The notes: generated by a model from the sequence alone, not told the origin. A stretch of DNA of 62,982 bases, filler included, from 13 parts of 13 records of this genome joined end to end with filler, not necessarily neighbours in it; one strand, 5' to 3'. Counted from the first letter of the whole stretch, positions 1-62,982 are shown. A program made the numbers and translations.

Positions 1-233
1 GAGGGGTGTTGTTGTGTCTGTGCGTGCGCAGGTCCGTAGGTGTATGCATTGAGTATGATTGTGGGGGTATGATGACATGCTTATGGGTGCAAACGCGCAC
101 TGCCGTGCGTGTATGTGCTGTCTATCGCATATCTTAACCTCACCGTCGTTCATGTGGTGTATCGGTGTTTGTGTTTGTGTGTTCAGTTTATCTGTGTGGA
201 TACTCAACTCTGTGTGTGTACGATTGTGCACAG

Positions 234-373
234 AGCGATCCTCTCTGCTTGCGGCTGAGTCTGCAAGCAGGCCGCGTCCCGTCATCCCCCTCTATGGCAG
301 TGAGAGTGAACGGATGCAGGCACTGCCACTCATCACAGCGAAGAAGAAGGGATGCAAATGCACTTTGCTTTAG
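234..373 (+). CDS. Probable 3'-terminal exon of a prenylated (CaaX) protein, partial
   Basis: CAG acceptor at 231-233 after a TG-rich intron-like tract; the frame ends ...ITAKKKGCKCTLL-TAG, a polybasic stretch plus CaaX box. Confidence 0.45.
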
Positions 374-906
374 CAGCAGCGAGTGGTGCGGTGAACACGT
401 GTGGGAGTTTTCACGTCGAGACCCCCGCCCCCACCGATGTGTGCATCGTGTATGTTTGATGTGTTCATGTGCGTGTCCGTGTATTATGGTGCGCGTCTGT
501 GCGTTGCGTCTGTGTCTATCTCTGCGTATGCAGGTGATGGAGAGGGGGTAGTTGCAATGCCATAAGCGCACAACACTTGGATTTTAGTGTGGCTCGCGTA
601 TTTATTGTGTCTTGTGTTGTGCGTGATTCCGTTGTGTGCGTACTCCAACGAGGTGGTTTCTGTTAGTGGGATTAATATTAGGCTGCATGATAAAGCCTCG
701 TACGGACTCGATGCACACAGCGCATGAAACAAAGGCTCACTACGGATCCCACATCACATCTATCATATTATATTTTGATGAACACTGTGGGGGGTGAGTC
801 CTGCGATTCTCTCCTCTTGTGTATGTATCTCCTCTGTCAGAGACCCATGACAGTACTGTATTTCTTCTCGCTGTCTCTTTGAGTCCTTGATTTCCTTCCA
901 GTAACA

Positions 907-2361
907 ATGACTGAGAATATATGGTTACGCACCGTAAGCTATCTTCGTGAGCAACTGACGAAAACATCACAAATTGCGGATGCGTCATTCTCACTTTGTA
1001 CACCGGACTTGGAAGTGCGTCGAACGAAAGCGGTCCGGGAACTGCGGAGAGTGTTTTCTGAAGCGGTGCGTGAGGCTGGAGTGCGGCGCGAACCTCCACA
1101 AGCTTTTCAGCGATGGCATCTTGCGTCGCTCGAGGCTGGGGTTGGTGACCCGCTGATCCCATCGCGGCCTGTATTTCACGAGGTCCTCGCTGAGTTAAGC
1201 AAAGCAGGCATGCATCCCAAGTACGCGGGGGACATCGTGAAAACACTAAGCGATGCCTGTGTTCGCCTTGCGAGTGATCGCAACTCTGTGGATGATTCCC
1301 CTTCCGTCGCGTCCGTGTCGTTACGGGACGTAGGAGACCGGGGCTTCGAGGTTGAATTCCGTGACCTCAAGTACAGTATCCGTCGCGAGCATCACGAGAA
1401 ACTGTTTGTCTGCTACCGCCGCGTGCAGCCTCACTCGACAGAAGGGTTTGCGAGTGCGCTGTTCTGTCTCTTGGCACGGTACGACTCGCTGGGTGGCGTG
1501 GGGTACCAGGCTGCCCTGCCCCCGCGTGTGTTTGCGGAGCTTACGGCTCAGTTTCATGTTCGTCTCGAGTGCTTCGCATCCCCGCTGAACTGCTGCTACG
1601 GCACGTTCTGCAGCGCGTTCGCAGACACGGACGCACCGTTCGGCAGCTTGGGCTCGTTCTTCCGGTTCCGGCCTTGCTCGGGCTCCTTCGAGGTCAACCC
1701 TCCCTTTGTAGAGGCGGTGATGCTGCGAATGGCACAGCATATGATCACGCTGCTTTCCGAAAGTCAGCAGGCCCTGTCCTTTGCCGTTTTCATCCCCAGC
1801 TGGACGGATACACCAGCGTGGCCTCTCATGCGTGAGTCCGCGTTCCTGCGCCGCTTCTTTGTTGTTCCGCAGAGCGATCACGCATACCGCACCGGGGACC
1901 AGCACCGGAACACGGGCGATGGGTACCTGCCCGCGACCTTTCACACAGCAGTGTTCTTCCTGCAAAACGACGCCGGACTTCAACGCTGGGCCCCAACCGA
2001 CGAGCGTGTATCGGCTCTCCTGCGCGCGTTCCAGGAATCGAAACCTGTGTTGACGGAGGATCGGCAGCGCTATTATGATGCGCAGATGGCGCGCAAACGG
2101 GCACGCGACGAAGGTGATCAACGGCCGCACGCGTTGGGTGCCGGTCTAGAGGAGTTTGTCAGTGAGTCGGTGCGGACGCTACGGACGGCGGTGAACCATA
2201 GTAAGGAGGATCGTGTGGCTCGTGCAGCACCCACTGTTGAGGATGGCAATGGTGGTGGTGGTGATTCCGGTCTTGATGGTGGTGGCAGGGAGAAGGAGGC
2301 GGTGTCGGTGGAGGAGCCGGAGCGTGCGGCAAAGCGCACAGCTGTTACTGCAGAGGAGTGA
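907..2361 (+). CDS. PCIF1: PCIF1/CAPAM-like mRNA cap (2'-O-methyladenosine-N6) methyltransferase, 484 aa, intronless
   Basis: Motifs LFCLLARY, GYQAALP, ECFASPLN, FCSAFADTDAPFGSLG and GSFEVNPPF (catalytic NPPF at 1696-1707) match the PCIF1 methyltransferase domain; the helical-domain segment EPPQAFQRW is also present; no WW domain seen. Confidence 0.92.
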   Translation: MTENIWLRTVSYLREQLTKTSQIADASFSLCTPDLEVRRTKAVRELRRVFSEAVREAGVRREPPQAFQRWHLASLEAGVGDPLIPSRPVFHEVLAELSKAGMHPKYAGDIVKTLSDACVRLASDRNSVDDSPSVASVSLRDVGDRGFEVEFRDLKYSIRREHHEKLFVCYRRVQPHSTEGFASALFCLLARYDSLGGVGYQAALPPRVFAELTAQFHVRLECFASPLNCCYGTFCSAFADTDAPFGSLGSFFRFRPCSGSFEVNPPFVEAVMLRMAQHMITLLSESQQALSFAVFIPSWTDTPAWPLMRESAFLRRFFVVPQSDHAYRTGDQHRNTGDGYLPATFHTAVFFLQNDAGLQRWAPTDERVSALLRAFQESKPVLTEDRQRYYDAQMARKRARDEGDQRPHALGAGLEEFVSESVRTLRTAVNHSKEDRVARAAPTVEDGNGGGGDSGLDGGGREKEAVSVEEPERAAKRTAVTAEE

Positions 2362-2949
2362 TGGCTTGTGTGCGAGTCCATGTCCCTGTTGCACATATCA
2401 TGGCTCTCGATATATGTTTCCTGAAAGCAGCTTGTGCGTTGCGTTGTGAGTGTACGTTGGGTATCTTCCCGTTGTGCACTCCCAGAAGGACGAGTGGCGA
2501 ATATTGGCAGCGGAACGTGGATGATGCCTTCGAGAAGGTTGCGTCCAGTAACATTATGGGGGCGCTGTTCCCTAGCACTGGCCTGTCTTCTTTGTGCGTT
2601 AGGGTTGTTGCAGTAGCCTGTTGGTTTGTTGTATGGGAGGGGTGTGGGACGTTCCCTATGGATTTGCTGCCTGTATATTCATCGTGGAGTATGTATGGTT
2701 GTCGGGCGAGTCATGGGAATATATGTGTATCACAGCTGTGGAACGCTATGCGTTATGGGCCACGTGTTCCTGGTCCCTATAAGTCGCTCCCCACTGTACA
2801 TCAACTATCGATACACGACAGTGCTAAATCGCTCGACGTTTCGATGCTAGCCAACATGGGGGGTGGCGTTTCGTGTTCCTTGCGCGACTCGTAATTTTAC
2901 AGGTTGCTTCTCCGGTGTAGCATTTCGTATCGAGGAAAATTACTCGTGA

Positions 2950-4317
2950 ATGATGTCATCCGCCCGCATTAAGAAAAAGCGGTTATGGCAGCAGCTGAAT
3001 GAGACCCCTGCACCATTTCATCGACCGTCGTCTCCTACTTTTGAATCTGTTCAGCGGAAACACTATCCTCTGTTCCGTCATATTCCTTTGCTGCCACACT
3101 CAGACGATTCTCAGCATGGGCTATCCATCGAGTCAGTGGAGCAAATTGAGTCGTCACTGGAAGCGTTGCAGCGCAATGGACTCATGCAACAGAATATCAC
3201 AGAACGAGATGGCCGCTTCAGTATCACCACCGTTCAACGCATCTTGTTCGGTGATCCGGGTCTGACCTATCTGTACCTGGGCGTTCGGCTGTTTGCGTAC
3301 TCATGGGAAGACCCGCCATACGCCTTCATGCACCGCTGCAACGACGCACTCACGCGTATGACCCGCGCACAACCGGACGGCGAGGCTGCCCCCCGCTACA
3401 ACATCTCGCTGGTGAACTTCGTGGATGCGCATCAGACCGAGTCCCTGGCCACGGAGCCCTATTATCAGATGGGCCCGCTGGCGGTGATGTGGCACTCAGA
3501 CCAGACGTTGCGGGCGGACTCCTCCATCGCGGTGCTGCAGTGCTCGCGGCATGAGCTGGATGCGGCGCAGCAACGGCGCTGGGCGGTGGGGCTGAAACGT
3601 GCGTGGGATGTGGACACGCCTGCGCTGTCGGTTCCGCTGCAGCATGGCGATGTGTACCTGCTTCTCGGAGACATGAACCTGACGCATCAACACTGTGTGC
3701 TGGCGGGTGAGAGCTCGCGCTACAGCCTCACGCACCGGGCGTGTCTGGAGGAGGGCCATACCGCAGCGTATATTCAACAACGTGCAGAGCAAGCGGTAGC
3801 GATCTCCCAACAGTGGCGGTCGTGGGCAGACAACACCCTCAAGCAGTCCGCTACGACGAACCCCGCTGTGGATGTCGTCAGTCCAAACGTGCAAACCCTG
3901 GTGTTGTTAGGGGACGTGGTGGTAGAACTGGAGGGGGACTGGCTGCGGCAGTTCTGGGCGCTGGGCACACACCACGCACAGCACAACTCGTTCTGGGTGC
4001 CGATCATGCGCGCGCTGAGTGAGACGTGGCTCGTGCTGGAACAGAGTCTGGAGGCGGTGTATGCACGATGCTGTGGTAGCGAGGGTGATGGGTCCGCCGG
4101 GAACAATGTGCGGGAGACGGCGGAGCGAGTGCTGCGGAGGCAGTGGTCTATGCGACAGGCGTGGCATGCGAGGTACCAAAGCCCTCTCGTGCAGCAGCTT
4201 GCCGTGCGGCACCAACCGGTGGAGCCCCCCGTGTGTGCACAGGCGTGGGAGCTATATGTGTGGCACGGGCTGGAGCAGATGGCTGCCGAGTGTGGGTGGG
4301 CCACGGATGAATCATGA
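2950..4317 (+). CDS. FTO: FTO-like Fe(II)/2-oxoglutarate RNA demethylase with N-terminal AlkB-type and C-terminal helical domains, 455 aa, intronless
   Basis: RILFGDPGLTYLYLGVRLF, YNISLVNF, EPYYQMGPLAVMWHSD (HxD at 3493-3501), HQHCVLAG (distal His 3691-3693), RYSLTHR (Arg at 3718 and 3736) and C-terminal-domain motif WLRQFW are all FTO-specific; N-terminal basic NLS-like RIKKKR. Confidence 0.93.
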   Translation: MMSSARIKKKRLWQQLNETPAPFHRPSSPTFESVQRKHYPLFRHIPLLPHSDDSQHGLSIESVEQIESSLEALQRNGLMQQNITERDGRFSITTVQRILFGDPGLTYLYLGVRLFAYSWEDPPYAFMHRCNDALTRMTRAQPDGEAAPRYNISLVNFVDAHQTESLATEPYYQMGPLAVMWHSDQTLRADSSIAVLQCSRHELDAAQQRRWAVGLKRAWDVDTPALSVPLQHGDVYLLLGDMNLTHQHCVLAGESSRYSLTHRACLEEGHTAAYIQQRAEQAVAISQQWRSWADNTLKQSATTNPAVDVVSPNVQTLVLLGDVVVELEGDWLRQFWALGTHHAQHNSFWVPIMRALSETWLVLEQSLEAVYARCCGSEGDGSAGNNVRETAERVLRRQWSMRQAWHARYQSPLVQQLAVRHQPVEPPVCAQAWELYVWHGLEQMAAECGWATDES

Positions 4318-4811
4318 GACGGGCATAGGAGTGGTGGGTGTCGTGCATGTATGGGTGTTTGCAGCCTGAATGAAGTATTAGGGGAGCCGGGATGGTACAC
4401 AATGAAACCAGCAAGTAAGTTGTGACCAGCGTGTATCAAAGCGCAAGGGCATAGTCCATGAGCCGAATAGTCAAGTATTTATTTGTATGTAGAAACGCCC
4501 AGTCGCATAAATATAACACCCTCTAGTTAGGGAGCACACACAGACACATCACCCACCCACAGACGGCAATCCAGCCACAATTGTTAGGGGGCGCACTGTG
4601 CTGAGACAATAAACACTGAAACATTGATAGCATGACTCGATCATACCGTGAGATGGCGTATGCCAGGGTACTAACAGCCTCTTGCATAATCGCAGCACCG
4701 AATTCCCGGCACGCGCAGCACTCGCGCACGGAACACACGCAACACTCATACACATCACAAAAAGATATAGGCAAACCACTCACTGATAGGCACATACAAC
4801 ACATATCAACC

Positions 4812-6276
4812 TCACATCTGCATCTTGACCTGTTTATCCGCCTGCTTCTTCTTCATGTACCGCAAATATTTCTTGTATTTGGCGCTTTGCAAGAACTCTT
4901 TCTGCTTCTGCGCCTGCTGCTCCTTCAGCCGTTCAAACTGCTCTCGTGTTAGGTTGTTCAGCTTCATGTATTGTTCCTCCATTTCCGCCGCGGATAGAGT
5001 GGGCTGCATAAGATACTTGGCCAGCTAATAATGATGATGACGTTGCGCAGACACGGTGAGACGTGCACGGAAGAAACAGAGAGGAGACCGAGAACAGAGA
5101 GGGACATGAAGCAGCTGTACATGACAGCACAATACGAAAACAAACAGAGAACAGACGTGGTCGAAGTGTGCCCCCCTGTTGCAGAGAGGTACGATAAACG
5201 TTACTGCGCAACAAAGATAACAAAACACCGCATGCGTTACCAAACGCACACTACCCAGGACGAAACTGACATACCTTGTACAAGTAATACGGAATCATGA
5301 CAATCTGTACCGGCAGCAGATCCTTCCATGTGGGCGGACTCACACCCACCACCTGCACACACACACATCAAAACCGACACATACACACGATATCCACGCC
5401 AGCTATGTGCACAGACACGCAACAACCATGCAGTACACACAAACACGACGACATACGTATATACATACGTAGCACATGAGCTCCCAAGAACTTATGACGA
5501 TAATATTTACCAAATCCACGCAACCCGTTGACCAGTTGCAGGAAAGGTGTCTAAGATCTAACTCACAGATATCACACGACGAAACCGTACCTCCAGAGGT
5601 ACATCGGGGTTTTCAATGCCTGCCTCTTTCTGTTTCTTGTACTCCAATTGATAGGATGCGGATTTCTTCGCCAAACGCATCACCTTGTGGTACTTGTTGC
5701 GCTGAAATATATGCTTGGCTGTAATTCAACGGACACACACACAGTGTGAATCACACGGTACACAGGTGCTATGCTCGCTCAAACTCAAAACCGAAACCCC
5801 CCGAACCAGCGTACCTACGGTAATGACCGCGAACAGGGAGGCGATCACGAGACGAACATCGTGAACAGGAGCGCCAAACCGATGCGCATAACGACCATAA
5901 ATACGGGCCCCAAACGGAACACCGTCACGCCGCATAGTTTCATACTCGTTGCGTGCCACATCATCCGTGAGAATGTCAGCGATGCGTGAGATCAGCAAGA
6001 ACATCTCTTTTGCTTCAACAGAGGGGTTCTTGTCCGGGTGACTACCAACAGTTACACACAAATAACTGGGAAACGATCGCTCACATACTAGAGAATCGTG
6101 AGTTTGCGATATGCTTTCTTGATCTCAGCGAGAGAGGCCCCTTCCTGTAGTCCCAGAATAGAGTAATATTCTTTCCCAGATAGAATGTCATCGGCCATCT
6201 CGTAATAGTGAGAACTGACACAATACACCGTCGATATGCACAATACTGCGCATAGAATGAATGCAAACGCCTTCAT
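4812..6276 (-). CDS. Membrane J-domain (DnaJ/DNAJC25-like) co-chaperone, 5 exons: 6276-6089, 6041-5815, 5718-5591, 5352-5275, 5024-4812 (277 aa)
   Basis: Signal peptide, YYSILGL...EIKKAYRKL, HPDK joined across a 47-nt GT-AG intron, hydrophobic segment and PTWKDLLPVQ; all four introns are GT-AG and phases sum to 834 nt. Confidence 0.82.
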
Positions 6277-6512
6277 ATCTGCTAAGGGGCCAAGTAAAGA
6301 ATGAAAATATGTGGTGAGAAATGGAACACTTGTGCATGCCGTAGTCAGGTTTTCTCTGCTTGAGTTTAAAACAACACCCTTTTTTTCCAGGCAGAACCTG
6401 ACACCCTAGCTTACGGTTTTCGTTTTCAGCTACTTCGACGAGTCCACACTTCATTTTCGAGTGCGCCTTTACAGCAGCACTTCATTTGTGCTTTTGCATA
6501 TATTTGCTCACG

Positions 6513-7020
6513 ATGCCCCCGAAACGAAAAGTTTCTGAGCCTGCGATGACCGTTGAGGCGGACGTTTTCGCATTCGACGAACCCGCACAGAAAGTCAAAA
6601 CATATGGACGGAAAAGCGTTGCTACAGATGCGAAGGGCTCATCCAAAGCGGCTATGGCGTCAATCGCGGCTAGTCAGGATGTCGCCGTTCATTATCACCC
6701 CAAACCGAGCCCTGCCAAAGTCAAATCCTCAACAGCACCCTCTGAGCCCAGCGCCAAAACCACTGGGAAAAAGCAGACTGAACGCAGTGCATCTGAGGAT
6801 CGTGACAGCAAGAAGGCGAAGAAGGCAAAAGTCGCCCCCGAGCCCCTCCCTGAGCCCGCTGTGACGCCCCGCGGGAAGGCGACGAAGAAGGACACCCCGA
6901 GCAAGTCCGTCGATGAGCCACCGCTGGCCACCTCCACACCCGCAAAGACGCCGCGCGGTCGCAAGCCCAACCCCACCACACCCATCCCCGCATCCACCAG
7001 CAACGACGCGGGCGCCACGT
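6513..7020 (+). CDS. Lys/Pro/Ser-rich nuclear protein, N-terminal part only (truncated by contig end)
   Basis: ATG at 6513, MPPKRK NLS-like start, several S/T-P-x-K/R-like sites, TPRGRKP AT-hook-like motif, DVFAFDE and KTYGRK motifs. Confidence 0.6.
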
Positions 7021-7120
7021 NNNNNNNNNNNNNNNNNNNNNNNNNNNNNNNNNNNNNNNNNNNNTTAATTAATTAANNNNNNNNNNNNNNNNNNNNNNNN
7101 NNNNNNNNNNNNNNNNNNNN
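7021..7120. other. Artificial contig-joining spacer (44 N + TTAATTAATTAA + 44 N); identical spacers at 11922-12021, 16775-16874, 18888-18987, 24211-24310, 31111-31210, 33416-33515, 40126-40225, 45127-45226, 53651-53750, 56311-56410, 59552-59651
   Basis: Seen directly; the 12-mer places stop codons in all six frames; genes are cut and gene content changes at every spacer. Confidence 0.99.
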
Positions 7121-8613
7121 ATCTCAAAATCAACGCCCGCTTTGATCTGCAAGCCCAGTTTCTGAATGCGCATTTCGATCACGTTCGGACGACCGATAAG
7201 GATCGGTTTCGCCAGTCCCAGCGTTACCAGTTCCTGAGTGGCATGCAGAACGCGCGCCTCTTCCCCTTCCGGCAGAACAACGCGCTTCGGCGCTTTGCGA
7301 GCCTGGGAGAAAATCGGCTTCATAAACAGGTTGGTTTTGTAAACGAACTCAGTCAGCTTGTCGATGTAGACGTCGAAATCAGCAATCGGACGAGTCGCCA
7401 CGCCCGACTCCATCGCGGCTTTAGCGACCGCAGGAGCGATCTTAACGATCAAGCGCGGATCAAACGGTTTTGGAATGATGTATTCCGGACCAAAGCTCAG
7501 ATCCTGATCGCCATACGCTGAAGCCACCACTTCGCTCTGTTCCGCATGGGCGAGTTCTGCAATCGCACGTACCGCCGCCAGTTTCATCTCTTCGTTGATG
7601 GCGGTTGCGCCAACGTCCAGCGCGCCACGGAAGATGAACGGGAAGCACAGGACGTTGTTCACCTGGTTCGGATAGTCAGAACGACCGGTGCAAATGATGG
7701 CATCCGGACGCACTTCTTTCGCCAGCGGCGGCAGAATTTCCGGTTCCGGGTTCGCCAGCGCCAGGATCATTGGCGCACGAGCCATTTTCTTCACCATTTC
7801 CTGGGTCAGCACTTTCGGGCCGGAACAGCCCAGGAAAATATCCGCGCCTTCAATCACATCATCGAGGGTACGTTTGCCGTCATCCACCACCGCATATGCG
7901 GCTTTGGTTTCCGCCATGTTTGGCTCACGGCCCTGATAGATAACGCCTTTTGAATCGCAAACCACGATGTTATGTTTTTGCAGACCCAGCGCTACCAGCA
8001 GGTTCATACAGGCGATTGCTGCGGCACCCGCGCCGGAAACCACCATCCGCACGTCGGAGATGTTTTTCTCCACCACGCGCAAGCCGTTGAGGATGGCGGC
8101 AGTGCTGATAATTGCCGTGCCGTGCTGATCGTCGTGGAATACCGGAATATTCATCCGCTCGCGCAGTTTCTGTTCAATATAGAAACATTCTGGCGCTTTA
8201 ATGTCTTCGAGGTTGATGCCGCCGAAGGTTGGTTCGAGCGCGGCGACAACTTCAATAAATTTGTCCGGGTCGAGTTCGTCAACTTCAATGTCAAATACAT
8301 CAATCCCGGCGAATTTCTTAAACAGAACGCCCTTGCCTTCCATCACCGGTTTGCCTGCCAGCGCGCCAATGTTGCCTAACCCCAGCACCGCCGTACCGTT
8401 AGAGATCACCGCCACCAGGTTACCTCGGGCGGTATATTTGTAGGCTTTTAACGGGTCTTTTTCGATTTCAAGACAAGGTGCGGCAACGCCTGGTGAGTAG
8501 GCCAGCGCCAGATCGCGCTGTGTTGCCAGAGGCTTGGTTGGAGAAACCTGGATTTTCCCTGGAACTGGAAATTCATGGAAATCAAGTGCACTTTGTTTTA
8601 ACTGGTCATCCAT
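7121..8613 (-). CDS. maeB: NADP-dependent malic enzyme, 3'-truncated by contig end
   Basis: [20 protein letters not shown] start, FHDDQHGTA motif, start of PTA-like domain. Confidence 0.97.
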
Positions 8614-8901
8614 TTGGTTGTTCCTTTCACGTAACGTTCACAAATAAAGTGTGTGGGCAACAGCCCCTGCCCACAACGTGGCGCACATTATTACCCTGCC
8701 GGAGTCTACAGACTTTGAGCAAGTCCAAACTCTCACCATTAATATAATGTTTTGGTAATAATCCTATAACACTGATGTTACCTGCTTAATCCAGCAATAC
8801 CATGCCTGTCTGCTATGCTTTTTTGATGCGTTTAGCGAAATTTCTCAGAAGTGTGAATTAACGCACTCATCTAACACTTTACTTTTCAAGGAGTATTTCC
8901 T

Positions 8902-9852
8902 ATGAACGAGTTAGACGGCATCAAACAGTTCACCACTGTCGTGGCAGACAGCGGCGATATTGAGTCCATTCGCCATTATCATCCCCAGGATGCCACCACC
9001 AATCCTTCGCTGTTACTCAAAGCTGCCGGATTATCACAATATGAGCATTTAATAGACGATGCTATCGCCTGGGGTAAAAAAAATGGCAAGACCCAGGAAC
9101 AACAGGTGGTCGCAGCGTGTGACAAACTGGCGGTCAATTTCGGTGCTGAAATCCTCAAAATCGTACCCGGTCGCGTGTCAACAGAAGTTGATGCACGCCT
9201 CTCTTTTGATAAAGAAAAGAGTATTGAGAAGGCGCGCCATCTGGTGGACTTGTATCAGCAACAAGGCGTTGAGAAATCACGCATTCTGATCAAGCTGGCT
9301 TCGACCTGGGAAGGAATTCGCGCGGCAGAAGAGCTGGAAAAAGAAGGTATTAACTGCAACCTGACGCTGCTGTTTTCTTTTGCACAGGCACGGGCCTGTG
9401 CGGAAGCAGGCGTTTTTCTGATTTCGCCGTTTGTCGGGCGTATTTATGACTGGTATCAGGCACGCAAGCCGATGGACCCGTATGTGGTGGAAGAAGATCC
9501 GGGCGTTAAATCGGTGCGCAATATCTACGACTACTATAAGCAACACCACTATGAAACCATTGTGATGGGCGCGAGCTTCCGTCGCACCGAACAAATCCTC
9601 GCCTTAACCGGCTGCGATCGACTGACTATCGCACCGAATTTACTGAAGGAGCTGCAGGAAAAAGTTTCGCCAGTGGTACGTAAATTAATCCCACCTTCTC
9701 AGACGTTCCCACGCCCAGCTCCCATGAGCGAAGCGGAGTTCCGTTGGGAGCACAATCAGGATGCGATGGCGGTAGAAAAACTGTCTGAAGGCATTCGTCT
9801 GTTCGCCGTTGATCAACGCAAACTGGAAGATCTTCTTGCCGCCAAACTATAA
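8902..9852 (+). CDS. talA: Transaldolase A
   Basis: DATTNPSL and [12 protein letters not shown] motifs; 316 aa; E. coli gene order. Confidence 0.98.
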
Positions 9853-9871
9853 ACCAGCCACGGAGTGTTAT

Positions 9872-11875
9872 ATGTCCCGAAAAGACCTTGCCAATGCGAT
9901 TCGCGCACTCAGTATGGATGCGGTACAAAAAGCCAACTCTGGTCATCCCGGCGCGCCGATGGGCATGGCTGATATTGCCGAAGTGCTGTGGAACGATTTT
10001 CTTAAACATAACCCTACCGACCCAACCTGGTATGATCGCGACCGCTTTATTCTTTCCAACGGTCACGCGTCGATGCTGCTCTACAGTTTGCTACATCTGA
10101 CCGGTTACGACCTGCCGCTGGAAGAACTGAAGAACTTCCGTCAGTTGCATTCGAAAACCCCAGGCCACCCGGAGATTGGCTATACGCCAGGCGTTGAAAC
10201 CACCACCGGCCCGCTTGGACAAGGTTTGGCGAACGCCGTCGGGCTGGCGATAGCAGAGCGTACACTGGCGGCGCAGTTTAACCAGCCAGACCATGAGATC
10301 GTCGATCACTTCACCTATGTGTTTATGGGCGACGGCTGCCTGATGGAAGGTATTTCCCACGAAGTCTGTTCGCTGGCAGGCACGCTGGGACTGGGCAAGC
10401 TGATTGGTTTTTACGATCACAACGGTATTTCCATCGACGGTGAAACAGAAGGCTGGTTTACCGACGATACGGCAAAACGTTTTGAAGCCTATCACTGGCA
10501 TGTGATCCATGAAATCGACGGTCACGATCCGCAGGCGGTGAAGGAAGCGATCCTTGAAGCGCAAAGCGTGAAAGATAAGCCGTCGCTGATTATCTGCCGT
10601 ACGGTGATTGGCTTTGGTTCGCCGAATAAAGCAGGTAAGGAAGAGGCGCACGGCGCACCACTGGGGGAAGAAGAAGTGGCGCTGGCACGGCAAAAACTGG
10701 GCTGGCACCATCCGCCATTTGAGATCCCTAAAGAGATTTATCACGCCTGGGATGCCCGTGAAAAAGGCGAAAAAGCGCAGCAGAGCTGGAATGAGAAGTT
10801 TGCCGCCTATAAAAAGGCTCATCCGCAACTGGCAGAAGAGTTTACCCGACGGATGAGCGGTGGTTTACCGAAGGACTGGGAGAAAACGACTCAGAAATAT
10901 ATCAATGAGTTACAGGCAAATCCGGCGAAAATCGCTACCCGTAAGGCTTCGCAAAATACGCTTAACGCTTACGGGCCGATGCTGCCTGAGTTGCTCGGCG
11001 GTTCGGCGGATCTGGCTCCCAGCAACCTGACCATCTGGAAAGGTTCTGTTTCGCTGAAGGAAGATCCAGCGGGCAACTACATTCACTACGGGGTGCGTGA
11101 ATTTGGCATGACCGCTATCGCCAACGGCATCGCGCACCACGGCGGCTTTGTGCCGTATACCGCGACGTTCCTGATGTTTGTTGAATACGCCCGTAACGCC
11201 GCGCGGATGGCGGCACTGATGAAAGCGCGGCAGATTATGGTTTATACCCACGACTCAATTGGCCTGGGCGAAGATGGTCCGACGCACCAGGCTGTTGAGC
11301 AACTGGCCAGCCTGCGCTTAACGCCAAATTTCAGCACCTGGCGACCGTGCGATCAGGTGGAAGCGGCGGTGGGCTGGAAGCTGGCGGTTGAGCGCCACAA
11401 CGGACCGACGGCACTGATCCTCTCAAGGCAGAATCTGGCCCAGGTGGAACGTACGCCGGATCAGGTTAAAGAGATTGCTCGTGGCGGTTATGTGCTGAAA
11501 GACAGCGGCGGTAAGCCAGATATTATTCTGATTGCCACCGGTTCAGAGATGGAAATTACCCTGCAAGCGGCAGAGAAATTAGCAGGAGAAGGTCGCAATG
11601 TACGCGTAGTTTCCCTGCCCTCGACCGATATTTTCGACGCCCAGGATGAGGAATATCGGGAGTCGGTGTTGCCTTCTAACGTTGCGGCTCGCGTGGCGGT
11701 GGAAGCAGGTATTGCCGATTACTGGTACAAGTATGTTGGTCTGAAAGGGGCAATTGTCGGGATGACGGGTTACGGGGAATCTGCTCCGGCGGATAAGCTG
11801 TTCCCGTTCTTTGGCTTTACCGCCGAGAATATTGTGGCAAAAGCGCATAAGGTGCTGGGAGTGAAAGGTGCCTGA
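9872..11875 (+). CDS. tktB: Transketolase 2
   Basis: [16 protein letters not shown] start after [15 protein letters not shown] ThDP motif; 667 aa. Confidence 0.98.
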
Positions 11876-11882
11876 TGGTGAT

Positions 11883-11921
11883 TGCCGGATGCTGATTGCC
11901 GGATGCGACGCTGACGCGTCT
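11883..11921. repeat. REP element, partial at contig end
   Basis: TGCCGGATGCGACGCTGACGCGTCT matches the REP consensus. Confidence 0.8.
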
Positions 11922-12021
11922 NNNNNNNNNNNNNNNNNNNNNNNNNNNNNNNNNNNNNNNNNNNNTTAATTAATTAANNNNNNNNNNNNNNNNNNNNNNN
12001 NNNNNNNNNNNNNNNNNNNNN

Positions 12022-14055
12022 GATATCATGACGAGCATCATGGCTGGCCCGTGAACCACTACTGGCTTCATGTGAGTCAAGATCACTGCCATCAATGCTT
12101 GCCTTAGCTCCGGCCTGGAGACCAACCCCTCCACCGTTACCCAATACACTTATGCCTAAATGCCCTTTAGCATAAGCATCACCGTAAAGGCCAAGCGACG
12201 CATTTGTACTTCTCGAGGCCAGTTCTCTCGTCGCCTGCTCATTACTGATATTATGCGCCTTCGCATAGCTTTCCACTGCACTGCGCATACGGCTGGCCAT
12301 CATGGAGTCCTGAGCACTCATCGTGCTGTCAGCACCACCAGTGACAGAGTCACTGCTCCCCCGGTTAGAGCCAAACTGACTGAGTGTGTTCCAGGCACTG
12401 GCAATACTGCTGCTGAAACCATGCAGGGCACTTTCGGCTCTGTTCGACGCCTCCCGGGCCATTTCCTGTTGTGCCGCTGCAATCTGACGCGTTGCATTGA
12501 TACCGACCGGTAACCGGGACATCGCTCCGCTTGCATCCATCACCATATTACCGTCACGGGTCTGTGTGGCGGTTGCGCCACTGCCGGTCTGGTACATCAT
12601 CTGACCAAACGACGTGGTGCTGTTGGTGCTCCAGCTGAAGCCGTTCACGTTTTCCGTCTGCATGTTGCCGTAGGAGTAATTACCGTCAACCACACTGCCT
12701 GCTGCACTGGCCGTTGGACTGATAGATGAAGAGGCGAAGTGGCTGTACACGCTGGAAAAACCTGCGCCAAGGCCTTTTACCATCATCCATGACAACGGGG
12801 GGATCATGGCTGAAAGATACCCGGCAGTGGAGGCCAGGTTAGAGTATTTCAGCTGTATCTGAGAGAGTTCAGACAACACGACCGGCGCACCATTCTGTTT
12901 CGCATAGAATGTCATGGCACTGTTCAGAATGGCATACAACAACGGCCAGGTCTGCAGCCACATCAGGGCAAACACATACCCCTTTAATACAGACAATGTC
13001 AGCTTGTTAAAGACAGCCGCCAGTATCAGGAGCGGGAATATACCAATGGCAATCCCCGTCAGGATAGTCTGGACCATCGGCAGGTTTCGCATAGTTACAT
13101 GACCAATGGAGACATGTGCCAGACGTTGTTTCTCCATCGATGACGTGGTGGCCAGACTTACCAGGCTGGCGGTGTCACCGTTACGGGCTGCATTACTGGT
13201 GATACCCTCTTTCAGGGCATTCATGGTGACGTTCTGGCGCATAATCTGGCTGGCAGACTGACTGGAGCCGTAGAAATAACTGTAACTGTCACTGACCAGT
13301 TGTCTGAATAACAGGTCCGGGTCCGGTCTGCCGCCAAATATCTGCTGCACATAATAATGCCAGGTCTTGCCTCCCGTCTTTGTATCGAGATTCAGCCTGT
13401 CTTTCAGCGTGACCGACGCATCCTTACAAGTTATGAAATTATTATTGTTGTCATAAACGCCCCGTAGCGGGCTGGGGCGGGAAAAAATCAGCGTGTAGGG
13501 GTCAGCGGAGGCCATCAGGTCTTCCAGCGTGTATTTATGATTCAGGTAAATATCACCCAGCACGCAGTTCTGGACGTAGTCCTGGAACAGATTGATGATT
13601 TCCGGATTCCGGGACAGGAAATCGGTGCTTTTCACAATCAGATTCGCCCCGAACAGCATCCCCGTTTTGCTGTAGGTGACGCTGTCCGGTTGCGTGAAGA
13701 TCATCTCGTAACTGGCCACCATTGCATGCCCGATACGGGTCGTCAGTGAAAGTGGCATCGCCAGACCGACCGGCACATTATCCACCCGGTGAACTTTGAC
13801 CAGGTCACTGTTATCAATAATCTGCACCGATGTGCGGACATTAACCAGCAGGCTGATAAGCACAAACACGGCCACCCAGCCCAGCAAATCCATCACGTTG
13901 TGCCGCTGTACCCACATTACGGCCACCGCGAGAACAGACAATGTGAGCGCAATTTTTTCAATGGAATCCCACGTCCAGGTTCCCATAAAGGCGGCAATGG
14001 CGTTCAGGTTATTCCGCAACCACTCACCACCGGCAATCACATAAACTTCATTCAC
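12022..14055 (-). CDS. traG: F-plasmid mating-pair stabilisation protein TraG, 3'-truncated
   Basis: MNEVYVIAGGEWLRNNLNAIAAFMG start, follows traH. Confidence 0.96.
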
Positions 14056-15428
14056 AGCGTGCTCCCTCCGAAGTGATAGTTGTTCTGGTAACGACTGAGC
14101 ATGCGGGCGGAAAGCTGCTGACGCATGTAGCTCATCTGACGATCGACAACCAGCAGCGCATCCTGCTGTACCTGCACCTGTGACTGAAACGCCGCAATCT
14201 GCCGGGTGGCATCATTCATGTTGTCGTTAATATGCCCGATAACCGCTTCGTCATAATTTCCCGTGGCCACCATCGCCCGTGCCTGCTGTATCAGCTCCTG
14301 AATGTACTGCAGCAGGATGTCGTAACCGATATAGTCCGTCAGCTGGTAAATCATACTGTTGGAAACACCGAGCATCTGCGGGTCAACCAGGTATTTGAAG
14401 ACGGGGATGGTGGTACTGGAAATAAAGCCTTTTTCCTTGTCATCCAGAGGCGTGTCACTGACAGCCTTGTTCTGAATGCTGGCCAGAAGTTTAGTAATCT
14501 GAGACTTCAGTGCATTATCCCGGCTGATGGTCACCGGTGTGTCTGCCACCACTTTCAGGCATTTATCAGAATCGTTGCAGTGAGAAATTTTTGCTGTGCC
14601 GCCTTCCATCATGGCCCGGATAATTGAACGGTCAGTGGTTCTGGCTGACAGCGGTGTGATTTCGCCGTTGGGACCAAACACCAGTGAGCCGGTCAGCGTC
14701 ATCACAAACTCTTTCAGCTCTTTGTTGCCGTCAAACATTCTGTTTTTGGAAAGCGCATTCCACATGATGTTGATGTTTTTGGTCACCCGCTCCTTATCCT
14801 TGTCGCTGGCTTTATCCCTGACGCTGTCAGATTTCCCGCCAACGGTACATCCCTGCCGGGAAGCCGCCCAGTCAGCAAAAATATTGCTCTCACCGGCAAT
14901 GTCCTGACAGACTTTTTGCTGGGACACCTGCGTCCGGGGGAAAAGCCCGCCGATAATCCCCTGTGCAGCCTGGCAGGAACTGAGGTTCATACTGTTAATG
15001 TCGCTTGCCATTTTCTGCAGGAAGTCTTTTGCGGTTTTTATTTCCGGCACCGTTGTCTGCAGGGCAAGGTCAAAAAAGTAACCGGCAGCATTGCTCATAA
15101 TCTGCTTAACAAAACGCTGCAACTGCTCACCATTAATAAAACTGAACGAGCCGAGATAGGCGTCGATGCCGCCACATCCAGCATTGATATCCGGCAGCGT
15201 CATGGAAATTAGCTGAACATTTTTGACCTGAGTACGGGCATACAGGGAGCCACCGTAAGCATAGCCGGCGGCCTGCCCCTGCCAGACGCCCGGCTGTGTG
15301 GTATTGGAAGCAAATCCCAGCTTATTAAAGAACTGATTCATGTCGCTGTTCACATCCGCTGACGCTGCAGGCGTCACCGTCAGTAAGGCGGCACAAAGAA
15401 CCAGAAGAGGTTTAATGCGTGGCATCAT
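14052..15428 (-). CDS. traH: F-plasmid pilus assembly protein TraH
   Basis: Signal peptide, AGCGGIDAYLGSFSFI motif, 458 aa. Confidence 0.96.
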   Translation of the reverse strand: MMPRIKPLLVLCAALLTVTPAASADVNSDMNQFFNKLGFASNTTQPGVWQGQAAGYAYGGSLYARTQVKNVQLISMTLPDINAGCGGIDAYLGSFSFINGEQLQRFVKQIMSNAAGYFFDLALQTTVPEIKTAKDFLQKMASDINSMNLSSCQAAQGIIGGLFPRTQVSQQKVCQDIAGESNIFADWAASRQGCTVGGKSDSVRDKASDKDKERVTKNINIMWNALSKNRMFDGNKELKEFVMTLTGSLVFGPNGEITPLSARTTDRSIIRAMMEGGTAKISHCNDSDKCLKVVADTPVTISRDNALKSQITKLLASIQNKAVSDTPLDDKEKGFISSTTIPVFKYLVDPQMLGVSNSMIYQLTDYIGYDILLQYIQELIQQARAMVATGNYDEAVIGHINDNMNDATRQIAAFQSQVQVQQDALLVVDRQMSYMRQQLSARMLSRYQNNYHFGGSTL

Positions 15429-15805
15429 TCTTGCCCTCCCTTAATGTGTTCTCCCGGTGCATACGACATTTCAGCAGGAATATCTCGATATTTCCGTATA
15501 TTAATTCGTACATTGGGGACAGAAAAAAATGTAACAAGAAACCCGGCTGCAAGCGCATATAACGTATACGGAATGGCATATATCAGGATATTCCACATAT
15601 AACTCGAATTATTTAATTCCGGGTCCGCTTTCCACGAATCAATACAGGCATCAAAAATAATATCCATAACTGTCCATAAAACAATTCCGGCAGTCAGGAA
15701 TACCAGAGACAATCCAGCATACCTGCCAGTAATTCTGGAAATGTATTTATAATCTCGTTCTGTACTTCTGATTTTGAGTTCAGGATTACTTTTATTTTCT
15801 CTCAT
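15425..15805 (-). CDS. trbF: F-plasmid TrbF
   Basis: MRENKSNPELKIR, 126 aa with two hydrophobic segments, located between trbJ and traH. Confidence 0.85.
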   Translation of the reverse strand: MRENKSNPELKIRSTERDYKYISRITGRYAGLSLVFLTAGIVLWTVMDIIFDACIDSWKADPELNNSSYMWNILIYAIPYTLYALAAGFLVTFFSVPNVRINIRKYRDIPAEMSYAPGEHIKGGQE

Positions 15806-16133
15806 TATAAGTTCCCTCTGATATTTCCGATGATTCATTCAGACCGGTCATGCGGCTGTAATATATTTCAGACACCGAAATCCATCCCACAATTGCCCCC
15901 ACAAAAAACACAACAGAAACAGAAAAGGTAAGACTCAGCGAAACGACAATTTCTACAGGGCTGGCGGGATAAAAAAGCCCCTGACGGATAAAGGGGATAT
16001 TCAGGCTGACGATTATTCCCGTCACGATGCCGGATATTCCGGCAATGAGTAACACCACCTGCTTATTTCGCACCTTTTTTTCCTCCGTACATCTGCAAAA
16101 CGGTATCCACCCGCGCCATAAAACCGGCGGCAT
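15792..16133 (-). CDS. trbJ: F-plasmid TrbJ (start uncertain; alternative GTG at 16073)
   Basis: RNKQVVLLIAGISGI membrane protein downstream of trbB in F tra order. Confidence 0.8.
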   Translation of the reverse strand: MPPVLWRGWIPFCRCTEEKKVRNKQVVLLIAGISGIVTGIIVSLNIPFIRQGLFYPASPVEIVVSLSLTFSVSVVFFVGAIVGWISVSEIYYSRMTGLNESSEISEGTYNERK

Positions 16134-16608
16134 CCGTTGCCCCCTGTAAAAGCGGTAATGCCTCAAGCGTGTTGACGTTGACCAGGAAGGTGGTCGGTGT
16201 GGCCACCGGGATATTCGGGAAGAAGGTCTGCATCACGTCCGGTGGCACCGGTAATGCTTCAGGAAAGGCCGTATCCCCCTGACCATCCAGGGTGTAGGAA
16301 AAAACGGAAAAGCCGTACTGCTGTGCCAGCTGTTTCAGTACCGGGTCAAACTGGTGACAGTAAGGGCAATGCCCCTGCATAAACAGCACCACCTTCCAGT
16401 CGGCCAGGTTAACCTGCCTGCCATTACTGAGACGGAACCAGCGGGGAGCCGGCTTTGCTGTCCTGGCTGACGTGCCTGCTGCCGGTTGTGCAGGCTGCGT
16501 AGCCATACCCTGCGGATTCCAGAGTCGCTCTATTTCATCCCGGGTGGAGGCCTGCACAGCAGCGGCGCTCAGCAACAGGGTGAACAGCAGTGATTTAGTG
16601 AGAGACAT
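16063..16608 (-). CDS. trbB: F-plasmid periplasmic thiol-disulfide isomerase TrbB
   Basis: Signal peptide and CPYC thioredoxin motif. Confidence 0.94.
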   Translation of the reverse strand: MSLTKSLLFTLLLSAAAVQASTRDEIERLWNPQGMATQPAQPAAGTSARTAKPAPRWFRLSNGRQVNLADWKVVLFMQGHCPYCHQFDPVLKQLAQQYGFSVFSYTLDGQGDTAFPEALPVPPDVMQTFFPNIPVATPTTFLVNVNTLEALPLLQGATDAAGFMARVDTVLQMYGGKKGAK

Positions 16609-16774
16609 GTCCGCCCTCCTGCTGCCCTTCCATCATGGCCTGTTGCCTGGCTTCCAGTGCCTCACGCTCTTCCCGGCTGACACGGGCAATCCATGCATCC
16701 AGCACCTGGTATGCGCCGAACAGTACGAGAATGGCCGCAATCAGCTCCGCCAGAAAAAAAGCCATCCAGGGTTT
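16595..16774 (-). CDS. traQ: F-plasmid pilin chaperone TraQ, 3' part only
   Basis: Frame reads KPWMAFFLAELIAAILVLFGAYQVLDAWIARVSREEREALEARQQAMMEGQQEGGHVSH-stop, overlapping the trbB start. Confidence 0.85.
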   Translation of the reverse strand, partial: KPWMAFFLAELIAAILVLFGAYQVLDAWIARVSREEREALEARQQAMMEGQQEGGHVSH

Positions 16775-16920
16775 NNNNNNNNNNNNNNNNNNNNNNNNNN
16801 NNNNNNNNNNNNNNNNNNTTAATTAATTAANNNNNNNNNNNNNNNNNNNNNNNNNNNNNNNNNNNNNNNNNNNNAAAGACACTCTGCGCGACTTACGTAA
16901 CAACTACCGCGCACACGCAC

Positions 16921-18696
16921 CTCCTTGTACAGATGAGCCAGCAGTGAGAACGCATCTGGGTGACCGAGGTCACTCGCTGTCAGAAAATGCTGACTAGCAC
17001 GGGTATAGTCCCGCAGGTGGTCGTCCTGCGCTTCCGAAAAGATACGGCCTACAAATTCAGAAAAGAAGCAGATGTTAAGAAAAGCACAGAAGCAACATAC
17101 ACGAACACACATACACACGCACACACGCACACAATCCGTCCCACACACGCACACAATCCGGCCCAGACAGTACATCTGGCATCTCGTACGTCGAGCGACT
17201 GAGAACACGGGAGGAAATACGCACCTAAGAAATAATGGGCCACAGAATCGTTGGGGTTCATGCTGACAGACTCAAGGAACGCGTCACGGGCCAACCTAAA
17301 CGCAGACAGAAACAGTGAGTTACCAAGTGTGTGACATATTACAAAGTATATCGGAGCATCCGAGTCGAACAAAGACACATACAAGCGAATGTACAGTACA
17401 AGGAGAGAAAACCACAGACTCACAACAACGAAAACACACACATACACACACATACAGAGATATATATATTATACAGACACAGATTATACATACAACATGC
17501 ACGTACTCCATCTCGCCCCCCGCATGCTTCAATATCCCCAGGGCCGTTGCAGCCTCTGTGTTACCGCCGTGCATCGCCTGTGTAAGATACGATGCGGCTT
17601 GCACGGGATCCCGATCCACACCACGTCCCACAATATATGACTCGGCCGCTGCATAATGGCGCGTGAGAGGATGTATGTAAATGAATAGATGACGCGTAGA
17701 ACAGAGGGGCGCGGACACAACAATCACAGCTCGTTTCCGAAGCATGCACTTACAGTACGCACCGCTCATGACCTCAACTAGCGTACATGCACACACACTC
17801 TACCATACAACCGCACACTCTCTCCGCGAAGAGAGAGAGAGACACGCCTATACGCATGTATATTTATGTAGACGTGTATGTGCGTATTCGCACAACCATA
17901 CACATTTGTCCATTCACACAAACATACACACGCAAACAACAACACATGCACACACAGACACACACACGCCCAACGTCCGTACCATAAAGCTGAGCAGGGG
18001 CGTGACCGAGAGCCGCAGCCCTCTCCGCCCACATCTGAGCACGAGAGGCGTTTTGGGGAACACCCATTCCTTGTGACAGCATCTGCAGCGAGACGGGCGT
18101 ATGTCAGACATAGACACTCGAAAGTACGTGCCCGCCGCAACAACACCCACTACACACCCCCACCAGCATGTGCGCTCAACACACGCACACAGAGTTGTGT
18201 ACAACACAAACAATATCTCGCGCTAATCCACACAACACACACAGACACATGCACAACACACACCTGCAAAGCCATAGACATCGCCTGTATGTTCCCGCTT
18301 TCAGCCGACTCCTCACACAACCGCAGTGCCTCCGTGGTGTTCACAGGCTCACCGTGCAGACCGTTCGCAATGATAACAGCCCAGGCGAACTAAATAAGAG
18401 CGCAGGACGGAGCAAATGTGAGCGAATGTACAAGACAAGCATACATACACATACACACGAACACACACACAGAGAGAGAGAAGACATGGTTTAGGGATCG
18501 CGTTGGCCCCATATCAGATGCACCCACGTATACAGAACGGGTATTCGCACGAAGATTGGTATACGTAGGCATACACATATGAAACGCCGAATATTAAGCG
18601 TTTGAACACGACACTATTACCGAGTAAAACGATAAACGTCACGTACCATAGCGGCAGAGTGTTTCGCGGACGCCGCAGCGCGAATTAAGTGCACAC
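16921..18696 (-). CDS. Sel1-like repeat protein, internal part; exons 18696-18647, 18389-18264, 18082-17983, 17648-17507, 17295-17225, 17048-16921
   Basis: GT-AG introns with consistent phases; repeats such as G.GVPQNASRAQMWAERAAALGHAPAQ, GRGVDRDPVQAASYLTQAMHGGNTEA and RDYTRASQHFLTASDLGHPDA. Confidence 0.8.
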
Positions 18697-18861
18697 CTGT
18701 CGCAACAGCAATTTTCAGAGCGCATGCGAGCAAACACACACACATACGCGCAAAACGAACTAACCCATTCCACCGTGTATCGCGCATAGACACATCACCC
18801 GCACTCTTCCCCCTCCTTCACTCACTGACTCTCTCACCACTCCACCCACCCCTCACTCAAA

Positions 18862-18883
18862 ACACACACACACACACACACAC
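18862..18883. repeat. (CA)n microsatellite at contig end
   Basis: Perfect AC dinucleotide run. Confidence 0.9.
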
Positions 18884-18987
18884 GCACNNNNNNNNNNNNN
18901 NNNNNNNNNNNNNNNNNNNNNNNNNNNNNNNTTAATTAATTAANNNNNNNNNNNNNNNNNNNNNNNNNNNNNNNNNNNNNNNNNNNN

Positions 18988-21416
18988 GCAAATGCAGAAC
19001 GTTTTCTGCGTGTTGCCGATATTCTGGAAAGCAATGCCAGGCAGGGGCAGGTGGCCACCGTCCTCTCTGCCCCCGCCAAAATCACCAACCACCTGGTGGC
19101 GATGATTGAAAAAACCATTAGCGGCCAGGATGCTTTACCCAATATCAGCGATGCCGAACGTATTTTTGCCGAACTTTTGACGGGACTCGCCGCCGCCCAG
19201 CCGGGGTTCCCGCTGGCGCAATTGAAAACTTTCGTCGATCAGGAATTTGCCCAAATAAAACATGTCCTGCATGGCATTAGTTTGTTGGGGCAGTGCCCGG
19301 ATAGCATCAACGCTGCGCTGATTTGCCGTGGCGAGAAAATGTCGATCGCCATTATGGCCGGCGTATTAGAAGCGCGCGGTCACAACGTTACTGTTATCGA
19401 TCCGGTCGAAAAACTGCTGGCAGTGGGGCATTACCTCGAATCTACCGTCGATATTGCTGAGTCCACCCGCCGTATTGCGGCAAGCCGCATTCCGGCTGAT
19501 CACATGGTGCTGATGGCAGGTTTCACCGCCGGTAATGAAAAAGGCGAACTGGTGGTGCTTGGACGCAACGGTTCCGACTACTCTGCTGCGGTGCTGGCTG
19601 CCTGTTTACGCGCCGATTGTTGCGAGATTTGGACGGACGTTGACGGGGTCTATACCTGCGACCCGCGTCAGGTGCCCGATGCGAGGTTGTTGAAGTCGAT
19701 GTCCTACCAGGAAGCGATGGAGCTTTCCTACTTCGGCGCTAAAGTTCTTCACCCCGCACCATTACCCCCATCGCCCAGTTCCAGATCCCTTGCCTGATTA
19801 AAAATACCGGAAATCCTCAAGCACCAGGTACGCTCATTGGTGCCAGCCGTGATGAAGACGAATTACCGGTCAAGGGCATTTCCAATCTGAATAACATGGC
19901 AATGTTCAGCGTTTCTGGTCCGGGGATGAAAGGGATGGTCGGCATGGCGGCGCGCGTCTTTGCAGCGATGTCACGCGCCCGTATTTCCGTGGTGCTGATT
20001 ACGCAATCATCTTCCGAATACAGCATCAGTTTCTGCGTTCCACAAAGCGACTGTGTGCGAGCTGAACGGGCAATGCAGGAAGAGTTCTACCTGGAACTGA
20101 AAGAAGGCTTACTGGAGCCGCTGGCAGTGACGGAACGGCTGGCCATTATCTCGGTGGTAGGTGATGGTATGCGCACCTTGCGTGGGATCTCGGCGAAATT
20201 CTTTGCCGCACTGGCCCGCGCCAATATCAACATTGTCGCCATTGCTCAGGGATCTTCTGAACGCTCAATCTCTGTCGTGGTAAATAACGATGATGCGACC
20301 ACTGGCGTGCGCGTTACTCATCAGATGCTGTTCAATACCGATCAGGTTATCGAAGTGTTTGTGATTGGCGTCGGTGGCGTTGGCGGTGCGCTGCTGGAGC
20401 AACTGAAGCGTCAGCAAAGCTGGCTGAAGAATAAACATATCGACTTACGTGTCTGCGGTGTTGCCAACTCGAAGGCTCTGCTCACCAATGTACATGGCCT
20501 TAATCTGGAAAACTGGCAGAAAGAACTGGCGCAAGCCAAAGAGCCGTTTAATCTCGGGCGCTTAATTCGCCTCGTGAAAGAATATCATCTGCTGAACCCG
20601 GTCATTGTTGACTGCACTTCCAGCCAGGCAGTGGCGGATCAATATGCCGACTTCCTGCGCGAAGGTTTCCACGTTGTCACGCCGAACAAAAAGGCCAACA
20701 CCTCGTCGATGGATTACTACCATCAGTTGCGTTATGCGGCGGAAAAATCGCGGCGTAAATTCCTCTATGACACCAACGTTGGGGCTGGATTACCGGTTAT
20801 TGAGAACCTGCAAAATCTGCTCAATGCAGGTGATGAATTGATGAAGTTCTCCGGCATTCTTTCTGGTTCGCTTTCTTATATCTTCGGCAAGTTAGACGAA
20901 GGCATGAGTTTCTCCGAGGCGACCACGCTGGCGCGGGAAATGGGTTATACCGAACCGGACCCGCGAGATGATCTTTCTGGTATGGATGTGGCGCGTAAAC
21001 TATTGATTCTCGCTCGTGAAACGGGACGTGAACTGGAGCTGGCGGATATTGAAATTGAACCTGTGCTGCCCGCAGAGTTTAACGCCGAGGGTGATGTTGC
21101 CGCTTTTATGGCGAATCTGTCACAACTCGACGATCTCTTTGCCGCGCGCGTGGCGAAGGCCCGTGATGAAGGAAAAGTTTTGCGCTATGTTGGCAATATT
21201 GATGAAGATGGCGTCTGCCGCGTGAAGATTGCCGAAGTGGATGGTAATGATCCGCTGTTCAAAGTGAAAAATGGCGAAAACGCCCTGGCCTTCTATAGCC
21301 ACTATTATCAGCCGCTGCCGTTGGTACTGCGCGGATATGGTGCGGGCAATGACGTTACAGCTGCCGGTGTCTTTGCTGATCTGCTACGTACCCTCTCATG
21401 GAAGTTAGGAGTCTGA
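18988..21416 (+). CDS. thrA: Bifunctional aspartokinase I/homoserine dehydrogenase I, 5'-truncated, apparent -1 frameshift near 19752-19755
   Basis: Two ORFs (19051-19797, 19896-21416) carry consecutive ThrA sequence; the break is in a C run at KVLHP. Confidence 0.95.
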
Positions 21417-21417
21417 C

Positions 21418-22350
21418 ATGGTTAAAGTTTATGCCCCGGCTTCCAGTGCCAATATGAGCGTCGGGTTTGATGTGCTCGGGGCGGCGGTGACACCTGTTGA
21501 TGGTGCATTGCTCGGAGATGTAGTCACGGTTGAGGCGGCAGAGACATTCAGTCTCAACAACCTCGGACGCTTTGCCGATAAGCTGCCGTCAGAACCACGG
21601 GAAAATATCGTTTATCAGTGCTGGGAGCGTTTTTGCCAGGAACTGGGTAAGCAAATTCCAGTGGCGATGACCCTGGAAAAGAATATGCCGATCGGTTCGG
21701 GCTTAGGCTCCAGTGCCTGTTCGGTGGTCGCGGCGCTGATGGCGATGAATGAACACTGCGGCAAGCCGCTTAATGACACTCGTTTGCTGGCTTTGATGGG
21801 CGAGCTGGAAGGCCGTATCTCCGGCAGCATTCATTACGACAACGTGGCACCGTGTTTTCTCGGTGGTATGCAGTTGATGATCGAAGAAAACGACATCATC
21901 AGCCAGCAAGTGCCAGGGTTTGATGAGTGGCTGTGGGTGCTGGCGTATCCGGGGATTAAAGTCTCGACGGCAGAAGCCAGGGCTATTTTACCGGCGCAGT
22001 ATCGCCGCCAGGATTGCATTGCGCACGGGCGACATCTGGCAGGCTTCATTCACGCCTGCTATTCCCGTCAGCCTGAGCTTGCCGCGAAGCTGATGAAAGA
22101 TGTTATCGCTGAACCCTACCGTGAACGGTTACTGCCAGGCTTCCGGCAGGCGCGGCAGGCGGTCGCGGAAATCGGCGCGGTAGCGAGCGGTATCTCCGGC
22201 TCCGGCCCGACCTTGTTCGCTCTGTGTGACAAGCCGGAAACCGCCCAGCGCGTTGCCGACTGGTTGGGTAAGAACTACCTGCAAAATCAGGAAGGTTTTG
22301 TTCATATTTGCCGGCTGGATACGGCGGGCGCACGAGTACTGGAAAACTAA
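21418..22350 (+). CDS. thrB: Homoserine kinase
   Basis: [14 protein letters not shown]-kinase motif. Confidence 0.98.
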
Positions 22351-23637
22351 ATGAAACTCTACAATCTGAAAGATCACAACGAGCAGGTCAGCTTTGCGCA
22401 AGCCGTAACCCAGGGGTTGGGCAAAAATCAGGGGCTGTTTTTTCCGCACGACCTGCCGGAATTCAGCCTGACTGAAATTGATGAGATGCTGAAGCTGGAT
22501 TTTGTCACCCGCAGTGCGAAGATCCTCTCGGCGTTTATTGGTGATGAAATCCCACAGGAAATCCTGGAAGAGCGCGTGCGCGCGGCGTTTGCCTTCCCGG
22601 CTCCGGTCGCCAATGTTGAAAGCGATGTCGGTTGTCTGGAATTGTTCCACGGGCCAACGCTGGCATTTAAAGATTTCGGCGGTCGCTTTATGGCACAAAT
22701 GCTGACCCATATTGCGGGTGATAAGCCAGTGACCATTCTGACCGCGACCTCCGGTGATACCGGAGCGGCAGTGGCTCATGCTTTCTACGGTTTACCGAAT
22801 GTGAAAGTGGTTATCCTCTATCCACGAGGCAAAATCAGTCCACTGCAAGAAAAACTGTTCTGTACATTGGGCGGCAATATCGAAACTGTTGCCATCGACG
22901 GCGATTTCGATGCCTGTCAGGCGCTGGTGAAGCAGGCGTTTGATGATGAAGAACTGAAAGTGGCGCTAGGGTTAAACTCGGCTAACTCGATTAACATCAG
23001 CCGTTTGCTGGCGCAGATTTGCTACTACTTTGAAGCTGTTGCGCAGCTGCCGCAGGAGACGCGCAACCAGCTGGTTGTCTCGGTGCCAAGCGGAAACTTC
23101 GGCGATTTGACGGCGGGTCTGCTGGCGAAGTCACTCGGTCTGCCGGTGAAACGTTTTATTGCTGCGACCAACGTGAACGATACCGTGCCACGTTTCCTGC
23201 ACGACGGTCAGTGGTCACCCAAAGCGACTCAGGCGACGTTATCCAACGCGATGGACGTGAGTCAGCCGAACAACTGGCCGCGTGTGGAAGAGTTGTTCCG
23301 CCGCAAAATCTGGCAACTGAAAGAGCTGGGTTATGCAGCCGTGGATGATGAAACCACGCAACAGACAATGCGTGAGTTAAAAGAACTGGGCTACACTTCG
23401 GAGCCGCACGCTGCCGTAGCTTATCGTGCGCTGCGTGATCAGTTGAATCCAGGCGAATATGGCTTGTTCCTCGGCACCGCGCATCCGGCGAAATTTAAAG
23501 AGAGCGTGGAAGCGATTCTCGGTGAAACGTTGGATCTGCCAAAAGAGCTGGCAGAACGTGCTGATTTACCCTTGCTTTCACATAATCTGCCCGCCGATTT
23601 TGCTGCGTTGCGTAAATTGATGATGAATCATCAGTAA
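22351..23637 (+). CDS. thrC: Threonine synthase
   Basis: FHGPTLAFKDFG PLP-lysine motif. Confidence 0.98.
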   Translation: MKLYNLKDHNEQVSFAQAVTQGLGKNQGLFFPHDLPEFSLTEIDEMLKLDFVTRSAKILSAFIGDEIPQEILEERVRAAFAFPAPVANVESDVGCLELFHGPTLAFKDFGGRFMAQMLTHIAGDKPVTILTATSGDTGAAVAHAFYGLPNVKVVILYPRGKISPLQEKLFCTLGGNIETVAIDGDFDACQALVKQAFDDEELKVALGLNSANSINISRLLAQICYYFEAVAQLPQETRNQLVVSVPSGNFGDLTAGLLAKSLGLPVKRFIAATNVNDTVPRFLHDGQWSPKATQATLSNAMDVSQPNNWPRVEELFRRKIWQLKELGYAAVDDETTQQTMRELKELGYTSEPHAAVAYRALRDQLNPGEYGLFLGTAHPAKFKESVEAILGETLDLPKELAERADLPLLSHNLPADFAALRKLMMNHQ

Positions 23638-23660
23638 AATCTATTCATTATCTCAATCAG

Positions 23661-23693
23661 GCCGGGTTTGCTTTTATGCAGCCCGGCTTTTTT
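23661..23693 (+). terminator. Intrinsic terminator after thrC
   Basis: GCCGGG...CCCGGC stem followed by T run. Confidence 0.8.
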
Positions 23694-23850
23694 ATGAAGA
23701 AATTATGGAGAAAAATGACAGGGAAAAAGGAGAAATTCTCAATAAATGCGGTAACTTAGAGATTAGGATTGCGGAGAATAACAACCGCCGTTCTCATCGA
23801 GTAATCTCCGGATATCGACCCATAACGGGCAATGATAAAAGGAGTAACCT

Positions 23851-24147
23851 GTGAAAAAGATGCAATCTATCGTACTCGCACTTTCCCTGGTTCTGGTCGC
23901 TCCCATGGCAGCACAGGCTGCGGAAATTACGTTAGTCCCGTCAGTAAAATTACAGATAGGCGATCGTGATAATCGTGGCTATTACTGGGATGGAGGTCAC
24001 TGGCGCGACCACGGCTGGTGGAAACAACATTATGAATGGCGAGGCAATCGCTGGCACCTACACGGACCGCCGCCACCGCCGCGCCACCATAAGAAAGCTC
24101 CTCATGATCATCACGGCGGTCATGGTCCAGGCAAACATCACCGCTAA
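23851..24147 (+). CDS. yaaX: DUF2502 family secreted protein
   Basis: Signal peptide, [15 protein letters not shown], His/Pro-rich tail. Confidence 0.93.
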
Positions 24148-24155
24148 ATGACAAA

Positions 24156-24210
24156 TGCCGGGTAACAATCCGGCATTCAGCGCCTGATGCGACGCTGGCG
24201 CGTCTTATCA
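24156..24210. repeat. REP element at contig end
   Basis: TGCCGG...CCGGCA hairpin followed by GCCTGATGCGACGCTGGCGCGTCTTATCA. Confidence 0.85.
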
Positions 24211-24310
24211 NNNNNNNNNNNNNNNNNNNNNNNNNNNNNNNNNNNNNNNNNNNNTTAATTAATTAANNNNNNNNNNNNNNNNNNNNNNNNNNNNNNNNNN
24301 NNNNNNNNNN

Positions 24311-25047
24311 CGACCATCACCGCTTATGACTATAGCTTCGCCAAACTCTTTGCTGATGAAGGGCTTAACGTCATGCTGGTGGGCGATTCGCTGGGCATGA
24401 CGGTTCAGGGGCACGACTCCACCCTGCCAGTTACCGTTGCCGATATCGCCTACCACACTGCCGCCGTACGTCGCGGCGCACCAAACTGCCTGCTGCTGGC
24501 TGACCTGCCGTTTATGGCGTATGCCACGCCGGAACAAGCCTTCGAAAACGCCGCAACGGTTATGCGTGCCGGTGCTAACATGGTCAAAATTGAAGGCGGT
24601 GAGTGGCTGGTAGAAACCGTACAAATGCTGACCGAACGTGCCGTTCCTGTATGTGGTCACTTAGGTTTAACACCACAGTCAGTGAATATTTTCGGTGGCT
24701 ACAAAGTTCAGGGGCGCGGCGATGAAGCGGGCGATCAACTGCTCAGCGATGCATTAGCCTTAGAAGCTGCTGGGGCACAGCTGCTGGTGCTGGAATGCGT
24801 GCCGGTTGAACTGGCAAAACGTATTACCGAAGCACTGGCGATCCCGGTTATTGGCATTGGCGCAGGCAACGTCACTGACGGGCAGATCCTCGTGATGCAC
24901 GACGCCTTTGGTATTACCGGCGGTCACATTCCTAAATTCGCTAAAAATTTCCTCGCCGAAACGGGCGACATCCGCGCGGCTGTGCGGCAGTATATGGCTG
25001 AAGTGGAGTCCGGCGTTTATCCGGGCGAAGAACACAGTTTCCATTAA
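24311..25047 (+). CDS. panB: 3-methyl-2-oxobutanoate hydroxymethyltransferase, 5'-truncated
   Basis: LVGDSLGM and GHLGLTPQ motifs. Confidence 0.96.
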
Positions 25048-25058
25048 GGAGTCACGTT

Positions 25059-25910
25059 GTGTTAATTATCGAAACCCTGCCGCTGCTGCGTCAGCAAATT
25101 CGCCGCCTGCGTATGGAAGGCAAGCGCGTGGCGCTGGTGCCTACCATGGGTAACCTGCACGATGGCCATATGAAGCTGGTCGACGAAGCCAAAGCCCGCG
25201 CCGATGTGGTCGTCGTCAGTATTTTCGTTAACCCGATGCAGTTCGACCGCCCGGAAGATCTGGCTCGTTATCCACGGACCTTGCAGGAGGACTGCGAGAA
25301 GCTAAACAAACGTAAAGTGGATTTAGTTTTCGCCCCTTCGGTAAAAGAGATCTACCCGAACGGTACTGAAACCCACACTTACGTTGACGTTCCTGGCCTT
25401 TCGACCATGCTGGAAGGTGCCAGCCGTCCGGGACATTTTCGCGGCGTTTCGACTATTGTCAGCAAGCTGTTCAACCTGGTCCAGCCGGACATCGCCTGCT
25501 TCGGTGAAAAAGATTTTCAGCAACTGGCGCTGATCCGCAAAATGGTTGCCGATATGGGCTTCGATATTGAGATTGTCGGTGTGCCAATTATGCGCGCCAA
25601 AGACGGTCTGGCGCTAAGTTCCCGTAACGGTTATCTGACGGCGGAACAACGCAAAATTGCGCCTGGTCTGTACAAAGTTTTAAGTTCGATTGCTGACAAA
25701 TTGCAGGCTGGGGAACGGGATCTCGATGAAATTATTACCATTGCGGGGCAAGAACTGAATGAAAAAGGCTTCCGCGCCGATGATATTCAGATTCGCGATG
25801 CCGACACATTGCTGGAAGTTTCTGAAACCAGCAAACGGGCAGTAATTCTGGTAGCCGCCTGGCTTGGCGATGCTCGCCTGATCGACAACAAAATGGTCGA
25901 GCTGGCGTAA
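25059..25910 (+). CDS. panC: Pantothenate synthetase
   Basis: [10 protein letters not shown] and GEKDFQQ motifs. Confidence 0.98.
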
Positions 25911-25983
25911 TACTTAACTGGCGCTACGGCTGATGGCGCCAGTTATTAATTTACCCCACGTCATCTGTCATAACACAGGTAAC

Positions 25984-26886
25984 TTAAATAAGGTTAATTA
26001 CCTTATCAATCTCAGCAAGAGGTAAATTTGCCATCTCTGCAACGTCTTCCCGAGACATTCCTTTACTCAGAAGACGCTGGGCGAATTCCTGACTTACTTC
26101 CTGTCTTCCCTGCTGAATCCCCTTCTCAATCCCTTTCTCTTCAAACCACTGCGCCAGCGTCATCATAGACTCCCCTCCCGTTTCCCTGTCTCTCAACACA
26201 CCGTAAAACAAATCCGCTTGTTCAGTATGACCGCGTTGCAGCATATAGTTTTGCATGGCAACTAACTGACTTCCGCTAGTGTACCCTTCGTCGATCAGCG
26301 TGACCAGTTGCTCAAGCAATAACATTAAGTCGCGCTGGCGAATATGTTTTTGCAGTAGTTCGAGAATCGCAATCCGCCGATGTTGCATGATTTCGTCATC
26401 CGGTGTGATGGTGATATCCACCAGCGGGAAAGGACTGTTATAGACGCGTCGCGCCAGCTCCGGCGAGTAAAACATATCAAACCAGCACATTGATAGCGGA
26501 TAAGGTGTGGCCTCGCCCTGATAAAACAGTATCGGCACCACCAGCGGCAGCTTATCGTGGTCAGCCTCCAGATGCCGGTGCATGGCGGCTATAGAATAAC
26601 GCATCATGCGAAAGGCCATTTTCTTATCCGGCTTGCTTTGGTGTTCAATCACAACATGCAGATAACCGGGATTGCCCTGCATTTGCACGGAATAGAGCAC
26701 GTCCGTGCTGTGTCCTTTCAGGCTCTCTTCAATGAAACTCCCCGACTCTAAATGAAGCGTGTTGAGGTCACAAAGTTCGCGTAATTCCACTGGCAAATGT
26801 ATCTCCAGAAAGTCGCGAGCCGTCTCCGCATGCATTAAAAATTGTTTAAATACCGCGTCATGCGGTGTGGTACTCGGTGCATCCAT
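25984..26886 (-). CDS. rpnC: Recombination-promoting nuclease (YhgA-like/Transposase_31 family, YadD)
   Basis: TPHDAVFKQFL, DVLYS, IEHQS motifs; located between panC and panD. Confidence 0.93.
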   Translation of the reverse strand: MDAPSTTPHDAVFKQFLMHAETARDFLEIHLPVELRELCDLNTLHLESGSFIEESLKGHSTDVLYSVQMQGNPGYLHVVIEHQSKPDKKMAFRMMRYSIAAMHRHLEADHDKLPLVVPILFYQGEATPYPLSMCWFDMFYSPELARRVYNSPFPLVDITITPDDEIMQHRRIAILELLQKHIRQRDLMLLLEQLVTLIDEGYTSGSQLVAMQNYMLQRGHTEQADLFYGVLRDRETGGESMMTLAQWFEEKGIEKGIQQGRQEVSQEFAQRLLSKGMSREDVAEMANLPLAEIDKVINLI

Positions 26887-27159
26887 CTTCCCTGTCTTCC
26901 GTGTGGCTTTGCGTGAAGGCAGTATCCAGTCAAGGCGCGCTATCGTCAGCCACCTCTTTATTGTTTACCGAGCAGCGTTCAGAGAAATATCAATTCGTTA
27001 CAGGCGATACATGGCACGCTTCGGCGCGGTACGCAAACTGCTGACGCAAATGCCGTCAGATGAGTAGACACTAAACAAAAATCGGGCAATACTGCGTGAG
27101 AATTTCCTCAAAGCAGGCATCGCCTGCTTCGTTAACGACAGGGTAGAAAGGTAGAAGTT

Positions 27160-27540
27160 ATGATTCGCACGATGCTGCAGGGCAAACTCCACCGCGTGAA
27201 AGTGACTCATGCGGACCTGCACTATGAAGGTTCTTGCGCCATTGACCAGGATTTTCTTGACGCAGCCGGTATTCTCGAAAACGAAGCCATTGATATCTGG
27301 AATGTCACCAACGGCAAGCGTTTCTCCACTTATGCCATCGCGGCAGAACGCGGTTCGAGAATTATTTCTGTTAACGGTGCGGCGGCCCACTGCGCCAGTG
27401 TCGGCGATATTGTCATCATCGCCAGCTTCGTTACCATGCCAGATGAAGAAGCTCGCACCTGGCGACCCAACGTCGCCTATTTTGAAGGCGACAATGAAAT
27501 GAAACGTACCGCGAAAGCGATTCCGGTACAGGTTGCTTGA
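27160..27540 (+). CDS. panD: Aspartate 1-decarboxylase
   Basis: YEG/SCAID self-cleavage site, 126 aa. Confidence 0.98.
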
Positions 27541-27543
27541 TTG

Positions 27544-28773
27544 TTATCCCTGCGGCTGGTTACTCACCAGCCGCGACATCGTCTCCAGCGAATCCGTTCT
27601 TAAGATATAAAGTCGTTTTAGTAACAACGGATTATCCCCCGGTTTTACTTTGCCTTTCATGGTTGTCACCGCCAGGTGAAATCCGGCATCGTTTGCTGCC
27701 TTCACGGCGTTGTCATTAAATCCGCCAAACGGATACGAAAGATACCAGACATGCGGATTAAATTGCGCCAGAGCGCGGCGTGAACGTGCAAAATCAAACA
27801 GAATATTGTGCTCACTACGGCTCAGTAATATGGGTCGGCGATAACCATCTACCCGATGCAAAAAATGGGTATGTGACTGGAAATCAAATACATCGCGAAT
27901 TTCGTTAAGCTCAGAAACGCTCATAAATTGCAGCGATTTTGGGTTCCACTTCTGCGGGTGACGTTTGATGCGTGAGGTAACAATAAACGCCGTCGCCTTC
28001 ATGCCATATTGTTTCAACACAGGATACGCATAGCGGCTCACCGACTTGAGGCCATCATCAAAGGTAATCACCACCGCTCGCGCAGGGAGATTGATCTTAT
28101 TCTTCACGTAGCCTTCCAGCTGCACCATGCTCAGTGTCGCGTATCCCCTGTCACGCAGCCAGGCCATCTGGTTATTGAAAGCGCGTACCGATGTGGTCGT
28201 CGAAGTATGGCGAAAACGGGTGTTTTCTTCGTCGCGCAGAATATGGTGATAGGTTAGCACCGACAGGCCATTATCGGGTTGGGCATCCAGTGCGCTGATA
28301 TAGGCCAGTCGATCGCCAATACGGATCTGATACCAGGTTTGATTTAACCTGTCTTTCAGTTTATGCAAAATCGGGTAGCGCAAATTGTCCGCCAGTACCC
28401 CAAATGGCGCACTTCCCGCACTCGGCGCGTTATAGACCGGCGTATCTTTCCAGGTAACTAAGTTCTGATTACTCAGCGGCTTGTTGAGGTCGCCCAAACC
28501 GTCTTCAACTTTTTGTCGCCCCTGAACCGGCTCGAGATGACCTTTATCGATAAAACCTTTGCCAAAGCCAAAATTAAATGCGTAATAACTTGCGGCAGTG
28601 GGCTCCACGGCAATGATTTGTCCGGCCCGAATATTCCCCACGGTCACCATCTTGTCACCAATTTGCGCCCAGACCGCAGCATTTTCGATGGTTTGCATAT
28701 AACGGGCAGGTAACGCGGCACTGACACTTGCGGTAAACAGCATCAGCAGGAGAATAACAGCTTGTTTGTACAT
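27544..28773 (-). CDS. yadE: Putative polysaccharide deacetylase
   Basis: ITFDDG, SHTHFLH and YPFG NodB-type motifs. Confidence 0.94.
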
Positions 28774-28836
28774 GAAAAAATAACCGAGGGTGAAACAACG
28801 CTTTTATTGTAGCAAAAGCGCCATCAGAATCGCGGG

Positions 28837-29277
28837 TTAATACTCATACAAATTATGTTTGAGGACGAAAGGCGGATTTTTTTGTTGTTGGTGCCAAAGA
28901 CTACTCACCTCCGGCGCACCCAGTTCGACAATACGCTCGCGAAACTCTGAACTGGTCATGGTTTCACGGCAAGCCATCATCTGTTCAATTAACGGTAACG
29001 TGACACCAGAAATCACTTCGCAACGGGAGTGTTTGTGGCTTAATAATGAAGCCACGCGATACGGTGGCGCTCCGGCTATATCGGTTAAGAAGATGACACC
29101 CTCACCAGAGTCCGCTTCATGCAGAGCATCGCACATCATGCGGCTGAGCATATTAGAGCTTAATCCGCGCCAGAAATTCACGGCCCGGCACTGAAGAAGT
29201 GCCCCATGTTTTTTCTCCAGCGCATCCAGTATCTCTTGCGCCCGGTCATCGTGACAGGTAATTACCCAACCTAACAT
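28837..29277 (-). CDS. yadI: Putative PTS enzyme IIA (mannose family)
   Basis: VITCHD and FLTDIAGAPPY motifs. Confidence 0.92.
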   Translation of the reverse strand: MLGWVITCHDDRAQEILDALEKKHGALLQCRAVNFWRGLSSNMLSRMMCDALHEADSGEGVIFLTDIAGAPPYRVASLLSHKHSRCEVISGVTLPLIEQMMACRETMTSSEFRERIVELGAPEVSSLWHQQQKNPPFVLKHNLYEY

Positions 29278-29381
29278 CGCCTTCCTCCTTAGCCGAAAAT
29301 CAGTCTACCCTGACCATTGTTGATAAAGGGTGATAGCCGTCAAAACTCCTCTCCCCCAAATCCAGAGGAGAGGAAATAGCC

Positions 29382-30152
29382 TTAGCTACGCAAACCACGT
29401 CCACGTTGGATCAGCGACCAACAGATCAAATAAAACGCCACAATAAAGACCACCAGTACGCCAAAGGTAGTGACCAGCGGAACATCATTGATACCGAGGA
29501 AGCCGTAGCGGAAACCACTGATCATATAAACGATTGGGTTCAGGTGCGACAGCCCTTGCCAGAACGGCGGCAACAAAGTCAGTGAGTAAAAGACCCCGCC
29601 CAAATACGTGAGTGGCGTTAACACAAAGGTTGGCACCAGGCTGATGTCATCGAACGTTTTGGCAAACACACCGTTCAGCAAACCCGCAAGGGAGAACAAC
29701 ACCGCCGTGAGCACCAGCGTTAAGGCAACGAATACCCACGAATGCACCTGAAATGGCACAAAAAACAGTGAAATTGCCGTCACCAGAATGCCAACAAACA
29801 GACCACGCGCCACGCCACCGCCGACATATCCGGCAATAATGACGTGAGTCGGAACCGGCGCTACCAGCAGCTCTTCAATATTACGCTGGAACTTGGCACC
29901 AAAAAATGATGACGCAACGTTGGCGTAGGCATTGGTGATCACCGACATCATGATCAGCCCCGGTACGATGAACTGCATATAGCTGAAGCCATGCATATCG
30001 CCAATACGCGAACCAATCAGGTTACCGAAGATAATAAAGTAAAGGGTCATGGTGATGACTGGCGGCACCAGCGTCTGCACCCAGATACGCATAAAGCGAT
30101 GGATCTCTTTCGCCCAGATGCTTTTTAGCGCCACCCAGTAAAGATGCATCAT
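29382..30152 (-). CDS. yadH: ABC-2 transporter permease
   Basis: Multi-TM ABC-2 membrane protein downstream of yadG. Confidence 0.94.
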   Translation of the reverse strand: MMHLYWVALKSIWAKEIHRFMRIWVQTLVPPVITMTLYFIIFGNLIGSRIGDMHGFSYMQFIVPGLIMMSVITNAYANVASSFFGAKFQRNIEELLVAPVPTHVIIAGYVGGGVARGLFVGILVTAISLFFVPFQVHSWVFVALTLVLTAVLFSLAGLLNGVFAKTFDDISLVPTFVLTPLTYLGGVFYSLTLLPPFWQGLSHLNPIVYMISGFRYGFLGINDVPLVTTFGVLVVFIVAFYLICWSLIQRGRGLRS

Positions 30153-31076
30153 GCGCGATCTCCTTGTTTTTCATTAACCAGTGAAACAAACAGCTCTTCC
30201 AGACGGTTAGCTTTGTTACGCATACTTAATACCTGAATGCCCTGCTCACTTAACTGCGTAAATACGCTGTTGATCCCCTGCTCACGCAGCACTTCAACTT
30301 CCAGCGTCGCGGTATCGACCAGTCGATACTGATAGCCATCGAGCTTCGGTAACGGGCTTTTCGGTGCGAGATCGAGAATAAAGGTTTCCGATTTCAGCTT
30401 CGCCAGCAGCGCCTTCATCGAGGTATTTTCCACCAGCTCACCGTGTTGAATAATGCCGATATTGCGGCACAGCATTTCTGCTTCTTCCAGGTAGTGTGTG
30501 GTGAGAATGATGGTGGTGCCTTTGTCGTTTAAATCCTTCAAAAAGCCCCACATTGAGCGGCGAAGTTCAATATCCACGCCTGCGGTCGGTTCGTCGAGAA
30601 TCAGTAGTTTAGGTTCATGCATTAACGCACGGGCAATCATTAAACGGCGCTTCATCCCGCCAGATAACATACGCGCACGTTCGTTGCGTTTTCCCCATAG
30701 ATCGAGTTGTTTAAGATACTTTTCGCTGCGGATGTACGCTTCTTTGCGCTCCACGCCGTAGTACCCTGCCTGATTCACCACAATTTGCTGCACGGTTTCA
30801 AACGGGTTGAAGTTAAATTCCTGCGGCACCAGTCCCAACTGACGTTTAGCGTTCACGACATCCTTCTCGAGATCGTAACCAAATACGCTGACCCGCCCGG
30901 AGGTTTTATTTACCAGAGAGCTGATAATACCGATAGTGGTCGATTTCCCGGCCCCGTTCGGCCCGAGAAGCGCATAAAAATCACCCGCTTCGACCTGCAA
31001 ATCTATCCCACGAAGCGCCTGAACGCCGCCTGGATTAGGTTTTTTTAAGCTGTTGAAGTTCCAGTGCAATGGTCAT
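30149..31076 (-). CDS. yadG: ABC transporter ATP-binding subunit, apparent +1 frameshift near 31035
   Basis: ATG at 31076 gives MTIALELQQLKKT then TAA; the rest (GPNGAGKST, LSGG, ILDEPT) is in another frame; span 928 nt. Confidence 0.92.
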
Positions 31077-31210
31077 AAATTTTTACTTACCTTACGTTCT
31101 TACACTTTATNNNNNNNNNNNNNNNNNNNNNNNNNNNNNNNNNNNNNNNNNNNNTTAATTAATTAANNNNNNNNNNNNNNNNNNNNNNNNNNNNNNNNNN
31201 NNNNNNNNNN

Positions 31211-31898
31211 GGGCATATTAGCAGCATCATGCATGAGTGCAAGGGCGTCCGTGGGTGCGTCCTTGTAGATGAGCGATGCCAGGCTGCGGAGGATGGTAGC
31301 GGAGGGCTTGTGCGCAAACGCACGCTGCAGCAGGGAGACGGCTACACACACACAAAAAAAACACGACACATGTAAGCACGGGCGTGCACGAAAGGCTGAC
31401 GATGAGAAACACACAAAAATGATCTCAAAGGAAGGAGAAAGCGAGACACAAGGATACGATGCTGCATGAAGATAGAACGTGGAACTCTTATACCTAAGGG
31501 CCTATCACCGGCTGCAGTCGCCAAAGTCGCAGCAGCCTCCAAGGAGTCAAACGCAAGATCCACCATGGTAGATCGCTCAGCCCGCTCGGCAGCCCCCAGA
31601 AACAAGTTCAAAGACGACTGCGGGGTGTCTTCCAGTACGATGCGAGCCAGTTCAAACATAGCGTGCGGCATATCGGGGAACGTGTTGATTGCGGTTTGCA
31701 GCAGATTCGCTGCTTCCTGAAGCTGACCTGATTCGGTCATTTGTTTTGCTTGCGCACTAAGAGCACCGGGTGATGAGGAGACTTGATTCGATGAAACAGT
31801 TGCATATACATTGCAGCATGGTAATCTTCCACTGTTGCTTCCTGTGCCACGACGACGGACACAAGAAGAGCCGCAATGACGGCGATGGCCCTCATCAT
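31211..31898 (-). CDS. Secreted alpha-helical TPR-like protein, 3'-truncated; exons 31898-31810, 31756-31494, 31341-31211
   Basis: Signal peptide MMRAIAVIAALLVSVVVA, GT-AG introns in consistent phase, TPR-like GQLQEAANLLQTAINTFPDMPHAMFELARI. Confidence 0.65.
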
Positions 31899-32130
31899 GG
31901 CTGAAGATCCAAAGGAATCAATGAACTTCGCCGCTATTATTCGCTGGGACTGAAAACGAGGAAAGCAGGTTGGGTGACAGGCGAGCGGACAAACAATGCT
32001 GCCAGGGCGCAAACGAGTTTTCAAGTTCAAGTTTTCATGAATGCGCCATTAGTCCCGCTTCTTTTAACTTCCTCGTTCTAAGTCCGCTGCAGCGGCCGAA
32101 TTATGGCTAATTCGATGTAAACTGTGTTCT

Positions 32131-32847
32131 ATGCGAATGACACAAATCGAGTACAATTCTGGACCGCATGAATACCTCATTCGACGACTTCAGCCATCGG
32201 ATGTAGAATCCCTCGCTCAAGCGTTTGCAGACTCTTTCTCGCGGGATCCCCTCTGTGCGTTCCTGCAGTTCGATCCGAGTTCGCATGCGTCCTACGCACG
32301 CGATACAGCTGCGGAGTGGCTCCAACACGGCCTCTCCTTTGTGGCCGTGGAACGCAACGCCCCTGATGCAGTGGTCGCGTTTCAAGTGTGCACCCTGCTC
32401 CCACCCGCTCTCTCTAAGCCCCACGCCACACCGCCCACGCAGCAGGAACCTTCCTCGCGTTCACTGCGGTTTCTTTTGGAATGCTTGCACACACTGGACC
32501 GCGTAATGAGCATCCACGCACAAGTTCAAGGCGTTGACGCCGCTCAGGTCATGCTCATCGGATCGATCGGCTGCTTGCGTGCCCACGAGGGCCGTGGACT
32601 AGCAACGCAGCTCAACACGATCTGTCTGCAGCATGCACACAGCGCAGGAATGCGGTTCGCGTATGCACAGACGGCATCGCTGGTGTCTCAGCGCGTGCTT
32701 GCGAAGGGCGGCCTGTGTGTGGTGTATGAGGTTGCAATGCGGGACTTGGTGTTTGATGGGGAGCGACCGTTTGTGCGGTGGGCGCAGGACGCACTCGAGA
32801 CGGGGTCGCGGACGCTGCAGCTGATGGCGACGCGGTTGGATGTGTGA
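32131..32847 (+). CDS. GNAT N-acetyltransferase resembling insect-type arylalkylamine N-acetyltransferases, intronless
   Basis: IRRLQPSD, FSRDPL, GLSFVAVE, acetyl-CoA motif HEGRGLATQL, TASLVSQRV, C-terminal DGERPF. Confidence 0.75.
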   Translation: MRMTQIEYNSGPHEYLIRRLQPSDVESLAQAFADSFSRDPLCAFLQFDPSSHASYARDTAAEWLQHGLSFVAVERNAPDAVVAFQVCTLLPPALSKPHATPPTQQEPSSRSLRFLLECLHTLDRVMSIHAQVQGVDAAQVMLIGSIGCLRAHEGRGLATQLNTICLQHAHSAGMRFAYAQTASLVSQRVLAKGGLCVVYEVAMRDLVFDGERPFVRWAQDALETGSRTLQLMATRLDV

Positions 32848-33632
32848 GAGGGTGCGTTCGTTGATACGGTGCATGTGCATTGCCGCGGCGTGTTAGCGTA
32901 GAGGCATTCTGTACACGTGCTGCTGTGTGATGTTCGGGTCTATCGGGTATGGCATATCGCACGAGTAAGCGCACCTTGAGTCACATATGCTGTTGAAGTC
33001 GCATGATGCAGAAACCCCGAGGAAAATGACACCTTCTGCTCTGTATCAGCGGTAAGGTCTCTGCTCATTATTGGTGCCTGTTCTGATATGTGTGCAGAAC
33101 AACCACGTAGCACCCCTATTGTACAATGAGTTGTGGTTGTACGTGTGTGAAGGAATGGCCTTGAGCCAATATAATGAATTCACAATCAATTTGTTTATTA
33201 GATTTTCCACTTGCGCAAACTTACAGCACCACCGTCTATATGTAATTCATCAAATATTCTTAATCCCTAAGCTCACGTAATACACATCATAGGTCACTGC
33301 ACTACCACACCCCACACACAACAACACACAACGCCAAAGACACACACACTCATAGATACCGAACGAATTTGAAAGAGAATTCGTAGTCACCAGCACACAT
33401 ACACATGCCGTGGCTNNNNNNNNNNNNNNNNNNNNNNNNNNNNNNNNNNNNNNNNNNNNTTAATTAATTAANNNNNNNNNNNNNNNNNNNNNNNNNNNNN
33501 NNNNNNNNNNNNNNNAAACAAAAAATATTTGCGCAAAGTATTTCCTTTGTCATAAAAATAATACTTCCAGACACTATGAAGTTGTGAAACATAATGTTAA
33601 CTTCTCCATACTTTGGATAAGGAAATACAGAC

Positions 33633-33893
33633 ATGAAAAATCTCATTGCTGAGTTGTTATTTAAGCTTGCCCAAAAAGAAGAAGAGTCGAAAGAACTGTG
33701 TGCGCAGGTAGAAGCTTTGGAGATTATCGTCACTGCAATGCTTCGCAATATGGCGCAAAATGACCAACAGCGGTTGATTGATCAGGTAGAGGGGGCGCTG
33801 TACGAGGTAAAGCCCGATGCCAGCATTCCTGACGACGATACGGAGCTGCTGCGCGATTACGTAAAGAAGTTATTGAAGCATCCTCGTCAGTAA
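33633..33893 (+). CDS. iraP: Anti-adaptor protein IraP
   Basis: [22 protein letters not shown], 86 aa, upstream of phoA. Confidence 0.96.
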
Positions 33894-33913
33894 AAAGTTA
33901 ATCTTTTCAACAG

Positions 33914-33947
33914 CTGTCATAAAGTTGTCACGGCCGAGACTTATAGT
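33914..33947 (+). promoter_or_regulatory. Pho box (33914-33931) and -10 element of the phoA promoter
   Basis: CTGTCATAAAGTTGTCAC direct repeat followed by TATAGT at 33942-33947. Confidence 0.9.
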
Positions 33948-33993
33948 CGCTTTGTTTTTATTTTTTAATGTATTTGTACATGGAGAAAATAAA

Positions 33994-34686
33994 GTGAAAC
34001 AAAGCACTATTGCACTGGCACTCTTACCGTTACTGTTTACCCCTGTGACAAAAGCCCGGACACCAGAAATGCCTGTTCTGGAAAACCGGGCTGCTCAGGG
34101 CGATATTACTGCACCCGGCGGTGCTCGCCGTTTAACGGGTGATCAGACTGCCGCTCTGCGTGATTCTCTTAGCGATAAACCTGCAAAAAATATTATTTTG
34201 CTGATTGGCGATGGGATGGGGGACTCGGAAATTACTGCCGCACGTAATTATGCCGAAGGTGCGGGCGGCTTTTTTAAAGGTATAGATGCCTTACCGCTTA
34301 CCGGGCAATACACTCACTATGCGCTGAATAAAAAAACCGGCAAACCGGACTACGTCACCGACTCGGCTGCATCAGCAACCGCCTGGTCAACCGGTGTCAA
34401 AACCTATAACGGCGCGCTGGGCGTCGATATTCACGAAAAAGATCACCCAACGATTCTGGAAATGGCAAAAGCCGCAGGTCTGGCGACCGGTAACGTTTCT
34501 ACCGCAGAGTTGCAGGATGCCACGCCCGCTGCGCTGGTGGCACATGTGACCTCGCGCAAATGCTACGGTCCGAGCGCGACCAGTGAAAAATGTCCGGGTA
34601 ACGCTCTGGAAAAAGGCGGAAAAGGATCGATTACCGACCAGACCGATCTCTTCTACACCATGAAAGCCGCTCTGGGGCTGAAATAA
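33994..34686 (+). pseudogene. phoA: Alkaline phosphatase with a large in-frame internal deletion (230 aa instead of 471)
   Basis: GTG start, signal peptide and DSAAS active-site motif present; KGGKGSIT is fused directly to the C-terminal [16 protein letters not shown]. Confidence 0.95.
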
Positions 34687-34693
34687 AACCGCG

Positions 34694-34729
34694 CCCGGCA
34701 GTGAATTTTCGCTGCCGGGTGGTTTTTTT
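34694..34729 (+). terminator. Hairpin/terminator after phoA
   Basis: CCCGGCAGTGAA...TTCGCTGCCGGG stem followed by T run. Confidence 0.7.
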
Positions 34730-34804
34730 GCTGTTAGCAACCAGACTTAATGGCAGATCACGGGCGCATACGCTCATGGTTAAAACATGAAGAGGGATGG
34801 TGCT

Positions 34805-35125
34805 ATGAAAATAACATTACTGGTTACCTTGCTTTTCGGTCTGGTTTTTTTAACCACCGTCGGCGCTGCCGAGAGAACTTTAACCCCACAACAACAGCGT
34901 ATGACCTCCTGTAATCAGCAGGCGACGGCGCAGGCGTTGAAAGGGGATGCTCGTAAGACCTACATGAGTGATTGCCTGAAGAACAGCAAGTCTGCGCCTG
35001 GCGAAAAAAGTTTGACGCCACAGCAGCAAAAGATGCGCGAATGCAATAATCAAGCAACACAACAATCTCTGAAAGGTGATGATCGTAATAAGTTTATGAG
35101 TGCCTGCCTCAAGAAAGCCGCCTGA
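34805..35125 (+). CDS. psiF: Phosphate-starvation-inducible protein PsiF
   Basis: Signal peptide and two LTPQQQ.M..CN.QA..Q.LKGD.R repeats. Confidence 0.95.
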   Translation: MKITLLVTLLFGLVFLTTVGAAERTLTPQQQRMTSCNQQATAQALKGDARKTYMSDCLKNSKSAPGEKSLTPQQQKMRECNNQATQQSLKGDDRNKFMSACLKKAA

Positions 35126-35226
35126 TACCTGATAGTGCTAACGGGTGAGCTACGAAAATGGCTCACCCGAAATATCATACTTCTGCCTTTAGCTCCGTCT
35201 CTATAATTTGGGAAAATTGTTTCTGA

Positions 35227-36341
35227 ATGTTCCCAAAAATAATGAATGATGAAAACTTTTTCAAAAAAGCGGCGGCGCACGGGGAGGAACCTCCTTTAAC
35301 TCCTCAAAACGAACATCAGCGGTCCGGGCTGCGCTTCGCCCGTCGCGTCAGACTACCCCGTGCGGTTGGCCTGGCTGGCATGTTCTTACCGATTGCTTCA
35401 ACGCTGGTTTCACACCCGCCGCCGGGCTGGTGGTGGCTGGTGTTGGTCGGCTGGGCGTTCGTCTGGCCGCATTTAGCCTGGCAGATAGCGAGCAGGGCCG
35501 TCGATCCGCTTAGCCGGGAAATTTACAACTTAAAAACCGATGCAGTATTAGCGGGAATGTGGGTAGGCGTAATGGGCGTAAACGTGCTGCCTTCCACCGC
35601 GATGTTGATGATTATGTGTCTGAATTTGATGGGGGCAGGCGGCCCCGTCTGTTTGTCGCGGGTCTGGTGTTGATGGTGGTTTCCTGCCTTGTCACCCTCG
35701 AGCTGACGGGCATTACCGTGTCGTTCAATAGTGCGCCGCTGGAATGGTGGCTCTCCCTTCCCATTATTGTCATTTATCCTCTGCTGTTTGGCTGGGTCAG
35801 CTACCAGACGGCAACCAAACTGGCGGAACATAAACGCAGGTTGCAGGTCATGAGTACCCGCGACGGCATGACGGGCGTGTATAACCGACGTCATTGGGAA
35901 ACTATGTTACGCAATGAATTTGATAACTGTCGGCGGCATAATCGCGATGCAACGTTACTGATTATCGATATCGACCATTTCAAGAGCATCAACGATACCT
36001 GGGGCCATGATGTGGGCGATGAAGCGATTGTGGCGCTTACCCGACAGTTACAAATTACCCTGCGCGGTAGCGATGTGATTGGTCGGTTTGGCGGCGATGA
36101 GTTTGCAGTAATCATGTCCGGTACGCCAGCTGAGAGCGCCATTACCGCCATGTTACGGGTGCATGAAGGGCTAAATACATTACGTTTGCCGAATACGCCA
36201 CAGGTAACTTTACGGATTAGTGTGGGGGTTGCGCCGCTGAACCCACAAATGAGTCACTATCGTGAGTGGTTGAAATCGGCAGATTTGGCGCTTTACAAAG
36301 CAAAGAAAGCCGGACGTAACCGCACCGAAGTGGCGGCCTGA
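35227..36341 (+). CDS. dgcC: Diguanylate cyclase (AdrA/YaiC; MASE2 + GGDEF), apparent -1 frameshift near 35643-35646
   Basis: N-terminal membrane part and GGDEF domain are in different frames; break in a C run; span 1115 nt. Confidence 0.92.
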
Positions 36342-36357
36342 CGTCCGGCGAAAGTCA

Positions 36358-37167
36358 TCAGGATTTGCTGAGTTTTTCTGATTTTTCCATACACTTCGTC
36401 ATCGCTTCGATCACTGCAGCACGGAAGCCTTTCTCTTCCAGTACGCGTACCGCTTCAATGGTGGTGCCTCCCGGTGAGCAGACCATATCTTTCAGTGCCC
36501 CCGGATGTTCTCCCGTTTCCAGCACCATTTTTGCGGAACCCATTACCGCCTGAGCGGCAAATTTATACGCCTGGGCGCGTGGCATCCCGCCCAGCACGGC
36601 GGCGTCGGCCATCGCTTCGATAAACATAAATACGTAGGCTGGCGAAGAACCGCTCACACCGACCACCGGGTGGATCATCGGCTCAGCAATTACTTCCGCT
36701 TCGCCAAAGCAGCGGAAAATATTCAGCACATCAGCGGTATCTTCTGGGGTTACCAGCGCGTTTGGCGTTACGGAGGTCATCCCGGCATTAACCAGTGCGG
36801 GAGTGTTCGGCATGGCGCGGATAATTTTCCGGTCATGGCCCAGCGCGCGGGCAAGCTGGTCGAGCGTGACACCTGCAGCAATAGAAACGACCAGAGAGTC
36901 TTTATTCAGGCTGGAGGTGATTTCGCTAAGCACTTTAATCATGATGCCAGGTTTAACGGCAGCAAAAATGATGTCGGCGATTTGCGCCACTTCTTGCGCC
37001 GATTCTGCGGCGTTGATGCCGAACTGGTCATGCAGGGCGGCGACTTTATCCGGGGAGGGGGTGTATACCCAGATTTGCCCTGGAAGCACCTGACCGCTGG
37101 CAATCAGACCGCCGAGAATGGCTTTTCCCATATTGCCGCAGCCAATAAAACCGATTTTCTTTTCCAT
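36358..37167 (-). CDS. proC: Pyrroline-5-carboxylate reductase
   Basis: [14 protein letters not shown] and VCSPGGTT motifs. Confidence 0.97.
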
Positions 37168-37286
37168 TGCCTCACTCCTGCCGTGAAATTCATTGTTTTG
37201 ATAATCGCTGGCAGAAGCATAAACAGAACTATGCCGGAAGGCAAAAGCGCGACACAATAGAGGATTACCCAACAAAGGATGACTTT

Positions 37287-37745
37287 ATGACAATTTGGGT
37301 GGATGCCGACGCGTGTCCCAATGTAATTAAAGAGATTTTGTATCGCGCGGCGGAACGTATGCAGATGCCGCTGGTACTGGTAGCAAACCAGAGTTTACGC
37401 GTGCCGCCATCGCGATTTATTCGTACGCTGCGCGTCGCGGCAGGTTTCGACGTTGCCGATAACGAAATTGTCCGGCAGTGTGAAGCGGGCGATTTGGTGA
37501 TCACCGCAGATATACCTTTGGCTGCTGAAGCCATCGAGAAAGGCGCTGCGGCGCTTAATCCGCGCGGCGAACGTTACACGCCAGCGACCATTCGTGAGCG
37601 CCTGACGATGCGCGATTTTATGGATACCTTACGTGCCAGTGGGATCCAGACCGGCGGACCAGATAGCCTTTCACAACGTGACCGCCAGGCCTTTGCCGCG
37701 GAGCTGGAGAAGTGGTGGCTGGAAGTGCAACGTAGTCGTGGCTAA
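37287..37745 (+). CDS. yaiI: UPF0178/DUF188 protein
   Basis: [11 protein letters not shown] start, VITADIPLA motif. Confidence 0.94.
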
Positions 37746-37746
37746 A

Positions 37747-37764
37747 TGTAATTTATTATTTACA
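37747..37764. promoter_or_regulatory. TyrR box upstream of aroL
   Basis: TGTAATTTATTATTTACA fits TGTAAA-N6-TTTACA. Confidence 0.7.
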
Positions 37765-37847
37765 CTTCATTCTTGAATATTTATTGGTATAGTAAGGGGT
37801 GTATTGAGATTTTCACTTTAAGTGGAATTTTTTCTTTACAATCGAAA

Positions 37848-37868
37848 TTGTACTAGTTTGATGGTATG
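37848..37868. promoter_or_regulatory. TrpR operator-like site at the aroL promoter
   Basis: GTACTAGTT half-site; aroL is a known TrpR target. Confidence 0.55.
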
Positions 37869-37927
37869 ATCGCTATTCTCATGACACCGGCTTTCGCCGC
37901 ATTGCGACCTATTGGGGAAAACCCACG

Positions 37928-38452
37928 ATGACACAACCTCTTTTTCTGATCGGGCCTCGGGGCTGTGGTAAAACAACGGTCGGAATGGCCCTTGCCGATT
38001 CGCTTAACCGTCGGTTTGTCGATACCGATCAGTGGTTGCAATCACAGCTCAATATGACGGTCGCGGAGATCGTCGAAAGGGAAGAGTGGGCGGGATTTCG
38101 CGCCAGAGAAACGGCGGCGCTGGAAGCGGTAACTGCGCCATCCACCGTTATCGCTACAGGCGGCGGCATTATTCTGACGGAATTTAATCGTCACTTCATG
38201 CAAAATAACGGGATCGTGGTTTATTTGTGTGCGCCAGTATCAGTCCTGGTTAACCGACTGCAAGCTGCACCGGAAGAAGATTTACGGCCAACCTTAACGG
38301 GAAAACCGCTGAGCGAAGAAGTTCAGGAAGTGCTGGAAGAACGCGATGCGCTATATCGCGAAGTTGCGCATATTATCATCGACGCAACAAACGAACCCAG
38401 CCAGGTGATTTCTGAAATTCGCAGCGCCCTGGCACAGACGATCAATTGTTGA
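37928..38452 (+). CDS. aroL: Shikimate kinase II
   Basis: [10 protein letters not shown]-loop and ATGGG motif. Confidence 0.97.
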
Positions 38453-38492
38453 TTTTCGAGCGCCTATACTTAACGTTCATCCCGTGAAATAA

Positions 38493-38693
<201 letters not shown>

Positions 38694-38950
38694 CCGCATC
38701 AGACTGCTCGGAAGGGATTCTGAGTGCCACTACAAGGGATCTGCGTCACATTTTTCATAATTCATGTTTTTCTAATAATTAGAATATTAAACAATAACAA
38801 TCCATTACTGGAATCATTTGGAATCTTTACATTATGCCGTGCACGTCTGCTGCTACGCTTTTTGTCATTTGTAGCACAAGTAAGTGTCAGCAGTGGTGCT
38901 TCACACTTGCCCGGTAATTAACGACGAAAGAAAAGTAAGGTGGATGAACA

Positions 38951-39628
38951 ATGAGTGCGTCGTTGGCGATCCTGACCATCGGCATTGTACCTATGCAGGA
39001 AGTTTTGCCGCTCCTGACGGAATACATTGACGAAGATAATATTTCCCATCATAGCCTGCTGGGGAAGTTAAGTCGTGAAGAAGTGATGGCGGAGTACGCG
39101 CCAGAAGCAGGCGAAGACACCATTCTCACATTATTAAATGACAACCAGCTGGCCCATGTTTCGCGTCGCAAAGTGGAGCGTGACCTGCAAGGTGTGGTTG
39201 AAGTGCTCGATAATCAGGGTTATGACGTCATTTTATTAATGAGTACAGCAAACATTAGTAGTATGACTGCGCGTAATACGATCTTTCTTGAGCCGTCGCG
39301 AATATTGCCTCCACTGGTTTCCTCTATTGTTGAAGATCATCAGGTGGGGGTTATCGTTCCGGTTGAGGAGATGCTGCCCGTTCAGGCGCAAAAATGGCAA
39401 ATTTTGCAGAAATCGCCGGTATTTTCATTGGGTAACCCCATTCATGATTCAGAACAAAAAATCATTGATGCCGGGAAAGAATTACTGGCAAAAGGGGCTG
39501 ATGTCATCATGCTGGATTGTTTAGGATTTCACCAACGTCATCGCGATTTACTGCAAAAACAGCTCGATGTTCCTGTCTTGCTGTCTAACGTATTGATTGC
39601 ACGGCTGGCTGCGGAATTACTGGTGTAA
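38951..39628 (+). CDS. aroM: AroM protein
   Basis: VIMLDCLGF motif, 225 aa. Confidence 0.93.
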
Positions 39629-39699
39629 TTTTGCGTGACAGCCAGCGCCTCTGGCCCCTATAGTGAAGTAGATGTTCAACTACCAAACAGGGCCAGTTT

Positions 39700-39984
39700 A
39701 TGCTTCAAAGTAATGAGTACTTTTCCGGCAAAGTGAAATCAATCGGCTTTTCCAGCAGCAGCACTGGTCGCGCCAGCGTGGGTGTTATGGTTGAAGGCGA
39801 ATACACCTTCAGCACCGCTGAGCCGGAAGAGATGACGGTAATCAGTGGCGCGCTGAATGTGTTACTGCCTGACGCGACCGACTGGCAGGTGTATGAAGCC
39901 GGTTCGGTGTTTAATGTTCCCGGTCACAGTGAGTTTCATCTGCAAGTTGCCGAACCCACCTCTTATCTGTGCCGCTATCTGTAA
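39700..39984 (+). CDS. ppnP: Pyrimidine/purine nucleoside phosphorylase (YaiE)
   Basis: [17 protein letters not shown] cupin, 94 aa. Confidence 0.95.
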
Positions 39985-39990
39985 TTCCTC

Positions 39991-40019
39991 GCCTTCCCCT
40001 TGAACGGGAGGGCATTTTT
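39991..40019 (+). terminator. Intrinsic terminator after ppnP
   Basis: GCCTTCCC...GGGAGGGC stem followed by ATTTTT. Confidence 0.65.
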
Positions 40020-40227
40020 CTGAAATATCCTTTCTTTAGCCCATAATAATATTTCCTTTGCTGCGATTTTTTCAATTTCCGATATATTCATAATTTATCA
40101 AGGTTGATATAAATATCAGTGAAGANNNNNNNNNNNNNNNNNNNNNNNNNNNNNNNNNNNNNNNNNNNNTTAATTAATTAANNNNNNNNNNNNNNNNNNN
40201 NNNNNNNNNNNNNNNNNNNNNNNNNAA

Positions 40228-40278
40228 ACACACACACGTACACGCACACACACATACTCTCACACACACACACACACA
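40228..40278. repeat. Imperfect (CA)n microsatellite at contig start
   Basis: Interrupted AC runs. Confidence 0.85.
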
Positions 40279-40287
40279 TGCACGTAC

Positions 40288-41062
40288 CGGGAAGTTAGTG
40301 TGCTTGAGATACCACTTGACCATCGTCACAGTCACGTCGGACCCCACAGACACCAACGCACTCTCATCATTCACAGCGTTCCCGCTGCTAGCCCCCACAC
40401 CCACAGACGTGGTGCGCACAGAGGACTCGGCATGTGCAACAGCAGACCCGGGGGCATTCACAAGATGAGGGGAGACAAACACGCTGTCTGAGGGCCCAGC
40501 CACGCTGTGCGAGGACGGCAGCGGCCCATTGCGGCAGACCAGCCGATCAGTTCCGTTCGATGGGGACTCATGCGACGCAGCAGGGGGTGCTGCTGATACG
40601 GACGGGATGGACTGCAAAAACTCTGAGGATGCGATCACGGTGGACGTAAGCTGATTCGGACCAAGTACGGGCACGGGCTTGCGAATGCTCTGCATGACGC
40701 ACAAAACACCGCGCATGAGAGAACTCCTCTTCGGATCGGGATTGCAATAATGTGTACCATTGGCATCGGGCTCTGGCTGACAAGTTGGTCGAATTCACGC
40801 AGAATCTGCATGGGACCTCGCACAGCAATGGGCGTAGCAAATGTGGCTCCCCGAACCGGAGACACAGGGATCGGCTTGTTACTCGCCTGAATCAGCCCTG
40901 CAGGTACTGCGGACGGAAGTCAAGACACAGCGCAAACATTAAGAAAGTCGATGGCGGTTTCAAGAATATACCTCTGTCTCCCCACACTCGTGGGCGCGGA
41001 GAAGTGAGCGCGAGTGGGTTCGCATCGAAGATCTTCCCCGTACGCAGTGGGTCCTCGGACAT
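40288..41062 (-). CDS. Hypothetical Ser/Pro-rich eukaryotic protein, 3'-truncated; tentative exons 41062-40972, 40906-40758, 40689-40288
   Basis: Phase-consistent GT-AG introns give an open frame MSEDPLRTGK...WYLKHTNFP; no recognisable domain. Confidence 0.45.
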
Positions 41063-41378
41063 GACTCACAGAAATAAGAGGCCGAGCTCGAGCCTGGATT
41101 TGCGAGTAGGCCGAGTCGGACACGACTGCTATCAGCAACCAGCGCAATGTCTTCGTGGCGGCTCTGAAGCGCAGAAGATGTCCTCTTGATGAAGCCAGAA
41201 TCTTCATCGAAGTTTCATTTGGGAACAGGCCGCTTGCCCCGGTACGTTCCTCGATTGCTCTCCTAAGTCCTAACCAACACTGAAACTCTGTCATTGATTA
41301 TCATCTTAGGACGGTCTTGTGCAGTTCGATATTGTTTATTGTTAGCCATCTTGTTTTTATTTGACAATTGGACCCGTC

Positions 41379-41900
41379 ATGCTGCGAACATCTTTGGCTG
41401 CGTTTTCTCGTGCTCTTCGGGTTCGGAGTCTTCACACAGAAACACTCAAGACGCCTGCCGCTGCTTCGTCATCCGTGCCAACTCGGAAGGCATGTTGCTC
41501 AATTTCGGTTGCACACGCGAGAGACTAACCGAGCTTTGTCCAGCTTAAAAATGACAAGTTGCCCATTGAAATGATCGCTGAGGAGCCGCCTATCGCTGTT
41601 CCAGCTCGCGAAGTGTGGTGTGATGGGGGTACGTGCGTCTCTGTTTGTGTATTTCCCTGTGTATGGCCGTGTGCCTTCCTGCTGAGATTATCGGACGCAT
41701 TCACATCGTTCAGCTGCCAAGTCCCCCTGCTACAGCGCATTCTCGTATTCTGTCTCCTCCCATCGGCCTTGGAGCTCATTTTTGTTGCGTGCGTAGGCAA
41801 GCTCATGGGGCATCCTCGTGTATACATCAATCTCGATAAGGACGATCCGCATCCGTGCCTGTACTGTGGCAAGCGCTACGTAAAAGCGCACCACCACTGA
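41379..41900 (+). CDS. NDUFS6: Mitochondrial complex I zinc-finger subunit (NDUFS6/13 kDa-A, zf-CHCC); exons 41379-41489, 41544-41628, 41797-41900
   Basis: Arg/Ser-rich presequence MLRTSLAAFSRALRVRSLH; IAEEPPI, CDGG..MGHPRVYINLD and CLYCG motifs. Confidence 0.88.
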
Positions 41901-42542
41901 GCCAAAAACACGTACATGAACACGTGACATCACACACTGTAAGACACACAGAATGTCTGTGCTGTGGAGTGTGTGTGCTGTATGTTGTTGTATGGTGACG
42001 GGCTGTGTGCAAGCGTGGATGTAACAGCAGGAGAAGATTGTGATTATGTATTCGCTCGTGTACTGTTGTTGTCTTTGGGCGCCGTCTGTATGTGGGTTTT
42101 AGTTAGGAAAATCATTTCCGCCGCATGTGAGAGTGTTGTACGTGTGTGTATGCGGAATCCTACTTTATGTGAACTGGACTAGTAAACGGATGTGCCATCA
42201 TGTGCTGCACTAATCAATGTGTCTGTGACAGACTGTGTGTTCCAGTTTAATCCTTCACCTGCTCCGTTTAAGTGTGCCTGCGCTTCTATGGAGGAGAGAC
42301 TGCGCGCACAGCATCAGCAACAACAAGATGCAATGTGTGAACACAACGGACCACATAAGTTTGATAGAAGTCAAAAATTTATGTGATCGCCCTTCGTTAT
42401 AGTCACATACCGTGCGTCATAGAGGCCTACACCCCACATCATCACACCACTCCCTCCACACAACCGTAATAACCGCACACAAGAAACTCCTCCACCATTC
42501 CCAACACAACACACACACTTTCTCTCTCTCCTTGTATCACAC

Positions 42543-43339
42543 TTACTGGGTGTGTGTGGCCTCCTCCGCAGCGATCTTCTGCTCCTCCTGGCGCGCAATC
42601 ACCGCCAGCTCGGACTCAGCCTTCAAGCGGGCCTCCGTCGCAGCCTTGGTCATCGTGAGTTCCCAGCCGCCGAGCACGCAGAACAGCAGCACGCCCACGA
42701 AGAAGAACGAGAACGAGCCGATCCAGCCGGCCATCAGGTAGAAGTGGATGTTGGCAAACAGGGGCGTCGCCACGCAGCCCGCGGTGGGCAGGGCACCGGC
42801 CGAGTTGGGCTGCCATGCGCGTGCGGAGCCGACGATCCACAACACAAAGCTCGTGATCTCACCTGCAACCCACAGCGCGGCGAAGAGCCAGCCGAGGGCG
42901 GTGTACACCTTGTTGGTCTCCACCTTGCCGGTGACAGGGTCCCTGCAAACCACGCAAAAGAGAGGCATGAGAGGGAAGGTCTCACAGTGAGTGTGGCGTG
43001 GAGAAAACGTACCGAACGGAGGCTTTGGAGGCGAAGAAGAAGACACCGATGTCGATCAAGCAAACAATCAGGTTGGTGATACCGCAGCCCTACAACCACA
43101 GAGGTGAGAAACGAACCCCAATACAGTTTGCGCGCAAACGCATACCAGCAAGATGGAGCCAAAGTCCTGTGTGCAGCCAGTTCCGGTGGTGTACGACAAG
43201 GAGTAGAACAAGACACCGATAATACCAAACCCAAGGTTGAAAACGCTGTGCACAGCGGTGAACTTCAAGATGGTGCCCAATCTGCTCGAAAACAGGGTCA
43301 GCACACATAAAACTCCCCGCCAAGCACATACTCAATCAT
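42543..43339 (-). CDS. Four-transmembrane protein of unknown function (206 aa); exons 43339-43332, 43281-43146, 43089-43013, 42942-42543
   Basis: Three GT-AG introns in consistent phase (621 nt total), four hydrophobic segments, charged helical C-terminal tail. Confidence 0.65.
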
Positions 43340-43631
43340 TCTCCAGAAGTGCAACGCTCACCGACCGCCAAGAAGGAACAGATACAAGGGTCCCCAGCGT
43401 TGTGGGTGCTGCCCTGTGTGTGATTTCGTGCCCCAAACGAGGTATGGAGATGGTAGCAAGAGGCGCACAACGCAGCTATACAACAAGGCTACCAACAAAT
43501 CTCCAGCCGACGCTGCACAGCGGCATACACCAAAAAGTTAGAGTACAGGGGGGTCGTCGCGCGCATCGATACCTTCGGTCATTCGTGCGTGGTGTGAGTT
43601 TCTTCCATGTGGCGTCGTTCCTATATTTAGC

Positions 43632-45126
43632 ATGGATAAGTCGCTCTGGCGGAGTTTTTCCAGCCCAGATGCGAGATTTTCTGCTTTCGAATGGGGCAAA
43701 TTACGGCGGGTACTCATATTTGCCAGACCGTTCTACCCTAGAATCGCAACTGCTTTAGCCTTTGTGATTGTCCTCAAGTTCATTGGTCTCGCACCCCCAA
43801 TGTTGATTCGTGTTTTCATGGACGAGGCGTTGCCGCAGAAAGACTCGTATCTCGTCTCTCTGATTGCACTGGGGCTTGTTATTGTACCCGTTATTCGAGA
43901 GGGATGTCACATGGCGGTCAAGTACAGTACATCGTCGGTTGCCGCGGGTCTTACTTCGCATCTCCGGCAGATTATGTACGAACATTATCAGAAGATGTCT
44001 CTGCGCTTCTTCATTCAAACGCGGAAAGGCGAAATCTTGTCGCGATTGGGCGAGGATGTCGGAAACGCTGAAGGTGCCATCACTGGCCCTATGATTGAGA
44101 CATGGAGTAACGTGGTCGCGTTGTTGGTGGCGGTGGGTGCTATGATCTCCATCGATCTTCCACTCACGCTGCTGGCGATGCTGCTGTTTCCCGTCTTTTT
44201 CATCCCCATCCGGCGTCTCGGGGCGGTCGTCAAGCTCGTCACGAAGGAGTACATGACTGCGCGGCAAGGTCTGAGTACGCTCGCTGCGGAAACGCTCTCC
44301 GTGGATGGCGCCATGATGACCAAGCTATTCGCACTGCAGTCCTCCAACAACACCAAATACCGCGAGCGCAACCGAGAAAGGAAGGAGGCGGCGCTTCGCT
44401 CGCGTCGTGTCTCTCTGGTTCTGAATGCGCTGTTTGCGTTGATGGCCTCTGTGGGCACTGCGCTCGTGTACTGGTACGGCGGGCATGCGGTGCTGCGGGG
44501 CGGCATGACAGCAGGCACCTTGCTCGCGTTCACAACGTACCTGGGCCAGCTATACGGGCCCGTCTCTGCGCTGCTCAACACATACACGGAGCTCATCAAG
44601 AGCATCGCGTGCTTTGATCGCGTGTTTGATGTGCTCGACCTGCCGATCGAGATTAAGGACTGCCCGGATGGACTCAATATCGCACGCTTTATCGCGGATG
44701 ACCCTCTGCGGGCCGACGTTGTCTTTGAGAACGTGTGGTTCAGCTACGCAGGCGGAGGTATCACACGGCTCACCACCACGGAACGCCTCCGTAAATCCCA
44801 GGTCACCGCGAGCGGGGCCAAGCTGTCGGACGAAGCATCTGTGCCCTCATCTGCATGGGGTCGGGAGTGGGCCCTCGAGAACGTCTCACTGCGTATCCCC
44901 GCAGGCAGCCTGTGTGCGGTGGTAGGGCGGTCCGGATCGGGTAAATCCTCGCTGATCTCACTCATTCCGCGCTTGTATGACTGCACGCGGGGGTCTGTTT
45001 CCGTGGCTGGGGTGGACGTTCGCAGTGTGCCTATGGACGTGCTCGCGTCCACGATCAGCGTGGTCCCACAGGACGGCGTGCTGTTCAATGACACGGTGGC
45101 GGTCAACTTGCGCTTTGCCAAACCGG
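43632..45126 (+). CDS. Half-size ABC exporter (6-TM domain + NBD), intronless, 3'-truncated
   Basis: TM domain with GEILSRL and MTAGTLLAF, Walker A GRSGSGKS, Q-loop VVPQD. Confidence 0.9.
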
Positions 45127-45226
45127 NNNNNNNNNNNNNNNNNNNNNNNNNNNNNNNNNNNNNNNNNNNNTTAATTAATTAANNNNNNNNNNNNNNNNNN
45201 NNNNNNNNNNNNNNNNNNNNNNNNNN

Positions 45227-45714
45227 TTATTGCCGGATTACATCATCAGGATATTGTCTGGACAACAGAATTCATGTTTAACGCGCTGCGTGCGCGATAT
45301 ACCGAGCAATCATTATATAAATATTATCTGCATAATACGTCAGTGAGTCGGTTGCATAGACAAGGGAATAAAAACCTTAATTATCAACGTCACTATATTA
45401 AGATTACCCGCCTGCTGGAGAAATTAAATCGAAATTATGCCGACAAAATTATGATTTATCCGGAATTTCATCAGCAAATAACTTACGAGGCATTGCGTGT
45501 TTGCCATGCGGTGCGCAAAGAGCCGGATATTCTTACCCGCCAACGGATGATTGCCGAGATATTTACTTCCGGTATGTATAAGCGCCTGATTACCAATGTG
45601 CGCAGCGTGAAGGTCGGTTACCAGGCGTTACTGTGGTCTTTCCGCTTATGGCAATGGCGCGACAAAACGCGGTCGCACCATCGCATTACGCGTAGCGCCT
45701 TTAATTTGCGCTAG
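45227..45714 (+). CDS. waaH: LPS glucuronic acid transferase (YibD), 3' part only
   Basis: GT2-like C-terminal part, convergent with yibQ as in E. coli. Confidence 0.85.
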
Positions 45715-46660
45715 CGTTAAACTTCGCCGCTTCGGGCTGTTTGCCCCAGCCTTGCCACTGATGCTGGAAGTAAACGATCAGCGTGCTCTGGCTGATGCTT
45801 TCGCTTAATACTTCAAAGAAGCGATTAGCATAAACAGGTTCTATCGGTTTCTTCGGTTTGCACAGCTTCACGCCACGGAACGGATTACGCGGTGCATCAG
45901 GCACAGCGTTTTTCGGCGGTGTAGAAGTATCAACCTGCGGTTCATTCAGCAAGCTGCTGGCTTTCACCAGCGTAATGTCTGGCGGCAGGTTATAAACCAT
46001 CTGTTGCAACACGCGTACCGTTGCAGGGTGAGGATGCCCAATGGCAATGGTCGAACCGTTGCGACGCGCCAGGTCAATTGCGCGATTAAATTGCACACGG
46101 ATGTCCGCTTCATTTTGCGAATCGTCGAGGAATACCTTCCGTTTGATCACCTTCACGCCAGTGCCTTGCGCGGCGCGCATCGCCTGGGTATTACCGATGG
46201 TTACGCTGTCGAGGAAGTAAAGATTGTAACGCTCCAGCGCCTGCATCACTTTCTGCATACCAAACAGGTTAGAGGTCATCTTGCTGCCCATGTGGTTGTT
46301 GATCCCCACGGCATAGGGCACGTTATTGACCGCACTACGAATAATGCGCTCAATTTCGTCGCTGCTCATCTCCGGGCGTAGCGTATTTTTCTCCAGCGGC
46401 TGTTTACTCAACGGTGCCATCGGGAGATGAATCAACACTTCGTGCCCGCTGTTATGCGCTTTGGTCGCCATCTCTCTGGCGTGCGGTGAATCGGGTAATA
46501 CAGCGACGGAGATAGCGGAAGGCATCGCCAGCACCTGGTTTTCGTTGTGCGGGCGATACCCAAAATCATCAATGACGATGGCAAGTTTGCCAGCAAGTAC
46601 GGGGGAGGAGAGCGCCAACAGAGCGGCAAATGCAAGAACGTTACGACGAAATGGAAACAA
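45701..46660 (-). CDS. yibQ: Divergent polysaccharide deacetylase
   Basis: LAIVIDDFG, NNHMGS and IAIGHPH motifs. Confidence 0.94.
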   Translation of the reverse strand: MFPFRRNVLAFAALLALSSPVLAGKLAIVIDDFGYRPHNENQVLAMPSAISVAVLPDSPHAREMATKAHNSGHEVLIHLPMAPLSKQPLEKNTLRPEMSSDEIERIIRSAVNNVPYAVGINNHMGSKMTSNLFGMQKVMQALERYNLYFLDSVTIGNTQAMRAAQGTGVKVIKRKVFLDDSQNEADIRVQFNRAIDLARRNGSTIAIGHPHPATVRVLQQMVYNLPPDITLVKASSLLNEPQVDTSTPPKNAVPDAPRNPFRGVKLCKPKKPIEPVYANRFFEVLSESISQSTLIVYFQHQWQGWGKQPEAAKFNASAN

Positions 46661-46663
46661 AAC

Positions 46664-47923
46664 TTATCTTCCCAACCACGGCTGTGGATTGACCGCCTGA
46701 CCCTGGCGGCGAATTTCGAAATAGAGTGAAGGCCGACCCTGACCGCCACTGCTGCCCACCAGTGCAATCGGCTGGCCCGCGCGAACCTGCGAACCAACGC
46801 TCACCAGTGCGCTCTGATTATAGCCGTAAAGACTCATGTCGCCTTTACCATGCTCAACCACCACCACCAGACCGTAGCCTTGCAGCCAGTCAGCCAGAAT
46901 CACCCGACCGTCGGCAATCGCTTTAACTTCAGTACCTTCAGAAGCACCGATAACCATACCTTTCCAGCGTAATTCACCCTGTAGCTGTTCGCCATAGCGA
47001 TGCAGCGTCGGCCCGCGAACCGGCCAGAATGCCTGACCACGCGGCGCGCCCAGACCACCGGTACGGGACATCAGCGATTTTTCGCTTTCGGTCGGTTTGT
47101 AGGTGGTGCCTTTGCGCGTCGCTTCTTTCTGGCGGTCGCGAACCGCCTGGGCCTCACGTGCTTCTCGTTCTGCACGCGCTTTCGCCGCGGCTTCCGCACG
47201 GGCAATGCTGTTACGCAGACGGGATTCGTTGGCGCGCAGCTCGCTCAACTGTTGCTGACCTTGCTGGATGGAAGACTCCAGCCCTGCCAGCGTCTTTTTA
47301 CGCTCGTTCAGCGCCTGAGTCAGTTTCGCCTGTTGGGCGCGCTGCTCATATAACAGCGTTTGTTGCTCGCTCTGTTTCTCTTCCAGTTCAGCACGCTGCA
47401 TGGCGACTTCTTCACGCGTTTGCTTCAACTGGGCAATGGTTTCTTGTCGCGCCTGGTTGAGATAGCCGAAATAAGCCTGTAAACGCTGTCCACGCTGGCT
47501 TTCTTCACCGCTGAGAATCAGCTGAATACCGGTATGCTCGCCCTGACGGAATGCGGCATCCAGTTGTGCGGCGAGGCTGCGCTCCTGGGCGGCTTTTTGC
47601 TGCTCCAGTTTGGCAATCGACGCGTTCATCTCATCAATCTGTTTATTGAGTTGATTGAGCGTGTTTTGCGTTTCGCGCAGCTTACGGGTGGCTTCAGAGA
47701 TCGCTTCTTCCTGCTTTTTCAATTGTGCGAGCAGGCTTGCGCGTTGTTGTTGCTTTTGGCGTACCGCGCGCTCTTTTGCGGCGATGTCAGCCTGAATAGA
47801 TTTGAGTTGGTCACGCTCATCCGCGTGGGCGGAAAAGGCGCACAACAATACGCCAGCGCTAAGAACGCTGGCGTAGATGATGGGCCTGATTGCAAACCTG
47901 CGCGGTTTCACGGCCCGTGTCAT
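46664..47923 (-). CDS. envC: Murein hydrolase activator EnvC (alternative start 47947)
   Basis: Coiled coil plus degenerate LytM/M23 domain. Confidence 0.96.
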   Translation of the reverse strand: MTRAVKPRRFAIRPIIYASVLSAGVLLCAFSAHADERDQLKSIQADIAAKERAVRQKQQQRASLLAQLKKQEEAISEATRKLRETQNTLNQLNKQIDEMNASIAKLEQQKAAQERSLAAQLDAAFRQGEHTGIQLILSGEESQRGQRLQAYFGYLNQARQETIAQLKQTREEVAMQRAELEEKQSEQQTLLYEQRAQQAKLTQALNERKKTLAGLESSIQQGQQQLSELRANESRLRNSIARAEAAAKARAEREAREAQAVRDRQKEATRKGTTYKPTESEKSLMSRTGGLGAPRGQAFWPVRGPTLHRYGEQLQGELRWKGMVIGASEGTEVKAIADGRVILADWLQGYGLVVVVEHGKGDMSLYGYNQSALVSVGSQVRAGQPIALVGSSGGQGRPSLYFEIRRQGQAVNPQPWLGR

Positions 47924-47956
47924 GGTATTAATCGCCTTTCCCCTCATGGGGAGGGA

Positions 47957-49502
47957 TTATTCCACGATGAACAGCGGCTTACCAGTCATCTCTTGCGGGA
48001 TTTCCATACCCATCAGCGACAACATGGTCGGCGCGATGTCAGAAAGTTTGCCGCCTTCAACCGCTTTCACGTTCTTATCACCAACGTAAATCAGCGGAAC
48101 TGGCAGGTTGGTGTGTGCCGTGTGTGCCTGACCCGTTGCCGGATCGCGCATCTGCTCAGCGTTACCGTGGTCAGCGGTGATCAGCAGTTGTCCACCCACG
48201 GACTCAACCGCTTTCGCGACTTCTTCCACGCAGTGATCCAGCGCTTCAACCGCTTTAACCGCCGCTTCCATCACCCCGGTGTGACCTACCATGTCGCCGT
48301 TCGGATAGTTACAGATGATGGTGTCGTATTTGCCGCTCTTGATGGCCGCAACCAGTTTTTCGGTCAGCTCTGCGGAGCTCATTTCCGGTTGCAGATCGTA
48401 GGTAGCCACTTTCGGTGAGTTGATCAGAATGCGATCTTCGCCTTTGAACGACTCTTCTACGCCACCGTTGAAGAAGAAAGTAACGTGGGCATATTTTTCG
48501 GTTTCGGAAATACGCAACTGAGTTTTGTCGTTTTTCGCCATCCACTCGCCGAAGGTGTTAACCAGGGAAGCGGGTGGGTAAGCAACCGCAGTTTTGATGT
48601 CAGCGGCGTATTCGGTCAGCATCACGAAATCGACGTTAACCACTTTCTTACGCGCGAAGCCATCGAAATCAGCGTTCACGAAAGCACGAGTGATTTCACG
48701 CGCGCGGTCAGCACGGAAGTTCATGAAAATCAGTGCATCGCCGTCTTCCATTGCCGCGTCTGGCTGACCTTCAGCACGGATAACGGTCGCTTTCACGAAT
48801 TCATCATTTTCGTCGCGAGCATAAGCAGCCTGCAAACCAGCAACGGCGGTATCGGCCTGGAACTCGCCCTGCGCCAGAGTCAGCAGGTCATAAGCTTTTT
48901 CTACGCGATCCCAACGGTTATCGCGGTCCATCGCGTAGTAACGACCAATGATGGACGCTACGCGGCCTTTGCCCAGCGCGGCAAATTTTTCTTCGAATTT
49001 TTTCAGCGAGGATTCAGCACTGCGCGGCGGAGTGTCGCGACCGTCAAGGAATGCGTGCAGGTAGAGTTTTTTCTGCGCCGCGTTCAGCTGCCAGTTCTAC
49101 CATCGCCATGATGTGATCTTCGTGGCTGTGTACGCCGCCTGCGGAGAGCAGACCCATAATGTGTACCGCTTTGCCTGCGTTTTTCGCTTTATCTACCGCG
49201 CCAGTCAGCACCGGATTAGCAAAGAAAGCGCGATCTTTGATTTCAACGTCCAGACGAGTCAGGTCCTGATACACGATGCGGCCGGCACCCAGGTTAACGT
49301 GGCCTACTTCGGAGTTACCCATCTGACGGTCAGGCAGACCGACTTCCAGACCGGAAGCGTCGATTAGGGTATGCGGACGATTGGCCCACAGTGCATCCAT
49401 TACCGGGGTTTTAGCACTAAAAATGGCGTTATCCTGCTGTTCTTCGCGATAGCCATAGCCATCCAGAATCACCAGTACCATAGGTTTTTTAGAAACCAAC
49501 AT
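47957..49502 (-). CDS. gpmM: 2,3-bisphosphoglycerate-independent phosphoglycerate mutase, apparent +1 frameshift near 49066
   Basis: [15 protein letters not shown] and GNSEVGH in one frame, the remainder (TADHGN) in another; span 1546 nt. Confidence 0.93.
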
Positions 49503-49747
49503 TGCGACAACCTCATACTCAAGAGTCAAAATTTGCGTAATTTTACTACAGCTGAATCGATAAAATAGCCTCTGAAGATCAAAATATACGACCGCTCGCG
49601 GCAAGCCGATGCCAGATTTACGCTTTTTTTTCGTTCGCGCCCCGCAAAATTGCATTCCAGTTAACGCGCTGGCTGTATTTGCCGCACCGCGCAGGTATAC
49701 TCCTTTCCTGGTTTTTTTAATCACTACGTCGGGAGTTGTTACCCCCC

Positions 49748-50179
49748 ATGCAAGAAATTATGCAATTTGTTGGCCGTCATCCCATACTGAGTATCGCCTG
49801 GATCGCGTTACTGGTGGCGGTTCTTGTGACTACGTTTAAGAGCCTGACCTCGAAAGTGAAGGTGATTACTCGTGGTGAAGCTACGCGTCTGATCAACAAA
49901 GAAGACGCTGTGGTTGTGGATTTACGTCAGCGTGATGACTTCCGTAAAGGCCATATCGCAGGTTCTATTAATCTGTTGCCGAGCGAAATCAAAGCCAACA
50001 ATGTTGGTGAGCTTGAGAAGCACAAAGACAAACCGGTTATCGTGGTAGACGGTTCTGGCATGCAGTGCCAGGAGCCTGCAAACGCACTGACGAAAGCTGG
50101 TTTTGCGCAAGTATTCGTGCTGAAAGAAGGCGTCGCTGGCTGGGCTGGCGAAAACTTGCCTTTGGTGCGCGGCAAATAA
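49748..50179 (+). CDS. yibN: Rhodanese-like membrane protein
   Basis: N-terminal TM and GHIAGSINL motif. Confidence 0.94.
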
Positions 50180-50320
50180 TTTACCTGTCGTCTTTCATGA
50201 TGCAGGCCGTTAGCTGCAATTAGGCCCCCAGCGACTTATTGTTATAAGCTTCTGGGGACACTCCATTTTGCTGCCGCCCTGCAACATGAAATTTCAGGGT
50301 AAAAAAACAGGAGCTAATTT

Positions 50321-50572
50321 ATGGCCAATGTTGAAATCTATACCAAAGAAACCTGCCCGTATTGCCATCGTGCAAAAGCACTGCTGAGCAGCAAGGGCGT
50401 GAGTTTCCAGGAGCTGCCGATCGATGGCAACGCCGCCAAGCGTGAAGAGATGATCAAACGCAGCGGTCGCACCACGGTTCCCCAGATTTTTATTGACGCA
50501 CAGCACATTGGCGGCTGTGATGACTTGTATGCATTGGATGCACGTGGTGGACTGGATCCCCTGCTGAAATAA
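50321..50572 (+). CDS. grxC: Glutaredoxin 3
   Basis: CPYC and TVPQIFI motifs. Confidence 0.97.
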
Positions 50573-50634
50573 CGTGTGAACGTTGGCATTACATTGCGCA
50601 GTATTTAAGGACAACACTTAAGGGTTTTCTACAC

Positions 50635-51102
50635 ATGTCAGAACAAAACAACACTGAAATGACTTTCCAGATCCAACGTATTTATACCAAGGATATCTCT
50701 TTCGAAGCGCCGAACGCGCCGCACGTTTTCCAGAAAGATTGGCAACCAGAAGTTAAACTTGATCTGGATACGGCATCTTCCCAACTGGCAGATGACGTAT
50801 ACGAAGTGGTACTGCGTGTTACCGTAACGGCCTCTTTGGGCGAAGAAACCGCGTTCCTGTGTGAAGTTCAGCAGGGCGGTATTTTCTCCATCGCGGGTAT
50901 CGAAGGCACCCAGATGGCGCATTGCCTGGGAGCATACTGCCCGAACATTCTGTTCCCGTATGCTCGTGAGTGCATCACCAGCATGGTATCCCGCGGTACA
51001 TTCCCGCAACTGAACCTTGCGCCGGTTAACTTCGATGCGCTGTTCATGAACTATTTGCAGCAGCAGGCTGGCGAAGGTACTGAAGAACATCAGGATGCCT
51101 GA
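50635..51102 (+). CDS. secB: Protein export chaperone SecB
   Basis: IYTKDISFE and [10 protein letters not shown] motifs. Confidence 0.98.
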
Positions 51103-52121
51103 TGAACCAACGTAATGCTTCAATGACTGTGATCGGTGCCGGCTCGTACGGCACCGCTCTTGCCATCACCCTGGCAAGAAATGGCCACGAGGTTGTCCTC
51201 TGGGGCCATGACCCTGAACATATCGCAACGCTTGAACGCGACCGCTGTAACGCCGCGTTTCTCCCCGATGTGCCTTTTCCCGATACGCTCCATCTTGAAA
51301 GCGATCTCGCCACTGCGCTGGCAGCCAGCCGTAATATTCTCGTCGTCGTACCCAGCCATGTCTTTGGTGAAGTGCTGCGCCAGATTAAACCACTGATGCG
51401 TCCTGATGCGCGTCTGGTGTGGGCGACCAAAGGGCTGGAAGCGGAAACCGGACGTCTGTTACAGGACGTGGCGCGTGAGGCCTTAGGCGATCAAATTCCG
51501 CTGGCGGTTATCTCTGGCCCAACGTTTGCGAAAGAACTGGCGGCAGGTTTACCGACAGCTATTTCGCTGGCCTCGACCGATCAGACCTTTGCCGATGATC
51601 TCCAGCAGCTGCTGCACTGCGGCAAAAGTTTCCGCGTTTACAGCAATCCGGATTTCATTGGCGTGCAGCTTGGCGGCGCGGTGAAAAACGTTATTGCCAT
51701 TGGTGCGGGGATGTCCGACGGTATCGGTTTTGGTGCGAATGCGCGTACGGCGCTGATCACCCGTGGGCTGGCTGAAATGTCGCGTCTTGGTGCGGCGCTG
51801 GGTGCCGACCCTGCCACCTTTATGGGCATGGCGGGGCTTGGCGATCTGGTGCTTACCTGTACCGACAACCAGTCGCGTAACCGCCGTTTTGGCATGATGC
51901 TCGGTCAGGGCATGGATGTACAAAGCGCGCAGGAGAAGATTGGTCAGGTGGTGGAAGGCTACCGCAATACGAAAGAAGTCCGCGAACTGGCGCATCGCTT
52001 CGGCGTTGAAATGCCAATAACCGAGGAAATTTATCAAGTATTATATTGCGGAAAAAACGCGCGCGAGGCAGCATTGACTTTACTAGGTCGTGCACGCAAG
52101 GACGAGCGCAGCAGCCACTAA
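51102..52121 (+). CDS. gpsA: NAD(P)H-dependent glycerol-3-phosphate dehydrogenase
   Basis: [16 protein letters not shown] and SRN motifs. Confidence 0.98.
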
Positions 52122-52200
52122 CCCCAGGGAACCTTTGTTACCGCTATGACCCGGCCCGCGCAGAACGGGCCGGTCATTATCTCATCGTGTGGAGTAAGCA

Positions 52201-53022
52201 ATGTCGTGTGAAGAACTGGAAATTGTCTGGAACAATATTAAAGCCGAAGCCAGAACGCTGGCGGACTGTGAGCCAATGCTGGCCAGTTTTTACCACGCGA
52301 CGCTACTCAAGCACGAAAACCTTGGCAGTGCACTGAGCTACATGCTGGCGAACAAGCTGTCATCGCCAATTATGCCTGCTATTGCTATCCGTGAAGTGGT
52401 GGAAGAAGCCTACGCCGCTGACCCGGAAATGATCGCCTCTGCGGCCTGTGATATTCAGGCGGTGCGTACCCGCGACCCGGCAGTCGATAAATACTCAACC
52501 CCGTTGTTATACCTGAAGGGTTTTCATGCCTTGCAGGCCTATCGCATCGGTCACTGGTTGTGGAATCAGGGGCGTCGCGCACTGGCAATCTTTCTGCAAA
52601 ACCAGGTTTCTGTGACGTTCCAGGTCGATATTCACCCGGCAGCAAAAATTGGTCGCGGTATCATGCTTGACCACGCGACAGGCATCGTCGTTGGTGAAAC
52701 GGCGGTGATTGAAAACGACGTATCGATTCTGCAATCTGTGACGCTTGGCGGTACGGGTAAATCTGGTGGTGACCGTCACCCGAAAATTCGTGAAGGTGTG
52801 ATGATTGGCGCGGGCGCGAAAATCCTCGGCAATATTGAAGTTGGGCGCGGCGCGAAGATTGGCGCAGGTTCCGTGGTGCTGCAACCGGTGCCGCCGCATA
52901 CCACCGCCGCTGGCGTTCCGGCTCGTATTGTCGGTAAACCAGACAGCGATAAGCCATCAATGGATATGGACCAGCATTTCAACGGTATTAACCATACATT
53001 TGAGTATGGGGATGGGATCTAA
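52201..53022 (+). CDS. cysE: Serine acetyltransferase
   Basis: DIHPAA, DHATG and hexapeptide repeats. Confidence 0.98.
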   Translation: MSCEELEIVWNNIKAEARTLADCEPMLASFYHATLLKHENLGSALSYMLANKLSSPIMPAIAIREVVEEAYAADPEMIASAACDIQAVRTRDPAVDKYSTPLLYLKGFHALQAYRIGHWLWNQGRRALAIFLQNQVSVTFQVDIHPAAKIGRGIMLDHATGIVVGETAVIENDVSILQSVTLGGTGKSGGDRHPKIREGVMIGAGAKILGNIEVGRGAKIGAGSVVLQPVPPHTTAAGVPARIVGKPDSDKPSMDMDQHFNGINHTFEYGDGI

Positions 53023-53035
53023 TGTCCTGTGATCG

Positions 53036-53069
53036 TGCCGGATGCGATGTAATCATCTATCCGGCCTAC
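53036..53069. repeat. REP-like palindrome between cysE and trmL
   Basis: TGCCGGATGCG...TATCCGGCCTAC. Confidence 0.7.
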
Positions 53070-53074
53070 AGTAA

Positions 53075-53548
53075 CTAATCTCTCAATACCGCTCCCGGAT
53101 ACCCCAACTGCCGCCAGGCTTCATACACCACTACCGACACCGCATTGGACAGATTCATGCTGCGGCTGTCCGGCACCATCGGAATGCGAATTTTTTGTTC
53201 AGCGGGCAGGGCATCAAGAATGCTCGCTGGCAGGCCGCGTGTTTCCGGGCCGAACATCAGATAATCGCCATCCTGATAGCTTACGGCGCTGTGAGCAGGT
53301 GTACCTTTCGTGGTGAGGGCGAACAGGCGCTGGGGATTTTCTGCTTCGAGGAACGCGCGATAGTCATGATGACGCGTAACGGCGGTAAACTCGTGATAGT
53401 CCAGCCCCGCGCGGCGCAGGCGCTTATCGTCCCAGGCAAATCCCATCGGTTCGATGATATGCAGACGAAAGCCGGTATTAGCGCAAAGACGGATGATGTT
53501 GCCAGTATTTGGCGGAATTTCTGGTTCGTAAAGTACGATGTTTAGCAT
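53075..53548 (-). CDS. trmL: tRNA (cytidine/uridine-2'-O)-methyltransferase
   Basis: [19 protein letters not shown] and SMNLSN SPOUT motifs. Confidence 0.97.
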
Positions 53549-53605
53549 ACTGCCCCCTTAGTGCGGGGGCAGGATAGCAGAAAATTGGTGAGCAGTGCGG
53601 CCTTT

Positions 53606-53650
53606 TCCCCTCACCCCGGCCCTCTCTCCGGAGGGGCGAGGGAGAAAAAA
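53606..53650. repeat. BoxC-like intergenic repeat at contig end
   Basis: CCCCTCACCCCGGCCCTCTC...GAGGGGCGAGGG pyrimidine/purine palindrome. Confidence 0.55.
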
Positions 53651-53750
53651 NNNNNNNNNNNNNNNNNNNNNNNNNNNNNNNNNNNNNNNNNNNNTTAATT
53701 AATTAANNNNNNNNNNNNNNNNNNNNNNNNNNNNNNNNNNNNNNNNNNNN

Positions 53751-53826
53751 CCGGATAAGGCGTTAACGCCGCATCCGGCAATGGTGAACGATGCCTGATG
53801 CGACGCTCACGCGTCTTATCAGGCCA
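53751..53826. repeat. REP/BIME pair at contig start
   Basis: CCGGATAAGGCGTTAACGCCGCATCCGGCA followed by GCCTGATGCGACGCTCACGCGTCTTATCAGGCC. Confidence 0.9.
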
Positions 53827-53839
53827 GGTAATCTGTCTT

Positions 53840-54538
53840 TTACATCATTTCAATCACATCATCATCGCCAGGCTTACCGCCACTTAGCGCTTCGTCGAAA
53901 TAATGTTTCGGAATGGTATAACGCAAGTGATCCAGGGCAAATTGCATACTGCGATTGTCGATCGCATGGCCTAAATCCTCCACGATATCCAGCGTCACGT
54001 CACCACCGGCACTGATTAACGCTTCCTGCGCCGCAACCGCATGCGCCAGATCGATAACCGGATCTTCACCGCCATGAATCAGGTGAATTGTCGTGGCTGT
54101 AGACGCAGTTTCCGGCAGGCTCGCATAGCGTCCGTTAAAAGCAATGACGCGTGAAGCAAGGCCCGGTTCGGCTTTAATGCTCTCCAGCACCATAATCGCG
54201 CCTTGAGAGAAACCGATGAGCGCCGTGGCGTTAGCCCCTACTCCGCTCTGTTTCTGCCAGTAGCGCACCGTTTCAATAAACGTCGGCATGATCGCATCCA
54301 CACGCGCCTGGCGATTATCTTCCGTAATACCCTGCACCGAAAACCACTGACGCCCCGCCGGATTACCGCTCGGCTCCGCGCCACCGACACTCACCACCAG
54401 CGCATCAGGAAACAGCGGTGCAAACCAGTTGCCTATTTCCCCCATTGCCACCGGGTTATCCCCGACACCGTGGAAAAGCAGTAACAACTGTTGCGCAGGT
54501 TTATCCGGGCTTTGAACAACAAAATGGTCATGTTTCAT
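53840..54538 (-). CDS. ypfH: Esterase YpfH
   Basis: HGVG and GFSQG alpha/beta-hydrolase motifs. Confidence 0.93.
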   Translation of the reverse strand: MKHDHFVVQSPDKPAQQLLLLFHGVGDNPVAMGEIGNWFAPLFPDALVVSVGGAEPSGNPAGRQWFSVQGITEDNRQARVDAIMPTFIETVRYWQKQSGVGANATALIGFSQGAIMVLESIKAEPGLASRVIAFNGRYASLPETASTATTIHLIHGGEDPVIDLAHAVAAQEALISAGGDVTLDIVEDLGHAIDNRSMQFALDHLRYTIPKHYFDEALSGGKPGDDDVIEMM

Positions 54539-54611
54539 GGCGAACTCCTTAACTGATGTCATTAATTTTACGCCGCTGACTCACAATGACCATGAGATAA
54601 AATTGAAGGAG

Positions 54612-56310
54612 TCAGTGAAATAATTGCCATTGCGTTATGCGATCGCGCAGACGCTCAGTGCGAACATCATTAAGTGCGAACAGCGCCTGCGCGGCCTCTT
54701 CCCGCTGACGGACCAGTAACATCTTGCGGCCTGAAAGTTTAAGTGTGGTACATAACTGCGCATCACTGGCGTTTTTCTGTAAACGCCCACGCAGCGCCGG
54801 TAATGCCAGTTCACTGGTTTGTAACAGACGCAATAAGCAACCTAACGACGTTAATAGCGGACGATGAGCGAAAGCAAAACCGGCCAGTTCAAGCCAGTCG
54901 TCGTCAGAAAGGACGGCATCGTTTAGTGGATCAACAGGAAGCGTTTCGCCATTCCACTGCGCGAGAGCTTGCGCATCGCGACGTAAACGGTAATGCTCAC
55001 GTTCAGCCAGCTGTTTACCCGCATCACTCATCGGTAACAGCGCCATCGCCGTATAGCAACCGCTGCTGGCTTCCCGATGATTACCCATCCGCACCAGCAC
55101 AAAACCGCAGCGTTGCCAGAAACGCCATAACTCCCCGGTGTAACCAAAACTCACCGAAAGATAGTCGAGGTCTTGCGTATATTGCAAAGCACCAGCAATA
55201 AGTTGCCGCCCTGTGCCTTCCCGCTGACGAGCCGGATGAACTGCTATCCGGCTGACCCGCCGTCCACGCAATGTCGCCGCCAGTGGATTGTTGCCGTGCG
55301 CCGCCAGCGACTGGGCCACCAGATTACCCCGCGGGCGACGAAAACCTGCCCATACCGCCTGACTGAGTTGTTGAGATAATCCACCCTCATCCACCAGCCA
55401 CAGCGCCCCGGCAATCTCGTTTTCGCCAGCCGCCTGTAAAAAATGTTGCCCTGGTGCATCCATCATCCGGCGTAAATCCAGCGGCGAAGTCCGATAGTGC
55501 GCACCAGACAAGAGCTGATAAACCTTTAACGGCGTTTCTGGATCGCTTTGCCATAACGTCTGTTCAAATGCGGAAATGACAATATTGCCTTGTGGTGTAT
55601 GGGTGAAGTTTTCATCGTCAAAAACCAGTGCCTCGCTGACCATTTTTTCCAGCGGGCATCCCTGCGCCCAGCGGATCGGCTGTTGCAGTTCAAAACGGTG
55701 TAAATGCGGAAAGCGAGCGCAAAATTTCAGCAAAAAACCACGTCCGGTGCCTTCGTAGCCCTGCACCGTAGTGGTTAACAACGTTCGAGGAAAACGCGAT
55801 ACCAGTTGATGCAACAATGGCGCAGGTATGGCTGCGGCTTCATCGACCACCAGCCAGTCGGCTTGCTCATCGCTGGCTAACAAGGCATCCGGCGCAATAA
55901 AGCGAAACTTCTCGCCCGCAAATTGTGCCAGTACATCCGTTGACGCTTTTGCGGGCGCGGTGACAATCGCTCTGCCCGCAATACGAGAAATGAGTTGCCC
56001 TGCCAACGCCGACTTACCGCGCCCACGCGCAGCCGTTACCGCTGCCACGCCCGGCGGCATGGTCATTAGCTGCTTTAAGAGTTGCTGTTGTTCTGGTTGT
56101 GGTGCGCCAGTCGCGGGGTACCAGTCAGTACGGGGAGTAAAATGCGCCAACGAGAATGGCTGGTTTTGCCGCCAGAGGATAGCCTCGTTATCCGCCGTAA
56201 GTACGCGTTTGAGATGCTGGACAAAATGCGGCGTCGCAATAGGGTCAGGGCAATCACTCCAGCGCAGCGAGTCGGCATCAGGTTGGTTTTCCCACTCTTC
56301 CCATACAGGG
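54612..56310 (-). CDS. tmcA: tRNA(Met) cytidine acetyltransferase, 5'-truncated
   Basis: ARGRGKS, DEAA, GYEGTGRGF helicase-like part plus GNAT RIAVHP..QREGTG. Confidence 0.96.
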
Positions 56311-56410
56311 NNNNNNNNNNNNNNNNNNNNNNNNNNNNNNNNNNNNNNNNNNNNTTAATTAATTAANNNNNNNNNNNNNNNNNNNNNNNNNNNNNNNNNN
56401 NNNNNNNNNN

Positions 56411-57238
56411 ATAACCGTCGGCGTACCCTGCGGCGACAATGCCGATTCGCTGTTCATCGCGCGCAGTATAGCGACCGCCGTAGCCCACACGCTCGCCCGC
56501 TTTTAGCGTCTGGACACCAATAATCTCACTGCTTAGCGTCATCACCGGACGTAATCCGGTATTGGCGATATCACGCCACTGACCGGACGGCGAAGCGCCA
56601 TACAAAATAATGCCAGGCCGAACCCAGTCAAAATGCGCTTCCGGGTGCCACAGAGTCGCCGCCGAATTGGACAACGAACGCCGACACTCCAGCCCCTCCG
56701 CCGCCTGCTCAATACGCGCCATCGCGCCGGAAATTCCATCAGGATGTTCCGCTTCGGCAAAATGCGACATCAGAGTCATTTCGCCAACATTCGCCATTGC
56801 CCGCAACTGCTGCCAGACGGTAAGCACGCGATCGGGCTGGAAGCCCAACCGATTCATCCCACTGTTCACTTTAAGATAAATATCCAACGGTGCTTTTAGC
56901 CGCGCATTTTGCAGTGCTTTGAGCTGCCAGTTGCTGTGTACGCAGGTGGTCAGGCGGTGCTGGTCATAAATCTCCAGATCCTGAGCATGGAAAAATCCTT
57001 CCAGCATCAGGATCGGTCCTTTCCAGCCGCGCTCACGTAACGTTATTGCCTCTTCCAGGTTAAGCAATGCAAAGCCATCGGTGGCCCCGATCGCGCTCCA
57101 GATACGCTCAATACCATGCCCGTAAGCGTTCGCTTTTACCACCGACCAGACGCGCGCGTGCGTCGCGGCCTGGCGGACAATGGACAGATTCTGTTTTAAT
57201 GCCTGCAGATCGAGGCTGGCCTGTATCGGACGGGTCAT
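56411..57238 (-). CDS. dadX: Catabolic alanine racemase, 3'-truncated
   Basis: VVKANAYGHG PLP motif. Confidence 0.96.
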
Positions 57239-57247
57239 CTCGTTTCC

Positions 57248-58591
<1,344 letters not shown>

Positions 58592-58640
58592 TCACATCTT
58601 GATAACTCAGTTGAAAATATTATTCAACATGCGGCTTTTT

Positions 58641-58662
58641 TATGGTGAGCTGGCTCACATCT
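58641..58662. promoter_or_regulatory. CRP-like site upstream of dadA
   Basis: GGTGA-N6-TCACA. Confidence 0.6.
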
Positions 58663-58875
58663 CCCTGACTCTGCGGCAATATGGCGTCTTTAGTATCTCC
58701 TGCTGAACGCCCTTTTTATCCAGCATAAAATTCCGTTCAGAAGCGGATTAGTGGCACTCTGATAATAAGAAATCGCAAAGAAAAAAATTCTCCGGCGACG
58801 CGGTTTTTAACAGGTGTTCTATGCTTGAAATGAGGTGCTCCACACAGAGAGCGCCGACAACAATGAGGTGCGCGT

Positions 58876-59551
58876 ATGGCGACGATCGATTCTATGAATA
58901 AGGACACCACACGTTTGAGCGATGGACCCGACTGGACGTTCGACCTGCTGGATGTTTATCTGGCAGAGATAGACCGGGTGGCGAAACTCTACCGGCTGGA
59001 TACCTACCCGCACCAGATTGAAGTGATAACCTCAGAACAGATGATGGATGCCTACTCCAGCGTCGGCATGCCAATTAACTATCCGCACTGGTCATTCGGT
59101 AAAAAGTTTATCGAGACTGAACGGCTGTATAAGCACGGTCAGCAAGGACTGGCCTATGAAATCGTCATTAACTCTAACCCGTGTATCGCTTACCTGATGG
59201 AAGAGAACACCATTACCATGCAAGCGCTGGTGATGGCTCATGCCTGCTATGGGCATAACTCTTTCTTCAAAAACAATTACTTATTCCGTAGCTGGACCGA
59301 CGCCAGTTCGATTGTCGATTATCTGATTTTTGCCCGTAAATATATTACCGAGTGCGAAGAGCGTTATGGCGTTGATGAAGTAGAACGGCTTCTGGACTCG
59401 TGCCACGCGCTGATGAACTACGGCGTGGACCGGTACAAACGCCCGCAAAAAATCTCGCTGCAAGAAGAGAAAGCCCGGCAGAAAAGTCGCGAAGAGTATC
59501 TGCAAAGTCAGGTCAATATGCTCTGGCGTACCCTGCCGAAGCGCGAGGAAG
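58876..59551 (+). CDS. ycgB: SpoVR family protein, 3'-truncated
   Basis: YEIVINSNPC and HACYGHNSFFKNN motifs. Confidence 0.94.
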
Positions 59552-59651
59552 NNNNNNNNNNNNNNNNNNNNNNNNNNNNNNNNNNNNNNNNNNNNTTAAT
59601 TAATTAANNNNNNNNNNNNNNNNNNNNNNNNNNNNNNNNNNNNNNNNNNNN

Positions 59652-59804
59652 GGGAATTATCCGGCTTACTATGCGGCTATTCGTGATGCGTTAAATGGCG
59701 ATGGTGAAAATCCGGTTCCGGCAAGCCAGGCAATCCAGGTAATGGAGTTGATTGAGCTGGGCATCGAATCCGCCAAACATCGCGCGACTTTGTGCCTTGC
59801 ATGA
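59652..59804 (+). CDS. ydgJ: Putative oxidoreductase YdgJ, 3' end only
   Basis: GNYPAYYAAIRDALNGDGENPV...LCLA-stop, convergent with add. Confidence 0.8.
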   Translation, partial: GNYPAYYAAIRDALNGDGENPVPASQAIQVMELIELGIESAKHRATLCLA

Positions 59805-59836
59805 AAAATGGATGGTGCATTTGCACCATCCATTTT
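59805..59836. terminator. Bidirectional intrinsic terminator between ydgJ and add
   Basis: AAAATGGATGGTGCA-TT-TGCACCATCCATTTT inverted repeat. Confidence 0.8.
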
Positions 59837-59837
59837 G

Positions 59838-60839
59838 TTACTTCGCGGCGACTTTTTCTCGCAGTGCGCGTTTTTCCTCAGCGCTGAGGAAAGCCATTTC
59901 CAGACCATTAATCTGTGCCTGGCGGATTTGCTCGCGGGATAACCCAGCAGCTGGCGCGGCAACGGTATATTCGTGAATGATATCCACTCCCTGTACGCCG
60001 GGATCGTCAGTGTTAATGCTGGCACGAATGCCATGCTCAAGGAACGTTTTCAGCGGATGTGCAGCCAGCTCTGCTACGGTGCTGGTCTGAATATTGGAGG
60101 TCAGACAGGATTCAATACCAATTTGTTGCTCGGCGAGAAAATCCATCAGCGCCCGATCTTCAATGGCTTTTACGCCATGTCCAATACGCTCCGCACCCAG
60201 TTCACGAATCGCCTGCCAGATGCTTTCCGGCCCGGCAGCTTCGCCTGCATGGACGGTAATATGCCAGCCCGCATCACGCGCGCGGTTGAAGTGAGAAAGG
60301 AACAGACTTCCCGGGAAACCAAGTTCATCACCGGCTAAATCAAGTGCGGTAATCTGGTCACGGTGGGCTAAAAAGGCCTCCAGCTCTTGCTGACAGGCGG
60401 CTTCGCCGAAGGTCCGGCTCATAATGCCGATAAGCTTCGCCTGCACACCAAAGGTGCGGCAACCTTCACGTACGCCATCGATCACCGCTTCGACAACACC
60501 CGCTACAGGCAGCTGATGTGCCATTGCCATGTAGCCTGGTGAAAAACGCAGCTCGACATAGTGCAGGCCGTGACGGGCTGCATCTTCAATGTTTTCAAAT
60601 GCCACGCGGCGACAGGCATCAAGAGAGGCGAGAACTTTAACGCCCCAGTCAAGTTTGGTCAGAAAGCTCACCAGATCGGGTTCGTTGGCAATGACCTGAA
60701 CGTGGGGAATCAGTGTTTCCAGGGATTGTGCAGGAAGCGAGATATTATACTGGCGGCCAAGTTCAAGAATGGTCTGGGGACGAATGTTGCCATCAAGGTG
60801 GCGATGGATATCAGTTAATGGCAGGGTGGTATCAATCAT
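59838..60839 (-). CDS. add: Adenosine deaminase
   Basis: [17 protein letters not shown] and NTDDP motifs. Confidence 0.98.
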
Positions 60840-60942
60840 GGTCGCACTCTTTTTCTGGATATAAAAGTGCGCACCATTATAAAAACAAAGCAGGGTAAAA
60901 ATCCACGATTGCGCAACGATTTTTTACGTTGCGCAATTGGGG

Positions 60943-62115
60943 TTAACGAACAGCGCGGATGGCGTTAATTAATCCAGCCACACCTTTTTCCAGTTTCGAA
61001 CGTGGGCAGCCGGCATTGAGACGGACAAAACCACGACCTTCTTCACCGTAGGTATACCCCGGCATGATCGCGACTTTTTCTTGTTCGATAAGTGCTTTTT
61101 GCAACGCGTTGTCGTCAATATTCAACGGACGTAAATCAAGCCATGCCAGATAAGTGGATTGTGGGATCTGCCAGTTGAGTTCAGGAAACGCGGCGTTCAT
61201 TTTATCTGCGATATACGTCAGGTTATCTTTCAGATAGATGCGTAAGGCATCCAGCCACGGCGCGCCTTGCTGATAGGCGGCGATATGGGCAGTTAACGCC
61301 AGTACCGAAGGGGAAGAAAGCCCATCACGGCCTTTCAGTGCCGATAAATAGGCATCGCGGCTACTGCTATTTTCTATAATCCCGTAAGCACCGGTCAGGG
61401 CGGGAATATTGAAACTTTTCGAGCCCGACGTTAGCAACGCCCAGTCTCCGCGAGCCACATTACTCCAGGGAATATGCGGCTGCTCGCCCCAAACCATATC
61501 CATATGGATTTCATCGGAAATAACCCGCACACCATGACGCTCGCACAGGTCAGCCATGATCTCCAGCTCATCGCACGTCCACACTTTCCCGGTAGGATTC
61601 TGTGGGCTACACAGGAGCATAATTTTACATTCTGGTTTCGCCAACACGGCTTCCAACTTGCCCATATCGCAAAACCAACCATCAGCCTGCTTCTCTAAAG
61701 CAACGGGCATTACTGTGCGCTGGTTACCTTCAATGGCCTTGTAAAATGCGTCATAGGCGGGTGTGTGGATCACCACGCCTTCACCTGTTTCAGACCACTG
61801 ACGAATCAGTTCTGAAACCATATAGATGACAGAAGGGCCATACACCACCGTCTGAGAATCGATGGCGGTGTAATGCTGGGTGGAAAACCAGTGGGCAATA
61901 GCCGCGAGAAACTCATCGTTTTTCCAGCGGCTGTAGCCAAATACGCCGTGCATCAGGCGCTGATTCAGCGCCTCGATAATGCAGGGGGCAGTGGCAAAAT
62001 CCATGTCTGAAATCGTGAACGGTAACAGGTCAGCAGTGCCGAAACGGTCAGCGACATAATCCCACTGTGTACACCATGTGCCATGACGATCCACGACCTT
62101 TGAAAAATCGAACAT
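60943..62115 (-). CDS. malY: Cystathionine beta-lyase / MalT regulator MalY
   Basis: ISDMDF, SDEIH and SKSFN PLP motifs. Confidence 0.97.
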   Translation of the reverse strand: MFDFSKVVDRHGTWCTQWDYVADRFGTADLLPFTISDMDFATAPCIIEALNQRLMHGVFGYSRWKNDEFLAAIAHWFSTQHYTAIDSQTVVYGPSVIYMVSELIRQWSETGEGVVIHTPAYDAFYKAIEGNQRTVMPVALEKQADGWFCDMGKLEAVLAKPECKIMLLCSPQNPTGKVWTCDELEIMADLCERHGVRVISDEIHMDMVWGEQPHIPWSNVARGDWALLTSGSKSFNIPALTGAYGIIENSSSRDAYLSALKGRDGLSSPSVLALTAHIAAYQQGAPWLDALRIYLKDNLTYIADKMNAAFPELNWQIPQSTYLAWLDLRPLNIDDNALQKALIEQEKVAIMPGYTYGEEGRGFVRLNAGCPRSKLEKGVAGLINAIRAVR

Positions 62116-62124
62116 ATCTTATCC

Positions 62125-62982
62125 TTATGCCTGGACAGTATGCATCAGACCGGCCATTTCATCTTTTACTGACTGAACTTGTGGCCCGATAACAACCTGC
62201 AGGTTATGTTGATTAAGTTGTACTACGCCAATTGCCCGATTGTCCTTCAGTGCCTGCACATTAACAAGCGACATATCTTTCACAGACAAACGCAGACGGG
62301 TAATGCAGTTATCGAGGCTGACAATATTGTCGGCACCGCCTAATGCTTCGAGGATTGCAGGAACGTTGTAACCTGATTTACCCGGCGCACCGGCAACGGC
62401 TTTTTCGATTGAGCTGGCAACTTCGCTATCGCGCCCCGGGGTTTTCAGATTGAAGCGGGTGATAGCGAAACGGAAGATGACGTAGTAAACGACAAACCAG
62501 ATTGCCGCCACCACTGGCACCATGTACCACTTGGTTGACAGACCATGCAAAATACCGAACACCACGAAGTCGATGATATTGCCGTCGGTATTACCGATGG
62601 TGACGCCGAGCACAGACATGACGGTGAAGCCGAGGCCGGTTAACAGCGCGTGGATGACATACAGAACTGGCGCTACGAACAGGAACAGGAATTCCAGCGG
62701 TTCGGTAGTGCCGCCAACGACGCAGGCGATCAGGCCAGAAATCAGCAGACCTTTAATTTTATGGCGATTTTCCGGGCGCGCGCAGTGATACATAGCTAAC
62801 GCTGCACCTGGCAGACCGCCGAGAAACGCAGGCATTTTACCTTGCGAAAGGAAACGCGTGGCGCTTTCAGAAAAACCGTGAGTGGTCGGGCAACTCAATT
62901 GCGCCTGGAAGATGGTCAGTGCGCCGCTGACGGTTTGACCGCAGACTTCCTGCGTGCCGCCTGCGTCGGTAAAGCGAATTAA
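62125..62982 (-). CDS. malX: PTS EIICB component MalX, 5'-truncated by window end
   Basis: GTTEPLEF and DNCITRLRL motifs. Confidence 0.96.
   Translation of the reverse strand, partial: LIRFTDAGGTQEVCGQTVSGALTIFQAQLSCPTTHGFSESATRFLSQGKMPAFLGGLPGAALAMYHCARPENRHKIKGLLISGLIACVVGGTTEPLEFLFLFVAPVLYVIHALLTGLGFTVMSVLGVTIGNTDGNIIDFVVFGILHGLSTKWYMVPVVAAIWFVVYYVIFRFAITRFNLKTPGRDSEVASSIEKAVAGAPGKSGYNVPAILEALGGADNIVSLDNCITRLRLSVKDMSLVNVQALKDNRAIGVVQLNQHNLQVVIGPQVQSVKDEMAGLMHTVQA

Follow-up and report, generated by a model that had tools for sequence, protein, structure and literature searches.

The window analysed here, a stretch of 62,982 nucleotides, consists of 13 contigs chained by N44-TTAATTAATTAA-N44 spacers. 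Its first contig carries two genes in head-to-tail order, both on the plus strand, one for a predicted cap adenosine methyltransferase of the PCIF1/CAPAM type and the other for an FTO-type dioxygenase. The features referred to below are the following.

1-7020, no strand: eukaryotic contig with the PCIF1-FTO pair, first of the window's 13; no N, no E. coli match
907-2361, plus strand: predicted PCIF1/CAPAM-family cap adenosine N6-methyltransferase gene without a WW domain; 484 aa, single exon, PF12237
1696-1707, plus strand: catalytic NPPF motif, PCIF1 residues 264-267 (38-sequence alignment A3)
2362-2949, no strand: spacer between the PCIF1 and FTO genes, 588 nt
2950-4317, plus strand: FTO-family Fe(II)/2-oxoglutarate dioxygenase gene; 455 aa, single exon, FTO_NTD and FTO_CTD
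3493-3501, plus strand: Fe(II) ligands H182-S183-D184 (human H231-H232-D233; alignment A1)
3691-3738, plus strand: third Fe(II) ligand H248 and 2-oxoglutarate-binding R257-Y-S259-L-T261-H-R263 (human H307, R316...R322)
3760-4233, plus strand: FTO C-terminal helical domain, residues 271-428 (PF12934; model helices 272-416)

The first-pass annotation had described the two reading frames as co-oriented, intronless and 588 nt apart on one gap-free contig, and we confirmed these coordinates. The contig is 7,020 bases long; N runs begin at 7021 and none falls within 1-7020. It is gene-dense (4 genes in 7 kb), and a minus-strand J-domain gene interrupted by GT..AG introns adjoins the pair. A search for E. 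coli matches to this contig found none, and for this reason, together with the intron-bearing J-domain neighbor, we consider the contig eukaryotic. The host genome is a compact, intron-bearing protist genome. A kinetoplastid origin, prompted by the TG/CA-rich DNA, was rejected based on the cis-splicing and opposite strand of the neighboring gene and on best relatives that are not kinetoplastid.

Contigs at 7121-11921, 24311-31110, and 45227-53650 match E. coli K-12-type genomes at 100% identity. The assembly is therefore contaminated and, as a consequence, of modest quality. Such host DNA, along with the shortness of the contigs, could be taken to suggest that a chimeric assembly or clone joined two unlinked genes. 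However, between the genes there is no N, repeat, or break in composition, and the spacer is similar in composition to the non-coding DNA upstream of PCIF1, with a G>C, T>A skew common to non-coding 1-1000 and 2501-3000. The GC3 values of the two genes are also similar (0.63 and 0.70) and are near those of the other eukaryotic ORFs of the window (0.51-0.68). An artificial junction is thus hardly credible.

In the spacer, a TGA stands in frame immediately 5' of the FTO ATG, and TTTTACAG sits 47 nt upstream of the same ATG. A 178-aa ORF within 2362-2949 has no Pfam match, and the only motifs shared by the regions upstream of the two genes are short two-copy matches such as chance would produce. 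The FTO protein has its own N-terminus, which matches the N-termini of its homologues; the data argue neither for nor against a spliced PCIF1-FTO fusion transcript in the window. Predictions of a complex between PCIF1 (residues 1-400) and FTO gave 0.00, 0.62, and 0.25 in separate runs and weigh neither way.

The first reading frame had been read as PCIF1 with the NPPF methyltransferase motif set. Profile, motif, and fold comparisons agree that this family assignment is correct, and that the product of 907-2361 is a predicted PCIF1/CAPAM-type cap methyltransferase. It matches Pfam PF12237 (PCIF1_WW) with an E-value of 9e-59 (198.4 bits, cut-off 31.1) and the CAPAM chains of the PDB with E-values of 3.7e-56 (6irx) and 5.2e-55 (6irv). 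The [DN]PP[YFW] motif of the family is present as NPPF; across the 38 sequences of alignment A3, N264 is nearly invariant, P265, P266, and F267 are invariant, and the columns of the SAM-pocket motifs ECFASPLN and FGSxGSFF are invariant or nearly so. The AlphaFold model (pLDDT 86.6) aligns with CAPAM structures 6irv-6is0 over 466-497 alignment columns (TM 0.60-0.66, E 4e-25 to 1e-22), compared with TM 0.21 for the next fold family and <=0.24 throughout the other fold families, and predicts the whole family fold, in which the helical domain packs on the methyltransferase domain. Assignment to the PCIF1-like domain of DIRS1 retrotransposons (PMC4738411) was ruled out because this ORF keeps an intact NPPF and has no significant Pfam match other than PF12237.

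No Pfam match to the WW domain (PF00397) was found in the 907-2361 protein, which begins at the helical domain. The N-terminal WW domain of PCIF1 binds the RNA polymerase II CTD. Among the matches listed, WW is present in 12 of 120 PCIF1 relatives, and it is dispensable for PCIF1 catalysis according to the available part of one report (PMC8287941). We thus regard WW as a mark of the animal form rather than of the family.

The second reading frame had been credited with the complete FTO HxD...H and R...R catalytic set and the C-terminal domain, and all of these residues and the domain are present. The ORF matches FTO_NTD (PF12933; 4.1e-57, 194 bits) and FTO_CTD (PF12934; 1.6e-20, 74.1 bits), each with a cut-off of 27, and the PDB chains of human FTO with E ~1e-48. 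For both ORFs, the scores lie well outside what chance matching would give. H182, D184, H248, R257, and R263 occupy invariant columns of FTO alignment A1. The predicted structure (pLDDT 81.2) superposes on human FTO with TM 0.70-0.77 normalized by the query and 0.77-0.82 by the target (E down to 1e-34), whereas other AlkB homologues, such as ALKBH2 and ALKBH3, align with its catalytic domain alone (TMq ~0.34). The product of 2950-4317 is thus predicted to be a full-length FTO, with a modeled fold that is like human FTO from end to end.

In the N6-methyladenine pocket, the residues corresponding to human R96, Y106, Y108, L109, N205, V228, W230, Y295, and R322 are retained. Of the set described as reading N6-methyladenine in the available part of PMC6386707, R97, Y107, Y109, L110, L154, and R263 (window numbering) are kept, and the base-reading E234 is replaced by Q185, a residue that might still form a hydrogen bond. 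Of the five residues for which a role in reading the m7G cap or the 2'-O-methyl group is reported, three are kept (Y220 as Y171, W278 as W219, L109 as L110). The cap-reading H232 (S183 in the window) and the 2'-O-methyl-reading I85 (R86) differ; H232 is likewise not kept in the other non-vertebrate sequences of alignment A1, and a WHSDQ signature is common to the window protein, Gefionella, and a sponge-like sequence.

These substitutions at H232, I85, and E234 bear on the possibility that the linkage is regulatory only and the substrates differ, with PCIF1 acting on caps and the FTO-like enzyme on internal m6A, snRNA, tRNA m1A, or DNA 6mA. Human FTO has several substrates, as described in the available part of PMC6386707, which would fit. 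However, the pocket residues R96, Y106, Y108, L109, V228, W230, and R322 and the cap-contact residues Y220 and W278 are all retained, and the one-polypeptide fusions described below would be difficult to account for unless the substrate were shared. We consider separate substrates very improbable and favor a common one.

The same two families also occur fused in single proteins. FTO-family representatives with E<=1e-3 numbered 392, and the best 150 of these were taken. A Pfam scan found PF12237 in 2 of the 36 scanned representatives of at least 600 aa (37 such among the best 150), for a fusion frequency of 2/150 among the best 150 of 392, and phmmer comparison of both window proteins with 292 proteins returned the same two fusions and no others. 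From the PCIF1 side, the precomputed Pfam annotation places an FTO domain in 0 of 120 relatives among the matches listed. The fusions occur in both orders: in P0233 (839 aa), PCIF1 (5-171) precedes FTO (276-789), while in P0286 (815 aa), FTO (17-356) precedes PCIF1 (590-763). Each matches both CAPAM and FTO PDB chains (1e-21 to 1e-29), and all five of the fused sequences that were examined contain NPPF, WHxD, HQH, and RYSSTHR. Both clusters come from uncultured organisms; P0233 has four near-identical members on 8 contigs, and P0286 occurs on 2 contigs (maximum length 24.8 kb). The continuity of the fused ORFs is taken from the gene predictions in the source databases, and upstream exons are probably missing from both because each ORF begins within a domain.

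Placing these proteins in phylogenetic context separates the fusions from the window genes. In the FTO tree, the window sequence groups with Gefionella and animals (25 rows), and the fusions belong to the other group, of 39 rows (100% support for both). In the PCIF1 tree, the window protein joins Gefionella in a five-row clade (97), and a second five-row clade (98) unites the fusions with a Picozoa-containing cluster. By these sequence trees, the fusions are far from the window genes in both families and appear to represent a distant lineage. Physical linkage of PCIF1 and FTO thus recurs, as adjacency in the window and, in a distant lineage, as fusions in two clusters that differ in domain order. 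CCCH zinc fingers, consistent with an RNA substrate, are present in stand-alone FTOs closely related to the fused ones. In Gefionella okellyi, the closest named relative, the homologues P0013 and P0151 are separate transcriptome entries and therefore not fused.

Other searches returned little. A search for longer homologues of the window FTO found none (weak evidence), and ESM Atlas queried with P0233 gave ordinary FTO clusters only (best score 0.77), which serves as a lead only. In metagenome contigs, the FTO alignment gave 114 pattern matches and two confirmed loci, with FTO exons spread over kilobases, and tblastn of the window PCIF1 against these two intron-split loci gave nothing. Genome contigs queried with alignment A2 (long FTO proteins) and the PCIF1 alignment yielded no relatives. 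Viral contigs queried with the FTO alignment and P0233 likewise yielded no relatives. In the literature searched, at the level of main texts, neither a cluster nor a fusion of PCIF1 and FTO came to light, in line with the first-pass annotation, which knew of no such cluster; supplementary domain-architecture tables may bear on this.

Could the two genes simply be chance neighbors, working independently in a gene-dense genome, with the fusions elsewhere being unrelated accidents? The adjacency itself is a single occurrence, the contig is dense, the Gefionella transcripts are separate, and the fusions are rare (2 of the best 150 FTO representatives). On the other hand, for a genome of ~10,000 genes one named pair would be adjacent in ~2 in 10,000 cases (an estimate, not a computation), and chance does not predict that a distant lineage would have the same families joined within single ORFs, motifs intact and in two arrangements. 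We therefore regard coincidence as rather unlikely. The earlier proposal of a co-regulated or co-transferred module survives in part: the fusions, in both orders and with intact motifs, argue for more than chance, but co-transfer finds no support, as no FTO was found in the viral contigs and the GC3 values are near those of the other eukaryotic ORFs.

We conclude that the two genes are intact and form a genuine head-to-tail pair, and that the pairing is, on balance, most likely functional and would bring together the writer and the remover of one mark. Both genes are intact members of their families, they are adjacent, and PCIF1-FTO fusions exist elsewhere; the substrates, the joint regulation, and the action of FTO on the PCIF1 product are what we infer from this. 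The functional reading rests on the fusion of the same enzymes in one protein elsewhere and on the proposal that both act on the same nucleotide. The WW-less PCIF1/CAPAM-type enzyme would use SAM to methylate the cap-adjacent adenosine at N6, and the full-length FTO-type Fe(II)/2-oxoglutarate dioxygenase would oxidize N6-methyladenine, both on the first transcribed adenosine of capped RNA. As neighbors here, and as one polypeptide elsewhere, writer and remover may be tied in amount, which would make the mark adjustable. The pair in the window is real and probably forms a functionally coupled unit.

The FTO-type oxygenase may instead act in a sequential pathway, converting the PCIF1 product into N6-hydroxymethyl- or N6-formyl-Am with no removal of the mark, in parallel with ALKBH8. 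Enzymes united by gene fusion usually catalyze successive steps, and fusions of PCIF1 with FTO exist in either order; Fu et al. are also said to have found in 2013 that FTO forms hm6A and f6A. Against this, oxidized N6 intermediates decay to A in animals, and the active site of the window FTO is that of a canonical FTO. Such a pathway is, in our judgment, distinctly unlikely, and we prefer the pairing of a writer with a remover. More broadly, it is possible, although we propose it only tentatively, that PCIF1 and FTO are a recurrently linked unit for the cap-adjacent adenosine, as neighbors here and as a bifunctional polypeptide in some marine picoeukaryotes. If true, FTO would originally have acted on the PCIF1 product rather than on internal m6A. 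A bolder version of this idea would have no erasure, and an oxidized cap mark (hm6Am or f6Am) would be made, much as ALKBH8 modifies tRNA.

To our knowledge, the dispute since 2017 over the target of FTO, internal m6A or cap m6Am, has drawn on mammalian biochemistry alone. Gene neighborhood and gene fusion indicate, independently and without regard to the organism, which proteins work together. FTO lies beside PCIF1 here and is fused to it elsewhere in both orders, a pattern suggesting that the two share the cap-adjacent adenosine as substrate. This supports, but does not prove, that the PCIF1 product is the natural substrate of FTO, and cap m6Am may, as the first-pass annotation suggested, be the ancestral one. 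The compact, intron-free natural enzymes of the window and the natural bifunctional ones make the question testable directly in vitro. The findings also place both enzymes, with PCIF1 lacking WW, in a deep-branching protist lineage related to malawimonads by the PCIF1 tree.

Compared with vertebrate PCIF1/CAPAM (6IRV, 6IRW human; 6IRX-6IS0 zebrafish), the window protein is ~25-27% identical over the crystallized core and has in common the helical and Rossmann methyltransferase domains, NPPF, and the SAM-pocket motifs. Unlike the vertebrate protein, it is without WW and the long N-terminal linker, and it has an extra C-terminal helix pair (384-440) followed by a disordered acidic tail; the helix pair is common only to the window protein, Gefionella, and three uncultured relatives. 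The window gene also adjoins an FTO gene, unlike human PCIF1. The human PCIF1 and FTO genes are on different chromosomes.

WW-less, non-metazoan PCIF1-like proteins of <480 aa were reported to be cap-specific m6Am writers in vitro, with 10 of 55 active and two characterized, in the available part of 10.64898/2026.10.22.757692. Two of its proteins, PC04 and PC05, are m7G-cap-specific N6-adenosine methyltransferases in vitro and, by description, resemble the window PCIF1 as short helical-plus-methyltransferase proteins of protist or metagenome origin. The same part of that source names FTO as an m6A Cap-1 demethylase (Introduction, reference titles) and describes no genomic link to it. With human FTO (3LFM, 5ZMD), the window FTO has in common the double-stranded beta-helix and the FTO-specific C-terminal helical domain, and it keeps the Fe(II) triad and the 2OG arginines. 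It differs from human FTO in being ~50 residues shorter in the loop after 120 and in the substitutions H232->S, E234->Q, S229->M, and I85->R.

ALKBH8, in which an AlkB-type dioxygenase and a tRNA methyltransferase are fused to build a hydroxylated wobble base, is an earlier case in which an AlkB-family Fe/2OG oxygenase and a SAM methyltransferase are coupled on one nucleotide. It differs in its methyltransferase family and its target, a tRNA wobble uridine, and its oxygenase elaborates the base, with no methyl erased. The fusions P0233 and P0286 couple the same two families as the window pair, with catalytic motifs intact, but as a single polypeptide, in both orders, and from the other deep FTO group and another PCIF1 clade.

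We confirmed that two co-oriented genes of the PCIF1 and FTO families lie 588 nt apart, as the first-pass annotation had claimed, based on Pfam searches, motifs, matches to crystal sequences and structure models. The pair is located wholly within the first contig (1-7020), which contains zero N and encodes:

907-2361, plus strand: PCIF1-family ORF (ORF 1), 484 aa (Pfam PCIF1_WW, 9e-59)
2950-4317, plus strand: FTO-family ORF (ORF 2), 455 aa (FTO_NTD, 4e-57; FTO_CTD, 2e-20)
about 4812-6276, minus strand: multi-exon J-domain gene, converging on the FTO gene
from 6486 off the contig end, plus strand: lysine- and proline-rich ORF without a Pfam match

The N-termini of both ORFs match those of their homologues, thus both appear complete. 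ORF 1 matches CAPAM crystal sequences at about 1e-55, carries NPPF at residues 264-267 and has the family consensus residues wherever an alignment of 38 family members is invariant. Its AlphaFold model (pLDDT 86.6) superposes on the helical and methyltransferase core of human and zebrafish CAPAM (TM 0.60-0.66, E to 4e-25); the runner-up fold family reaches a TM of 0.21. The protein lacks the WW domain, which by hand count is present in 12 of the 120 PCIF1 relatives among the matches listed and, according to a review, has no part in the methylation reaction (PMC8287941). ORF 2 matches human FTO chains at about 1e-48, and its model (pLDDT 81.2) aligns with human FTO over the full length (TM about 0.76), with ALKBH2 and ALKBH3 covering the catalytic half only. 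A pyrimidine-rich tract (878-901) ends in CAG 5 nt upstream of the PCIF1 ATG, and TTTTACAG occurs at 2893-2902, 47 nt upstream of the FTO ATG. These could be 5'-UTR intron or trans-splice acceptors, which would bear on co-transcription.

The first contig is eukaryotic. A 47-nt GT..AG intron (6088-6042) interrupts the J domain encoded on it; splicing this intron out restores the HPD motif, and more introns lie downstream. No match to the contig was found in 5,426 E. coli genomes. The window (62,982 bases) joins 13 contigs by N44-TTAATTAATTAA-N44 spacers, and contig 7121-11921 is E. coli K-12 tkt-maeB-tal at 100% identity; contigs 24311-31110 and 45227-53650 likewise match E. coli K-12-type genomes at 100% identity. 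At least these three contigs indicate cloning-host DNA, and the source is therefore a contaminated draft assembly of a eukaryote. The end of a phoA-like ORF (33877-34686, plus strand) reads GGKGSIT followed directly by 16 further residues, a junction that may correspond to the internal in-frame deletion in phoA carried by laboratory strains. Two further contigs, 31211-33415 and 40226-45126, look eukaryote-like:

31342-31917, minus strand: TPR-like ORF (contig 31211-33415)
32131-32847, plus strand: weak GNAT-like ORF (contig 31211-33415)
43632-45125, plus strand: ABC half-transporter (ABC_membrane, 3e-32; contig 40226-45126)

CA-repeat DNA precedes the ABC half-transporter gene. GC3 is 0.63 and 0.70 in the pair and 0.51-0.68 in the other eukaryotic ORFs of the window, and the PCIF1-FTO spacer has a strand-skewed composition in common with the DNA upstream of PCIF1. 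By these two measures, we found no sign within the window of a foreign origin of the pair.

Both proteins lack a close relative among 5.8 billion clustered proteins: identity reaches at best 41-42% for PCIF1 in the search table (as much as 45% when counted over the tree columns) and 34% for FTO. Of the PCIF1 relatives listed that carry an organism name, the best is P0013 from the malawimonad Gefionella okellyi; this species has an FTO as well (P0151), and the two are separate transcriptome entries. The PCIF1 tree has 45 rows: 42 relatives chosen from the 120 listed, the PCIF1 parts of two fusion proteins, and the window protein. In it, ORF 1, Gefionella and three uncultured sequences form one group (97% SH-aLRT), and all five have a C-terminal extension in common. 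The FTO tree has 64 rows and draws on 61 selected stand-alone proteins, two fusion FTO parts and the window protein, with roughly 100 lower-ranked or partial representatives omitted. It comprises two groups, each with 100% support, and places ORF 2 as a long branch in the group containing Gefionella, a cryptophyte and animals. The phrase "vertebrates plus marine algae" greatly understates the size of the FTO family, which has 392 clusters in the representative library (E<=1e-3; 50% identity clusters) and falls into two deep groups. Three stand-alone FTOs of the second deep group (P0261, P0298 and P0190) carry C-terminal CCCH zinc fingers, and we met no description of this FTO plus RNA-binding architecture in the parts of the FTO/PCIF1 literature consulted.

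PCIF1-FTO fusions are rare. Pfam scanning covered 36 of the 37 FTO representatives of at least 600 aa among the matches listed (P0011, with FTO domains only, was omitted), and two of the 36, P0233 and P0286 from uncultured eukaryotes, also contain PF12237. A phmmer search of both window proteins against 292 collected proteins recovered the same two and no others. None of the 120 PCIF1 relatives among the matches listed has an FTO domain, and a search for longer homologues was empty. The fused ORFs are known here from protein sequences alone. P0233 (839 aa) consists of a PCIF1 methyltransferase domain, a linker and a full FTO; the order in P0286 (815 aa) is FTO, linker, and PCIF1 helical and methyltransferase domains. 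Each matches both CAPAM and FTO crystal sequences, and NPPF, WHxD, HQH and RYSSTHR are intact in all five fused sequences examined. The four members of the P0233 cluster are nearly identical and come from 8 contigs; P0286 comes from two contigs, which reach 24.8 kb in length. Both ORFs start within a domain, suggesting missing upstream exons. At 60% identity in PCIF1 and 49% in FTO, the two fusions are related to each other. They are remote from the window genes in both trees: their FTO parts fall in the other deep group, adjoining stand-alone FTOs with CCCH zinc fingers, and their PCIF1 parts form a clade with a cluster containing a Picozoa sequence. Scanning metagenome contigs for FTO uncovered only two loci, both intron-rich and without PCIF1; no relatives were found in viral contigs (FTO family, P0233) or prokaryote-genome contigs (FTO and PCIF1 alignments).

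Physical coupling of PCIF1 and FTO now has three independent forms in two distant lineages: neighboring genes, a PCIF1-FTO fusion and an FTO-PCIF1 fusion. By gene neighborhood and fusion logic, neighbors plus fusions in both orders argue that the enzymes work on the same molecule, and known chemistry would make this the cap-adjacent adenosine. According to a preprint (10.64898/2026.10.22.757692), this adenosine is methylated in a cap-dependent manner by enzymes of the PCIF1 type, WW-less non-metazoan ones among them, and another (10.1101/2025.05.09.653100) gives m6Am as the preferred demethylation target of human FTO. The most likely mechanism would be a balanced writer-remover pair acting on this adenosine. 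A two-step pathway modeled on ALKBH8, in which PCIF1 and then FTO would produce an oxidised mark, seems less likely. The earlier proposal of a co-regulated or co-transferred module for reversible cap methylation is partly supported, strengthened by the fusions, and remains a comparative argument. The enzyme families themselves are well known. Full-text literature searches returned no account of a cluster or fusion of PCIF1 and FTO, and neither is mentioned in the PCIF1/FTO passages of two evolutionary surveys, supplements aside (PMC4738411, PMC8868631); domain-architecture databases may already display the fused form.

Mapped to human FTO by the anchors H231/D233 and H307, ORF 2 retains the Fe(II) triad, the 2OG arginines and the N6-methyladenine pocket (R96, Y106, Y108, L109, L203, N205, V228, W230, Y295 and R322, human numbering; residue roles from the corresponding section of PMC6386707). 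Four of the mapped residues differ from human FTO: E234 to Q185, S229 to M180, H232 to S183 and I85 to R86. H232, I85, Y220, W278 and L109 are implicated in m7G and 2'-O-methyl reading by human FTO, as given in part of the preprint 10.1101/2025.05.09.653100; ORF 2 keeps Y220, W278 and L109 but not H232 and I85. WHSDQ (window 3490-3504, FTO residues 181-185) is common to the FTOs of the window and Gefionella and to one sponge-like FTO, whereas vertebrates have WHHDE. In the FTO alignment H232 occurs only in vertebrate rows, and E234 also in several protist sequences. The residues that read the cap (H232) and the base (E234) in human FTO thus appear limited to part of the family.
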